From Mytilus edulis (taxonomy: Eukaryota): a DNA stretch of 64,000 nucleotides. Shown one piece after another: positions 1-64,000 of the stretch. Positions within the stretch are counted from its first letter, which is position 1. Each line of letters opens with the position of its first letter. The stretch spans positions 23,188,001 through 23,252,000 of the forward strand of contig NC_092354.1 of NCBI RefSeq assembly GCF_963676685.1. Reading direction: 5' to 3'. Under the pieces are notes generated by a model that searched no databases, was not told the origin of the DNA, and worked only from the letters and a program-made list of their open reading frames with translations. A program made the translations under genes and the position numbers.

Positions 1-742
1 TTTTTTAAAAATGGTAAACAAAAAATCCCCACCCCACCACTTTTTGAAACCCCCATTGGAGCAATAACCCTTAAACTCATTCCCATGCTTTCTTTTGTAG
101 TATTGAACCTTGTAGTACAATTTCAGAGAGATCCATACACTTAAACACAAGTTATCGTCATGATTGGTTGGAAACTAGAAACATGCTTCTTTTTGTCCCT
201 TTTTAGGCCCTTAAATCCTACATATTTTGGGCAATTAACCCAAAACTTAATCCCAGCCTCCCCTTTGTTATATGGTACGTTGTGGTACAATTTCAGAGAG
301 ATCCATACAATTACACACAAGTTAAATTATTGTCTGGAAGCTAGAAAAATGCTTGTTTTGGCCCCTTTTTGGCCCTTAATTCCTAAACTTTGGCCCCATA
401 ACCCTGAAAATGAATCCAAACCTTCTACTTGTGGTTTTAAACATTGTGATATAATTTCAGAGCAATTGAAATACTTGTACACAAGTTATTATCCTGAAAC
501 TAGAAAAATGCTTGTTTTGGGCCCCTTTTTCCTAAACGGTTGGGACCTTCATCCCCAAAATTAATCCCAACCTTCATTTTGTGGTATTGAACCTTCTGAA
601 AAAATTTCAGAAAGATCTATTCACTTAAACTAAAGTTATTATCCGGAAACCAATGTGTCTTCTGACGACGACGACGCAGACGACTTAGACGACGACATCA
701 TACCATTATACGATCCCAAATTTTTTTTGGGGTCGTATAAAA
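1..742. repeat. Non-autonomous Helentron/HINE-like element end with internal ~165-bp tandem repeats
   Basis: Degenerate unit 'atttcagagagatccatacac...cacaagttat' recurs near 120, 290, 455 and 605, followed by a (GAC)n microsatellite and a terminal hairpin tatacgatcccaaa/tttggggtcgtata plus an A-tract. Confidence 0.55.
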
Positions 743-2989
743 ATTGGTGCCATACAAATTTCATGAATATACAAGTAGTTACTGTAGTTAATCATGGATC
801 ACCAGAGGCTATTTAATGGTGGAGCTACTCCACCGTAAATTTTTCAGCTCAACCCTTACCTTGAAAATTTTTAACAATTTTTACTTCAAAAGTATAAATT
901 CATGCCTTCATTACAATTTTTTTTTACAACGGCTTTAACATGTTTAATTTGATTATCTTTTTCCTAATTAACAGATAATGATCTTGTGTGATTGTAATTT
1001 CAATATCAGCACCACCCTTAAAATAAACTCTGTAGTGATCCCTGAGTTTTGTTCTATTTCAATACTTGAGTGACTTTTGGTATCACAAATGATACAATAT
1101 TCTGATCACAAAGCAAAATATATAAATGTAGATTCAACTTTTCACTTTTAAGACTGATATGTATGATATTAATCACAAACAGTAATTCACATAGTTATGT
1201 GCATGGCAGCAGTTTTTGTTTTTGTAATTAGTTTATGCTTGCAGAAAAAAAAAGTATTATGTTTTTTTTTAAATTAAGTTAAGAGGGTTGCTTTTTATTG
1301 AAATTACTACATGTACTATGTAATTTCAGTTTTTATAACACATTTCATTACAACTTGATGTAGTTCCTAACTTTGATATAACTGTATACTCAGAGTAGAC
1401 TCATGAAAACTGTTCTTGTCATGCTTATACCTCATTGTTACATTTTAGTGTAGTTTTAATGTGTATTTGTAACATTATCCAGAGGAATAAAATACCTAGT
1501 GATTTTTATCCACCAACAAAAATTCACTAGTTTTTTTTTTTATCCTGGTCCAGTGTAAAACATCCACCAGTCACTATAACATTCTAAAAAAGCTTTTTTG
1601 AAGGAGAAATATATATAAAATTGGGCTTATTGATATTTTTTCATGTAATTGAAACGTGCATAGTTGATCATGTAATAAATGGAGAGTTCTCGTCCAAGGA
1701 ATGTTCACACTATTGTTTTTGAACCAGGAATGATTACACTAGTTATTTTATACCGGGATTGATTACTCTAGTGCTTTAGATCCATACATTGATGAAGTGT
1801 TTTAGTACTCATTATTCATTAGATTGACTCAGATAATTTAAACTGGTTCCTTGGAAATCTAATTTTAATCCTTTTATTTATGTAAACAATAAATCGGTCT
1901 AAAATAAACAAAAACAACAATATCAAGATCGACCCTTTCACACTATTTACATCCAATATTCTCAAGGGAAAAACAGCTACCCGGAATAAAAACATGGTGG
2001 AATGAAAGTACGCTTACATATATACATTGTGTACCTACTGATTAATGAAGGATCTGACTGTTTAGGTTTTTTAATGTGTTTAGACTTTCCATTCTCAATT
2101 TTAATTTTAGTTTAGACTTAGAAGTAATATTTTTTTTTACCTTTAACTTACTCACAGTACAATACTTTAAATACCACTGAAGTGGATGCTAGGGGCCAAG
2201 GCCCAGCTTGTCAGGCAAATCAACCATTGGATGTCAGAGTAATCTCGCACTAGACGCCTTCTTGACCTTGTTGTAGGGTATGAATAATTCATTCATTGTT
2301 GAAAATCCTCCAGGGACTGTCAAGATAAAAAACGGGAATAAAAGGCCTGATCATTGATAATTTTTTCCCATGTACATGTATTGTGTGCAATTTTGACCCA
2401 TGCACATTTACTCTTTTAAAGTCTTTATCTCTTTTTTTCTATTTACTACATTCATTGTCATTCACCTGGGACATACTCAGATAAATTCCTACCTACAACC
2501 CTGACAAATTCAAGTTTTTTTTAAACCATTGTGCTAAACTTATTAATTTGACGTTACTGGTTGAAAGACACAAACGGCAAACACGGCGCGAAAAAAAAAT
2601 TTGCCAACAAATGAAGAAACGTACCCCTGAAAATAAAGAACGACGCATACAGAACTGTCAATCATATACTTACAATTATGAGAACTTCAACCAAGTAACT
2701 AAAACATCTCTACTTGAATGGTACACTGTATTGTGTCATTGCAAATCGTTGTTATCGGTAAAATTCATCAAGGTGTAGTGCAGAGACTGCGTTCCTGAAC
2801 GCCCCGGAAGTTGATTTCGAGATAAAACTAAAGATCGGAACAAACACGGAAATACGTCCGGAAAAAATATTGCGGAACAGAGCCATTGGTGATGTTCTAT
2901 TTGATCCGCAAAGAGACATTTAATTCCACATTCTTTTTTTTCGGTAGATATTTTGTCAAAAACTGGCATGGATACTTTTGGTACACCCT

Positions 2990-3308
2990 TTACCAATTCT
3001 ACTTCACCTTTATCGTTAAACATGAACATTTGACTTGTAGAAATCTTCCAAGGCCCAGCATAATTAGACTTGTAACACAATTCAATCTTATTTGATAACC
3101 TCATCCATTGTAAATTTATAATTTAATGGCTTGGTATGCTTCCGTACATCAGCAATGAATGGCTCAAGCCAGTTCTTAATATCGTATTGCCAAATTATAT
3201 CTCGGGGATTGTTTCTCTGTCATTTCGACGGAGGAAATCTGCTATTTCGCTAAAACCGGCGTCAATATCCTCATGTGTATGTCCAACATACAAAAAAGAA
3301 AGGCGAAC
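2990..3308 (-). pseudogene. Degenerate DNA-transposon transposase fragment (GHTHEDID motif type)
   Basis: After an acceptor-like tttgcag the minus strand reads VRLSFLYVGHTHEDIDAGFSEIADFLRRND, then a stop and frameshift. Confidence 0.5.
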
Positions 3309-4380
3309 CTGCAAAAAGATCCTTTTCTTAAAAAAAAATAATTTTATATTGATATGCATTTTATAAACGTCGGCATAACGATTCTTGTATTCGCATTACT
3401 TTTCTAATTGTTTTACATTTCTCTAGAGCAATATTCCGAGTCATGACAGTTTATTTCTATGGAGTATAATGTAACACTTGATACATTATTTCAGGGATCT
3501 AAAAATACGACGGGTGTCCTACGAGGAGCTGGTATTTGAGTTTTACTGTGGAATTGGAGTTATTTATTATTTTATGTAATGTCTTAAATGTTTAATCATG
3601 TATTACTGTTGGATATGGAGATGATTTATTCTAATCGACTTATCATTATCTTTTCTCGCTTTATTTTATCTTATTCATCATGTTCATACATAATGTTAGA
3701 TCCCGCTAATGCAATTATTATAAAAATGGTAGGACCTACCCTCAATTCAGTAGGAAAAAAATACATGTGTTCATTTTATGATTGTATTCCCTGGATGTCA
3801 ATACGGGTTTTAAGATATCAAATGTCTACCTCTTGAAATACTTTCATGTGCACCAGTAACTCGCAAAAACGATAATACATAGCTATTTTTGTTTTCCCGA
3901 CAGCAGTTGTGCGCTTGAATATAGAATACTTTCAACCCGGACAAAAACATAATTAAAATCTTAAATATGTTATTTTATTAATCTTGCTCATGCATTACTT
4001 GATGTGTCATAACAGGAGTTTGTTGTCTACGACATAGCTGTAATTAACTAAAATAATTGCAAGAAGCTTGTATAAATACTGCCTAAGCTATTACAGTGTG
4101 TCCGATGAACATACACAACACTATTTGTTATTCCTCCCTTACCTTGTTAATTTTAGTTGTTTAGTCAGCGTATACATATGTCAAAACAGTGAACATTTAT
4201 CTGGTAATTAAAACATTATATACATTGCATTAATTATCTTATTAGAATCATACTATATCATATACGATTACTCCAACATCAATAAATGGCATATCATAAG
4301 AATATGCAAAAGCATAAAAAACATTTGAATAAAATAATCACGGTACATGTATTGCAAGTTAAATATAAAAAAAACTTAAT

Positions 4381-4700
4381 AAAAGAGGGACGAAAGATAC
4401 CAAAGGGACAGTCAAACTCATAAATCTAAAACAAACAGACAACGCCATGGCTAAAAATGAAAAAGACAAACAGAAAAACAATAGTACACATGACACAACA
4501 TAGAAAACTAAAGAATAAACAACACGAACCCCACAAAAAACTAGGGGTGATCTCAGGTGCTCCGGAAGGGTAAGCAGATCCTGCTCCACATGCGGCACTC
4601 GTCGTGTTGCTTATGTGATTACAAATCCGGTAAATAGTCTAATTCGGTAGGTCAAATTCATGAAAGGGAAGGGGATTGTAGTTACGACGTGAGGAACATA
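4381..4700 (-). repeat. Common bivalve interspersed repeat (source of the spurious 'MPHVEQDLLTLPEHL' ORF)
   Basis: Recognisable high-copy motif gagcaggatctgcttacccttccggagcacctgagatcacccc; the ORF has no domain. Confidence 0.6.
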
Positions 4701-5639
4701 ATAATTGTGACCAGAGCTCTAACAATTTAAAATAGGTGTTTCATAAAGACAATGATATAAACATGATAATTCCCATGGAATGTCATCACTAGTTCTAACA
4801 CAGTTATAGTAAAACTATCTAAACAGAGTACAACACAATATATACTGTTGCAGTTCCTTAGGCATTACAATAAAAGCTTTAAATCAAAAGGATTTTGATT
4901 GTCAGCGATAACTTCATTTGAATTCATAGAATATGCAACAACTATCCAATAGTCACATTGATAGTGATAAGTACTGCTTGCATCATCAGAATCAAGAGTA
5001 TTTACTATGCAAACAAGTATAAGACATGGTCTTTTGCTCTGTAAATAATTGATGTAGTTATGGTCCATTTGGATGATGAAATTATTGAGTGACAATGGTC
5101 CATCAAACCAAATGAATGATTTTCATGTATAAAATGAAGCTATAACCTGGATGATTTGTTCTCCTGTCAAATCCTCATAGTCGTTCACATCGAATCCTAA
5201 AACACAGTTCACATCAGCATAAAATATTTGAGTTGGTACATCAGATGAGCTTTTATCAGTCATAAATGTATTTTCTGCTTTCCGTAACTTCAATGTAGTA
5301 TAACAAACATTGTATCCACAACTGTTTAATATCTGTTGATTTGAAAATGTTCTACATACATTAACACGTAATCCTTCCATCCAAGTAGCAAGTTGTATAG
5401 AATCAGGATGTGATAGTTGGTCTTTTATACGAACATAAAAAGTGTGAATAATACTGGTTTGTTTATATGATTTAGGCAGTAGAAAAGGCGGAAAAAATGT
5501 TGTTCCAATTGAAATATTTCCAGACGCCTGAACATTCTAACATTTTTGGAAAGATTAGAACTTGTTCTAAATCTTTACTTAGGCACCACCCTCCCTAACA
5601 ACAGGACAGGTTAGCTACTGTTTCTAAATGTATTCACAC

Positions 5640-5826
5640 TAAAATATAGTTCCCGTTTGAATGGTTTTACACTAGTAATTTTGGGGCCCTTTATAGCTTG
5701 TTGTTCGGTGTGAGCCAAGGCTCCGTGTTGAAGGCCGTACTTTAACCTATAATGGTTTAATTTTTAAATTGTTATTTGGATGGAGAGTTGTCTCATTGGC
5801 ACTCACACCACATCTTCCTATATCTA
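5640..5826 (-). repeat. Short interspersed repeat, with related copies at ~14844-14940 and ~58730-58770
   Basis: Shared motif atgtggt(g/a)tgagtgccaatgagacaactctccatc at three places in the window. Confidence 0.6.
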
Positions 5827-7469
5827 CCCTATGGTTCTCATGTATGTGCACATAAGACACAAATAAACAGAAAAAAAACTGGGTATATTATTGGAGCAGT
5901 TCATTCAAGAATGTATGTAATTAAGGTGTGTTGATGTGCAGGCTTTTTTAAAAACATTTTGATTAGGTAAGTGGGTATTGATTCCACTAGTATGATTGAC
6001 AACTGTCATTATCACTAAACAATCAGAGACAAGGTGGACCTTTACTTACAATGCCCCACCTCCTAAACTGCCAATCAAATTGACCACATTATCTATCAAC
6101 CTCAGTCTTACATAATTATACAGACCACTCCTATATGCATCTAATTCTTAATACACAAGTATTTGACCTCATAATTGAATACACAAATGTGTATATTAGA
6201 TGTTTGATATTTATAAGGATGATAGATTTATTTACTGCCAATTACTTTTGATCTACATTACATAAAGTGATTCTGTAAATTATATCTGAAAGATAAATGA
6301 TTAATGGATTAACACGTATTGATTATATTTCCATGCTGGTTTTGATAATTACACAGAGACTGCAAAGTATTATCCTGCTTTTTTTACCTCTTTGCTTCCA
6401 TTTTCCAACACTTGGAATTTTGGGTCCTCAATGCGCTTCAACTTTGTATTTATTTGGCTTTTTTAACTATTTTGATCTGAGCATCACTGATGAGTCTTAT
6501 GTAGACGATACGCGCGTCTGGCGTATAAATTTATAATCCTGGTATTTTTGATAACTAATTGGACCTCAATCTTAAACAAAAATCATCAATCATTATGTCT
6601 ATTTTAGTCATTTGAATTTTTATTAGAAGTAAATATATATTTTTGCAATCAAGAAAGAATCCACATTTCAATCAAACTAGAAAACACCCGCGAAATCGCG
6701 GGCATATACAACTTGTGAACTGTTGTAGGATGATTTTTTGTAAAAGATATTATGTATTGGGAATTACATATACGGTATATCCCTTTTCCAAAGTCCGATA
6801 TCTGTTTCCTTTCTGTTAAATTCAATTAATATATTCTTGTTTCTGGTTTACGACCACAATTATTCTTCTCCTTTGCTACAATGCTTCTTGTGGTAAAAGT
6901 CAAATCAAATTAAAAATTTGCACCGTTTCAAACATGAAATAAATTTAACTGCTTATATATAGACCGTCCATTATTAGTCTAAAACAAATTATACGCGTCT
7001 GGCGTATAAATTTATAATCCTGGTACTTTTGATAACTAATTGGACCTCAATCTTAAACAAATTACTTACTGCATATTCATCCTACTCTTCTTTACTTTAT
7101 TTTATTCACATCCGAGCATTATACCCAAACACATTTAAATGAAATACGATTTTTTTCTCTCTCTATTCACGTTCGAGCATAAAACTCGAACAATAAAAAT
7201 TTGATATAACAAAATTAAAATATCCCAAACTAATCTTTTTTTCTCTTATATTTTAACCAATAAAAAATTTACACGTTCAACAACTTGAACAATTGTTCGT
7301 GTCGTGTATGTTGGGCGATTGAACGTGTTGAACTGTGTGCATTTCAAATACAATTCGCTAATTGCTTCCTAGGGTTAACGTTCAATTTGCAAAATTGGTA
7401 TTGTTTCACCTGTAATGGACGTTAGCTGCTAGCCATATATCTATATCTTAAATTCTTCTAAAACATTTA

Positions 7470-7822
7470 CTGGTTTTGCTTTTTCAAGTTCTAAATGGAA
7501 TAGATATTTTGCATTCGGATTTATCAAATGGTACCCTATATGTCCATCCTTCATCAATTGTTGCATTCATTCGATTATTGCACAAGGTTTCTTGTGCCAT
7601 GTATACTGGAGATCCCCGAAATTTTTTTGAGTGCATGTTTGTGTGATGCTTCTGGTTTGTATAAGGGCTGAACGCGCCTCTCCAAAATCAGTTAATTTTG
7701 CACAAATTGGCTTTAAAGACCACCAATGTCCAACATCTGCATTAATGTCGTAATGGTTATTTGACACAAGGAAGTTGTCTGATTTTAAATCTGGATGAAC
7801 AATACCTCTACTGTGGAGGTAT
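7470..7822 (-). pseudogene. Protein kinase fragment
   Basis: YLHSRGIVHPDLKSDNFLV (HRD-loop variant), KLTDFGEARS (DFG), then a frameshifted GSPVYMA activation segment; no N-lobe. Confidence 0.7.
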
Positions 7823-8149
7823 TTTTTGCACCCTTCTTTTCCGGTGGCAGTCCAAATTTCCCCGCCCATCATCCCAGATGGCCTCTATTGTAGCAACCTA
7901 CCTATTGTATATATTGTGAACTTGTTCTCGTTCTGAATATGCATAAAAATATTTGCCACTGTACGTTAAGCATCAATCAATCATTTTGCAGTCACTATGT
8001 CAACTGCGAAAAAAATAAGGAACATGTTCAAAACCACTGAATTCTGAATCCCTATCAGATGCCGTCGGGATATCTTTTAGATTGTAAACTGTCTCATGCT
8101 CAACTGCAATTTTGTGAAAGTCGAAGCAAATAAAATCGTCATTTAAAAT

Positions 8150-8320
8150 AATTATTCAACCTTCGTTTTCAACATTCAATATTTGTTTTCAGCATTCACA
8201 ATTCGTTTTCAGCATTCACAATTTGTTTTCAACTTTCGTTTTCAACTTTCAAAATTCGTTTTCAACATTCAACAATCGTTGACAACATTTGATTTTCAAT
8301 TTTCAATACTCATTTTTCAC
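8150..8320. repeat. Minisatellite of ~20-bp units (ttcgttttca[a/g]cattca)
   Basis: Directly visible tandem units. Confidence 0.8.
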
Positions 8321-9231
8321 ATAGGAATATCAATACATCTGTGAAAAAAAATCTCCATGGAAAGTCTACAATTTCTAAAAATTGAGTTGATATAAGAACC
8401 CTACAAAAAAAAAAACAAGGTTCATTTCCAATTCCAAATATAATTTTTTGAAAATCAAGCACTGTCTAACACAAGTACATGAATACGTGTACTTGCATAA
8501 GGTCGATTTCTATTAGAAATATCTCATATGTTATAGTAGGCGAACAAAAAAAATCACAGTATATGATTGAGTGAAATTATTTATCAGAACTCTAAGTATG
8601 TTGGAATGCACATGAAAAAGTAACTACGTGTCATATTTGCAACCGAATGTTATACCTAATAAGAAAAGAACATAAAACAGTGTGTCTCCGGTAATATGTT
8701 GGTATATATTAGGATCAATCACTACCATATATACGCTCTATTTATTATAACCACATCACAACAGAAACAATATAATAACATCCTAAACGAAGGATTTGGG
8801 GTAAAAACCATATCAATAGATGACAGACATAATGAGGGATATCATTCCATGACACAAAATCAGTACATTCACACAGGGACTTTCTTTACTAACTAACTAT
8901 GGACAATGTACACTTATTTATGGTTCATGTCAGTTATTTACAGAATCGTATTTATTTTATATTAATACAAACACTAGAGTCATCGTTTGCAAATATTTGA
9001 ATTTTCGCGCCGAGTGCCATTTCTGGTCATTGTCGCCATCTTGAAAAAATTATATGAAATTTCCAGAAAATAGCAAATTTTCAAATCGATTTAGAAGGGA
9101 GAAGATCAAAAATCACACTATAGAAACAAAATGAATGATGTGAGGGAATATCACTCTTGTCAGATTCCATGATTTCCACATTGTAGTATTTTATTAACAA
9201 GTTTTACTATAAGTATAGGGTTATAGTTAAT

Positions 9232-9622
9232 TTAGGGGTTCGCCAAGGGGATAATCTCAGCCCTAACCTTTTTAAATTATTCATTAATGACCTCCCTGAA
9301 ATATTTGATAAAACTTGTGACCCAGTTCAACTTGATTCAATTCAGTTGAACTGCTTATTATATGCTGATGATGTAGTTTTGCCGTCTGAAACGGCAGAAG
9401 GCTTACAAAATAGTTTAGATAAGTTGTGTCTGTACTGTAATAAATGGGGATTAGAAATTAACCTTAAAAAACAAAAAGTTTGGTTTTCAACTGTACAGGA
9501 AAAATAAATCATTCATCTTTTAAATTAAATAATTGTCCTATTGACAAAGCTAGACATTATACATATTTAGGGATAAACTTCAGTGCCTCTGGAAGCTTTA
9601 CAGAGGCTAAACATGATTTATA
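9232..9622 (+). pseudogene. Non-LTR retrotransposon reverse-transcriptase fragment, truncated at the Maverick left end
   Basis: GVRQGDNLSPNLFKLFINDL...LLYADDVVL...YCNKWGLEINLKK, frameshift, then YTYLGINFS; ends exactly at the AGTAGT terminus. Confidence 0.85.
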
Positions 9623-9939
9623 AGTAGTGTAGTATCACTGAACACCCAAAGCCCCTTGAGTGTGGGTGCATAATTATAACCCCCCACCCCTTTTCAAATG
9701 GGGCCCTAAATATGAGGGGGTTATAAAATATTGGGGTCAAAGTTTTTTCTTTTTAAAAATAAGAGGGGGTTATAAATATTTTGAGGTGAAAGTGTAAGCA
9801 CTTTATAAATGTTCACTTTTAAACACTCTAATAATAATACACTGATGCAATGCGAACCTTCACACTCTATTTTGAATAACTGTCACTCCTTATAGATTTA
9901 CACTTAAAAGCATTAGCTACATAAACAGATGTTTTAACA
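9623..9939 (+). repeat. Left terminal inverted repeat (317 bp)
   Basis: agtagtgtagtatcactgaacacc...acagatgttttaaca is the reverse complement of 30187-30502 with about half a dozen differences. Confidence 0.95.
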
Positions 9940-10486
9940 CCTGTGTGAACCCCCTCCTATATACGTTTTATCAGAAACAGGTGTCTAAGCATATGACAAA
10001 CCCAATCCTTTAAAGGAACGCATTGTATTTTTTTCAAGAAACACAAGTTAAAACAGATGTCCTAAAACCCTAGCAAACCACTCCTAAATACACTGTTAGA
10101 AACCAGTGTAAAAGCACACGTTTAAATCAAACAGGTGTCTTTAAACACCTAAGCAACCACTCCTTAAATATACTACAAGTGTTTAAACATCTGTGTAACC
10201 CACTCCTTTTAAATGATTCAACACCTGAAGTTGGCCCATCCTTATATACTAAGAAGTATAAATAGTTGTGGGTTCTATTTAAGAAAACAAATAAAATCGT
10301 GTAGCGACTAAACTATAATGTAAGTATGATTTTGTAATGTGTCTAATTGTTGTTTATGTTCGATATTTTCCAGTATGAGCAAATGACTTATTGAAATTAA
10401 CGTAATGTAATCTTTGAGCAATACATTTCTAGTACTGAATGTGTTATTAAAAAAAACCAATACAAATACAAGTACAAATACTTTAT

Positions 10487-12531
10487 TCATAATGTATGCG
10501 TAATAATGTTCTGCCTTCTTGGCTTTTCTTTCTCCAACTGGGTAATCATACCCTTTAAGATGTGAATAGTAGTAGAATGATTTTCCTCCATTTTCCCTAT
10601 CACTTCTGTTAATTGTTTTATCTGGGAGGATTTTTCCCCCCAACACATTGGTCTTATACTATCTGAATGTCTATCCAGTTGTTCTCTGAAAAACAAATAT
10701 TATAAAAATAAAAAGAACAAAGCAGACATATGTAAAACAAACACTGATCCAGCAAAAACAGTTATATCATTGTCTATTGATTTAAGACAGAAAACGCATA
10801 TTGAAGAAATAACACCTTTATAAAAAAAAATGCTTTTTATATATAATTGAGACTATGTATAAAGAGAGATAACTCGATATTTTTTTCCTATAAACAATGT
10901 AGTTGTGTGTATCTGTATCGTTGATGGTTACAATATCTTTTCCTTTTAATGCTTCTTTCTCTATTTTTCTCACTGTTACAATCTAACAACGTTCAAAGAT
11001 AATCATTGATTATCAGCCAGAGAGTTTTGTTTTTTTTTGTTCAGCGCTTAATCTTAAAGTATCCTACCCCATTTTTTTTACTTTTAATAATGATTAAGGT
11101 CATATCTCGTGTTACGGTTTCATATGTTTAATAAATATACTACGTTATGACATTAAATCTTGATTTTTGGTTTGTAAACAAATGGAAAAAAAAAACAATA
11201 AAAAAGCAACTTACCTTTTCATTTTCTGATCATTTTCTTTATCCTCTGTTATCAACCGTCGTTTTACCCCTTTTTTGCTGAATAAAAAAAATCATATACA
11301 ATATATACAAAATTGATTCATTGGTTGTTGGAAAAGATTTCATGTTCATTAGGTCAAAACTAAATTAACAATAAACACAATAGATAGGTTTTGTAATAAG
11401 GTGGTCCGCGGGAGATCAAGGTCGGAGAAATGTAGATTACCACGGGAAATCGGAGAGTATATTGCATAGGGACAGAAATTCAGCCTTGCAACAGGTCACC
11501 TACGGATCCCCTGGAAGAGCTGTTGCAAGGTTTCTTAACGTGCAATAAGCGTGACACTTTCTTTACACCAGACATCATATTTATCGCCCCTATTCTGACT
11601 GGACGTAACTGCAAATTTGTACATCATATACCGAAAATTTACATATCTAAAACTTACCTAGGGGATTTCTTTTTTTCTGGTGATAAAAGTGAACTCTCTC
11701 TTGAAGATTCCACTTCATAGAATCTCTTTACACCACTACAAAATTAATCGTCAAGTTCTCAATATCAACGAATGGTTAATTTTTATGTTTATTCTTGGAA
11801 TGAAAATGAATTAAAAAAGTAGAATATAAATGTTAACAGCACATTCCCATTTTTGTGAAGATATAATGTTGTAGTTTCACATAACAGATAGAAAATGCAT
11901 ATATATATATACATCCAATATTTTTTATTTTCGCGAAAAAATATAGACTAAGCAAAAGTTTATACCTGCAGTTACTGACATTTTTATCCATTACTCCGAA
12001 ATAGCATGTGTTTAATTATATTGAAATGTCTCAGAGTTACAAAAAAAAATAATGTTATTGTCGATACATTCGTGTCCCAAATTCTTAATTTCCATTTAGT
12101 TAGGTACAATATTCCTACAAAAATACAAGAAGAGACAAGGAAACTTACGATATTGGTTCTTCTTTAAATACCGTGCCAAAATGAATGGGGCTACTCTCCT
12201 CCCCTCTCTCATCTCCCCCACTCCATGGAAAGTCTTGTAAAAATAAATCAGTCTGCGAACTAAAAAAAGAGATAAATCATTAATGTTTTCTTGTACATAA
12301 ACTAAAATGTGTTATAGGTAATTGAAAAGATATCAAACTTCCATTATTCAAATTGATTATGTAAAAGAACTTAAATTGAAAAAAAAACCATGAATGTTTA
12401 TGAAATAAATCAAAAAAAGAATAAAATCGATGGTAACGATTTTAGAATGAACTTTGAATGTTTATAAATCAAATATGTACTCACTCGGTCCAGTTGTATA
12501 CCGAATCCTCGTCTGGTAAAAAATTTACCAT
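10487..12531 (-). CDS. Predicted 5-exon Maverick accessory gene, 165 aa; acidic N-terminus, NLS/RxL/KEN motifs, C-terminal coiled coil
   Basis: Exons 12531-12485, 12259-12149, 11735-11658, 11277-11215, 10685-10487. All four introns are phase 2 with GTRAGT donors and polypyrimidine-YAG acceptors, and join into one open frame. AATAAA overlaps the stop; a TATA box lies at ~12920. Confidence 0.7.
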
Positions 12532-13115
12532 TTTTCTTTTCTATTGTAAAAAAGTATAAAACATCAGAACTTTCGTAAATTGACACATACGCACACATAT
12601 ACATATACATTTGAAGTTCAGAAATTTATTAGAAATAATATTTATTCTAAATTAAGCAAGTCAAAGTTGTTTAACCACAAAAAATCTTTTTGTTTCACAT
12701 ATTCTTATAATTGATTGGAATCAAAACTATTTTGTCTAAAACTGTATCGAAATATTGATTTAAAAAAAAAGAAAAGAAAAAATTGAAACCCTTATTTTAA
12801 GACAAAAAAAAGTAAAGTTATCAATTAATGCACATACCTTTCTCGGAATCAAGTTTTAGGTTTGAAATTCTTACTTTTTTTCAGTTGTTTTTATATCAAG
12901 TTAAGGCCAACCTTGTCCTTTATACAGTCTAATTAAATTCCTCTCGTTTTTTTTTCCCATCACGAAACATCAATCAAAATAGTGATTAACAGAGTTTCAT
13001 GATTAACCTAAATTTTATTAATCTATCTAGCACATGTATTGTACTTTAGGAAATTCAATCCATTAACTTTTAACCAAAATTAGGGCGACCTAATTTATAT
13101 TGCGTAAATGGGTCA

Positions 13116-13340
13116 TTCGCGGTCATTTTTTTGGGGGGAAAAAACAAGATAAAAAAAAATGTGTAAAAGTTAGATTCGAATAGTTTTTCCGTAAAAATAT
13201 TCATTTATTCACTTTTTATTTTTAAAATCATATAATAATAAAAAATACTTATTAAATAAATAGTAAAAAATGCATGCATCGTGTATCCGTCCTCCCTCGT
13301 TATCGCATATTGACCGCGAAATACTTATTGACCGCGAAAT
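13116..13340. promoter_or_regulatory. Repeated TGACCGCGAA(A) E2F-like sites between divergent accessory genes
   Basis: tattgaccgcgaaat at 13308-13322 and 13326-13340, plus an inverted ttcgcggtca at 13116-13125; the reverse complement TTTCGCGG fits the E2F consensus TTTSSCGS. Confidence 0.5.
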
Positions 13341-13344
13341 CAAA

Positions 13345-15248
13345 ATGGCAGGACGTCACGTAATTTTGTCATTGGGACTATTATTGATGTATATTAATGC
13401 CACCTTCGTATTGTCAAAGGAAGAGAAATCATGTGTCCGTGGCTTTCGAGTCTGCAATAAAGTGTCCGAAACCATGCTGAGATGTGGAAGGGGTGCGAGA
13501 TGCATCACAGTGTACGACCCCACCACCATTGTGATATGCCAGTCCCCATCAACAGTAGTACGGGTTGGGTCAGGGGCTGGCATAAGCATCAATGGGTGCA
13601 AAGTTGAAGGTAAGATTTATTATGAATCTCTGTCTAAATATATATATTGTATCTTTTGATGTCTTTAATCATTCCCCCCCCTTTTTTTTCCCCTTTCTGT
13701 TTATTGCATATAGACACAAAAGTATATTTATTTCTCAAAGTATCTTCGAAACCACTGTTAAATTACAACTAAATACTTAAACGTATGCCCAGAAAATTAT
13801 ACAAAAATATTTATTTTAATTTATTGTCAAATTTACCAACAAAATTCGTTTTACGAACGAGTGTATCCAACTAATAAATTTCATTTGTCATAAAAACGAT
13901 GATAGAAAATGTCCCAGTCGTAGGTAAACAATTAAAAGTTTTAACAACATCCAAGAAGTGATGACAGCTTATATCAACATCTAAATGAATTTTGAGATGA
14001 CCCCTTTCCGATAAACTTCCGAAGTGTTTAGAGGAGTGGTAAGGGATTTTTATATTTAAATTTTAATTTTTTATTCCTGATTGCAACTATACAAACAAGC
14101 TACATAAAAAAACACCTATGATTTGAATATGATACCAGCTAGATTCATAATAAAGAAGCTGTATTTATAAATTGAATATGATACAAGCCTTTATATACAT
14201 ACAAATTGTTTTGAAACGGCTCCTTGATTTTATTAGAAACATCCGGTTCGTAAAAACAAGTGGAATGTAAAGTTAATTCTTACACTTTTCTTAAAACAGT
14301 TCTGGGAAAGAAGACAGGTGTGGAGAGAGAAGAGGAGATTATTATGAAGAACACAGAAGAAAGCGCAGAGACTGGGGAGGAAGCAAAAGAAAAGGCCACA
14401 TTTGCCTTCAGGTGGTCTGTGGCAACCCCACCTCCATGTGAGGAGAAAGAGACCATCCTTGGTATGTTCATAATAAAGAAAGAATAAAAAAATGTGAAAA
14501 GCAAGAACATATACATCCCCTCATCTACAACCATGTTATAAAAAAATATATATTTCCCTCTACAATTTTATAATCATGTAGGAAAATCCTTTGTTATATG
14601 TGAGACTTTATTATAAAAATTAAGAAAGATGTAGACTTTAGAGATGAGGGTTACTTGTGTTACTACAAATGCATTGGATGTTGAAGACAAGACTACTTCA
14701 AGTTTTTACATGTTTACAGTGCCCTCCTGTTATTAAATGAATTAATGCACATCTGTAAAAGTCTCTGATCTAGAAGTAAGTCTTTTATCAGAGACATATA
14801 TATGCCTCTAACTTTATATAGATATATCAAATGTATATGAAAATGTGGTATGAGTGCCAATGAGACAACTCTCCATCAAGTTACCATTTTTATAAAAGTA
14901 AACTGTAATAGGTCAAGGTACAGCCTTCAACACGGAGCATTCGTAATCAAATATCAGAACAAAAAAAACTTATTACACATTAGAGAGTAAAACGTTCATG
15001 AGAAAAAAGTTGAAAATCATACACAGTGTTTTTATTTTTAACACATAAAACTATCGAGTTACTCTTATCATAAATATTTTTTTCCAGATAAACTCATCAG
15101 TGCAGTGGCTGGAATTACACTCACTGTGGTAACCATTCTGGTGATCAGAGTGGTCAAGAGGAGGCAAAAGGTGGCCAGGAGAAGGGTCTCACTGAGAACA
15201 CCCCACAGACCCATCATGAGGAGGTGGACCTCCACACCAAACTTGTGA
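13345..15248 (+). CDS. Predicted 3-exon type I membrane protein, 195 aa (signal peptide, 6-Cys ectodomain, acidic stalk, TM helix, basic tail)
   Basis: Exons 13345-13609, 14300-14461, 15088-15248; two phase-1 GT-AG introns give one frame. N-terminal MAGRHVILSLGLLLMYINATFVLS; TM LISAVAGITLTVVTILVIRVV followed by KRRQK. Confidence 0.75.
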
Positions 15249-17226
15249 TTTTTTATGTTAAATGTAATGTAAATATATTTAGACTTAAAATTTAAATTAT
15301 ATCTGTGGTTTTTTTTAACAAACTCTTTTGTGAAATGCAATTAAATAAAGGATTTCTCATATTATTATACTAATGACTGGGTCATTGCATGCAATAGGTA
15401 CTAATGACTGGGTCATTGCATGCAATACCTATAAAAAAAATTTAATCACAATCATGCCCCCCTTGTATAAAAGTAATAATTTTAAAAAGGGGGAGACTAT
15501 CATTTTGGGATTACTTCCCTTGGTACAGTATCTATTAATATTTTCAAATATATTGGTATTCAAATTTTGATAAAATAAAACATAATAAAAACATTTTAAA
15601 TATGTATAAATATAAGGGTTAAATGTATGTATATACACTTTTCTTTATATCTTTTTTATATCTTCAATCAAAATTGTTATTACAACCACAGATATAATTT
15701 CAATATAGTGTAGAATAGTTTTTTGTATGTACATATTTGTGTGTGTGTGTGTGTGTGTGTGTGGTTTTAAGTTAAAACATTTGTTTAGGGTTACATTTAT
15801 AAAGATTAGATGTGGTATGATTGCTAATGAGGGAGCTATCCACCAAGTGAAAGGATCCGACATGTAACTATTGATCAACATATTGTACTGTCTTGAACAC
15901 TGAGCAAATTACAATTTCAATGTATAGAACATCCTTTAATGTTTTTAATTTGATTATTATTAATTTCAAATATTTAAGTAGAAAACAACTGGATTTTTTT
16001 TTATTATTTTACCAAATATTTTCACACGGGTTTAAATAATATTGATACAATTGAACCACTTTTTTACTGTTTTTTTTTAGAAAGTAAACATTGATATCCA
16101 TTGAAAAAAAGTCCTTCAAATAAATTTTACAGAAAATAATATAAACAATTTTACTCTGTCATAATGTGACCTTGAATAAACATTTTATCTGTGTGTAATA
16201 ATGTTGTTTTTATTTTGTGGTAAATGTTTATTTTATTTCATGATTAGAAGCTTTTTTTTTAATGTATGAATAAAACAGTATCTGGGTGTACCTATTTTTT
16301 TATGATTAGTTTAGTTAGTATTATATGATGTTATGCTTTGTTATGAATGATTCAGTACCAGGTGTACTTTTTGTGTTTTATAAATGTTATTGTAGTTGTA
16401 TTTGTTGTATTATCACATGTTTTATTTAAATGGTTAAAGGAAAGTATTAATGTGTCAAACATGTGGGGAGGGAGAGATAACTTTGTTTTTCACGGGGGGG
16501 GGGGGGGGGGGGGTGATTCTTTTAGTAATGTAAAAATCTGAATTTTTTTTTACTTATTCAATTTTGATTACTTATTTTTTTAACAATAAATAAATATAAA
16601 AAAGCATAACCCATGTTTTTTTTCTCTCTCGCTTATTTCTTATTAAAATATTCTAACATATTAATTTATCTTTACACGACTTAGTTATTTTCTTTATTTT
16701 TTTTTCTTAATTAGACAGTACTGATAAATTTTCATTTTGAGTCTTTGTAATGTATTTTTTGTATTTGTTATATGTAATAAACATATTTTTGAATGTACAA
16801 ATTGTGATTATTTCTTCTTTATTTGTAAATGAGCAATAGCTTTTTAAATTAGATTTTTCTTCTTTACCTGGTGGAAACAGCTGGTTTGTTTGCTGATTTG
16901 ACGAAAAGAAAATATTGATAAGTGGGGGGGTAGGGCTAATGAAACAGTAGTTCTAAAGAATTGTTTACGAACATCTTATCATACAAGACAGAAGACTGGA
17001 TCTGGGTATTGCAGTGAGACATTAAATACCAATGAAAAAAAATCTTACAGCTTTATCAAAACAATAACATGATTCCAACGTAAGCAACTCTCACCAAAAA
17101 AAAACATATACACATACACACCCACACTAACAAAACATGCATTGCTTCATTCCTGAACCTTAAAATGAATGGTTATTGGTAAAAATCTGGAAGCCAGTAC
17201 TGAGTTCCTTATCGTCATAATAACAG

Positions 17227-20200
17227 ATGTTTCTCCAAACTTGTGTTTTTGTGCCAATGAAGAAGGTAGGTTATGATGATGGTTCAACTTCAAATGTCTA
17301 TCTAGGTTTAAAACCTGTATCCTATTTTCAGATGAACGACTGCCCAGTCTTAGAGGATATCATAAATTGTTTTACTTCGATTGATCAATTATTGACGTTT
17401 GCTCACGCCTATGGAATGAATGATGACCCTTACGTAATTTCCAGATTAAACCATTTAAGGAGGCAAGCAAACCCATCGCATTTTCAGTGTTCAATATGCG
17501 ACGAGGTGTCTAGTACACAAGTAAAGTACGAATTACACGCACTTGAGCACGATATAATAACGGAATTCAACATGGGCCTATTTGATTATCCACATTCTAG
17601 TTCTAACCATATGGATACTAATTCAGGAAATTCCTTTACACGGAAAACGATAAAAAGAAGTCGGAATGAAAAAAACACCGATTGTTCATACTCAACAACA
17701 AGAAACACCGACACTGATGTGCCCATGTACAAAAAATCTCGTGTATCATCCCAAAATCAAGCAATCTCTACACATCAGTTTGGGGCGGGCATTGAGAGTG
17801 AACCTGCATACACATTTAGCCAAATAAAAGAGCGAACATACGCTAAAACTGGAGCCATTGACAAGACTTTTCAGGCCAAATTTACCAGTCAATTGCACGA
17901 CAAGAAATTGTCAGACATAACAGAAGACCTACATGGTTTGTTCGACGATATCCTGGATACAGTACGTCAAGATTCAGATGCCAATAGTCTCGCTCGTGTG
18001 ATCATAGAACACAACGGCTTGACTGATCCGATTGTAGTCTCTCTACGTGAACTGAACAAAATGGACTCATCAATAGTGATGGACGAAATAAGCAAGGTGT
18101 TACAAAGTAACGAAGAACTACCTGTTGACGACAGTTGTACGATTACAGTGGGTCGAATAGATATTCCATCGGGAGGCGGGCGACTCCGTATCACCAAATT
18201 GACGGGGGAAAACAACAGTCTAATGAGAAAACGTTCTATTGTGAACATACCCAGTACGACTATGTGCATGCCGATGGCTATAGTCGTGTGTTTTCTGAAA
18301 ACATGTCGACTAGTTTCCCCCGTAGAATGGCGTCTTCTTACAGAGGGAGACTCTAGTTCCATGCCAGATAAAGTTTTGAAGCACAAATGTCACCCGCATT
18401 GGTATTATAAACACGTTGTAGAAAAGGGGAGGAAAGAATGTACTTTATTTTCTAGACGTCTTTGTGAATTGGTTGGAGTGAGTACAGAAAAACCGTGTAA
18501 TATCAATGAAATAGAGCTTTTTGAAAGACTGTTAAACATACAAATTCTTGTTATTTCAGCTAAATTAGGGAATAAATTCATTCGAGTCGGGGAAAACGAT
18601 TCACTGCGCAAAAAAGTGTTTCTCTATCTGGTTGAACAAGATGATTTCCAACATTTTACAGCTATTGTTAGTCTCACGGGCTTCTTTTCCTGCAATTATT
18701 TCTGTAGTACATGCTTAAAACCGTACAACAATAGAGACCAGCATTCGTGTGAAACAACATGTACTGTCTGCTGCAGCTCGGACTGTATAAACACGTCCAG
18801 TATAATGTCTTGTCGTACATGCAACAGGATTTGCAGATCACTGGAATGCTTTCGAAAACACGTAGAGAAAAAACAAACACGAAAAGGAGGATTATTACAT
18901 TCGGAATGCGACAAACGATATCAATGTAAAATATGCAAAAAAATACTAGTTTGGGACGATCGTTCTCCCGCCATTCACCAATGTGGGGAATGGAAATGTC
19001 CTTGCTGCAACGAATATTACACGGGAGAACACCTGTGTTATCAGAGAAGAATTACCAAGGAACTTACCGATAATGTTATGATTTTTTTCGACACCGAAAC
19101 GAAGCAGGATACATTATTACAGTGCGAAAACGGCTACCAACCTACAAATACAAGGTGTGAAAATTGTACGGGCAAAGGTAAAAAATGTGAAAAATGTAAA
19201 CTGTGTCAGACATGTAGCAAATCTTGGTGTGGTTCTAGCGAACACACAGTAAACTTTATTTGTATGCAGACGGCTTGTGACCTCTGTAAAGATAAGCCAA
19301 TACTACACAATACTAAATGTTCGTATTGTGGTGTTCGTTGTCCGCTTTGTTCTCAACGTGATAAGAAAGTTTTCAAAGGCGGACCTTGTGCTAACACTTG
19401 TGGGTTTCGAATGAAACTGTTCAAAGGTAGTACCGCAACGGCCGAATTCTGCAGAACAGTATTTTCTGACCAATATAAAAATGGGATTGTCCTCAGTCAC
19501 AACGGAAGTGGTTACGATAACTATTTTCTTCTTGAATGGTTACTCTCCAACTCCATCCGTCCAGAAATAATTTTCAACGGGAGTAAAATTATGTACATGT
19601 TAGTGCAACGTGGATTGAACATCAAGGTGTTGGACTCCTTAAACTTTCTTCCAATGAAACTTTCGAAAATTCCTAAAGCGTTTGGATTGACGGAATTGAA
19701 AAAAGGCTATTTTCCCCATTTTTTCAACAGAGAGGAAAATCAAAATTACGTTGGTTCCTACCCTCCCACCAGGTATTATGGAGCCGATTACATGAATACA
19801 TCAGACAGAGAAAACTTTTTAACTTGGCACAAGTCACGCCAAAATGAAATTTTCGACTTTGCAAAAGAAATGGAGGCGTATTGTGTTAGTGACACGACAA
19901 TTTTGAGAGAAGGTCTATTGAAATTCAGAAATCTAATGTTACAAGTCACTGGAACAGAAACCGAGATCACCGATCCCGAAACCGGACATGTAAAAATAAC
20001 GTATCCAGGCGGGGTAGATCCACTTGATTACGTTACAATAGCCAGTGTATGCATGGGAATATACAAATCGAAGTTTTTAACCGAGGACTATGACATACAA
20101 GTAACTACTCTCACTGCAGACCATGTCGAATGGAAACGTATGAAACCTACAGAAGAGGGGTTCGACGTGTGGCATGATGGTAATTGGTATTCGTCCAATA

Positions 20201-22381
20201 CCTATTTATCTGAAAACCCTCAACATAGATTCGGAAAAAGAAAATTCGTCAAGAGCCCCCTCGCACATGTACCTTCTGAGGGATATACCAGAAGATACAA
20301 TCACAGTAAAATATCGATTGCTTGGTTGGAATGGGTCAAGAAACAGAACAAGATTCATATACAACACGCTCTGAATGGAGGTGAATTCAAGATACCAGGG
20401 ACGAATTATCACACCGATGGTTACTGTCGGGAGACCAATACAGTGTACGAATTTTTAGGGTGAGTTTGTGAATGAAGTTGTGCCTTAAAATATTCTTAAA
20501 AATTTGGTCGCCGCCGCCGCCGCCCGCCCTCCGCACGCGCGCGTAATCAATTACGCGTATTCCATCATATGTTATAAGTTACGCGTTATTCATGACGCGT
20601 TCTAAGTTACGCGTAGTGCAGAACGTATTCATTTACGGGTATAAATATTTCATGGTACCGAAAACGTGTGTTAATTTCATAAAAAGTTCGGTAAAATGTT
20701 TTGCTGTTGGTGTACCATATTGCATACTCATGTGTGTCATTGCATGCTCAAACGTTCATGGTATTGTTCAATTTTCTTTTTTTTTTACAGTTGCTGTTTT
20801 CATGGTTGTCGTGTATGCTACCCAAAAGATAGATCGGAAACGAAACATCCACTTACTAAACAATCCATGGAGGAGTTATATGTTGTCACAAAAAAGAGAG
20901 AGTCAACTATTCGAGATCTTGGATACAGATATCGTCATATATGGGACCATGAATTTAGACAAGATATTGACAAAAAAGACGATCTTAAAACGTTCATTGA
21001 TAATTTGGATTTGGTGGAGAGAATTTCGGAGAGGGAAGCATTCATGGGCGGAAGATGCGACGGGACGAAAATGTACTGCAAAGCAGATATTGGAGAAAAG
21101 ATTAAATATGTAGACTTTACATCCCTGTATCCATGGACTAATAAATATTCTCGATATCCTGTTGGTCATCCCGAAATCATAACGAACGATTTCAAAGACA
21201 TACATAATTACTTTGGACTGTGTAAATTGAAAATACTGCCACCAAGAGGACTTTACCACCCTGTATTACCATATCGATGCAACAAGAAACTCACTTTTCC
21301 TCTCTGCAGGACTTGTGTAGAAGCGGAAAACAGAAGTACATGCACGTGTTCAGAGGAAGCGCGAGCATTCATCGGTACTTATGCTACACCCGAGGTGTTT
21401 TTAGCCGTTAAAAAAGGATATAAAATTATAAAGATTTATGAGATATGGCATTTCCCTGAAACTACAAAATATGACAAAGAAACGAAATCCGGGGGTCTGT
21501 TTTCAGACTATGTGCAATTGTTTCTCAAGATAAAACAGGAGAGTTCCGGATTTCCAAAAGATTGCAAAACAGAATTAGAAAAGCAAGAATACATTCGACT
21601 CTATAGAGAAAACGAAGGCATACATCTTGACTATGATAACATCAAAGAAAACCCCGGTTTGAGAAGTTTGGCGAAGTTATGTCTTAACAGTTTTTGGGGA
21701 AAATTTGGCCAGAGACTGATCCTAAAGAGGCATTCATACTTCCACGAAACGGAATGTGACAAATTCTTTCAGGTGTTGTCAGATCCGACGAAAATGGTAG
21801 AAAACTTTCACATAGTTTCGAACGATACCATACAATTAGAATGGTCACAAAACTCACTATTTCCACCTGTGGATGTAAAAACGAACATTTTCATTGCAAT
21901 ATTCACCACAATGTGGGCACGGTTAAAACTGTACTCGGTGTTAGACTTAGTCGGTAGTGAATGTTTATATTACGATACCGACAGCTGTGTGTATTTGTCT
22001 CGTAAAGACACAAAAGAGCCAACACTTGGAAATTACCTTGGCGAACTGACGTCCGAAATATCACCAGAGGAAGGTCACATTGTGGAATTTGTATGTGGAG
22101 GCCCTAAGAACTATGCATACAGAACTTTAAGTACAGAAACATGCAAGGTGAAAGGTTTTACTCTGAATTTTACGAATTCAAACATAGTGAATTTCGATGC
22201 TATTAAAAGCATGATTTCTCGTGATAGGAGTGTGCATAAAACACTGACTAACCCAAGCAAAATCACCCGCCTTGCAACGCACAGAAAAATATATAGTCGA
22301 GAGGAAAACAAAAAGTACTGTATCACATACAATAAACGAGTTTTACTAGACAATTACGACACCATTCCTTACGGATATTGA
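17227..22381 (+). CDS. polB: Protein-primed family B DNA polymerase polyprotein (~1607 aa spliced), two exons 17227-20459 and 20791-22381
   Basis: ExoI FFDTET, ExoII HNGSGYD, ExoIII YCVSD, LDSLNF, KGYFP, motif A YVDFTSLYP, motif B KLCLNSFWGKFGQ, motif C YYDTDS. Splicing restores the YEFLG|CCFHGC..C motif. The true start may be a downstream ATG (e.g. 17332). Confidence 0.95.
20460..20790 (+). other. 331-nt phase-2 spliceosomal intron in pPolB containing a CpG-rich ACGCGT array
   Basis: Donor GG|gtgagt, acceptor ttttctttttttttttacag|T; removal joins the two pPolB ORFs in frame. Confidence 0.9.
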
Positions 22382-22453
22382 TTAAAGAGAGACATTTTTG
22401 TTTTACCACAATTTATTGAGAAATGTAGATAGTGTTTGTCAAAACAAATAAAT

Positions 22454-22978
22454 TCAATATTTTAACCAGTGTTTCTTTTCGTTCGTATTTCGCATGCCGG
22501 GTACAACGTCACGCCTTCCTCCTCTTCTCTTAACGAACAGTCCACCTGATTGTTTGAATTGACACTTTCTTTTTCCTGTTATTAACCTTTTAGGTACATG
22601 TAGTTTTTCTAAAATGTCTTTGAACGTTTTGTCACCAATTGGCGTGTTTTCCCCAGGACACACAGAATGGCGAATGAGATCAATAATGTGTGACCCCTTA
22701 ATGCATTCTCCATTAACGACCAATTCACCTTGCCCGTTATGACTCAGCTCGTTTTGATCTTGAGCCACAATGAACTTGTAAAGTTCCACAGCACGTTTGT
22801 TCATCCTTTTAGGTATAGAATGTACTATCATTGACAGCAACGTACTATCGTTTTTTTCCCCTTCGTTGGTATCTTGATCCATTTTTTTCCCATCTGTGTC
22901 TTTCTTGTTCGTTAGGGATGTCTGTTTCCTTAAACGATCATAGCGTTCCTTTGATATCAGCATGAGTTCCTGGGCCAT
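22454..22978 (-). CDS. Conserved Maverick hypothetical protein (probable start MAQELMLISKERY)
   Basis: GELVVNGECIKGSHIIDL and PIG..F..L..LHVP motifs resemble a recurrent Polinton ORF; QSGG motif and basic C-terminus; its ATG overlaps the upstream stop (TAATG). Confidence 0.7.
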   Translation of the reverse strand: MAQELMLISKERYDRLRKQTSLTNKKDTDGKKMDQDTNEGEKNDSTLLSMIVHSIPKRMNKRAVELYKFIVAQDQNELSHNGQGELVVNGECIKGSHIIDLIRHSVCPGENTPIGDKTFKDILEKLHVPKRLITGKRKCQFKQSGGLFVKRRGGRRDVVPGMRNTNEKKHWLKY

Positions 22979-23244
22979 TACTGTTCGTTCACCAGGGGCA
23001 AAATTGGTTTGATCAAGAGTGCTATCAGAATCGGATGTCTCACCAAAATATTCCTTTTTCGCCTGTGTGCAATCGATCGGGAACACAGGGCACGAATGTT
23101 CAACTGGTAAGGTCGGAGTTTTCTTATATGATGAGGACTCATATGCAAAACACCTCTGTAAATATTCAATGCTATTTCCGATAAAATATCGATTTGCTCA
23201 TTCGTTGCAGACTGAATCAACACTACGTTGTCGGGATTCGGCAT
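22978..23244 (-). CDS. Small basic Maverick protein (core/membrane-lytic-type candidate), 88 aa
   Basis: ILSEIALNIYRG...L..Y...IRAL...RRKRNIL followed by hydrophobic ILIALLIKPIL; typical ORF beside the Polinton ATPase. Confidence 0.7.
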   Translation of the reverse strand: MPNPDNVVLIQSATNEQIDILSEIALNIYRGVLHMSPHHIRKLRPYQLNIRALCSRSIAHRRKRNILVRHPILIALLIKPILPLVNEQ

Positions 23245-23337
23245 GATACAAAAAAATAAGAAATGTACTGTATGATCTGATTCTGAGTGACATTTTCTAA
23301 CGTAATGATGTCATGTGGTAGTGTTCTCTACTTTTAT

Positions 23338-24006
23338 TCACTTTGGTGTATACACTACTGTGACGTCATCAGATGGGAAGATCGACGTTCGTAACCGATA
23401 CCTTTTATCCGTATACGGTGATAAGTCACATATGAGATATCCACCAATTGAAACAGAGCTAATAGCTTTTTCGTACGCCTCTTTGAAATAATTCACTTCA
23501 CCTGGAAAAGCCTGACTTGCAAAGGCAAGGAGTTGTTTTTTATCCCTGTTATTAGCCATCAGGACGAATATATGAATATTTAAACTTATGGATCTAAAAT
23601 GTGTTCCTTTTTCAAACAGGTTTTGTGTGATGTAAATCACAGAACAGTTTCGATGGTGCGATAGAACCGTAACCAGATGTAAAGCGTCGTCGCTTTTGCT
23701 TATTAATCTCATCATGTCATCAAGAACAATGACCGTGTGCTTCTCAGGGTTTGTCCATTCAATGAGATCACTTCGAGATGGTAACCCCTCGTGCAAGTCG
23801 AAATTGGGTATTGTATTTTCAGCTTGTTCTAAAGTAGGTGGAAACTCAGTATAACAATAGACGATTCTCACCGGAGGTATCTTGAACATGGTTGATGAAT
23901 GTTTTAGTAGTTTCATAACAAAAGTTGTTTTCCCACTTTGCGTTGCACCCGATACCATACAAGTGCATGGACTTTGGAAAGGTAGAAGCGTTGTCGACGT
24001 TTCCAT
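23338..24006 (-). CDS. FtsK/HerA (A32-like) genome packaging ATPase
   Basis: Walker A GATQSGKTT, Walker B VIVLDD, SHHRNCSVIYITQN motif, RSISLN. Confidence 0.95.
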   Translation of the reverse strand: METSTTLLPFQSPCTCMVSGATQSGKTTFVMKLLKHSSTMFKIPPVRIVYCYTEFPPTLEQAENTIPNFDLHEGLPSRSDLIEWTNPEKHTVIVLDDMMRLISKSDDALHLVTVLSHHRNCSVIYITQNLFEKGTHFRSISLNIHIFVLMANNRDKKQLLAFASQAFPGEVNYFKEAYEKAISSVSIGGYLICDLSPYTDKRYRLRTSIFPSDDVTVVYTPK

Positions 24007-24085
24007 GACGGTGTCTAAAGTATGTGTGCGAGGATAGGTTTGAGGAGAGACAATTAAATACTGTGAAAAATGACTCTATATTTTA

Positions 24086-24556
24086 TTAACAAAAACTAAA
24101 ATACGTATTAACAAAATTAAGAACAATACGGTCGTTAACATCATCATCTGAATGAAAAAAACATGCAATATCTTCTAATGAATAATTTAAACATACAATC
24201 AACATTAAAAAAGTTAAAACAAACAAACCACAGTGAGAAGAGTTCTTCGACTGCACTTGAACATTAAAACATTCGTACTTTCTCACGTTAGAGTTCAAAA
24301 AGAGATTTAATTCTTCACCATAATATTCTGGCGGGTTCCCGAAACTATCAAAAAACATCCCTTCAGATTTGTTCTTGAACACGATGCCTAACCAATGTTC
24401 TCCTGGTCGATCGGCGCTGTCGCTGTTAACGATATAGGCACTAGGGTACTGTGTCATATCATCCGTTGGTAAGCTGTTTCTAGCATACACTCCTTTCACT
24501 AAATTTTGTAAACACGGATTTGATCTGATGGCACATTCTAACTCGTATCCATTCAT
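24086..24556 (-). CDS. Adenain-like cysteine maturation protease
   Basis: GEHW (His), FFDSFG (Asp), QVQ...HCG (Gln/Cys); catalytic residues intact. Confidence 0.95.
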   Translation of the reverse strand: MNGYELECAIRSNPCLQNLVKGVYARNSLPTDDMTQYPSAYIVNSDSADRPGEHWLGIVFKNKSEGMFFDSFGNPPEYYGEELNLFLNSNVRKYECFNVQVQSKNSSHCGLFVLTFLMLIVCLNYSLEDIACFFHSDDDVNDRIVLNFVNTYFSFC

Positions 24557-25870
24557 GATTGCACGTAACGAACGTTACGTGATTTGTCTATTTCCAGAAA
24601 CGAACCAAATACTCCGAAGGCAATACAGGTAACGGCTGTAGGAAGTGCAGTACTGAATTTCATTTCAAGTCTCACATTTCTATGTTTAACCAAGTTTATA
24701 TAGTCATCTCCCAATCCGCTTGGGTCCAATTGGAAAGCATATAAGGTGTAACCCTTACCAAAATCTTCTCTGGAAATGGTAAGTCCGGCATCTTTATTTA
24801 ACTTTTCACAGGCTTCAAATAAATTAGTGTATGCCACTGCATATTGTCGATTATCTCCAAAGTCCAGTTTTAAGGGTCTTGACGGAACGCTCTCTCCATT
24901 GACATATAGACCTACGTCAGTGGCGTTGTAGTGATTAGTGATTAAAAAAGAACGGATTTGTCCCATAAGAACCGTTACCGCTATCTTGTGATATTAAACC
25001 AACCACCAGAGTACTAGGGCGAATGGTAAATAGATTGTCCCAAATGAACTCACTTGAGGATTTGTTCCTTTTGACTTCAGTACGTTGGAAATAGTAGCGT
25101 ACAGGTTTTATTTCGATCTGTTTCATATGATTAACGAGGATACCAGGATCGACTTTAATTTTACAGGCCTTGTAAACACAGTCTAATAGCTCTAACTTGT
25201 AGGCAGCACCATCTTCACCTGATATGACAAAAAACGGATTGGTAGTACGATACAACTTAATCGAGAGGTCAACACCTTCAATTAAATGATGGTCTAATGA
25301 AAATATATCTTCAAAAAGCGGTCCTTCCATTTCGAATTCTCTGCTTGCCTTGATAAAATCTCGACGAAGGACTAGACCTGTGTTTGCTCCTGATTTCCCA
25401 TCTGTAGAAGCTAAATTGCCGATATCTTTCATAAAAAGCTGTGACTGGAGTTGTGATTTCTGCTCGTCTGAACCACTGTTCAAAATCGTCTTAAGGTAAG
25501 CTTTCCAAGGGTAGTTTGAAGTGCTTACGGAGACAAGTTTATTGTTCATATACACATCGATTTGTGACCACATGGCTTGGAGTGGTAAATTAACAATACT
25601 TGTCGTATCCGTGTCATCAAAGGCACTACCATCACCTTTGACGATCTTTGCACGAACGTACAGTCTACTCCGTCTCAAATCCATGTATTCAGGACCTTGT
25701 CCAGAAATGAAAAATTCAACTGTAGAAGCATCTGATGATGTAAAGTTAGAAAGCGGTCTTGTTTCTGAATAAAAAATCCTGTCGATCGCTACTTGATTTT
25801 TAGGTTCATCGAATAAATCTAGCTCCATTGGTATGTTAATGTCTGTGTTTTCATCGTTCAAATAAGCCAT
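24553..25870 (-). pseudogene. Double-jelly-roll major capsid protein, frameshifted by a 7-bp duplication
   Basis: ELDLF...Q...RP...EFFI...YMDLRRSRLYV N-terminus and GYTLYAF/RLEMKF/LEIDKSRNV C-terminus. GTGATTA is duplicated at 24931-24944; removing one copy restores NPFFFNHYNATDVGLYVNG. Confidence 0.9.
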
Positions 25871-26340
25871 TATTTTGTCTTTACTCTATCGAAAATGGAT
25901 GGGGTTGTGTCGAAATCTAATCTGCGAACTCTGTTTTGTTTTCTCCTCTTCCCGAGAGTTTTTTTTTTCTTAGAGCTTTTCTGTGCTCTTACTCCTTTTG
26001 AGTTGACGATTGAAATGCTTTGTTTTTTTGAGTTTTTTCCTTTTATACCCTTGGACATTGAACTTGACTTTTTCCTTCCAATGTACGGAGTTTTGTCTTG
26101 CTTTTGGTGTTTTAGTTCCGATTCTGCGCGGTCCTCAATTGCAACAGTTGAAGCCACCAGTTCTACTTTAGGTTCGTTTGTCGGTAATTTATTTTTCGGA
26201 AAAACAAACCGACGTTTCCTACTGTAACGTTTCGATAAACCGCCTCCTGACTGATTGTTTACACGCTTCTTTCGATTACTCGCTTTTTTTATTGATTCTT
26301 CCCAAGCTAGTACATCGCTTACGTATGGTGAATTGAACAT
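25870..26340 (-). CDS. Lys/Arg-rich core (DNA-condensing)-like protein, 156 aa
   Basis: Highly basic, contains QSGGG, and sits between the minor and major capsid genes with TAATG overlaps on both sides. Confidence 0.7.
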   Translation of the reverse strand: MFNSPYVSDVLAWEESIKKASNRKKRVNNQSGGGLSKRYSRKRRFVFPKNKLPTNEPKVELVASTVAIEDRAESELKHQKQDKTPYIGRKKSSSMSKGIKGKNSKKQSISIVNSKGVRAQKSSKKKKTLGKRRKQNRVRRLDFDTTPSIFDRVKTK

Positions 26341-26804
26341 TACTGCAGAAACGGATACTTTTTTAAATGAAGTGTCACGCAGCAGTTCTTGTTGATGAAT
26401 GAGCTCGGTTGTCCAATTTCATCAGTTATATAGATATGGATTTGGTTCAGTCGCCCTAGACGTACAGGGACAAAATAGGGGACGCCAAATATTAAGTTTG
26501 TTTTATAGTGTTTCTGTTTGTTTACAGTATATTGCTCCGTTGTTTCTTTCTTTATGTAAACTTTTCGAAGAAGGGGTTTCTCTGAGGACCCCACAAAACT
26601 CTCTTCACAGATGTTTGAATAAACGTAGATATCCTCTATGTGCTTCGAAGTATCTTTATACGTGATACTTATTTCTGTCAACCCCACCATCCAATATCCT
26701 GTTAGATCTATTTGTCTATCCAGTTGTATTGTAAAGTTACATGCTGTGTTGTTTTCAAAAAGAAGATTTCCATCTGTTGATTTAAGAACCATGCGTATAC
26801 TCAT
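26340..26804 (-). CDS. Minor capsid protein (penton, single jelly-roll)
   Basis: LKS....F.NNT..NF...L...I.L.G.W.VGLTEI, IYVYSNI...FVG...PLLR and VTLHLK motifs typical of Polinton mCP. Confidence 0.9.
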   Translation of the reverse strand: MSIRMVLKSTDGNLLFENNTACNFTIQLDRQIDLTGYWMVGLTEISITYKDTSKHIEDIYVYSNICEESFVGSSEKPLLRKVYIKKETTEQYTVNKQKHYKTNLIFGVPYFVPVRLGRLNQIHIYITDEIGQPSSFINKNCCVTLHLKKYPFLQ

Positions 26805-26843
26805 CTTGGCACCGAATGAAGAAAAACAAAGATTTGAAACTAC

Positions 26844-28009
26844 TTATTCGTTTTGAATATCAGACATCGGTAACCAAGCGTCAAATTTTTTGGGGTAGCC
26901 AAGCCAACGTACCAAAGCTTGATTAATCCCATTCTGTTTCCGCTTTCTTAATATTTTTTCGATTTTCCATATCGTGTTTTTCTCGTCTTTTCTAACCTTC
27001 TGAAGTTCTGGATGATGGAAGGAACCAAGTATGTTTTCAGTTAACAAATCTTTGAGTAAGTAAGTGGGCAAACGATCTCGGTAATATCGACGTCGAATTT
27101 TAAAGAGCTCTTCTGTCCATTTCTGTTGATACCCTCTCTGAAACGGATGACGTTTAAATGTAATCCTGACCAGATCATTAACTCTGTATTTAAAGCTGTT
27201 GTCTGGTTTCTTTTTTCCCTTTGATGACATTGTTTGCTCATCTTTAGTTCTCTTCTTTTCATTTTTTTTTTGCTAGGGTTTCGGGCAAAATATGCACTCA
27301 GTCGAACTTCATCTGCGTTTTGTTTGTTCACTTCGGACGGGGTATATCCACCTAGTGAACGATGCGGTCTTTTATTATAACTCGCCACCATATCCTGTAT
27401 AACGTCAATGTATTTATACGTTTGTTTGTGTCTGAAATATGTGTACATGATTGTTTTAATACTTCTGATACTTCGCTCCACAACAGCTGACTTGGTTTCA
27501 TTTTGAGAATAGTATGTGTTTATCCCTTCTTTTGAAAGATAACCGCGTACATACTTATTGACAAACTCTTTACCTAAATCAGAACGGATAGAGGTTGGTC
27601 TTCGGCTTCCAGATAGAATTTTTTTTAAAGCTTTCAGCACACTTTTATGTGTTTTATCTTTCAGGCTTTCTATCCACAAATGTTTTGAGAAGACGTCAAT
27701 AACAAACAACAAATACTTCACACCTAAATTTTCACTCTGAAAGCTATCAAATTGAGCCAAATCTATTTCCCATAAACTGTCTATCGTGTTGACAACATAT
27801 CTACTTCTTCTGAACTTACGCACTGTATTTCTGGATAAACTGTACGAGTCCTGATCCTGTAACCATTGCCTTATTTTATGTCTTCCTATTTTAAATTTTC
27901 CATCTTTTTTTACTATGCGATACAGTTTATCAGGACCTGTAAATGATGCCGGATGTTTTAGATCATACCATATTTTGTGTAAGTAGTCCTCATAGTTTAA
28001 TGAACTCAT
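26844..28009 (-). CDS. int: Retroviral-like (rve) integrase with C-terminal chromodomain; 1-nt frameshift in an A10 run
   Basis: WEIDL / IRSDLGKEF / VVERSIR DDE triad. The second frame gives FKYRVNDLVRI...KWTEELF and chromodomain IEKILRKR...ALVRWLGYPKKFDAW. Frames switch at T10 (27262-27271). Confidence 0.9.
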
Positions 28010-28266
28010 TCTGACTAAAGATATTTTAAAGTAAGTTGGATATTTAAACACATTTGTTCTTCAAATGTTAATTGATTGCGGATTGTGTGTGTGTGTGAGT
28101 CATTTTTCGTTTTTTAGCCATTATTGAGAATTACTTCCAATGCGGCATTATGATATTTACTGCTATATGCATGAAAAAAATTCAGAATGATTTTGATTTC
28201 TTGTGTTTATACACAGTAAAACAAAAAACAAAAACAAAAAAATAAAATATAAATAATTGCTGTTGT

Positions 28267-28791
28267 CTATGATCTGTTCACATTGTCGGCTCTTTTCAAG
28301 GCTTGGTTAATAGTTGATCTTATTCTCAGTAGGTAATTCCATTGTCTTTTGTTTAAAAATATGCCACTTGTTATATTTCCGATGAAATGTCGAATACCTA
28401 TCCAAACTTGTTTTTGGTGGGTGCAGATAGTCACTTTATATTGTTCTGGTAAATCAAACTGTTTTAGATATCCACATGATATGTTGTTGATTCCACTGCT
28501 CTGATAATCTTCTGCTCCGTTGATCTTTTTACAGTCTGTATAGTTATAATGCGCACTATTCTTAATCATTCCACTGGTCAAAGCTAAACTTGTAGACATT
28601 AATGCCAGTAGAACAACGACTCCAGTCCATTTTATAATGTTTATATGCATGGTGTATTTTTCATATATTGACGATATATTTGAAACCACACTTGACTGAG
28701 ATGGTATTCTACCTCCCATAGAAAACGTTATAGGTGGCATCTCAGTTTTATCAACTAATCCAGTCTCACATGATACTGTTCTTGACATCAT
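28267..28791 (-). CDS. Membrane-anchored PC4-like (ssDNA-binding fold) protein, ~174 aa
   Basis: Hydrophobic WTGVVVLLALMSTSLALTSG; C-terminal FDL...YKVT.....VWIGIRHF...SGIFLNKRQWNYL matches the PC4/Sub1 pattern; TATAAAA upstream. Confidence 0.65.
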   Translation of the reverse strand: MMSRTVSCETGLVDKTEMPPITFSMGGRIPSQSSVVSNISSIYEKYTMHINIIKWTGVVVLLALMSTSLALTSGMIKNSAHYNYTDCKKINGAEDYQSSGINNISCGYLKQFDLPEQYKVTICTHQKQVWIGIRHFIGNITSGIFLNKRQWNYLLRIRSTINQALKRADNVNRS

Positions 28792-28861
28792 GTTGTTTCC
28801 CGAACGAGTAAAAGACCTAATGACAATATAACACGAAGTCAATGCTTTTATACACAGCTGT

Positions 28862-29680
28862 TTACAAAATTTCCCCGAATGGATTACAACTTGAACAGTT
28901 TAACATGCTCTCTTGTACTTGGTGATCTTCTCCTAAAATACAAGGAACAATGTTTTCCAGTTCTGGTACAACCTGTCTTACTTCAGTAAATGTTCCTTTA
29001 AGAGCTTCCCACTTATCGTATGTTAAAGAAATACCTTTCTTTGTTGGAACAACTTGGCTTGAATTGGGAATCATCCAACGCTGTCGCACGTCTACGGTTG
29101 GATATATTCTATTCACAGTAACGTACACACCTTTACCAAGATGAAATGTCATTTCGGGATTTCCGTCAACATCATCAATCATCTGACCTATAGCATCATC
29201 TATGTCACTAGCATACATTTCCAAAAGCACCCATTGTGGTAAATTCAAAGCTATTCCTTTTTTGGTTGGAATATAAGCACCTGTGGAGTTTTTCTCGTAT
29301 TTACGAATATGGATCAACAATTTATCACACCATTCGTTAGGAACAACAAATATGTCTCCACCTATAGGTAACATACATAGATTTTTGCTCACTCCTGAAG
29401 TATCAGTTATTGAACTTTTCAAAAGATTAACCAGATTTGATTTTCCCTCTAAAGTAAGAGCAGAGCAAAAACTTTCGAATGCTTGTGCACCTCTTCTCTG
29501 AATAGTAGATATCAGCTGTCTAGTTTTTGAATACGAATTCGACTGTTGTAAAATATCTTCCTTCAATTCGTCAGTAAGTATTCCAGCCTGGTATAGATGG
29601 TCTGTTACAACATCCACCGGCGTTTCTTTAACCAATTTCACGTAATTACGCTGAAGAGAATCTTTGTGTTCTTTCTGCAT
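28862..29680 (-). CDS. CARD-PC4-PC4 fusion protein with C-terminal Cys/His motif, 272 aa
   Basis: N-terminal LQRNYVKLVKE...DHLYQAGIL...RQLISTIQRRGAQAFESFCSAL is a CARD. Two IR/VR...PTKKGI.L...W..L PC4 signatures follow, then C..H..C..CNP. Confidence 0.9.
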   Translation of the reverse strand: MQKEHKDSLQRNYVKLVKETPVDVVTDHLYQAGILTDELKEDILQQSNSYSKTRQLISTIQRRGAQAFESFCSALTLEGKSNLVNLLKSSITDTSGVSKNLCMLPIGGDIFVVPNEWCDKLLIHIRKYEKNSTGAYIPTKKGIALNLPQWVLLEMYASDIDDAIGQMIDDVDGNPEMTFHLGKGVYVTVNRIYPTVDVRQRWMIPNSSQVVPTKKGISLTYDKWEALKGTFTEVRQVVPELENIVPCILGEDHQVQESMLNCSSCNPFGEIL

Positions 29681-29784
29681 GTTGTCAGTAACTTTGTTTC
29701 ACTAAAACTGATGTCGTGAACAACTTTTAACAGTGATTTTATACTATTTAAATACTGGGAGTGTCACAATGATGGTAAAAACTA

Positions 29785-30156
29785 TTATTCTAAATTTTTG
29801 GGGTTATAGTGTGTATGGTGTATATTAAATGTAATTAAGTTGTATATTTTTAATCTATGTTCTGGAGACAAAATAGGTGTAATTATCGTCTCAGTCGTGT
29901 GAATACGTCTTTTAAAACGATGGTGATCAATTGCAAACTGTATCCAATGACTTTTCCTTGCTTGTCGGTATGAAAAGGACCAAGCTATCAAGTGATGTGT
30001 TTTCTTTATTTCTTCTCCTGGTAAAAATTGAACCTTCAAATAATAAAAAAAGGTACATCATTAAAAATAACCGAAGCATGCATCAATTGAAAGATATGTT
30101 GGATTCTTTTAACATTTACTTACAGTTCTCCTTTCTTTCGAAAGTACGTTTGACAT
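29785..30156 (-). CDS. GADD34/CReP/ICP34.5/DP71L-like PP1 regulatory subunit, 2 exons, 93 aa
   Basis: Exon 1 (30156-30124) MSNVLSKERRT|gtaagt; 90-nt intron; exon 2 (30033-29785) VQF...W...QARKSHWIQFAIDHHRFKRRI...E..ITPILSPEHR, i.e. RVxF plus the PPP1R15 C-terminal signature. Confidence 0.85.
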
Positions 30157-30186
30157 TGCAACCAGATAGAGTTATCTCTTTTTGTT

Positions 30187-30502
30187 TGTTAAAACATCTG
30201 TTTATGTAGCTAATGCTTTTGAGTGTAAATCTATAAGGAGTGACAGTTATTCAAAATAGGGTGTGAAGGTTCGCATTGCATCAGTGTATTATTAGAGTGT
30301 TTAAAAGTGAACATTTATAAAGTGCTTACACTTTCACCTCAAAATATTTATAACCCCCTCTTATTTTTAAAAAGAAAAAAACTTTGACCCCAATATTTTA
30401 TAACCCCCTCATATTTATGGCCCCATTTGAAAAGGGGGTGTGGGGTTATAATTATGCACCCACACTCAAGGGGCTTTGGGTGTTCAGTGATACTACACTA
30501 CT
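30187..30502 (-). repeat. Right terminal inverted repeat (316 bp)
   Basis: tgttaaaacatctg...tgttcagtgatactacactact. Confidence 0.95.
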
Positions 30503-30835
30503 GGCAAGTAAGTTTTACAACAAAAATCTGATTTTTTTTAATGTGAAATGAAAAGCTTAGGAGTATTATCGATTTAATTGCTAATTAGTGAACAAATGGG
30601 ATACACAAGAGAGAAGAAAATCTGTAATTATTTTTGGATTTTATGGATTTCTACGTCAAGTTATCAGAAACCTTACTTCATTAGACGTAACCTTAAAGAC
30701 ATTGACAAACTACTTTACAGTATTAAGGTGTCTTTTGTTTAATCATAGTGTTCCTTGTGAAATTGAAAACAATTTAAATCACTAGGAAGCTTCTGAGTTT
30801 CGATCTGTTCTACTCTTTTATGCGTTACCATTCAT
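30503..30835 (+). pseudogene. CACTA/EnSpm-Mirage-like transposase fragment at the Maverick right flank
   Basis: VPCEIENNLNH*EASEFRSVLLFYALP resembles the conserved (W)KASEFR..LLFY motif; contains stops. Confidence 0.55.
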
Positions 30836-31093
30836 TTCTTCAAATAAATAAATAGCCGGTTGTATTTTAAGGTTTTAAATTATGAGTATTTTATTTTAAT
30901 GATACAACAGCTAAAAATTGATCTACAACACATAAATATAACTTATCTTTCTAAAATGGCTAACTTTATTTTTAAACCTTCATTCAGCAAAATGCTTTCA
31001 TAAGTTTTACCACAAAATTATTTTGCCTCGCTTTTTCGTGGATTAAGCCAGAGAAGACAACCTTGCATGCCGATCCACTAATGATAAATGATG

Positions 31094-31222
31094 CATTGGA
31101 ACCGTCGGACAATTCTTTAAATAAAACATTGAGACCGCCGGACAATCCTTGAATAAAACATTGGGATCGCCGGACAACTCTTTTAATAAAACATTGTGAC
31201 CGCTGGACATAATTTATTAAAT
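31094..31222 (+). repeat. Four ~33-bp tandem repeats (cattg..accg.cggacaa...taaaa)
   Basis: Directly visible; resembles subterminal repeats of DNA transposons. Confidence 0.75.
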
Positions 31223-31256
31223 AGCAATTGACAGAACAGATTCAGAAGATAGGATA

Positions 31257-31457
31257 ATGTGTGAACATTGTTTTAAATGGTATAGTTGTAATAAATCATG
31301 CAAAAGACACATGAAGAAAGTGCATTCAGCAGATTATAAAACAGAACGGATTAAATGTTTGATTTGCCATGAGGTATTTAGCAGAAAGAGAAATTTCAGG
31401 AGACATACAAGACAGGGAAACAGAAACAAGTGTATATGCAGAACAGAGCCGCTATGA
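31257..31457 (+). pseudogene. Two C2H2 zinc fingers, probably a TE-derived relic
   Basis: CEHC..12..HMKKVH and CLIC..F.....F.RH; frame breaks afterwards. Confidence 0.55.
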
Positions 31458-33165
31458 TGCTCATGGAAATTTGATGGAAAAAGAATCAATGTTTCACAAT
31501 ACGCCAACCTTTGAGGAACCGACATTCAGTGAAATGCCTGATTTTCTAGAGGACATTTCCTTGGACGAATTTAATACTGAACCATAATTGTACGACACGG
31601 AACGTAATGAAAATCGCAAATACAACGATAAAAAGAATAGGACAGTAGAACCGGACGAAAACGATAACCCTAGCAGTAATGTCATTGACAGTCAAAAAGA
31701 AACACTTATCCTAAAACTGGAAACTATCAACAGTTATTCAAAAAATACAGTGATACTGTAACATAGAATATTGTCCTCCATGAAATATTGACTGTCGGAC
31801 AAATTTTCATATCCAATATTGTCCACTGACAGTATTTCAGAATTAAATATTGTCTTGGAATAGTGTCCTTGTCCATGAAATTCTGTTCATGACAATACTT
31901 CACTATGAAATTCTGGCTTTGAAAATATTTTTTAATCGAATTATTTCAGATTAAGAAATAGTACACAAGCATGCATCATGCACATTTTTAGATTTATAAC
32001 TGATTTGAGGAAAAGTGTAACATATTTATTGATGTTGAATAAAATATGTTTGTAGCTACAACTACATAATGTTGGAATAAAAGTTTAACACATTTATAGA
32101 TGTTCGATTAATTGTATGAATATCTACAAATTAATATGAATATCTATAAGTTTATATGTATGATTTCAAGATAATTGTGGGTTTGATTTGCTTTTAAATC
32201 TTTTTTCGTCTCTCTCATTGAGTCCATTAACTTCAAGAGTTCGTAACTGTTGCATCCAAAATCACTTTCTCTTTTGTCTTCCTTGTTAATCCCGATGTTG
32301 ATTTCCTTAATGATTTAAAATGTGACGTTTTCAAAATCATGTCATGCTCTTGAAAGGTGTCTTGTAAGAATGTAGGACAGAAAGTTACAGGACAAGTATT
32401 ATCCATTAGATACACTTGACGGAAGAAACTTATGTCATTGTACCATAAGTGTCAATTTTTTTTTCTACTGTCCCTCTGGTATCTTGCGTCCCTCTTTTAT
32501 ACACCGACAAATTCTTTTATAAAGGCGGTAAATCCTTATAACTATTTAAAATAAAAGATACGAAATTGTATTTTCCTAATCTTAACCTCTATCACATATA
32601 TTGTGTATTTGACATTGAATATTGGCCTCGGGCATGGTTATATTTCTTGGTAAGCGCAACAAAATGTACTTTCATTTAAATCTGATAAAAAAAACTACAA
32701 GAGTATTTGCATCAATTTGTCTTTACAACAATTTTTTAATTTAATAATTAACATAAAATTCAACAAACATCATTTTCGGTGCGGTGTTTTTGTATGGTGT
32801 ACAAATCAATGATCTACATTGTTTAAATATTATGGTTGTCTATAGTTGCTTGTATTTCAATGAACCTGACCAAATACCCGACTGATATATGTACAATAAG
32901 TCAATCACATCTTAGTGATAACCATTAATCGTAGTATACAAAAAGGCAACAGTAGTATACCGATGTTCAAAACTCGTAAATCGATAGAAAAAAAAACAAG
33001 GGGGGGGGGGGGGCATACCTTATTCCTGTTGTTGATGACTTTTGGGTGCAACACCAGGCTGATCCTTATGAATATCAAGGAAAATACGTGATTGTTATGC
33101 CCCACCTACGTTAGTAGAGAGGCATTATGTTTTCTGGTCTGTGCGTCCTTCCGTCTGTTCGTCCC

Positions 33166-35838
33166 TGGACATTTGACAATTTCCGTGGTTTGGGTTGGAC
33201 AACCAGACGAGTGAAGTATTGTCAACTTATCAGTCACAAGAACAAGTTAGTTAGACAAGATTGGTGTCTTAATGCATTGGACAAAAAAGAGACATTTCAA
33301 AATGTCATTTTCACCGATGAAACATCCGTTGAGATAGGGTCTGATGGCAGACTTTTCTTCCACAAACCAAATTCAGCTCTTCAGTGCCATCCAGCAAAGA
33401 GACCTAAACCAAAACATTCTTATAAAGTAATTAATATTAACCTAAAATGTGTCTTTCCCTATTCTACATGTGACTCTGAATTGATATATGATAGTTATTT
33501 TGTTTTTCTTCTCTATTGTTTATTTTGGAATGTAAAAAGTTGATATTCTATACATGTATATAGGTGAACTATATTTGTTGTATGGAAGAGCTGTACGTGT
33601 CTACCTGGCATGGTTTATCTGCCCATGACCTCATTTTCATGGTTCTGTACTCAATGTTTAGTTTATGTGACAGTTGTAATAAAGCTTTATTTTTAGGACG
33701 ATCAACATAATATCAATAATTTACAGTAAAGAAGACGAGACATTTCAGCGTGTCTCTCATGTTTAGCACGAGTCTTTCCTTTAAAATTATATATGTTTTC
33801 AGTTGATATTATTTTTTAAGAATTTTGTTATTTGGTAATAGTGACTCCAAGACTAGTGGACATGTCTTGTTCATTACCCTGTGTACACAGAACATGCATG
33901 AACATATCTTTATTGAGTTCATTCAGTTGAAAATTATCATGTTTTACTGATTATTAGAGATGGACACGTTAACAACTTCAAAGAAATCCTTAACATGGGG
34001 TATTTGAAAATTATGCTGCTCATCTCTAAAAGGAGTAGGTTCAGTAAGACCCCTTTTTGGCCCCAAAATATAGCAGTTTTAGAAAATTGTGAAAATGTAA
34101 TCGTTTAGATATTTATTGAAAAGTAGAATGTTTCTGCTACATAAATATGGGCTGTTTTTGACAATACAATGCACATGTATCGGGTACTAGCATTATTAAG
34201 TCATGCTAAATTACTGAAATTTTCACAATTGTAGCATTTTAGTTAAATTGTAGACGGTTTCCGTCTTAAATGAAAGTGGCCGCATTCGTGTTCATTCATA
34301 ATATTGAAATGTAAGTTGTATTTGATGATAATACATAATATATATAAAAGTTTAGGATGAACACGGATGCGGCCACTTTCATTTTTGACAAAAACCATCT
34401 GAAAAGTGACGATTTTTGGCATATTTGATAGATTTTTCATATTTAAGCTTGAATTGGAGCGTTTTTAATGACTTAATAAGTTAAAATCTTTCACATAAAC
34501 TAATTGAATCAATTGAAAGAGTCAAAATCTTTCACATAAACTAATTGAATCAATTGAAATAGACTCTTAAGTGTTTATAAAGTGTCTAAAATCTGTCGTT
34601 AGATGGACTTGAAAATTGAGGCCGAAATCGGCTCTTACCGGACCTACTCCTTTGATACCAAAGCACTTAATGTATTAATATTTTAAATTTGTTCAAGGTT
34701 CACGTTTGGGCAGGAACATCTTACAGAGGGAGAACGAACCTTTGTGTTTTCAATGGAAATAATGGACTCAGTGATATACCAGAAAATTTTAAAGGACAAT
34801 TTTATTCCATTTGTGCAACAGCGTTTTCCTGATGGTTACAGACTTTACCAGTCAAGTTTTATTTTTCTACAAACCTTAATTTAAAAGAATTCTGAACAAA
34901 TTTATAATCTTATTCCAAATGTTTCATGCAAATTAGACAACAAAATGATTTTTTCCTGGTAATCCCTTCATTTGCCCATAGGTCACTAGTACACTCCTGT
35001 TTCAAAGATGTTATAGAAAACACACATATTTTTATTTGACCTCAACTTTCCTTGTGGACTTCTTTTTTTTGTTCTTTTTTCTCGTGTTTATAATTCGATA
35101 TGTTATGAACTGTTCACATTGTGGGTCAAATAACTAATTGTGTGCATACGTGACGTCTAAGATTGAAAGACATGAATTGACTTGTAAACCAGTATTAATT
35201 AAATAAATACATCAAATGTTTGTGCCTTTTTTGACAAAATATAAACAGACCAACTATTTATTTCTATCTGTTACAAAAAATTATATGAAGCTTTAATTGA
35301 ATTTCAAAAGTCCTTGATTTGAATACTCATAACACTATATACCCAAACACAGCAACTATTGCATACTAAACTGAGTTCAAACTGACCAGAATTGTTCGCT
35401 GTCAGTTACAGAGCAATATCATAGACTATTCATTTCCTGGACATGCTAGGTGTCTGATCATGTGGTGGCATACATGTACATTTGTGTTTGGAATATCAGT
35501 ATGCACTTCATAACTAATGCTTTATTATGTTTTGTAGGACAATGACAAAAAATACGTCAAAAAGTACCAACAAATGGATGGAAGAGAATGACATCATGAA
35601 CAATGTTATGGAAACACCAGCATCATCTCCTGACCTAAATCCTATTGAAAATGTATGGTCCACATTCAAAAATTATATGGAGACAGTTGTTAAGCCAAAG
35701 AAGAAAGCCGAGTTAATTGCTGGGATAAGAAAGTTTTGGTTGAATTTATCTGCAACTGCCTGTGGAAAGTACATTGACCATATTCACCGTGTTATTCCAA
35801 ATGTGGTTTTGGATGAGGGAGCTCCCTCTGGATTTTGA
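33166..35838 (+). pseudogene. Intron-containing Tc1/mariner (DD34E-type) transposase relic
   Basis: VIFTDETSV...KPKHSYK| (to 33426); |VHVWAG...GYRLYQ (from 34698); |DND...SPDLNPIENVW (from 35538). Frameshifts and a mutated donor. Confidence 0.85.
34031..34651. mobile_element. MITE (Kolobok-like AGG...CCT termini), copy 1, inside a Tc1 intron
   Basis: TIR aggagtaggttcagtaaga / tcttaccggacctactcct; homologous to 41447-42027. Confidence 0.8.
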
Positions 35839-35949
35839 AGATTACAATCATCATGAGTTGCCTGTGCAAGAACCAAAATGTGTACAGTTGAACATTATAA
35901 CTTCATTTATAAATGAATTGTCAATGTTGTAGTCGTGATAAAGATGACG

Positions 35950-36460
35950 TGTATGCTTTTAGTGCCTGGTAAACTCTGGATATATGTTTGGTTAGGAACA
36001 TGTAATATTGCAACAAAAGAAGGGAATTTTATCCCTAACCTCAGAAAATAATCAAGCTGTGCTAAATATTACACACTTTTTTCAAGAATTTTCAACATTT
36101 ATCTAAAAGTATCCTGAATATAAATTAACTTTCTTGAAACACCAGTTCTCTCTATTGGAGCCTTTAACTAATCACGAAATAACCCAGATCCAAACATTTT
36201 CAAAAACCAGGACCGTAAACTCCAAGATGAAATATATGAGCTCAACTCCTGTATTCGCTATACAAGCACAACAATAAATTCACATTCTCCACAATTTTCA
36301 AGTGATCTATACCGTCGATCAAATTACAGACGAGGAAACAACCATCGCACCCCTGCAGCAAGGGCATTTTATAACTTCTCTCTCTACCAGGACGGTATAC
36401 ATCCAGAAAAAATGTTGGCTGAAGTTTGGCTCCGCAAAATACTGAAACACAGCGAGACCA
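35950..36460 (+). pseudogene. SGNH-esterase-like fragment (LINE ORF1 type)
   Basis: NFSLYQDGIHP...LAEVWLRKI (DxxH motif); heavily degraded. Confidence 0.4.
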
Positions 36461-37456
36461 ACTCATATATAATTCACAACTCATATATAATTCAAAATAC
36501 ATTGTAGTACAGCTAACCAACTCAAGTTCGCTGTTTGACCAAGTCAGTGTGGGTTTTTTCTACGCTATACTTGGTTGATAGTTTTTACCATAATAATATC
36601 ATCAGAGCTCTGTTGAACCAAGTCAGTGTGGGTGTTTTTCTACGCTATACTAGGTTGGCAGTAGCACCTTTGGGAAAATAACCTAAAGACAACAACTCGA
36701 CTATCCACCTAAACTTCAAAACAAGTAAAAAAAAATTCATAATGTATTCTGTATTTTTTTTATAAAACTGCAATTAACAGTGTTGAGAAATTGATAATTT
36801 AGTAAAGATTCATTGTTTATTGCGTTAAATGGGATAGATAAATCATTTTTAGTGATGACTTTTGTTCAGTGCATCGTGTCTTGTAAACAATTGATCACTT
36901 CCGGTTCTGCTTCACTACCTGCATGTGGCCTGTGGAGGCAAAACGATGTTGTTAATCATACAGTATGCAGCTGTTATCAAAGAAATTCTTGTTGTGTTCT
37001 TTACTAATGTTACTCTACAGACACAACTAAAGCTAAGTGTGTGTCACAGAGATGTAAAATATCATTTGAAATTAGCTTTTGGACTGAAAAGTATCGCTCT
37101 GTACAAAATACTACAACTAACAACTGAAGAAAGCAGACTTGTTTATAGTGTTATCCCACAGAGAATGGATGTTAACTATTTATATTTCACTCGGAGTATA
37201 AACACCACACTGTTACAAACTTAGTATAGAGTTTCAACAAGGTAATTAAAAGTTACAAATGGAAACTTGACATGAGGATGAAGACAAAATACAGACAGTC
37301 AGAGGCCTTTTCATCATTGTTCATAGCCAAAGGAGCCTGAAGGAATACAAAATACTTCTCCCAGTTGATATTGGTACGTTTAACATTATGATTACTTTTT
37401 TTTCATGAAATGCGGAATAAAAGTACATTCATAAAATAGGATATTTTTATTTTATG

Positions 37457-39710
37457 GATTGATTGATTGATTGTTGGTTGCTTTACGCCGCATTAGCACA
37501 AAAAGGCTATATCGCGGCGAGAGCTAATTCGAATATTTTTACAATTTAAAGCATATTTTTAAAATAAGACAAAAAGTCCTTCAATATACTAAAATTCTAG
37601 ACTAAAGCAAATTGATTATTTACAAATAAAAATCAATATGAGTAAAATAACGTGATAGAAAATTAAAAACGACTTAAATATAATAACATTTTTATATTCT
37701 ATAATAAATTCCAATTTCTTTTAAAAATGCAACAATATTTGTAAATGGAACATTATTAAATAAATCATACATATTATTGACATTGAAATGCTTCTTACGA
37801 ATATCAGCAAAGTCAATACAATTAATTAAAACATGTTTAATAGTATACTTGCAGTTGCAAGGTACACATTGTGGTTCATCTTCATTTTTAAAAAGATACT
37901 CGTGTGTTATTCTAGTATGACCAATACGACATCTAGTAATAACACACTGATCTTTTCTGCACATAAAATTATTAAAAGGTTTACCTATATTAGGTTTAAT
38001 TTCATGTAATTTATTATCATCTGTTTTACTCCATTCATTTTTTAAAATATTAAACACATATTCTCTAATATTAGATTTAAAATCAGTATATGGTATATCA
38101 CAGTTAGATAAAGGGTCACCCAGGGCATGCTTTGCCTCGAGGTCTACAGCTGTGTTTCCAAGGATTCCAACATGACTCGGAACCCATAGAAATATCATTT
38201 CTTTCAGAAGAATTTTCAAATTCCTCATTACATATAAAATTTGGAGAATTGTTGGGTTTTTAATTTTAGTATTTTGTATGGCATGAAAATACGGATTTTT
38301 TTATGTTATTAAAATTTGCTGTTACAAAATGATAGAAATTATTATAAATTAAGGAATGTATCTCCCTCATGCAAAGCTCTGATTCCTTTCACGGATTTGG
38401 CTATACTTTTTGGACCTTTTGGATTATAGCTCTTCATCTTTTATATAAGTTTTGGATTTCAAATATTTTGGCCACGAGCATCACTGAAGAGACATGTATT
38501 GTCGAAATGCGCATCTGGTGCAAGAAAATTGATACCGTTAATTTTATTTTATTGTAAGCATGAAAGTGAATCAGAACATATAATAAATTTGGATTTATCT
38601 GAAGAAGCAATAAATTTCAAAGCCAAAATTATTGCTTCTGCTTCAGCAGTAAAGATGGATGCATCAGATGGCAAACGGAGAGTTGCAGCTCTGTCCCCGA
38701 AGACAGCAGCAGATGCAACTCTGTCGCCATCTTTTGATCCATCAGTATGGACGGTTGAAAAATCTGGATACTTGGCTTTAATTTCAGCATAGTGTTGCTG
38801 AATTAAAAGAGGATTTGTTTTATTTTTATTGTGTTCACGGAGATCAAATATCATTTTTGGTTTGGGAAGTTCCCATGGAGGACATTTGCAAATTTTAACT
38901 TGAGCAACAGATTTTAAATCAAAAGAAGCTAAATGTGGTTTTAAACGTATACCTAACGGAGGAATTTTATTTTCATGTTTTGCAAAAATATCTTCATAAA
39001 TCGGATTAAAAACACAGCTGTAGGCAGGATTATCTGAATAGGCTTTTAGTTTGACAGCATATTGAAGTCCAAGCTTCAAACGTCTGTCCGAGAGTGAGTG
39101 CTCATCAGCCTCTACATACAGACTCTCAACTGGTGAGGTTTTAAATGCGCCAAGACAGAGACGAAGACCCTGGTGATGCACATCATCAGGAATCTGTATG
39201 TAGGACTTCCTTGCAGAGCCATACACTATAGAGCCATAATCTAGTTTAGATCTAACTAGAGATCTATATAAATTGAGTAAAATGTTGCGATCAGCACCCC
39301 AGTCAGTGCTGCCGACAACTTTTAAAATATCTAAAGCTTTTAAACATCTCGATTTTACCATTTTGATATGTGGTAGAAAGGTTAACTTTTTATCGAAAAT
39401 TAACCCAAGAAATTTGGTCTCATCAACCATTTTAATTGGGTTGCCGTACAAAGTGAGTTCTGGATCAAGATGCAATTTCCTTTTGTTACAAAAATGCATT
39501 CCGACCGTTTTTGACGTGGAAAATTTAAAACCATTTTCCGAGGCCCATTTTTCAATTCTTCCAAGACATAATTGTAATTGTCTTTCTATGTTATTCATAT
39601 TTTTGCCTCTGTAACATATTAAAAAATCATCAACGTACAATGAACCTTCAATATTACTTTTTAAAACTTCAACAAGGCTGTTGATTTTAAGACTAAATAA
39701 TGTAACAGAT
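37457..39710 (-). mobile_element. 5'-truncated I-group LINE: RT + RNase H + CCHC, with 3' UTR and (AATC)n tail
   Basis: YVDD; RNase H TDGSK...AEAEAI...SDSLS...WVPSHVGILGN..VD; RIGHT...CVPC...H...C; microsatellite tail at ~37457-37475. Confidence 0.9.
38283..38552. repeat. 270-bp interspersed repeat inserted in the LINE RNase H domain
   Basis: Interrupts ...SCLQ|AIQN... precisely; removing it restores the local frame. Confidence 0.75.
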
Positions 39711-39749
39711 AAAAAACGCGCGTTTCTCTACAAAAGACTCATCAGACTT

Positions 39750-39950
39750 TCAAAAGACTTAACTTGCAAAGAGCGTGGCACTATCTTTACACTAGGCATC
39801 GGATTTAACGTCCCCCTTCTGACCGGACGTGACTGCGAACTTGACACATCCCGCACAGCCAAACGGACGCCCAACTTCGGCAAGCGTTTTACTGCCGGTC
39901 GGGAAAAGACCAAGTGACCATATTTCTATACCCTAGTCACCCTTGGGTTA
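39750..39950 (-). repeat. SINE-like repeat; second partial copy at ~61911-62010 (+)
   Basis: Shared cccaagggtgact.ggg.atagaaatatggtcacttggtc...aaaacgcttgccgaagt.ggg.gtccgtttggctgtgcg. Confidence 0.6.
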
Positions 39951-40140
39951 TGTGAGTGTAACATTTTTACGTTGTGTCATTTGTTTGTGTGTGTTACATT
40001 TTAATGTGTCGTTGTCCTCCTCTTATATTTAATTCGTTTCCTCAGTTTTAGTTTGTTACCCCGATTTTGTTTTTTGTCCATATATTTACGAGTTTTGAAC
40101 AGCGGTATACTACTGTTGCCTTTATTAGAAACGTTTAAAG

Positions 40141-40370
40141 TACCACGAGCAGAAAACAACATTATTGAAGGCCGATAGGACAAAGAATGTCCCACTCACT
40201 CTCATTACTAAATATAATCCAATGGCAAAAACCTTAGTAAGGTTATAAGAAAACATTGGAGCAATCTGCAAAAAGACAAACACAGTAGTGAAATCTTCAC
40301 CCAGGTGCCTATCATAGCGTATAAACGTAACAAAAATATCAAAGAATATCTTGCTAAATCAAGGAAATGG
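40141..40370 (+). pseudogene. Penelope-like retroelement fragment
   Basis: PLTLITKYNP...VIRKHWSNLQ...PIIAYKRNKNIKEYL, the typical linker between PLE RT and GIY-YIG. Confidence 0.6.
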
Positions 40371-41446
40371 TTGGGAGACTTTTGAAAAGGGACCCATGCT
40401 TTAATAGTATAAGCAAAAAATCCCGAAACACTGTTAGTTATGTTTTTAAATGTAGGCAACAAACTTTCATTAGAAGAAATTTATATATAAAAAAAAAAAA
40501 CGGCGTTAAGTTTTGAGATTTATTACGTATGTTGGTTGAAGGAACCGCATTTAATTATAAAGTCCTTTTCGATGGTTTAGGAACAATAACAAAATTTCCA
40601 AATCGAAATACCAGATACAATAAACACTGTCTTTGACAATTTTCCAAGTTAAACACCACCACACACAGATAGGTACATGTGAATCGGTGTCAGAATACTT
40701 CAAAACGTCTCATGAATCCGAAGAAGTCAATGCTGAAACTGAAACTCTATAACAAATCTAGCAAGATGGATACAACATAAAAATCTGATGACAGTAGTAG
40801 CTAAGAAATACAGAGTGCACAACAGGAAATGGTGCGACCAAGCTTTAGAGAGGAACAAAGCACTGAAAACAAACCAGTAGAGCAAAGTCCAACTATTGCT
40901 AAAACAGTTGAAGAACTTAGAAGACTTGAGTAATGTGAAATATATTTTTTATACAATACAAGAAGGACTAAATTTAGCCAAGGTGACCCGTGAACTTCCA
41001 CCTTAGTTAAGGCTTGAACTTTCATTTACCCCGAAGATGTTAGAGCATCCATCAAAGGAGGTTGTGAAGGACGAGATACGTTCTACTAACTTGGAGTTAC
41101 GAAAGCTGGCATTATCCAAACTCTCGGGAATGAATGCAAAACACATTTTAGAAGTGTCAAAATAGCTGGACTCAAAGATGCAAGAATTGGACGAGGAATT
41201 AGATAAGGGAGGACGTTACACAGATCGCCGAGAATTTTTTAAGATTGTCGAGGAGCTGATTGAGGAGTTTAAAGAGAAGCTCAGAAGCTCAGACGCTACA
41301 AAGAAACTATTATAAGAAAACCAGCTCAAAGTGGATACAAACCCAAAGACAAATTTGAAAGGCAATTTTAAGTTTACTATTATTCCGATAGTGGGATTAA
41401 TTTACCAGCAAGGATGGCGATCCACCGGAGGGTAGAATTTTGTGAA

Positions 41447-42027
41447 AGGAGTAGGTCCGGTAAGACCCCTTTTTGGCCCAAATATATAACAGTTTTACAA
41501 AATTGTTATAATGTTAACTTTTAGCAATTTATTGGACAGTTGAATACTTCTGCTACATAAATATGGGCTGTTTTTAATCTTGGTACCTTTGACAACTATT
41601 TGACAATACAATGCACATCCATCGGGTTGTAGCACCATTAAATCATGCTAAATTACTGAAATTTTCAAAATTCTATCATTTTAGTTAAATTTTAGACGGT
41701 TTCCCTGTAAAACGAAAGTTGCCGCATTCGTGTTTATCCTTAAGTATTTTACGATAATACACAAAAGTTGTGGATGAACACGGATGCGGCCACTTTCATT
41801 TTTGACTAAAAAACATCTGAAAAGTGATTTTTTTGGCATATTTTAAAGATTTTTCATATTTGAGCTTGAATCGGAGCGTTTTTAATGGCTTAATCAGTTA
41901 AAATCTTTCACTTAAACTATTTGAATCAAGTGATATAAACACTTAAGTGTTTAAAAAGTGGTCAAAATCTTTCGTCAGATGATACTGAAATATGAGGCCA
42001 AAATGAGTCCTTACCGGACCTACACCT
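41447..42027. mobile_element. MITE (Kolobok-like), copy 2
   Basis: TIR aggagtaggtccggtaag / cttaccggacctacacct; same family as 34031-34651. Confidence 0.8.
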
Positions 42028-42689
42028 TTATACTTCATGCAAATTTAGAACCATCAACCATAAATCACCCATTGACATAGGGAGATGGACAAATATTTAG
42101 AGAGATGGACGAAATTGTAAATTATGCAACTGTCAAGATCTTGGATCTATATTATGATGTGCACAGAGATGTCAGTAAAAAGAAACAAATGTATACCATT
42201 GTAATTGCAAAGTTTTGATAGAATAAAGATATACATAGAGACCAAATAATTGTTTATGTCCTTAGGTAAGATATTAAATGCTATTTTTTTATTCATACTA
42301 TATTCTCTTTTAATTTTAATGAGCATTAGTTATCATATAATTACTCAATAATCATTTCATTTCTTTTTCAGTAACCAGTGAAGGTTCTTACAAAGATAGA
42401 TGATATTTCACTATGTTATAAAGTAAAGGGACAAAAGCTCAGAGCAGCTATATTATATACCATCAGTGCTCTTTCAACTGCTGCAAATCAATAAACAAAT
42501 GAACAATTTATTCATGATAAGGGATGCCCTTGAATTAACATTTTATAATATTTTGTGATAACTTATTGAAAATGTGAGACTCTATTTGTCAGAATTTTGA
42601 GAGTTTAAAATGATCTTGGTCTTAAACATTAAAAAAATTGATTTGACAAAAGTTGAAATGTTGAGCAAAGAACAATAACAATTCGCTAA

Positions 42690-43095
42690 GGAGGGAAAAA
42701 ACGGCAAAATTTCCTTAAAATTACCAATTCAGGGGCAGCAACCCAACAACAGGTTGTATGATTACACTGAAAATGTCAGGGCAGATAGATCTTGACCTGT
42801 AAAACAATTTGACCCCATGCCAGATTTGCTCTAAATGCTTTGGTTTTTGAGTTATAAGCCAAAAACTGCATTTTACCCCTATGTTCTATTTTTAGCCGTG
42901 GCGGCCATATTGGTTGGTTGACCGGGTCATCGGACACATTTTTTTAAACTAAATACCCCAATGATGATTGTGGCCAAGTTTGGTTAAATTTGGCCCAGTT
43001 GTTTCAGAGGAGAAGATTTTTGTAAAAGTTAACGACGACGGACGCAAATTGATGGGAAAAGCTCACTTGGCACTTTGGGCCAGGTGAGCAAAAAA
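42690..43095 (+). repeat. Helentron/HINE-like repeat; related inverted copy at ~55440-56560
   Basis: Ends in gacgacggacgc...gctcacttggc/gccaggtgagc hairpin plus A-tract; internal sequence matches the reverse complement of ~55440-55750. Confidence 0.55.
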
Positions 43096-45802
43096 ATGAA
43101 GATGAACCACAATATCCTAGCAAGCCCATATAAGACTGGTTAAAAAGGGAAAATAAAAAGACAATTTCAGACATTCATATAAGCACCATCAACTGTAAAA
43201 TGGATCCAACATTCTCCTACAGAAGGAAACAAATAGTTGAGGATAAGGTGCGAGTCGAGGAACTTATAGACATGTTCCCCTGGCTACAATCTCGTCAAGA
43301 GGTATAACTGTAAATTCAGAAATTATTGTGTTTTTTTAGCAGTTTTGCTTACATTATATAAGACCAACATTTAATGTTAATTTTTGAGTTATTGAAAAAT
43401 CGCCTGAGAAAAGGCATTTGATTTTACCATGTGATAATGAACTTGCCGATTGGATTGCCATGTGATTATGGACTTTCCTATTGGATTATCCTCTGAGTTT
43501 AGTATTTTTGTGATTTTACTTTGTACATTTAGATGTTACTCTGGTGAACAGCACGCCCCGATAGCTGCACCAATACATTGTTGATATAGGAGTCCATTAA
43601 AATCAAAAGTATTGTTTACGAGGACAGATTAAAGGAGGTGTAGTAGATCCTCTAGGTAGCCATTTTGTTTTGTATTGTGATTTTTCAAAATCATCCAGGC
43701 AATTTTAATTTGTGTATAAAATCTGATATGTCTTCTATGTATTGTTGTTGTTTTTGCACGATAGGCATAAGAAAATAATCGACATACCGGCTTATATATT
43801 CTGTAATCGAGCCGATCTGAAAATAATTGATCAACCAGGTGGCACTATGTTATGAATATTAAACCCATTGCATTTTATATCAGATATGCCAGATTGATTC
43901 AATTTATGAATTTGTAGAAGTGTGTGCATAGGTACTGATCCATTATTCTATTACCATTTATTTGGTAATTAAAAGTATCACTGTCAAGTAGTCTCCTGTT
44001 AATCATACCTATTAGATTTTTATTCAAACTGTTTCTAAGACGCACAGAAACCACTATTATAGCATGTTAAAAGCACACCAATTTAGCACATCTGCTAACA
44101 TCACCTAGAATTCGAAATTAGGAAATCCCTGATGATGGCGGGCCTGTATCTAAAACCCAATTTATAATTATAAAAATACCGCCGAAACACAAAATTAGTG
44201 TAGGAATGATGCAAGCAATTCTATAAATTTATCCAGTCAGTACTAGTAATTATCTAGAATATATTAAAATATCACCAGAAATGAAACATTTTTATTCCTT
44301 AGTCAGGTTAAGTAATGTTTGACATGAGTGGAATTAGAATGTTGGAAAATTTGGTTGTTGGGTTCCATTTTTATTTTCCCAACAATGTGTCCTTTTGGAA
44401 ACATTCTGGTTTTTGGTCAGAAAAAGTAAACAGTTTGCATTTTGCAATGATGGGGTACATAAATACAGGTTACTCAAATATTACGGTAATAAAGATTATT
44501 TAGTAATAAAGGAAATATACAGACTCATTGTTAAGTGTTGCTGTTTAAGTGCAGGTAAAGATATATCTCAAGTAGTACGACAATTGGACCTTTAAATCAA
44601 CGGGGAATGGTATTTGTACAGTCATTGAGACGTGTGATGAATATTCGCAAGAAAACAAAATCAAAAGAATGTCTGGGCAGTACTTAGAATCAGAAGTCCA
44701 GATCTATCTATAAATGTTTCTGAGGATCATTATGATCCAACAAAAACTCAGAACATGCCTCTTTCACAACAATAGAGAAGATTTTAGAAATCAGTTAGGT
44801 TTTTCCCTCAAAAATACTAGTAAATTTGTTTTAAAATTTGTACCAATAAATCCCCCTTGACCCGATTGCTAAATATTTTAATTGAATTATTTTAGTCTCT
44901 GCACAAGAATTCTTTAGAAATTATATGTTTGATGAACAGTAGACGTCAAAAATTAATGTAGAACAATATATCTCTCTACCTATAATTTGTCACCTATTTA
45001 TCATGATCTTTAACATGTATACTATGACTGAAGACTTGTATTGGGTTTCCACCTTGATAGAAATTGTACCATGAAGAATACTCATTTACTTGGTGTGGTA
45101 TAGGTAGGACTTTTGTCCTCTAAAAGATTTCGACTTCGAGCGTAGAAGGACGCCACGTATCAATGTGTAAGGTTCTATCTACACTGTTACCTCTACCTTT
45201 GTGTGTTATTAAATGTTTATAATATTTTGGCCCTCAGGAAGTTAGTACTTAAGCAGATTAATTTTACAAGTAAACAGTTTTTTTGTTGCTGATAGACTGC
45301 AATAAATGTGTGGGTATACTGATATAAGACATGCAGCACTCTCGTGCTCATGCTAAGAAATGGCGGTTTTCGATTTAATAATTTTAGCGTACTACCAATG
45401 ACAAAATTACCTTATTGTTATCTGATTGACTTTGACACCGACACATCCTGCGCTCTCTGGATAAGCATAACCCAACCAAAATCGTTGCAATTTAAACATC
45501 TACTAAACTCCGACTTCATAAGGCTGGATCAAATATTCTGCTTGGAAAGTGTCGGATACAATGAAAGTGTCCAAATCACGCAGGTAAATATTAAATAATT
45601 GTGTCGTTGGTAGTACGCAAATGTTTATTGGTAAACGACAAAAAATATTCAGTTTTCATAGGTAACAGGCTTTTAATCTGTTACGCTCGACGCGTGTTTT
45701 GTCTACTTTAAATTGATTGATTGTTGGTGGTTGCTTAACGTCCAGTGGCAAATATTTCATGCAAATTCAGGACGAGAACATGTTAATAAATACAATAGAT
45801 AT

Positions 45803-46566
45803 TGTGCTGTCTCACAAGTAAACACAGCTAACCATGGTATATCTTTATTGTTAATTGTTGTACAATTGTCATATACTGAATGCGGTGAAAAGCTACAATA
45901 TAAAAATAAAACAATACTGTAGAAATTTGTTACAGAAAAAATACCTTAATAAAAATAGCAACATGCTAAGAACATAATTAGATGAAAATGTCTGAATTAG
46001 CAATTTATATAGCACATAGCAAGTGTGCATTGTTCCAGTATCACATAGAAATATTAAAAGACAGTACAAATTCACAAAATTGTAACTGCATGTTTATATA
46101 CCTGGTGTACCATGAAAATATCTCAAAGTAGAAAAATATGGCTTATCAGTAGAAGTTACCTAAATCTACACTTTAATTACACAATTAAATGTAAATAATA
46201 AATGAAATTATTTCTAAATTTCAAATACATGTTAAAAAATATCATAATTCTCAAAAACAATCATAATATAATAACGCGGATGGCGTTCCATACATAAAAA
46301 ATCTCGCAACTTGACCCTTTGACAAAATAATCTGAAAATGCCGTTATCGCGCAGCATACAAAAACTACAATTAATATGCATTAAGAACTATTTAAATGTG
46401 CACTAAAGACATGAAAAATTTACTTACATTGTGCTTGGATTAACAGATTATTACTTTTAGATGATAGAATTAAAACGTGATAGTTTCAAGGAAGTTATCG
46501 TAATTCAATAATAAAAAAATCAAATCGGAAAAAGCTTTACAAAATTCCGGAAATCGTTTCAGCATA
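45803..46566 (-). repeat. 3' LTR
   Basis: Direct repeat of 52881-53644 with about 4 substitutions. Confidence 0.95.
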
Positions 46567-46767
46567 CTCCTCGCCTGATATTGAAAATTTCACCTTAAAC
46601 TCAACAATATCAAAAATAAAAACAAAAAAGAAACTTGCAACGTACATATTTACAAGTGTTTATAAGACATTGATTCATATTTAGAAGACTAAACATTTTT
46701 TCATTAATAATGTCAAAATATATGCAAAAATACCAAAGTTCAAAGTTCACATGTACTTTAACACTGA

Positions 46768-49700
46768 TTATTGTTCTACAAGCAGAACCACTTCACTGAT
46801 AGGACGCAAGAATGTTTTTGGGTTGCCATCTATAATCATTCTGAGTTCTACCTTTCGGACTAGTCCATCATCACTGGGCATGACTTTTGTAACAATACCC
46901 AAAGGCCAAGAATTTCGAGAGAGTTCCTTGTCACGAACGAGTACAACGTCACCTAGTGAAACATTCTTTTCTACAGAAGTCCATTTCCTTCGATTTTGTA
47001 GTGTATTGAGGTATTCAACTTTCCAACGCTTCCAGAAGATTGCAGCGAGATTTTGAACCCTTTTCCACTGTTTACGGAGAAGATCCTTTTTGTCAACAGT
47101 TTCAAAATCTATGATGTTAGATTGCAATACATTAGATTTCTGAGTGAGTAATATCAACGGTGAAAGAATAAATGGATTGTTAGGATCTGTTGATGTTTCA
47201 ACGAGTGGTCTAGAGTTTATGATATAACTAGCCTCGGCTAAGAATGTTGTGAGTACTTCATGAGTCAAACTACGAGATCCATATTCAAGCAGCATGGCAT
47301 CCAAAATACGACGAGTCACACCAATCATCCTTTCCCACACTCCTCCCATGTGTGAAGAGTGTGGTGAATTGAAGATCCATGAAATTCCATGTTTTTGTAA
47401 GAAATTCTTAATCGGTCCATTTTCCACCTCCATGACATTTATATTCATTTCATTCACGGTACCTACAAAATTTGTGCCTCTATCTGAACGAAATATTCTG
47501 ATGGGACCACGTATTGCTTGAAATCTGAGTAACGCATTAATGAATGATGAAGCTGACATCTCCTCCACGACTTCGATGTGGACGGCTCGTGTTACAAGAC
47601 ATGTGAAGAGAGCAGCCCATCGTTTACTGTTTGCTGCACCGCCTCTGGTTTTCCTTGTTAACACCTCCCACGGACCAAACATATCAACGCCGACAGACGA
47701 AAAAGGTGGTTGTTCAGGCTCAATGCGATCAACAGGTAAGTTTGACATTTTTTGACATTGGAATTCTTTCCTGAGTTTTCTGCAAGTAACACACTTGTGC
47801 AGAATGGATGAAACAAGTCTTTTGCAACCTACTACCCAGTATCCTGCTGAACGAATTCGGCCTTCAGTAAAATGGCGTCCCTGATGTTTCACATCTTCAT
47901 GGTATTTACGGACGATAAGAGTTGTAACATGATGTTTTGCAGGTAAGATGATAGGATTCTTGAAGGAAGAATAAATTTAATATGTTTCAAGCGTCCACCT
48001 ACACGTAGGAGCCCATCATTGCCGATAAATGGATCCAGTTGTACGATAGAACTGTGTTTGTTTAGAGGCTTTGAGTCACGAATATCATTTAATTCACTTT
48101 CATAAAATTGCTGCTGTACCTCTCTTAGAACAAGCTGCTCTGTGTTGTGCAGCAATTCAACACTGTCCATGTTCTTTGAGCCATCTGATCGCTTCAAATT
48201 TAAATGACGCCGAATGAATTTTCGAACTGTAGCTAAGGCAAAATTCAATCTATTCCAATCAGAGAATTTCTCAAATACACTGTTGCCAAGACCATTCGGT
48301 TTAACATTCTCAATATCAACTTTGTTCGAACGGATTTCCACATCAACATCTGGCTGAATGAGTGAGAAGTCGGAATCTTTATCCAAAGATACATTAGGTG
48401 CTTCGATTCTGCTTGGCCCATGTAGCCAGAGACTATTCTGTAAGTCTGCGGGATGAATACCTCTAGTTCCTATATCTGCAGGGTTCTTTTCAGAACGAAC
48501 ATAGAGCCATTGAGTAGGTTCGCTATAACTTCTGATCCTTGCAACACGGTTGGCTACGTAAACAAAAAAGCGTCTCTTTTCATTGTAAATATAGCCTATA
48601 AGACTACTCGACTATCACTGAAATATTTGATGTTATCAATATTGATCTGCAAGTGGTCTACTGCAATCTGAGCAATTTCAACCCCTAGCACTGCAGAACA
48701 GAGTTCTAGTCTTGGAATGGTGGTACATTTCGCTGGAGCAACCTTGGCTTTACCTAGCACGAATCCAGTAGAAGTAGAACCATCCGAATAACTAACATGA
48801 AGGTAACACACAGCTGCAATGGCAAGTTCTGACGCATCACAGTAAATAAATAGTTCCTTGTTTACAGCATTGCTAAGATTTGGCACGATAATACGGGGTA
48901 TGCGCAAATCCTCTAAGTCAGGTAAGTTTTGACTCCATTTATTCCATTCAGTCAACAAATGTTCAGGCAATGGATCATCCCAATCAAATGTTGAAGACAC
49001 TATTTTTCGAAGTATGATTTTGCCTTGCACAGTTATTGGGGAGATAAATCCCATTGGGTCGTAAAGACTATTAACAACTGAGAGTATGCCTCTACGCGTT
49101 GCTGATTTAGTTTCATTAGAGATGCTGAATTTAAAGGTATCGGATCCTAAATCCCACAGCAGACCTAGGCTACGCTGAGTAGGTGAGTCTTTCTCAAAGT
49201 CCATATCCACGAGTCCCTTTGCTAAGTCTCCGGGTTCCAACGCATTTATAACAACTTTGCTATTGGACGCAAATTTATGAAGTCGCAGATTTCCATGCAT
49301 TTTCATGGCTTCTTGGGTTTTAAGAATCAAGTCTATAGCATCTTGGCTTGACGGGCAATACTTCAAGCCATCATCAACATAGAAATCATTGTTTATAAAA
49401 TTCTTCACATCGTCACCATGAGATTCAGTGGCTAATTCTCCTATTCGACGTAATCCATACATAGCTATTGAGGGCGAAGGTCGATTCCCAAAGACATGTA
49501 CACGCATACGGTAAGTAACAAGTGGGTTTTCAATCACATTATCTTTGTGCCATAGAAATCTGAGGAAATCTCTATGTTCTTCCTGTACCAGGAACGAATG
49601 GAACATTTGCTGGATATCAGCGACTACTCCTACCATCTCTTTTCTAAATCGAATAAGTATTCCGAGAAGACTGTTGATGAGATCAGGACCTTGAAGCAGC

Positions 49701-52700
49701 TGGTCATTCAGTGAAACATTGTTGAATTTTGCAGATGCGTCAAAGACGCCGCGAATTTGCTCTGGCTTGCGAGGGTGATATACCCCGAATAATGGAAGGT
49801 ACCAACGTTCTCTATCAGGAGGTAGATACGGGGCAATTTCAGCATGGTGATTGTCAATAATTTTCTGCATGAATTCGAGTAGATGCTGCTTCTTAGTTTC
49901 ATTCCTATGCAGTGAAGCATCTAGAGATTTGGCACGATTAAGCGCAAGCAGATAATTGTCTGGCATAGTATAATGTGGTGAACCAAAAGGTAAAGGCGCT
50001 ACCCATTTACCATCAAAGTCTAGGCGAAATTCTTTGTCCATTATGTCTAGAAATTTACGATCTTCAATTGACAGTCCGGGCTTATTGTCGTGACTAGTTG
50101 TTTCGAAAATGTTATATTTTGTCAATTGGGGTTGTTCACTTCTGATGAATGTTTTTCGAACGTTAATAATTTGTTCACATGGTTTCAAACTCGTAGGGCG
50201 CCCATTATCTATGATGAAATTCTGATCATACTCCGCTGATGAAGGACAATGTTGTCCAAAGAGACAAACATCACCAATGATAGTCCAGCCTAGTGGTGAA
50301 CGTTGTGCAAAAGGTGACCGTGGAGGTCCTAACTTTTGTTCAAGAACGTGGTGAGCACTTGAAAGGTCACGGCCTATCAGTAACATTATTTTCATAGAAG
50401 CGTCGTGTTCATGTAATTGATGAGCAATGTCATGCAAGTGTGGGTAATGGCGAGCAACATCCGGTGTCGGAATTTCAGTTTGATTGTCTGGAATATTGTC
50501 ACATTCTATAACAGGTGGTAATTTCATTTGCAGATTGTTACTGACGCTTTCAACTACCAGTCCTCCTACAATCCGTCCACTACTTGTCGACCTTCCGGAA
50601 CATGATTCCATCTTGTATTCGATTGTTTCAGATTCAACAGATAAGCTATCAAACAAACAAGTTTTTCCTAGAGTCCTATTGCTGTGGTCATCAAGCATTG
50701 CATATGCGAGTACAGCTTTGTCCGATTGTCCTTCCGGAAATATTCGCACTGGAAGAATTTTTGCGCATGATTTGCCTGTAAAGCTGGGAATACCACAAAT
50801 CTCGGTACAACGAGAGCTTACTTCTGCTGGTGTCTCCTCGCCATGCTTTGGTGCAGCATTACCAGTTCTTTGATTTGAGTTATTGTTAATGTCTGCATTA
50901 TTATTGTTAAAGTCTATATGAAAAGCAGTGCAATGAGTTGACGCTTTGCATATGTCACACTGTATCTGAGCCCGACAACGGTTTGCAAAATGGTCTGAAG
51001 TATCGCAACAACGTAAACAAATGTTATGACTTCGAAGCAGAGTCTTTCTGTTTTCTAAACTTTTGCTCCGGAAAGCTTTACACTCATTAATGGTGTGTTT
51101 GGCTCCAATGTGAATCAAACAGGCATGTGTTGAGTTTGAGTTTGACTTTGTTACAGGAGTAGAATTTACCTCCATCTTATTTGCCGTTATAAGATGCTGA
51201 TCTTTTTGTTTGTACATAGTGTTTTGTGGTTTACTGTAACTTGGTTTTCTTGTTGACTGATTCATAGGTGTTTCAAAAAGGAGACTTGGGTCATTTCGAA
51301 TAACACTTATTTCACCAATGAATTTTAAGAACTCGCTAAAAGGCGGGAAAATCACTTGGTTCTGCTTCTTATAATTCACCACTCGTGTGATCCATCTATC
51401 TTGAATAAACTTTGGCAGTTTTTGAACTATTGGTCTAATGCCTAGTGAGGAGTCTAAGTATGAAAATATCACACTATATTCTCGGAGTGTTTTCACAGCC
51501 TGAATTTCATTTAGCAAATCGTGTAGGTCATAAAGAACTTTACGGTCAATCATATTTGGCAAATTTGAAAGTTTTGTTTTCAAAGCAAATTCTAATAACT
51601 CTGCTGAACCGAAACGTTGGTCTAGTCTATTCCAAATATTGGTTAAACACAAGTCTGGACTGTCGGCACATGAAGCCCTGGTGCTCATGATCAGACGATA
51701 AGCATCGGAATCCTTTTTTACACAATTTGTCAACAGAGTGATTTCTTCTAATGCAGAACATTGAATGTCAGCAGCCATAACTTTGAATTGTTTTTTCCAC
51801 ACGATGTAACGGTCTGGCTTGTCGTCAAATCTTTGTTGTTGAAAGCTTTCTAACAATAAGTTTTTCTTAATAAGAAACGTTGATGTAAATTGTGTTTCTG
51901 CAGCAGCGCTATTGTGTGAAGCTGAGATTAAAGTGGTTGGCCCTTGGACTGGCATTGTTGGTTTTGCAGTAGTTGTTTGTTTAGGAATAGTGTGAACAAT
52001 GTTCTGTACTATTGGTGTAGAAGCAGTAATATCTTTTTGAAAATAGTCTGGCGAGACTGCAGGTACAAACAATTTTGCTTCAGCTGATAGAGGTTTGTCT
52101 TGTGGAGAAGTAGAGCCCAATCCATCTAGATAGTTTAAAGTTCTTTCGAACGCACCAATTTCCTCTTTAGGTAAGATATCAGACCCATCATGTTCAGATC
52201 CGCCTTGAGAATGTCTCTCTAGATAAGTTGCTTCTACATCAGCCGCTGCTGCATTTTTTTTTGTTGTTCAAGAATTTCTAGCTGTAAGGATTTTTCAAAT
52301 TGTTCTTTTTTCAATGCCACTTCTTTTTCAACATATTTGAGCTTTATTTTTTCAGATTCTGCTTTGGCTCTTAGCCCAACTGTACGACTCCCAGATGCTG
52401 ACGAACGAGTTCTGTCTGATCTTTGTGACGTGTGCGATTTAACTGATTTTGTTTCTATGGATTCCTTTGCAAACTGAATTTTGTCCATTAACATACTGTA
52501 TTTGTTTTTAACATCAGTCATTATCACCCAGTATGATTCCAATTCGTTTTGGGCTTCTGAATCTCTTGAACGTGACAGAAAATCAATGTACTCATTTGCA
52601 TTTTTGTCATATCTTTTGTACACAGTGTCTAAATCTGTTTCTGCACTTTGTAATGCTGACAAAGACTTTGGTAGTGTATTAAGATTGTTCATACAATTTG

Positions 52701-52839
52701 ATAACATGAAACTTGACACTTTTGCCCTTTTTATGTGAGTGTCCTTTTGTTCCTGGTGGAACAGAGTTCCCTTTTCAGTCATCTGACTAGTTCGTTGATC
52801 TGTGTCTTCTTCACGACTGTCTGTAAACATGGCGGACAT
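46768..52839 (-). pseudogene. BEL/Pao gag-pol polyprotein split into four ORFs by frameshifts
   Basis: Gag Zn knuckles CLRC..H....C/CDIC...H....H; protease YAMLDDHS; RT FYVDDGL; RNase H YCDASE...IPRLEL; integrase GVDMFGP/SDRGTNF/GGVWERMI. Confidence 0.92.
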
Positions 52840-52880
52840 GTACCAGTGTGTTGTAAGGATCCTTCAAGTAATCTTTTCAC

Positions 52881-53644
52881 TGTGCTGTCTCACAAGTAAA
52901 CACAGCTAACCATGGTATATCTTTATTGTTAATTGTTGTACAATTGTCATATACTGAATGCGGTGAAAAGCTACAATATAAAAATAAAACAATACTGTAG
53001 AAATTTGTTACAGAAAAAATACCTTAATAAAAATAGCAACATGCTAAGAACATAATTAGATGAAAATGTCTGATTTAGCAATTTATATAGCACATAGCAA
53101 GTGTGCATTGTTCCAGTATCACATAGAAATATTAAAAGACAGTACAAATTCACAAAATTGTAACTGCATGTTTATATACCTGGTGTACCATGAAAATATC
53201 TCAAAGTAGAAAAATATGGCTTATCAGTAGAAATTACCTAAATCTACACTTTAATTACACAATTAAATGTAAATAATAAATGAAATTATTTCTAAATTTC
53301 AAATACATGTTAAAAAATATCATAATTCTCAAAAACAATCATAATATGATAACGCGGATGGCGTTCCATACATAAAAAATCTCGCAACTTGACCCTTTGA
53401 CAAAATAATCTGAAAATGCCGTTATCGCGCAGCATACAAAAACTACAATTAATATGCATTAAGAACTATTTAAATGTGCACTAAAGACATGAAAAATTTA
53501 CTTACATTGTGCTTGGATTAACAGATTATTACTTTTAGATGATAGAATTAAAACGTGATAGTTTCAAGGAAGTTATCGTAATTCAATAATAAAAAAATCA
53601 AATCGGAAAAAGCTTTACAAAATTCCGGAAATCGTTCCAGCATA
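52881..53644 (-). repeat. 5' LTR
   Basis: Direct repeat of 45803-46566. Confidence 0.95.
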
Positions 53645-54499
53645 GATAGGTCTTGTCTAAATAGAGGCCATTTGGGATAAGGCCTAAAACAAAATAGTGT
53701 TTGTTTCCCCAATCCCGACCGACTTATTGCATATTGTAATTTCTCTGAAAATGTTTTTGAGACTAATTTGTGAGCTGATATTTCCTGAATGCTTTTTCGA
53801 CACCTTGAACTCAAAATCCATGTTTTAGTTTGATTTGATCTAAATTTCGGCACATTTTATATCTATTTAAGCTTCTCTGAAGTTGATTCAAAGATATGTC
53901 CTAGCAAAAATATATTACACATTAACACTAAAAACAGAAATTTATCAGTGGTCACCGATGCTATCAATATATATTGCATAAAGAAAGCATGTTCATTTTA
54001 TTATTTGAAGACTACACTCAATTTGATTGAAATCTCCATGTATATACCATAGTTGACCTATATTTAGCTTTTCAGTGACCCAGCTGTTGTTTTGAGAGTG
54101 GCAATATCTCCGTAGGTTATATCCGTTCCATATACTTTAGCTATAAAGTAATAGGACCAGGGTGCAAATGGTACTCCCAAATTTTATCTATCTTAACGGC
54201 ATCTGAAAAAAAAATATTGCTTTCATTACAACAATAAAAGAAAAGTAAACATCAAAAGAGCATGGCTCCCACACTTAGGTCAATGTGCATATCAGTAAAA
54301 CAATGAATAACATGGTAGGTAAAAATAGAATTCATGACAAAAAATCTCTTTTTTGCTGATCTTTTAGTTTGTTTTGTTGATATCTATCTTCTTTAAGTTT
54401 GCTGAAGAAACAAAAGAGGCCTAACAAATTATCTTTTAAGGACAAAGAGTTGGTTGTATAAAGAGTCACATTCTACTAAATCTTTTGACAAAGTTGGAC

Positions 54500-54900
54500 T
54501 TGTTTGTAGATCTTGCGTAAGTATTTCTATTGCATTACAGTGAGCAATTCTCCTTTGTTGCCGTTCAATCTAATTCCTCTCAACTGCAATTTGATGGCAC
54601 TTTGTTATTTTACCCATTATCGTCGATTATTTTATTTCACCTCTGAGTTAGTCTCATCACTAACAGTGACAGCACTTGTCAAGGACACCACAGTTGACCT
54701 GTTTATGACAATTGTGTTGTCTGTCTTTTGAATGTAGTGTCTCAGCATGACACTTGTCAAGTTTTAGCATTGACACTTTGGCACTGTCATAACAGATGGC
54801 TGTTATGAATCCGGTACAATCTGCTACAGCAATCTTGGGGAGGTCTTTTCCGTCCCATCTCTCTGGTACAACCTTCACCCTGATTGGTACATGGTATGGG
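54500..54900 (-). pseudogene. Degenerate OB-fold-like coding fragment
   Basis: KVVPERW...IAVADCTGFITAICYD resembles OB-fold beta strands (ADxTG motif); frameshifted. Confidence 0.3.
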
Positions 54901-55950
54901 GTGTTACCAGGCTGTTCTATGTTATTTATGGTCTGAAATGTATATAAACAATGATCAAGAATCTAGATGAGTGTACATACAATGAAATAAGGTGATTTGT
55001 TTTGACTGTAAATTTCTTCCCACAAAATCACATCTCTAGAACGGACATGGTGAGTTACGAGGACCATTCTTCTTTTCTTCAACTTGTTGTTAAAGCAAAC
55101 TACCTTCTGATATGTCTTCATATACCGAGTTGTTATCATCCCAGTCGCTATCACTCTCAATCGCCTCTAGCTTGAATGTTCTTCTTACTTCCGTATTCTC
55201 TGCCATCTTTGGAAACCAACGAGGGTCTGTTGTTTCAGATTCTGATGACTCAATATTCTCAAACTGAGACAGTACATTTTTAATATTAGTCAAGTCTTCC
55301 TTAACATGTACGCTCCTTTTGAATGATTTGTTCGTACGTCCATATTGGTAATTTAGATTGTAGAACTGACTTGTGAATCTGTACTTTCACCCAAACGTCA
55401 CCAGTGGGTTCACCATAGCCAATATCTTTTACAAAATCTTCTCTGAAACTACTGGGTCAAATAAAAGAAACTTGGCCACAACCTTCATTGGGGTATCTAG
55501 TTTAACGAATGTGTGGCATGACCCGGCCAATCAACCAAGATGGCCATCATGGCTAAAAATAGAACATAGGGGTAAAATGTAGATTTTGGCTTATAACTCT
55601 GAAACCAAAGCATTAAGAGTAATTCGGACATGGGGTTAAATTGTTTTGCAAGTCAAGATCTATCTATCCTGAAATTTTTAAATGAATCCGACAACTGGTT
55701 GTTGGGTTGCTGCCCCTGAATTGGAAATTTTTAAGGACATTTTGCTGTTTTTGGTTACTATCTTGAATATTATTATAGATAGAGATTAACTGTAAACAGC
55801 AATAATGTTCAGCAAAGATCCACAAATAAGTCAACATGACCAAAAAGGTCAGTTGACCCCTTAAGGAGTTATTGTCCTTTATAGTAAATTTTTAATATTT
55901 TGTACATTTTAATAAAATATTTTCCTCTGTAACTAATTGGCCAAGTTCAA

Positions 55951-56421
55951 TATAGGTGTAATACCACCAAATCATGGTACGTCACATCCGGTTGCATACG
56001 AAAGTAGGCCTAAAAAAATATTCCCTTGAATTTGACAGTTGTAGAAAATTAACCCTGCATTTCAATGCACTTAAATTTTTCTGAGTCGTAAATATGTATG
56101 TTGGATGTCTGAAAGCATCATTCTTTTTATATTTGATGGTCTTATAAAATATTTTGGAACGTTAAGGTTACGTAGTTACCAAAGCAGGTAACATGTAAAT
56201 AACAGTGTAAAAATTGGGTTGTTTACCTCCGGCGATGATTATTTTCTTATATGCAATGAAATGTAGTGTGAAATTTTCACTGTATCACTGGAAAGGATTA
56301 AACTTTACACATGCAAAGTATTTCTTTGGTTGAAATAAAGGTAAATACTGTACAATTTTTTTAAAAGTGCCAATTTAACAAAGACTAATAGGGAAAAATC
56401 AATGGTGGTATTACACCTATA
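55951..56421. mobile_element. MITE with 19-bp perfect inverted ends, nested in a HINE-like repeat
   Basis: tataggtgtaataccacca ... tggtggtattacacctata; the TA or TATA ends are probably the TSD. Confidence 0.8.
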
Positions 56422-56762
56422 AATTGAGATAATTGTAAGAAGCAAGAATATTCAGTAAAGTAAGATCTACAAACACATCACCATCACCAAAACACAATTT
56501 TGTCATGAATCCATCTATGTCCTTTGTTTGATATGCACATAGAGCAAGGTGAGCGACACAGGCATCAGACTGTCATTTCATGGCCTGACCTAACCTTTGA
56601 CGATTACATAACTAATGAAGACGAGTACATATAGAGTGTTAAAACAGCTATACAACATACACCACTCTTTTAATGATATTTTAAAGAATCAAGTTAATAT
56701 ATGGATTACAAAGAACGTCATTCAAAGAAATTCCTCTATAACAATGCTAAATATGAACATTA

Positions 56763-57000
56763 TCATGCTGATGTAGAGATGCAAAGTTCGGTGGTGTTTC
56801 TTCTACAGGTTGATTTGCATATTTCCCCAAATCTTGATACAGTTAGTCTCCATTCCCTAGCTTGGTACCAAGCCGTACTTACAATTTGTCCTCTTGACAT
56901 CGGTTCTGTTTTGTTTGCCGTTTTAAATAAAATAACATACTTCCACATAGTGTCGTAGGCTTTTTCAACATCGAAAAAGACCGACATCATATGATCATTG
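56763..57000 (-). pseudogene. Chimeric fragment: LINE RT piece fused to a YqaJ-like nuclease piece
   Basis: SVFFDVEKAYDTMW (RT) abuts SRGQ....WYQAREWRLTVSRFGEICK (YqaJ N-terminal motif). Confidence 0.6.
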
Positions 57001-57448
57001 TTACATTAACCTGAAATGTGAATTAATAATTTTTTGAATTTTTATATGTAAAATCCTCACCAATGAAACAGACAAATATTAGAAATATCAATGTTATTGC
57101 ACCTGAAGCGCAAATAAGTTTTCTCCAGGCCAATCAAGTTGTAATTCAGAAATGCTATTCAACGTTGTACTTGTTTGGTTTTATAACTTGATTGATTGAT
57201 TTTTGGTTACTTTACGCCGAGTTAGCTATAAAGAAGTAAGTTTTGGTGGTCAAGTTCATATCTCAGATACTATAAGCTATAGGTCTAGTACGTTCAGTGT
57301 ATGGAACGATTGTACATGTCGCCCTTGTTCAAAAGGCCGGATAAAGTTATCAAAACCTGGTTAATGATGGGTTAGGTTATCCACTGGACAAAATATTATC
57401 CAGTGGACAAGTCCCATAACTCTTAGTACTTCCTGTCACATTTGCTAA

Positions 57449-57760
57449 ATGGAACCAGAAAAGGGGAAAAGGGCTGCAAATTTTACAGAGGCAGAATAGG
57501 TCTTCCTCAAAGAGCTGGTGGAAAACATAAACATAACAAAATTCACTAGCTCAATTACCAATCAAAGAAAAAAACAGGTATGGGAAGACATTGCCAAACT
57601 TTTGAATTCAAGGGGTGGGGCACAAAGAACTGCTAAACATATCAAAGAAAAGTGGAGGACGTCGTGTGGGGCAGCAAAGGACAAGGCCAATGCAAGGACG
57701 ACTTGCGGTGGACCTCCAGCCGAGGCAAAAGAACCTGTAACACAGAAAACATTGGAACTG
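57449..57760 (+). pseudogene. Harbinger/PIF Myb/SANT-like DNA-binding protein relic
   Basis: KRAANFTEAE*...KKQVWEDIA..LNS...RT...IKEKW...TCGGPP, with an internal stop. Confidence 0.7.
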
Positions 57761-58949
57761 CAATACTTTTGGGTTAAATGGTAATACTATATGCAATACT
57801 TTCACACTGGTTTAAAAACACAACATTTTATGCTCATGTAATGACTACTACAAACGTTCGTGAATGTGTCGTCTACTTATGAGCGGTCATATTTAAATCT
57901 TCGATGTTGATATGCTTTTAATCTAAATTGTTTTAACACGAGAAACGGCGTTTTTCTTAAATCATAAAATGTAAAGCCATATGCATTCTCCATTAGTTTT
58001 ACATGGTATTTGACCAAAATATACATTTATGTAGTATATACGCATACGCATGTTTAATAATTTCGTAATGTGTACACCTGTACTGCCTTCAGTGGTGCCT
58101 GTTATACATCATGATTTAGCGGTCGCCCTGTGTCTGCATTTTCTTCATCTTTCACTTTCAAAACTGTGTACTGACATGTGCATGATGCATGATAAAAAGT
58201 ATCCTTTACTCTACACCTTTTTGTTTGTCGTTGACCGTATAATCTGGATAGCAGCACTCAACAAAAGTTGAGAAGATCGTTGTTCAAATCCGTTGCATTT
58301 AGCTTTGTAGCTTGTTGATGAAAGCTCTGCATATGAAACAGGAGTTTTAGGAGGATTGAAGTACTTAAGCATAGCTGTTTTCCTAATGAATATTTGCAGC
58401 AGGAAAATAATAAGTGTCTTCTTAATTTTAAACCAACCTAATAGGAGTGTTGTCTTTTCATATAGTCTTGTTTCCAATTTGTTTTATTGCATCATTGAAT
58501 GCTAATTCTAACCTATGGGCGAGGCAATGAATAATTATAATCTCCGGATTTTCCTCTCTCAGGTGAGCAGCAACACCACTTCTTTTGCCCTAACAAAAAA
58601 GTAATCAACTGAAAAGGTGCAAAATAAAATTCTTTAAAAATGAAAATTATATATGTGATTGTCAGAGAATATTGTGCTTTAATTTATGCTAGCTTAACTT
58701 TTGCCAATAAAATATAAATTAGAAACACGAGGATCTGGTATGAGTGCCAATGGGACAACTCTCCATCCTGGTCCAAGGCAAAACAATAAATATTTAAAAT
58801 AATCAGCAAACCTTTGTCAGAATTAAAGCATGTAATAAATAAATACCAATGTCATTAGGTGTATAAAAAAAAAACATATCAGTCCTTAGCCACAACTTGA
58901 CCTGTTTAGATCATGGGATGAGAAAGGCGCTTTTTTAAGTTAAAATTAT

Positions 58950-59500
58950 TACCTTGCATATTGATGCGCCATCAGAACCAAACACCTACTATTTTCGTCC
59001 ACAAATCAGTATTACATGTACGATCTTCCCTGTCAAAAGTTGCCTTTATAAATGAAACAATATCTAAGGCACAGGCTGACTCTGCTGTTCTTAAACAAAA
59101 GAAACTGTCAGTGACTCATACTCGTCTCCCATAAAATCACTTGTCCCATCACACGTTACACTTATAAATTTTGAGGCATCCAATAACTTGTTTACGTCAC
59201 TTCTCGAGACATTGGCGATTTGTCATTCAAATAAGTTTCGCCAACATCTAAACCTTTAGCCTAGTCTAGCTGGCATAAAATGGGATAAAATTTGAATGCT
59301 AGATGATGTTTTGCATTTGCATTGCGAAAAAGAACATTCATCCTGTCATAATCATGAGCTTTCAATTTCACAACAGCCTTAGCTGCCTCTGATTTTTCAG
59401 CAGCTGGCCTCGTTGAAACAAGTGAGACAGTTTTATGTAGCTTGGAATTTTCATGCGCTTGTATTGCTTCAAGCCTAAAGTTGGAAGTCAAGAACATACC
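58950..59500 (-). pseudogene. hAT transposase (ZNF862-like) fragment
   Basis: NFRLEAIQAHENSKLH, LFRNA, LD*AKGLDVGETY, SVTCDGTSD, GFGSDGAS motifs with stops. Confidence 0.7.
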
Positions 59501-62500
59501 TACACCGACAGAAGAATTTCTTCAATTCATAGGATGAAAGAGTAAATAATTTTCGCATAAAGAACATGCAGTTTTAAGCAGTTGCTTTTCTTGTGGTATG
59601 TCAGCTTGGCAGGTATTGACTGTTGAAGTTGTGAGATTTTTGAAATTTATATAAAACTTATTTTTTTTCTTAATATAAGATTTTGCTATATTTTTGTTTA
59701 AATGAACTTTATCTTATACTTAATAGAAACTGAAATAAAAACATAGGGTCACCTGATAAAATGTGTTGGTCAGGATGGACAATACAAACTCATATGATAT
59801 ATAGATTGATGCTGAAACATTTACAATGCCGCCTGTTGAAACAGAACCTAACGTTAAAATTATAATCCCAAGAAAACCGATACCTTCTAAAACCAGTACT
59901 TATTCAACTCAATCATTGACTGCTACAGCAACTAAATAAATGCCATCTGAAATTGTAAAAAAAGCTTGGAATGAACCGAGAAGGAATTATTGCTGGAAAT
60001 ATGATTGATTGTTGGTTGCCTACAAGAAAAAAAACTACCTCTGTTAAGTCGAGTTCATAATCCTATTCAATTTTATATTCTTCCTCAGAAAGGGGGCATG
60101 ACTGGTTGTCCGTTCGTTTATTACACATTTTTCCGTTCTTTTTATCCCATTTACAATGTGGTTGATATGTGCCTAAGTATATCTTTCGAAACGCTATTAT
60201 CAAGTGAATCAGTTATTTCGTTTCAAGTCTTGCAGTATTTCCTATAAAACCTTAAGATTGTCTTCAACTGACTTTGTAAATGTTCTCTGAGCCTTATCTT
60301 TACCCTGCACTAATAAATATGCTTCCTAGTACATGTAGTAAGTTATGTAGGTATATACAAGTAACATGTAGGTTAGATTGTACTTTGTTTACCTCCCACT
60401 CCCCCCCCCCCCCCCCCCCACCCCCACCCCCCGTGGTTTTAACTAGGAAATTCCTTGCAAAAGTTAAGTATAAATCTGTGTAATAATGAAATGAACTCAT
60501 CTAACTCGAAATCACCAAAAGAAAGTGAAACTCGAACAATAACTGGGCCGATTTTGAGCACTCGAATCTTTGTTGACGGGCAAACTTTGAATATGAATTC
60601 AGCATCTGCACTCACTGAGACAGAAAGAGAATTAAAATCAGAGATAGAAGAGTTGAAATTTAAAATTAAGCAGATACAAGATAACAGGATCAAAATATGC
60701 TTCAAATAGACACATATTTAAATTGAATCGAAATATGGCTGCCTTAGAAGAAAATCGACATGCATCACTTTCAAATTCAGATGTTTGGAATTTATTAAAA
60801 TGAATGGCTATCTAAAATGCGTTCAATGGTTACAGGAAAAAATTATAATTTGGGTTATTTTAAAGAAGCATTGCAAAACTTTTAAGTGAACAAAAAACTT
60901 TGCAAACATAAATAAGCAGAGCTAAATAAAGCAGAATTTGTGTTATGTTTATGTGTCTCTAAAATTTCAAGTACAAAAAGTGTAACCATGCATCATGATC
61001 TTAGACAAAAATCCTTATTACAAAACAAAGCTGAGTTTGAAGTTTCCAATTTGAATGAGAAACTGCACGAATCATTCCATCGATTAACTTGATTCATTTG
61101 AAAATAAATTAAGCAAAGGCAAATTAAGTTTGAAAAGAATAAAAGCTAGGAAGCTATATTCTAGTTCAAAAGTCAAAATTTAAATTCATGTCCACTATAA
61201 AATGTATGTCTTTCAAGATTCTAAATTCTTTCACCCCAGTTCTTCGAAACCGGTTCTTGACACTTCTGTATTGCAGTGGATGTAAATTATCATTTTAGAC
61301 CAGACAAAGTTTTTAAATCCATATGGATGATTGGGGAATAGAAGTATGGTCAATTAGTCTTTTTCTGACCGACATTAACATGTTTATTAAAGACAAGCGT
61401 TCTTTTGATTTTATAGCGGGATGAACAAGTTTGCAGCCACGTCTGGTAATCTAGACGTTAAATACGATGACTTGTGAAATGGAATTCTGGAACAAATTTA
61501 GTACTCTTTACGAACTAGTAATGGAATTCTAGAAACAATTCTAGAACACTTTAAGAACTAGTAAATTCTTCAAATATTCTAAAATGTGACACAAATCGAG
61601 GCTTCTAGATCAATGATTTAAAACTTTTAAAGATTTTCAAATGATCAAAACAATTTTAGAACTTTTCAAGGGCATATATTGTTTAGAACTTAGTCATTAT
61701 TAATAAGTTCTGAAAATGTGCCATGAATTATTATAATAAACACATAAGTATCTCACCACATTGGAAATCTTTCAAAGACAGAATGGCCATATTTGTTTGG
61801 AAGTCTGCATACAATGTACATACGGTAGAACAGATCATTTGAATTTACTTGTATTCTTGTGTCAATAAACACAACCCTGAAGGACTTCATAAAGTTTCTC
61901 AACATCTATTCCCCAAGGGTGACTGGGGAATAGAAATATGGTCACTTGGTCTTCTCCCGACCGACAGTAAAACGCTTGCCGAAGTGGGGAGTCCGTTTGG
62001 CTGTGCGCAATGGCGGATCCAGAACTTTTCCTAAGGGGGGGGGGGCCTATGGTGAAAAACCGGAGATGATCTTAGGTGCTTTGATTCAGTTTGTAAGCAA
62101 TTCGGTAACCAAGTGAGCACACATCAATAAACTCCCACTTTTATTTCTATAATATTATTCATGTTGACATGATACCTGTGTACTGTTATATTGAAAACCA
62201 TAGCCTCTTGTTTGTCAAACAGCATCAAAACTGCATTCCAATTAATCACTTGGGGAAATATCTTTTTCTTATACACTGGAATATATAGGAATATAGGAAT
62301 CAGATGTCTCATCCATAAGTGACAATGCTATACATTTCTCTTTCTTTTTCAGTGTCTTAGGATTATGTGGGGCTTTGTTGCATGTGCTGAGATAATTCAC
62401 AACATGATCAGGACCCATTCCAGAGTGCATTTAGAGCTGTACTTGATGAACAAATTGTCTTTAAAGGACAATACCTCACAAAGGACAATTTTGGTCATAT

Positions 62501-62626
62501 CATTATTATTTTTTTTCTAAATCTTACTTTGCTGAACATTATTACTGTTTACAGTTTATATCTAGCTATAATGATATTCAAAATAATTACAAAATAGTGC
62601 AAAATTTCGTTCAAACTTCATAAAGG

Positions 62627-62755
62627 TGCATAGTGTGTGTGGATCGACAAAAAACTGCAGTTATAATACCATGTGGTCATACATTTTGTATGACTTGTGC
62701 TTCACAGATTAAGGCATTACACCAGCCTTGTCCGGTATGCAGAACAGCCATTTAA
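62627..62755 (+). pseudogene. RING-HC finger fragment
   Basis: CIVCVDRQKTAVIIPCGHTFCMTCASQIKALHQPCPVCRTAI*; upstream part interrupted by a repeat. Confidence 0.75.
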
Positions 62756-63583
62756 GATGTACAATTTTCCTACATGTACATGTATAATAAACGAATTTAG
62801 TAATTATTGTCATTATTGGCTGGGAATATACATATCCATCCATTGTTAAGCTGCATTTTCCCGTGCACTTATTACGTATACGACTTTCCGTCCTGATTGC
62901 GCATGAGATTTTTGCCACAACACGTTAATCAACCAACAAATTAAATTTGTCTATTAGAAAAATACTCAATTATGATGAAATATAGAAACTGAGAGTAAAA
63001 TGGAGATATATTCATTATTCAGACTTTATTTAATTCCATCAAGGCTTTCTAACTGGGCCCGTATGCAAAATGGCTTGTTTACTCAAGTTAAGATTTGTTC
63101 CGAACGGACGGATTTTTCAACACTTTCAACGACGATGACGATGAATTACGTTACAAAACGGAACTTTCAGTATAAGAATGTTTAGTAGTAGACAAAAGTG
63201 GACAACGCTTTCAAAAGGGGGTTTTGATCCATGAGAAAGCCACATCTTATTTTAAATTTGATCTGTTATTTCATTTACCGTTTTCAAAAGAAATAAATTG
63301 AATGGAAAATTTTACGACTTTGTGGAGATTTCTCAATTGGTTTTGAATATAACATACATGTAGTTGAAACAATACGGGGTTTTTTTGTTGCAAAACCATA
63401 TATGTTTATTATTTTTCAAATGAAACCGTCTGTATTTGTTTACCGAGTGAACTTGTACATGTATGTGTTTATTTGACTTTAATAAACTACCATCGCTAAA
63501 CACCGTGACACGACTCTAATCAACACACTAATTGGTAAAGAATAAAATCGTCGGTCGTTGATAAATAATACCATGTAACGGCG

Positions 63584-63649
63584 CTAGCCTGGGGTCCTGC
63601 CTAATCTTGTCAGTGACGCGCAGCTAGATTGGGTCGGATGCCAGGCTAG
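63584..63649. mobile_element. 66-bp mini-MITE with 8-bp TSD
   Basis: ctagcctgg...ccaggctag flanked by taacggcg on both sides. Confidence 0.75.
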
Positions 63650-63682
63650 TAACGGCGCGTCATGATAATGGGAAATTGAGTT

Positions 63683-64000
63683 TTGTTTTCTATTTTTAAG
63701 TATCTTTCTCCTTTAGAAAATGTGTCTATAAAACTATACAAAAAAATGTTCGAATCAATAGTTAAACCTATTCTGATGTATAATTCTGAATTTTGGTATA
63801 TGAATTTTTATGAAAAAATAAAAAGAGCTGAAAGACGAGCACAAATTAAAGACATGAGTAAATTTGATATTCTAGCAATGATCGATACATTGTAGTAGCC
63901 AAGTGGAGAAGACACATTTAAAATTTTGCAAATATATACTGGGGATTAGTAAACAATCTGTCAATATAGCTGCAAGAGCAGGACTAGCTCAGTATTCCAT
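63683..64000 (+). pseudogene. LINE ORF2 post-RT region fragment
   Basis: KMFESIVKPILMYNSEFW then frameshifted KFCKYILGISKQSVNIAARAGL. Confidence 0.65.

Follow-up and report, generated by a model that had tools for sequence, protein, structure and literature searches.

Mavericks, or Polintons, carry an (AGT)2...(ACT)2 end motif, and accessory regions are general among them (accessible part of PMC8097293); their core genes are described as intronless in the available portions of that paper and of 10.1101/2022.07.12.499685. The available portion of the latter also describes intron-bearing cargo in nematode Mavericks, namely the wasp proteases and krma kinases, which lie between the left repeat and the core. 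For the animal Polintons known as adintoviruses, the accessible text of PMC8502044 reports that E1A/E7-like 'Oncoid' genes have been proposed, with LxCxE, CR1 and paired CxxC motifs. Viral RxL proteins that bind cyclin A include HCMV pUL21a and the beta-herpesvirus kinases (PMC7518283, available portion), and Acm1 and securin are APC/C substrates or pseudosubstrates with KEN and D boxes (PMC3690534, available portion). The functions of Maverick accessory genes are largely open, and only the nematode cargo has been tested.

Here, we analysed a 64,000-nucleotide stretch of the Mytilus edulis genome (the window; contig NC_092354.1, positions 23,188,001 to 23,252,000), for which an initial annotation had proposed a hidden, element-borne gene encoding an S-phase regulator analogous to E1A and E7. 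A literature search that excluded the supplements of PMC8502044 (the 'Adintoc' lists) and of 10.1101/2022.07.12.499685, and that covered few subscription journals, turned up no publication that deals with the gene or with the cargo of Mytilus Mavericks; the accessible portions of PMC11957031 and PMC10748475 contain nothing on the gene.

A five-exon gene and its splicing

The gene lies on the minus strand and consists of five coding exons and four introns (Table 1), which join 498 nt into a frame of 165 amino acids with no internal stop. All four introns are phase 2, with GTGAGT or GTAAGT donors and AG acceptors with a pyrimidine tract. Exons, phases and the 165-residue frame match those first proposed, as does the AATAAA at the stop. 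The TATA box originally placed at ~12920 exists and is retained in close copies only; the box common to the diverged subfamily is the one listed in Table 1. The donor of the proposed non-coding first exon is likewise present and is kept in subfamily B (see below), and the window copy of this exon lacks ~21 nt found in sister copies. In the protein, exon 1 contributes a DEDS..W segment common to both subfamilies; exon 2 a short acidic helix and the invariant SSPxHFG, its FKEE not being conserved; and exon 5, in order, a short helix, a PMxWGE turn, a 35-residue amphipathic helix (a predicted coiled coil) and a PRR tail. Exon 3 is poorly conserved and is missing from some NCBI models.

Table 1. 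Features of the Maverick, the five-exon gene and their surroundings, in window coordinates.
Feature	Position	Strand	Remarks
Maverick/Polinton, 20,880 bp	9623..30502		AGTAGT...ACTACT ends; ~310-bp terminal inverted repeats
Left terminal inverted repeat	9623..9939		~550 bp downstream of the gene's stop
AATAAA, candidate polyadenylation signal	10487-10482	-	overlaps stop codon
Coding exon 5 (199 nt, with TGA)	10487..10685	-	most widely conserved part of the family
Coding exon 4 (63 nt)	11215..11277	-	basic cluster; VKRRL (subfamily A only) and conserved KEN..KM
Dispersed 300-bp repeat in intron 3	11329..11625		31 of 56 matches in the DNA search
Coding exon 3 (78 nt)	11658..11735	-	Ser-rich, disordered; SPEK and start of SPSK
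Coding exon 2 (111 nt)	12149..12259	-	frame; both flanking joints in run X4
Coding exon 1	12485..12540; ATG 12531, coding 12531-12485 (47 nt)	-	frame; joint to exon 2 in run X4
Likely non-coding first exon	12838..12870 (5' end provisional)	-	GTATGT donor at 12837; no spliced reads seen
TATA-like box TATAAAAA	12895-12888	-	kept in both subfamilies; likely promoter
Second spliced cargo gene	13345-13609, 14300-14461, 15088-about 15250	+	divergent from the first
Intron-like gap in PolB	20460-20790	+	GTGAGT donor, pyrimidine tract, AG
GC-rich stretch in PolB gap	20505-20640		(GCC)n, then repeated TACGCG words
Right-end ORF	28270-28899	-	unmatched; hydrophobic segment
Right-end CARD-PC4 gene	28865-29698	-	CARD and two PC4 domains
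LTR retrotransposon, Bel/Pao-like	46768-52863	-	identical direct repeats 45803-46102 and 52881-53180; long open frames

NCBI already holds a model identical to the window protein (XP_076111463.1) and another that differs by one residue (XP_071138713.1), both named 'uncharacterized protein', so the gene is uncharacterised rather than hidden. All named homologues come from M. edulis, M. galloprovincialis and M. trossulus, and nobody had previously tied the models in these three species to a virus-like element. The inner exons 2-4 are all symmetric (phase 2 to 2), and NCBI models without exon 3 (P0002, P0006) or without exon 4 (P0014) exist; these models and the symmetry suggest that motif-bearing exons may be skipped in frame in some forms.

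Splicing was assessed in assembled contigs and in raw reads. In one of four contig sets, that of run X4 (a related organism, the material being RNA by guess only), the joints 12259/12485 and 11735/12149 correspond exactly to introns 1 and 2. The skipped stretches, 12484-12260 and 12148-11736, have GT-AG ends, and a single contig, at a depth of 2.5-3, carries each joint. The proposed junctions of introns 3 and 4 and of the 5' intron, by contrast, were not seen in any of the four sets, and unspliced pieces occur in the other three and in X4 too. In the raw RNA, three of four runs cover the gene ~2-20-fold, with a strand bias and running through the introns, and the fourth has almost none; among 15 of the 19 joint records, no joint falls at a predicted intron. 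First mates map to the minus strand over the gene and mostly to the plus strand over its divergent neighbour, so that the RNA covering the two genes is either sense for both or antisense for both. Splicing occurs, the mature message is scarce in the sampled runs, and the five-exon gene is real.

Copies, selection and the host element

A DNA search placed 12 loci, including the window, in subfamily A (25 of 56 matches), and protein searches added 13 more diverged loci. The sister subfamily B, with ~59% DNA and ~45% protein identity to A, matches A in its exons and their phases and also has the first donor and the TATA box. Splice sites in the 11 sister A copies read GT or GC at 33 of 35 donors and AG at 35 of 40 acceptors; most genomic copies are damaged, and only two of the 11 keep the five coding exons in frame, all with usable splice sites. 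Exon phase and frame are conserved in sister copies, as the initial annotation had anticipated. In all nine comparisons with subfamily A copies (L023 and L024 left out), pN/pS is 0.14-0.54. Against B it is ~0.45 (bootstrap 0.34-0.59 for L033), with pN of 0.28-0.34 and a pS of 0.69-0.79 that is near saturation. Because these pairwise counts all share the window as one side, the values are not independent; the contrast in DNA identity between exons and introns of A and B is weakly informative. Purifying selection maintains the gene, giving an orphan family with a selection signal in which two subfamilies show which residues matter.

The Maverick that encloses the gene has significant Pfam matches to PolB (PF03175), rve (PF00665) and adenoviral protease (PF00770), a chromo match, and weak matches to the A32 ATPase and the double jelly roll. 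Its capsid and integrase frames are broken in the window copy. The left and right flanks of this copy differ where a 6-bp target-site duplication would lie, which may reflect rearrangement. The gene, 10487-12895, is upstream of PolB (from 17224) in the left accessory region. A left-repeat match adjoins it in 10 of 11 subfamily A copies; in two B copies PolB is found at the matching place, ~70% identical over the N-terminal region, and the neighbouring membrane gene is present in one B copy. The proposal that the element carries the gene is therefore upheld: it sits between the left repeat and the core and travels with Maverick copies. In the same genome, no homologue was found within 20 kb upstream of PolB at six loci of more distant polymerase families (one of seven loci, with core and right end, was left out), and the same profiles found both control loci. 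With no homologue at these six loci, Mavericks as a group can evidently do without the gene.

Several further features of the element and window were observed. The second cargo gene encodes 195 amino acids, six of them cysteines; a signal peptide is predicted, and the protein further has an acidic stalk, a hydrophobic segment and a basic tail. The gene's exon 1 has no Pfam match, and a 37% identical homologue lies in a B copy. The right-end CARD-PC4 gene and ORF also have counterparts, 73% and 47% identical, in a sister family. The gap that splits PolB falls at one shared codon position, with GT/AG edges, in the window copy and five others, from four polymerase families that are 60-99% identical; two of those copies have a second such gap, and two more distant families have a continuous PolB. 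Within this gap, the GC-rich stretch is surrounded by AT-rich DNA and is nearly identical in L059. L040 and L041 are internally deleted elements in which B-like exons 4-5 stand directly beside the right-end ORF. The Bel/Pao-like name of the retrotransposon comes from a reading of its ORFs. Copies of the gene cluster on contig C11 of genome G000 (20 of 20 exon-2 matches; 22 of 24 for B exon 5); members of other Maverick families, in contrast, are scattered across many contigs.

The orphan gene, its neighbour and the PolB with its intron-like gap suggest that these mussel Mavericks rely on host splicing. If they do, annotation by ORFs alone would overlook their cargo.

Conserved blocks, motifs and possible roles

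In a 10-protein alignment, the invariant positions are most of the exon-2 block around SSPxHFG, KEN..KMK, a D and an H of the next helix, and both G and S in the WGE turn; PM.W, the residues of the heptads and the basic tail are nearly invariant. The best-conserved parts are SSPxHFG, PMxWGE, the coiled coil and the PRR tail; apart from the coiled coil, the initial annotation's motif list lacked them. Both subfamilies share the basic clusters of exon 4 and the PRR tail. Among 1.84 billion proteins, three distant metagenome fragments (P0016, P0018 and P0019; 36-37% identity, E 4e-8 to 4e-4) keep the PRR, W, G, E, Q and L of the exon 5 domain, which probably extends beyond the mussel subfamilies. 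Two other matches were dropped as repeat artefacts (P0015, mucin-like; P0017, a repeat protein), the one viral-contig match (L039) was rejected as a 14-residue stretch lying antisense to a phage tail gene, and none of 25 candidates from JGI metagenomes was confirmed.

The largely disordered protein with an acidic N-terminus and a coiled coil that had been claimed is also what is predicted here. AlphaFold2, run with 10 sequences, gave a mean pLDDT of 61.5, with helices at 16-25, 88-109 and 118-152, disorder at 29-88 and a long helix at pLDDT 95-97; exon 5 alone gave the short and long helix at pLDDT 84. In six of six proteins, hydrophobic residues fill 64-73% of the long helix's a/d positions, versus 13-23% elsewhere, in the best heptad register chosen for each protein. 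Searches of Pfam, of the PDB by sequence, with Foldseek and with VIA-align returned no family or fold and at most generic coiled coils; the ESM Atlas yielded no usable match (best feature score 0.81, the chance level), and no DNA-binding domain was found in the protein. The first 39 residues have a net charge of -9 with nine W/F/Y/L, and B-type N-termini have -6 and six. Equation 1 of PMC10550315, in its accessible portion, is an activation-domain rule for a 39-residue tile that misses many true domains; none of 10 family proteins passes it, the window N-terminus being one residue short.

The cell-cycle motifs originally named, VKRRL, SPEK, SPSK, KEN and FKEE, are all present in the window protein (RxL at residue 85, SPxK at 71 and 77, KEN at 92, FKEE at 47). 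The search patterns for RxL, SPxK, KEN and SUMO sites are ELM-style. In 20,000 shuffles of the protein, single motifs recurred at frequencies of 0.62 (RxL), 0.38 (SUMO), 0.20 (one CDK site) and 0.06 (KEN), two CDK sites at 0.018, and all four motifs, a set chosen after seeing the sequence, at 0.0003. KEN is invariant across both subfamilies in the 10-protein alignment and present in four of four B exon-4 matches (tblastn); it is lost in one damaged B copy (EEN) and, along with other lesions, in three of 11 A copies. Standards for KEN and RxL were taken from the available portions of PMC3690534, PMC8728146 and PMC7518283, the first of which gives a KEN consensus of D or N at -1, P at +3 and accessibility. 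Here the preceding residue is D in A and E in B, P at +3 is missing, and KEN falls in a low-confidence predicted helix that is predicted to be continuous with the conserved C-terminal block; shuffling the K/E-rich B exon also produces a KEN in 21% of cases.

A single RxL is found in each subfamily, at non-homologous positions. In A it is RRL or RQL, with a varying middle residue; in B the VKRRL position is an acidic run, and RR[VT]LF stands at the C-terminus, after the coiled coil. RRVL or RVPL occurs in two of the three distant metagenome fragments. FKEE, SPEK and SPSK are confined to subfamily A and have no counterpart in B, and one minimal SP site (ESSP) shows no variation among the 10 aligned proteins. 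No LxCxE, CR1 pattern (DEN)(LIMV)xx(LM)(FY) or paired CxxC occurs in the 19 family proteins scanned; the window protein has one cysteine, and the sole CxxC among the 19 lies in an unrelated extension of the fused model P0008. Conservation across copies therefore holds for the KEN residues, fails for FKEE, SPEK and SPSK, and restricts VKRRL by position to A. The analogy to E1A and E7 fails by definition, LxCxE, CR1 and paired CxxC all being missing, and motif conservation supports it only in part.

Tentatively, and ahead of the alternatives below, we read the product of this spliced, selected accessory gene as a small nuclear adaptor that is probably timed by the cell cycle. It would act in the nucleus, imported by its basic clusters; the C-terminal coiled coil is predicted to pair, presumably with itself, and the conserved motifs in the acidic, disordered N-terminal half would grip a host nuclear factor. 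It may be an early regulator of the element's own genes, a reading suggested by the TATA promoter at the element's end and the acidic-aromatic N-terminus, which resembles an activation domain. We favour an early regulator, on modest grounds: the N-terminus, acidic and aromatic in A and B alike, falls one residue outside the rule of PMC10550315 (accessible portion), and the motifs of a CDK-regulated S-phase driver are the least conserved. Against this reading count the failure of all 10 family proteins to pass that rule, the lack of a DNA-binding domain match, raw RNA cover that runs through the introns, and the six Maverick loci with no homologue. KEN and RxL would tie turnover or phosphorylation of the protein to the host cell cycle, as a substrate and with no push into S phase; KEN and the recurring RxL are as compatible with a substrate timed by the cell cycle as with a driver, and each is weak given how often it arises by chance.

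The alternative closest to the original proposal is an active manipulator that would shift host cells towards a replication-friendly state, its RxL docking cyclin A/E and/or its KEN and D-box-like tail competing for APC/C coactivators. The invariant KEN..KM and ESSP, the D before KEN in A that matches the available consensus of PMC3690534, the RxL kept as RRL or RQL in A, as RR[VT]LF in B and as RRVL/RVPL in two of three fragments, and a viral precedent for an RxL overlapping a basic cluster (PMC7518283, accessible portion) all argue for it. It is nevertheless unlikely: both full CDK sites and the SUMO site are missing in B, the RxL is non-homologous in position and its pattern appears in 62% of shuffles, KEN has the defects of context and frequency described above and is lost in some copies, and LxCxE, CR1 and CxxC are missing. 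We hold equally doubtful the specific form in which a dimeric, LxCxE-free coiled-coil effector would engage cyclin-CDK or APC/C, with an RxL that moved between subfamilies and was never lost. Such an effector would be a second, non-Oncoid route of Polinton control over the host cycle, and a true KEN/RxL reading would mean a new type of viral cell-cycle regulator. About as likely as the manipulator is a non-transcriptional accessory, which would either counteract host silencing or innate defence or serve as a scaffold in replication or virion assembly, its coiled coil binding a host or element protein. The same anatomy that suggests a nuclear adaptor would serve here, the element has other host-facing cargo (the CARD-PC4 gene and the predicted membrane protein), and an A-B identity of ~45% for the gene, versus ~70% for the PolB N-terminal region, fits a host-facing role. 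No known antagonist or virion protein was matched by sequence or fold, however, and the lack of a homologue in the other Maverick families tested counts against a core virion role.

The remaining explanations are less probable still. A selfish toxin or antidote by which the element would bias its own inheritance, like the nematode Maverick cargo msft-1, would share with wasp and krma its introns and its place between left repeat and core (10.1101/2022.07.12.499685, available portion), and nearly all copies lie on contig C11 (20 of 20 exon-2 matches); we consider it improbable, because the protein has no enzyme fold or ubiquitin-like domain and most copies are damaged, with two of 11 sister A copies intact in all five coding exons. 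Somewhat less credible is a host-captured, dominant-negative partner, either a degenerate, Max-like bHLH-zipper or a helical regulator of the geminin/CDK2AP1 kind, which the protein may resemble. A helix, short loop and long heptad helix are predicted, and a PDB profile search returned a Max chain (1r05) at E = 0.82. That match, however, falls short of significance and comes eleventh in a list of generic coiled coils; with a query that is short and helical, Pfam showed nothing for HLH, geminin or CDK2AP within its reporting limit, Foldseek gave nothing, and VIA-align gave tied coiled coils (best Z 5.3, rmsd 9.1, 76 aligned). A neutral passenger, whether a captured host fragment or a chance frame without function for the element, would accord with the scarce mature mRNA and the decay of most copies. 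It is largely refuted by purifying selection in every comparison, by the conserved promoter and splice sites (donors 33/35 and acceptors 35/40 in A), and by the absence of an unlinked host donor gene among the matches examined.

Relation to known cargo and viral regulators

The small, motif-bearing, acidic and largely disordered mussel protein, encoded upstream of PolB, recalls Oncoids, E1A/E7 and LT, but it lacks the LxCxE, CR1 and paired CxxC of Oncoids and has a coiled coil, a KEN and four introns. As in the viral RxL proteins that bind cyclin A, a candidate RxL of the mussel protein adjoins or overlaps a basic cluster, within a stretch predicted to be disordered. The position of this RxL varies by subfamily, however, and the protein shares no sequence similarity with those viral ones. 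With Acm1 and securin the mussel protein has in common small size, disorder, a conserved KEN, a D before KEN (in A) and an RxxL in the B tail. It differs from them in that P at +3 is missing, the KEN runs into a conserved helix and A has no D-box-like tail. Unlike the nematode wasp and krma cargo, the mussel gene encodes neither an enzyme domain nor a ubiquitin-like one; no host donor family turned up for it, nor any evidence of transfer between distant species. Like that cargo, it is spliced, lies between the left inverted repeat and the core, and evolves faster than the core. The gene is thus a new orphan family within a known kind, spliced Maverick cargo.

Follow-up and report, generated by a model that had tools for sequence, protein, structure and literature searches.

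A three-exon gene for a predicted type I membrane protein is an integral part of a Maverick in the Mytilus edulis genome. In each of three subfamilies of the element it occupies the same position, after the left terminal repeat and before the polymerase. The copy described here lies within a 20.9-kb Maverick in the window, by which we mean the whole 64,000-nucleotide stretch that was analysed. Our preferred reading, to which we assign a probability of about 0.45, is that the gene encodes an element-native surface protein resembling adenovirus E3 proteins, which would be displayed on cells carrying an integrated Maverick and would modulate host recognition; its phosphorylation, 14-3-3 binding, partner, and effect are what we infer. 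The relevant features of the window are as follows.

9623..9939, plus strand: left terminal inverted repeat, starting AGTAGT, ~98% identical to the right repeat
13345..13609, plus strand: exon 1, with a predicted signal peptide (~residues 1-24) and the six-Cys ectodomain C30-C85 (13432-13599), from translation and hydropathy
13610..14299, plus strand: intron 1, GT..AG, phase 1; joint in runs X3, X1, and X7
14300..14461, plus strand: exon 2, 162 nt, acidic stalk including the seventh Cys
14462..15087, plus strand: intron 2, GT..AG, phase 1, containing a host repeat (14834-14941) and a candidate cassette exon (14720-14775)
15088..15248, plus strand: coding part of exon 3, with the predicted transmembrane segment (~15093-15149), basic tail, MRRWTSTPNL (15216-15245), and stop
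15249..16717, plus strand: long 3' UTR; the spliced X3 contig ends at 16708 and X6 contigs reach 16717
17227..22381, plus strand: protein-primed DNA polymerase B (Pfam PF03175), one spliced intron (20460-20790)
22454..29680, minus strand: core module (ATPase, adenain-like protease, major capsid, integrase-chromodomain, CARD-PC4, and others), from Pfam and synteny with sister elements
30187..30502, minus strand: right terminal inverted repeat, ~98% identical to the left repeat

The element is recognizable as a Maverick from both its ends and its genes. The 317-bp terminal repeats with AGTAGT ends are of the long, AG-rich-ended type, and PF03175, PF00665, and PF00770 all score above the Pfam cut-off; the ATPase and DJR capsid give weak Pfam matches that are backed by synteny with sister elements. 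Sister elements read through their capsid and integrase frames, whereas both are split here, indicating that the window copy is a decaying provirus in which the surface-protein gene is still open. A 6-bp target-site duplication, present in four of five sister elements, is absent and was likely lost after insertion. At the left end (9187-9622), the element interrupts a LINE reverse-transcriptase-like fragment that does not resume past the right end, consistent with the missing duplication. The polymerase intron is joined GT..AG in runs X1 and X6, and the sister elements' gene is split at the same place.

Other open reading frames of the element were noted in passing. A second small left-arm gene, probably spliced, lies on the minus strand at 10487-12276; its last exon is coiled-coil-like, it gives a weak spectrin-like Pfam match (E 0.012), and ~70% nucleotide matches to it occur in subfamily 2. 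Also on the minus strand, 28865-29680 encodes a protein in which a CARD is joined to two PC4 domains, with 73% identity to its counterpart in sister elements, and 28270-28791 encodes a hydrophobic stretch followed by a region that appears PC4-like by eye (no Pfam match). A 1.8-kb contig of X7 spans both of these frames.

Joined at GT..AG sites with both introns in phase 1, the three exons of the surface-protein gene yield an open frame of 195 amino acids. Its hydrophobic N-terminus (19-residue Kyte-Doolittle mean up to 1.64) follows the n/h/c pattern of a signal peptide, and one hydropathy peak (mean 2.21 at residues 145-163) followed by the basic KRRQK marks a predicted transmembrane segment, a layout repeated in subfamilies 2 and 3. 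Type I topology is predicted on this basis. The ectodomain of ~120 residues consists of a 56-residue domain with cysteines at 30, 37, 47, 53, 65, and 85 and an acidic stalk with a seventh cysteine at 135, while the basic tail contains RRRVS and ends in RRWTSTPNL. The single sequon falls within the signal region, as it does in subfamily 2, and none occurs in subfamily-3 exon 1 or in subfamily-3 exon 2 as read. Translation, hydropathy, and splice joints confirm the three-exon architecture that the first-pass annotation had proposed from the letters; its description of the ectodomain as beta-rich is tentative, backed by the sequence pattern and a low-confidence model (pLDDT 46.6). A gene model from M. 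galloprovincialis (VDH97954.1, 195 aa) is 99% identical with the same splicing, and UniRef names the homologue P0012 "Secreted protein."

Splicing was examined by comparing the window with eight public runs, four as contigs (X1, X3, X6, and X7, from four studies under three organism labels) and four as raw reads (X21, X22, X23, and X24). The contig runs were typed "RNA?" by guess, and no run holding the stretch is on record as RNA; we read them as RNA because they contain GT..AG joints, together with the spliced polymerase intron in X1 and X6. The joint between exons 2 and 3 is present in all four contig runs and in one raw read of X24, and the joint between exons 1 and 2 in three of the four (X3, X1, and X7). 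The raw-read RNA runs X21, X22, and X23, of which ~6% was read, contained no joint at either intron. Both introns are therefore joined in public runs as predicted, and the exons are spliced together. Unspliced contigs span intron 1 in X1, X3, X6, and X7, and read-through into this intron gives a 105-aa product. A secreted form arising from intron-1 retention is only a lead, given that subfamily 2 does not preserve the length of the read-through. At the start of intron 1, 80 nt (13610-13689) are ~73-76% identical between subfamilies 1 and 2, above the flanking exon, and are possibly regulatory. A different route to secretion, through a cassette exon at 14720-14775, had also been suggested. The acceptor..GTAAGT letters are present there as described, but comparable pairs occur 13 times on the plus strand and 16 times on the minus strand of the window, no joint enters or leaves the candidate in any of the eight runs, and no counterpart was seen in the other subfamilies; we reject the proposal.

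At 14335 and 14352, the transcripts of the four contig runs agree on letters that occur neither in the window nor in the four close assembly copies covering those positions. Shared letters differing from close assembly copies also occur at further sites up to 16663. The gene family is thus expressed, but from a near-identical copy or allele outside the assembly and not demonstrably from the window copy; there may be one expressed insertion common to several species and absent from this assembly. Across the element, depth in X1, X6, and X7 falls on the surface-protein gene, with some on the polymerase and, in X7, on CARD-PC4. Contig depth on the 3' UTR is 21-46 in X1 and X6 and ~2 in X7, with capsid and integrase near zero, although contig depth is a crude measure of expression and these runs were selected for containing this gene. 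Raw reads indicate transcription over much of the left arm on both strands.

A search of the same genome with exon 1 retrieved 21 matches at 19 loci. Subfamily 1, which includes the window copy, comprises 8 loci that are 68-100% identical and have the same left repeat within different flanks; all three exons are open in three of them. Subfamily 2 comprises 11 loci with exon 1 30-41% identical, its own AGTAGT-ended left terminus, and the same exons, all of which are open in one of six copies examined. The polymerase N-terminus lies downstream in two of these copies (74% identity). The gene order also holds in another assembly, where the subfamily-2 protein and the N-terminus of the polymerase are fused in a single M. 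edulis gene model. Subfamily 3, a sister lineage, appeared to lack the gene, as tblastn, blastn, tblastx, and phmmer gave no match. Reading the open frames overturned this, revealing three exons, both introns in phase 1, the same Cys spacing, and an exon 2 of 162 nt, as in the window and compared with 129 nt in subfamily 2. This highlights how gene callers and homology searches miss such genes, subfamily 3 having been invisible to both tblastn and phmmer. The subfamily-3 gene occurs in two of the five sister elements first examined and in a third element found later, with open frames in three near-identical young sister copies. The remaining three of the five are without it, one by internal deletion and two with short arms.

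The left flanks point to independent insertions, with four distinct flanks among five other close copies compared with the window's own, and four of four differing in subfamily 2. Splice-site context is similar in the three subfamilies, and exon number and phase-1 introns are equal. Exons 1 and 3 align between all three (z 5.3-20.8; 0/1000 shuffles reach the score), and profile comparison between subfamilies gives E 3.6e-6. From the shared position and structure it follows that the gene predates the split of the subfamilies and is not a secondary insertion into the window copy. Its occurrence in other copies and in two distant subfamilies answers the concern, raised in the first-pass annotation, that it might be an independent host insertion.

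The Cys spacing x6-x9-x5-x11 in exon 1 is kept in all three subfamilies at identities of 14/76 to 34/84 (~20-40%). Between subfamilies 1 and 3, the capsid is 83-85% identical and the ATPase 81%. The gene is under purifying selection, with pairwise dN/dS of 0.13-0.64 in every computable pair and none above 1; between subfamilies 1 and 2, synonymous sites are saturated too. Given these two results, older divergence or module exchange can explain the low identity as well as an arms race does. Stalks of subfamilies 1 and 2 align no better than chance, although the stalk is acidic and retains one cysteine in all three subfamilies.

The motif R-x-x-S-x-P is a 14-3-3 mode I motif and a 14-3-3/basophilic-kinase consensus, and the RSTSTPNV sequence of Raf-1 is a mode I client motif. 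The surface protein ends in MRRWTSTPNL in subfamily 1, MLRCVSTPNV (RMLRCVSTPNV) in subfamily 3, and YQWGSMPNV in subfamily 2. All three thus have S-x-P-N-[LV], while the full M-x-R-x-x-S-T-P-N is confined to subfamilies 1 and 3, which also match R-x-x-S-x-P and have hydrophobic residues at -5 and +4. These two terminal motifs are identical at 6 of 10 positions, which 0.4% of shuffles equal, and they share with Raf-1 the Arg at -3, the Pro at +2, and T-P-N-[LV] after the Ser. Subfamily 2 is without the -3 Arg, and its database copy P0002 is also without the +2 Pro. The Raf-like 14-3-3 motif of the first-pass annotation accordingly gains real support from a distant subfamily and is weakened by subfamily 2, and a short motif match of this kind does not amount to homology to Raf. 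Shuffling the tail of the window copy produces R-x-x-[ST]-x-P in 13% of cases, and predicted 14-3-3 sites are very common, reaching ~90% of GPCRs according to the available text of PMC6673703. R-x-R triplets occur in all three tails, as would be expected of any basic cluster following a transmembrane segment, and lie at unconserved distances from the membrane. The RRRVS sequence, put forward as a PKA site, fails on two counts: it is not conserved between subfamilies, and RRx[ST] appears in 35% of tail shuffles.

In our preferred reading, the signal peptide would be cleaved and the six-Cys domain would fold with three disulphides on the acidic stalk. This domain would bind a host surface or immune partner, which would account for an ectodomain changing far faster than the capsid. 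A basophilic kinase would phosphorylate the Ser of M-x-R-x-x-S-T-P-N-[LV], and 14-3-3 would bind the phospho-Ser site, mask the R-x-R clusters of the tail, and release the protein from the ER to the surface. Partial sources describe 14-3-3 masking of RXR retention motifs for a GPCR (PMC6673703) and portray E3/49K as an immune modulator of type I membrane topology that is encoded in a highly variable region (PMC13437282). Counting for an element-native surface protein are depth on the 3' UTR with near-zero capsid and integrase depth, splicing, and selection; counting against it are the copy-mismatched transcript letters, the loss of the motif in subfamily 2, and the gene's absence from three of five sister elements. 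A conserved, spliced, receptor-like gene transcribed alongside a quiet-looking capsid module points to a resident-state program at the cell surface. The gene, which encodes a small and tractable protein, therefore bears on whether animal Mavericks live as viruses and on how integrated copies deal with host cells.

The analogy to adenovirus E3 proteins drawn in the first-pass annotation holds for architecture and does not extend to homology. As described in the accessible part of PMC13437282, E3 proteins (E3/49K, CR1) are type I proteins from a variable region with a compact ectodomain, a disordered spacer, and a tail bearing trafficking motifs, and adenoviruses are a non-enveloped virus lineage related to Mavericks. 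In the same source, the CR1 domains of E3/49K are Ig-like and heavily glycosylated, and sorting depends on LL/YxxPhi motifs. The mussel protein, judged by its predicted translation, instead combines a six-Cys domain with a phospho-motif tail and has its only sequon in the signal region. It is thus not predicted to carry the heavy N-glycosylation that marks CR1/RL11 ectodomains. No sequence similarity to E3 proteins was found, and neither Pfam nor PDB sequences gave a match that would speak for or against an Ig-like CR1 domain, the structure model being too poor to judge the fold. We regard the protein as E3-like by architecture only and do not assign it to CR1/RL11. Adintoviruses provide another comparison: their membrane-active PLA2X, GasderminX, and cupiennin-like genes (PMC8502044, in part) are likewise animal Polinton accessory genes thought to act on membranes. 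Those proteins belong to the virion module and are thought to disrupt membranes, and the accessible text mentions no spliced type I membrane protein.

Eight matches came from a profile search of 1.84 billion representatives. Six are gene models from Mytilus that belong to subfamilies 1 and 2; the other two, P0007 and P0008, were repeat-driven and discarded. Two further database searches gave 5/5 and 12/12 Mytilus matches, the latter among the best 8000 candidates scored. Judged by sequence, all credible relatives come from Mytilus and none was found outside mussels, which adds a new orphan family with a six-Cys domain, known from mussels. Own-genome protein searches with single-protein queries (21, 9, and 14 matches) uncovered no intact element-free paralogue. 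There were no matches among PDB sequences at E 10, only weak transmembrane-region matches in Pfam, and no confirmation for any of 26 pattern matches in IMG/VR. The ESM Atlas returned nothing for the ectodomain alone; its best match (0.84) is an unnamed 193-aa cluster, mostly cnidarian where known, and falls under the level that counts. Two AlphaFold predictions were of low confidence (pLDDT 48.6 and 46.6), and a wide fold search with a low-confidence model gave one uninformative row (Z 2.6); from models this poor, the lack of a match should not be read as a new fold. No description of the gene was found in the literature covered, which excluded most subscription journals and bioRxiv supplements, and the accessible parts of 10.1101/2023.08.22.554363, PMC10294476, and PMC12166617 contain nothing on such a gene.

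Exon-1 loci of subfamilies 1 and 2 are concentrated on C11, which makes up 6% of the assembly and holds 18 of the 19; the last is on a small contig repeating one C11 copy. On C11 they extend from 5 to 76 Mb and are densest at 23-38 Mb. The sister lineage is spread over C5, C6, C7, C8, C10, and C14. Subfamilies 1 and 2 survive largely as fragments of the left end (12 left ends versus one right repeat and one ambiguous repeat) with precise left termini within different flanks, which suggests one-ended, chromosome-local spread. Because many of these fragments are too short to reach the gene, their abundance does not simply reflect selection for it. A fourth, degraded exon-1 group occupies duplicated C11 blocks with no core genes within ~10 kb.

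Nematode Mavericks carry intron-bearing cargo, the wasp/wosp proteases and krma kinases, by the left repeat (10.1101/2022.07.12.499685, in part). The mussel gene is likewise an intron-bearing, poorly conserved accessory gene a few kilobases from the left repeat, with a presence that varies between elements; it is a Maverick accessory gene of a kind already known, in a family that is itself new. The nematode genes differ in encoding enzymes rather than a receptor-like membrane protein and in neighboring the integrase rather than the polymerase, and searches of the mussel genome and databases found no element-free host family or distant-taxa transfer. A captured host gene carried as cargo, like wosp and krma, with a host-type or selfish function unrelated to infection, is a reading we consider rather unlikely. 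Position and introns match the nematode cargo, host repeats sit in the arm, some elements dispense with the gene, and the degraded exon-1 relatives on C11 have no Maverick core genes nearby. Weighing against capture are the searches above, which found no intact paralogue free of the element and whose credible matches (6/8, 5/5, and 12/12) are all gene models from Mytilus that fall within these subfamilies. Splicing also occurs in the polymerase gene of the element, so introns here are no mark of host origin, and the gene is older than the split of the three subfamilies. Were it ordinary cargo, it would still be a new orphan family, of modest interest. We have stronger doubts that the gene is a decaying relic, once useful to the element and now transcribed by read-through with no present function, which is the least probable of the readings considered. 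Most copies are indeed broken (open in 3/8 subfamily-1 loci and 1/6 examined subfamily-2 loci), and the both-strand raw reads over much of the arm suit read-through, but precise splicing across four studies (intron 1 in three of four contig runs), purifying selection, and the open frames of the three young sister copies do not.

In superinfection exclusion, which we judge somewhat unlikely though the likeliest of the alternatives, the protein would occupy or remove the receptor of same-subfamily particles. A cell with an integrated copy would then be protected, and its host would tolerate copies or keep expressing them. Subfamily-specific ectodomains, spliced transcripts with little capsid-module depth, and common left-arm-only copies all fit, as does the recurrence of the same two letters in transcripts from four runs that bear three organism labels, as from one retained, expressed insertion. 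Yet the capsid, the would-be chooser of a receptor, is 83-85% identical where ectodomains are ~20% identical; many left-arm fragments end before the gene or carry it broken, making abundance no sign of selection; and the element has no known particles. An elaboration of this idea, improbable in our estimation, is that a subfamily-specific surface tag gives integrated copies immunity against relatives, with one retained, expressed insertion in the Mytilus edulis complex and a kinase and 14-3-3 switch. If true, it would parallel, in a DNA virus, the retroviral env genes that have been domesticated as restriction factors. A factor for cell-to-cell spread or egress that works like the FAST proteins of reoviruses, or like MFUS-1, the fusogen of nematode Mavericks, seems very improbable. 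A small single-pass protein with a polybasic cluster after the transmembrane segment, in a virus with no known envelope, would suit such a factor. FAST proteins, however, have a very short ectodomain and no cleavable signal peptide, unlike a protein with a signal-like N-terminus and ~120 ectodomain residues including an acidic stalk, and transcripts come without capsid-module depth. Mavericks did gain a fusogen once (10.1101/2022.07.12.499685, in part), and MFUS-1 is similarly Maverick-encoded, with a signal peptide and a single transmembrane segment. According to the same partial source, MFUS-1 is 866 aa long, compared with 195 aa here, and has the large gB-like ectodomain of a class III fusogen (~750 aa); the authors of that work detected no MFUS-1 transcription, in contrast to a mussel gene spliced in several runs. 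In size and layout the mussel protein matches neither FAST proteins nor class III fusogens.

Some observations concern neighboring repeats and sister arms. At L101:4515-7140 (C11, 79.30 Mb), a degraded exon 1 is immediately preceded by a tandem array of ~27 units of a ~99-bp piece of the sister left arm. A 121-aa open reading frame on the minus strand of L052:730-1092, and in the matching arm of C5 and C14 elements, contains the words H-V-L-E-R-H and I-I-T-A-Y-P, which we take to recall bacterial RNase toxin folds, with no Pfam support. Within the window itself, the region 45803-53180 is likely a young LTR retrotransposon: a pair of identical direct repeats, each at least 300 nt long and separated by 7078 nt, flanks long minus-strand open reading frames of 1223 and 402 aa.

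Follow-up and report, generated by a model that had tools for sequence, protein, structure and literature searches.

The window, a stretch of 64,000 nt of the Mytilus edulis genome, contains a 20.9-kb Polinton/Maverick element, at the right end of which lies a small two-exon gene with the C-terminal core of PPP1R15 (GADD34) in its second exon (Table 1). The proteins closest to those of the element carry Mytilus mussel names.

Table 1. Features of the Polinton/Maverick element and of its PPP1R15-like gene (positions in the window)
Feature	Positions	Strand	Remarks
Left TIR	9623..9939	.	6-bp flanks of the element differ; no target-site duplication
Protein-primed DNA polymerase B (pPolB)	17227..22381	+	GT-AG intron-like gap at 20460-20790
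Core module	22454..28051	-	Integrase + chromodomain (two frames), putative minor capsid, major capsid (two frames), protease, packaging ATPase
CARD + two PC4 domains gene	28862..29680	-	Domains by Pfam; same position in sister elements
Exon 2	29785..30033	-	PPP1R15/GADD34 C-terminal core, 82 codons, from V-x-F to stop
Putative eIF2-alpha/actin-binding motif region	29902..29958	-	R26, W30, F40 and I44 of exon 2
Intron	30034..30123	-	90 nt, phase 0, GT-AG, GTAAGT donor, AAG acceptor; inside the RVxF motif
Exon 1	30124..30156	-	ATG + 10 codons; gives the start codon and the basic residue of RVxF
Right TIR	30187..30502	.	AGTAGT end
TATA-like octamer	30201..30208	-	Within the TIR, some 50 nt upstream of the ATG; picked by eye; putative promoter element

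Differences were identified between the window element and its sister copies. The Pfam cut-offs were exceeded by DNA_pol_B_2, rve and Peptidase_C5, and a chromodomain was also found by Pfam; the ATPase and capsid matches were weak (DJR match of the capsid, E 0.0095). The capsid names used for the window element lean in part on the gene order that we take to be that of Polintons. The sister copy on contig C7 encodes the capsid and the integrase/chromodomain each in one frame, versus two in the window. The 6-bp target-site duplication is perfect in four of six copies (those on C14, C10, C8 and C3) and absent in the window and C5 copies. A decayed frame in the left flank (9300-9622), which we take to be reverse-transcriptase-like, does not continue beyond the right TIR, and this interruption together with the missing duplication suggests a rearranged insertion; the window element is probably rearranged. 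The pPolB gap is common to the window, C10 and C7 copies and is shifted by one base between subfamilies (pPolB gap coordinates in the C10 copy, G000:C10:45478909-45479514). The C10 and C7 copies, unlike the window element, contain a second pPolB gap, and thus introns come or go in this lineage. The CARD-PC4 gene is 69-75% identical in intact sister elements; its product may be a second host-interaction factor, possibly a death-signalling decoy joined to a single-stranded-DNA-binding module.

The right end of the window element has 19 DNA matches, 16 of them on contig C11. Of the 19, only the window's own runs into the gene and the others stop at the TIR edge, a pattern pointing to rearrangement within a single chromosome or to local spread there. 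Elements of this lineage also occur as near-whole duplicates, palindromic or in tandem, at G000:C2080:13087-30056, G000:C7:19.275-19.294 Mb and G000:C7:33.477-33.501 Mb (duplicate stretches of 8 kb at 99.8% and 11.8 kb at 100%), and are either replication intermediates or assembly artefacts. A location of the gene inside the TIR of sister elements was ruled out, the C2080 and C7 inverted pairs being whole-element duplicates.

The PPP1R15-like gene is overlooked by ORF callers. The initial annotation had proposed that the call, which starts at a TTG (30039), misses an upstream ATG exon, and this proved correct: the ATG at 30156 opens 11 codons that run into GTAAGT. Translation from the TTG was rejected because the equivalent position is TAG in 12 of 15 element copies. 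The ATG lies 30 nt from the inner edge (30187) of the right TIR, at the distance first estimated. A pyrimidine tract precedes the AAG acceptor (30034), and exon 2 opens at the V of V-Q-F. The layout of exon 1 and intron is beyond chance: when the 153 nt separating the TIR from exon 2 were put through 2000 dinucleotide shuffles, an ATG, an in-frame GTRAGT and a terminal AG came together only five times. After predicted splicing the RVxF motif reads R-T|V-Q-F in the window copy and K-T|V-R-F or K-R|V-R-F in sister copies. The further idea that splicing creates this motif holds in part: R-T|V-Q-F does span the junction, but the unspliced frame of the window copy already reads K-V-Q-F and has no ATG before the upstream stop, and therefore splicing is needed for the start codon, not for the motif. 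A public model named PPP1R15B/DP71L (P0002, 98% identical over exon 2) joins the element exon to an unrelated upstream part of 175 aa, and is probably a mis-annotation using the same acceptor. Near-length protein searches gave no match with a single-protein query and, when based on an alignment, three proteins, none of which begins with exon 1.

The genome yielded 16 matches to the gene, 15 borne by elements and one in the host PPP1R15 gene. Neighbouring Polinton genes in the same order assign 13 of the 15 to elements; of the other two, L008 is assigned by an ATPase 6 kb away, and the degraded L016 (G000:C3:102419007-102434763) by its inverted repeats, which have a target-site duplication, and the remains of a pPolB gene. 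In L016 the start codon, exon 1 and donor fall within the 510-bp inverted repeat and occur at both ends. No copy among the 15 lacks the 11-codon exon 1 or the GT donor, and AG directly precedes the V-x-F position in 14 of them. The acceptor is an in-frame TAG in 12 copies, so that splicing is obligatory for reading these, and the intron (90, 93, 118, 122, 312, 314, 321 or 353 nt) has a length that is not a multiple of three in 7 of the 15. Exon 2 is open in ten copies and broken by stops or frameshifts in five. Purifying selection acts on both exons: exon 1 has pN of 0.04-0.17 versus pS of 0.29-0.56 (three pairs of intact subfamilies), and exon 2 has pN of 0.09-0.23 versus pS of 0.30-0.79 (between intact subfamilies). 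The ATPase, a core gene, is under tighter constraint (pN 0.05-0.10, pS 0.27-0.67) than the PPP1R15-like gene, which is nonetheless constrained. Between element subfamilies, synonymous sites are close to saturated. The universal first exon and donor, the free intron length and the constraint on both exons uphold the two-exon structure first proposed, and the gene is almost certainly a real spliced gene in this lineage, to judge from its conservation.

The gene is fixed in one Polinton lineage, between the TIR and the CARD-PC4 gene. Among 150 ATPase matches scored (three of which are degraded copies already counted, the ATPase and gene counts being lower bounds), 13 are 79-100% identical to the window ATPase, and 11 of these elements carry a PPP1R15-like gene, the other two ending before its position is reached; the 134 ATPase matches at ≤45% identity have no PPP1R15-like match alongside.

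The GADD34/ICP34.5-like character suggested for the product by the initial annotation is supported at the level of the core domain: exon 2 alone passes the Pfam cut-off for PF10488 (PP1c_bdg; 28.5 bits versus 26.1, E 1.5e-6), and all four of the PDB sequences that it matches are PPP1R15A/B or DP71L (PPP1R15B, E 1.1e-6; PPP1R15A, 3.9e-4; DP71L, 3.4e-3). The product is probably a PP1/eIF2-alpha adaptor.

Outside the elements there is a single PPP1R15 gene in the mussel genome (G000:C7:23565062-23562487), consisting of a 561-codon exon ending in K-K, a 680-nt GT-AG intron of phase 0, and a 70-codon exon starting at V-H-F. Its intron point, KK|VHF, is at the same place and in the same phase as that of the element gene. 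The public model P0003 equals both parts of the host gene, and a 630-aa relative on a contig of 2,441 nt, too short for the intron, has the joined KK|VHF. Element exon 2 is 48% identical to the mussel host core over 68 aa.

The host intron was also traced in other animals. Among 153 profile hits, Q (CAG-like) stands right before V-x-F in 12 of 53 short proteins versus 4 of 100 long ones. From the V on, the short ORF P0021 matches the Tenebrio model P0030 at 50 of 50 residues, and just before the V the two differ; in P0021 an insect acceptor at the corresponding position may have been read through. In hamster Ppp1r15b the KVxF motif is described as lying across the boundary between exons 1 and 2 (PMC5429092), and the core is described as lying on a separate exon in both mammalian isoforms (PMC4394352), statements that in the parts of these sources consulted give the position of the intron and not its phase. 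Since the mussel host gene, the beetle pair and the mammalian statements agree, the PPP1R15 intron is likely to be old in bilaterians. Thus the host intron that the initial annotation had looked for, at the same phase-0 place before VxF, exists in the mussel, and the beetle pair and the hamster position fit it.

From the shared position and phase and the age of the host intron it follows that capture from unspliced sequence is likely, and the element intron was probably inherited from an unspliced host sequence. Of the earlier suggestion that the gene was taken from genomic DNA, the unspliced source is favoured by the shared position; DNA as its form is left less certain, as unspliced RNA or a parallel gain would also fit. 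We consider it reasonably likely that a Polinton lineage carries a two-exon mini-PPP1R15 captured from unspliced host DNA, which acts as a small PP1 adaptor that keeps translation running. An ancestral element would have taken the last exon of the host gene together with its splice acceptor and without the N-terminal exon of about 560 codons, and an 11-codon leader exon, kept or gained, would have restored a basic residue before V-x-F. Transcription would start from near the element end, and the host spliceosome would join the exons into a protein of about 90 aa without the N-terminal region. This product would dock PP1 via RVxF and a conserved Arg and use the W...RF..RI segment to bind eIF2-alpha, with G-actin as a probable partner; dephosphorylation of eIF2-alpha-P would then reverse the stress-kinase shut-off during element replication, as DP71L and ICP34.5 do.

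A gene of the same function might instead have been captured as a spliced (retro) copy and have gained its intron later, in parallel, at a K|V proto-splice site, as LINE-1 capture of spliced genes has been shown for poxviruses (PMC13712846). The host junction, AAG|GT, is such a site, and pPolB of this lineage has GT-AG intron-like gaps, one of them polymorphic, so that parallel intron gain is possible. The element introns are also no more similar to the host intron than shuffled sequences are (as high a score was reached by 91-272 of 300 shuffles; none of four comparisons was better than the shuffles), as is also expected of an old capture because synonymous sites of the elements are near saturation, and exon 1 bears no resemblance to the end of the host N-terminal exon beyond basic residues. 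An 84-aa, element-like protein, P0008, has a joined K-T|I-H-F and may be intronless or a transcript. Such a gain, however, must have landed precisely on the single ancestral intron site of the host, and in its phase, when each copy offers 2-5 other AG|G sites among the roughly 240 positions of exon 2, and it is right at the acceptor that homology to the host sets in, which is what joint capture of exon and acceptor predicts. Capture as a spliced copy is therefore considered unlikely, and inheritance of the intron from unspliced host sequence is preferred.

The function of the product was considered in terms of the eIF2-alpha motif of Rojas (as quoted in PMC5346070). The gene could have been selected without any rescue of translation, as a PP1/eIF2-alpha decoy or to retarget PP1 to another substrate (for example viral or nuclear), given that element copies deviate at one or two of the ten constrained motif positions (the window copy at two, matching 8/10; L002 and L005 matching 9/10) and that a DP71L mutant still binding PP1 can increase eIF2-alpha-P through sequestration, according to PMC5346070. 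This is distinctly improbable: the mussel host gene itself scores 9/10 and departs from the motif at the same [RG] position as the element copies, and R26, W30, F40 and I44 of exon 2, unchanged in all six aligned sequences, have the spacing (4/10/4) of R658, W662, F672 and I676 of PPP1R15B, which PMC4394352 names as required for the actin-dependent, substrate-specific activity. According to the same source, the C-terminal core by itself is enough for attenuation of the integrated stress response, and the N-terminal region of mammalian PPP1R15 governs membrane binding, localisation and turnover.

For the phylogeny of the gene, each sequence was trimmed to the 70 residues that begin at V-x-F; hits lacking the motif were excluded, as were long ones ranking below P0070. 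In a 24-row tree of 70 columns the element genes did not fall beside that of the mussel (3 of 21 branches starred), and a single clade of elements and mussel genes was neither shown nor rejected by the AU test (p 0.416). A quick 98-row tree put the element group among many short proteins of unstated origin (5 of 94 branches starred). Three short ENA/Logan proteins group with the element genes in the trees, P0008, P0026 and P0009 (which has an acceptor-like Q before V-H-F), and are likely to be relatives from other hosts. The low-support position among short proteins would fit a gene that came not directly from an animal chromosome but through a different DNA virus, one already equipped with a PPP1R15 mimic containing the intron; this origin is improbable, as long-branch attraction can account for the placement, the IMG/VR scans with the gene revealed no donor virus (0 loci), and the intron would still trace to host DNA. 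An IMG/VR scan with the capsid also gave 0 loci, and a metagenome scan gave one weak, unrelated-looking locus (L036), which was discarded.

The spliced reads that the initial annotation predicted (30124^30033) did not appear: no splice joint was present in any of the four runs mapped on 28100-30520 (of 24 listed; window copy only), and none of the listed runs carrying the sequence was registered as RNA. Contigs from two runs that are RNA only by guess, X1 (29380-30141) and X3 (29803-30159), cross the intron unspliced at a flat depth of 3-9, and in the 6% of the raw RNA run X21 that was examined, no read falls on the gene. The missing joints fit DNA carry-over, a silent window copy or poor use of the AAG acceptor, and the window copy itself, the acceptor of which is weaker, may be silent; splicing rests on conservation, not on reads. 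That the gene is a passenger host exon, unspliced or unexpressed, with exon 1 as a chance ORF, as the lack of a spliced read, the unspliced contigs and the five broken copies might suggest, is scarcely credible when exon 1 and its donor are conserved across subfamilies near synonymous saturation and pN is far below pS in both exons while intron length is free.

The initial annotation also assigned the promoter to the TIR. A TATA-like stretch was recognized by eye 40-55 nt before the ATG in three subfamilies, inside the TIR in the window copy and in unique sequence outside the TIR in two sister subfamilies. The assignment can hold for the window copy, for which the chances are about even that the TIR is the promoter, but it is not general: a role of the TIR as the general promoter was rejected on account of five of six sister copies, which have their ATG 136-236 nt inward of the TIR edge and the TATA-like stretch outside the TIR. 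The sixth sister copy is degraded, and there exon 1 is itself part of the terminal repeat.

Herpes-, asfar-, pox- and granuloviruses are known to encode mimics of PPP1R15 (PMC5346070, PMC13712846, PMC4394352). ASFV DP71L (short form of 70-72 aa), HSV ICP34.5, canarypox CNPV231 and the granulovirus homologue are described as having the same pared-down C-terminal core, with RVxF and the eIF2-alpha motif; in contrast to these, the gene described here is carried by an integrating Polinton of about 21 kb and has retained a spliceosomal intron where the host gene has its own. The parts of the three sources consulted mention no intron in viral mimic genes. The host proteins GADD34 (PPP1R15A) and CReP (PPP1R15B) have the same core, and in the mussel host gene the same phase-0 intron precedes V-x-F, but the element has an 11-codon leader instead of the 561-codon exon, its intron sequence is unrelated, and the element genes are not demonstrably sister to the mussel gene. 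To our knowledge, other viral PPP1R15 mimic genes are intronless. The gene would represent a viral strategy that is already known, here in a new carrier, and its intron likely testifies to capture from host DNA.

Among related elements, the vertebrate Mavericks (PMC8097293) and adintoviruses (PMC8502044) are described as having the same pPolB, integrase, ATPase, protease and capsid genes and AGTAGT-type ends. Intact vertebrate Mavericks are described as lacking introns in their genes (PMC8097293), whereas the mussel lineage has intron-like gaps in pPolB as well. Nematode Mavericks likewise have host-type, intron-containing genes between the TIR and the integrase (wasp proteases, krma kinases; 10.1101/2022.07.12.499685). 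That cargo is reported there as exchangeable and situated in a poorly conserved region, unlike the mussel gene, which is fixed in one lineage, consists of a minimal domain, has long been kept by purifying selection and is similar to a counter-defence factor of viruses. In the openly accessible literature searched, no PPP1R15 gene was found to be reported from Polintons. The word "phosphatase" is absent from the main texts of PMC8502044, PMC11296320, PMC11131425 and 10.1101/2025.04.19.649669, the accessible parts of PMC10743859, 10.1101/2025.02.28.640897 and PMC11957031 contain nothing on PPP1R15 in Polintons, and in what was available of PMC5704228 "protein phosphatase 1" occurs once beside polinton terms.

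The gene bears on the question of whether animal Polintons are transposons or real viruses, the virions of which had not yet been observed according to PMC8097293. An eIF2-alpha phosphatase adaptor is the type of gene taken up by viruses that need bulk translation, and a selected copy is therefore functional evidence for a virus-like phase; it would imply that translational shut-off is a response of bivalve cells to these elements. An intron at the ancestral host position would be a rare trace of capture by a DNA route, as opposed to the LINE-1 mRNA route shown for poxviruses. Tentatively, and with somewhat less than even confidence, the lineage may be a true nuclear virus that counters the integrated stress response, with a PPP1R15 exon and acceptor from a host chromosome and a new leader completing RVxF, the gene forming an anti-shut-off/anti-death module with the CARD-fusion gene. 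If so, intron-containing core genes would show reliance on the host spliceosome.

The left accessory region of the element (7 kb) contains short ORFs or exon-like stretches (13270-13659 and 14260-15240, + strand), one of which is cysteine-rich with a hydrophobic stretch and ends at GTAAG. The two that were searched had no Pfam match; these stretches may be further spliced accessory genes. Elsewhere in the window, identical direct repeats of 300 nt, 7,078 nt apart, surround long minus-strand ORFs (1174 aa) at 45803-53180, which is probably an intact LTR retrotransposon.
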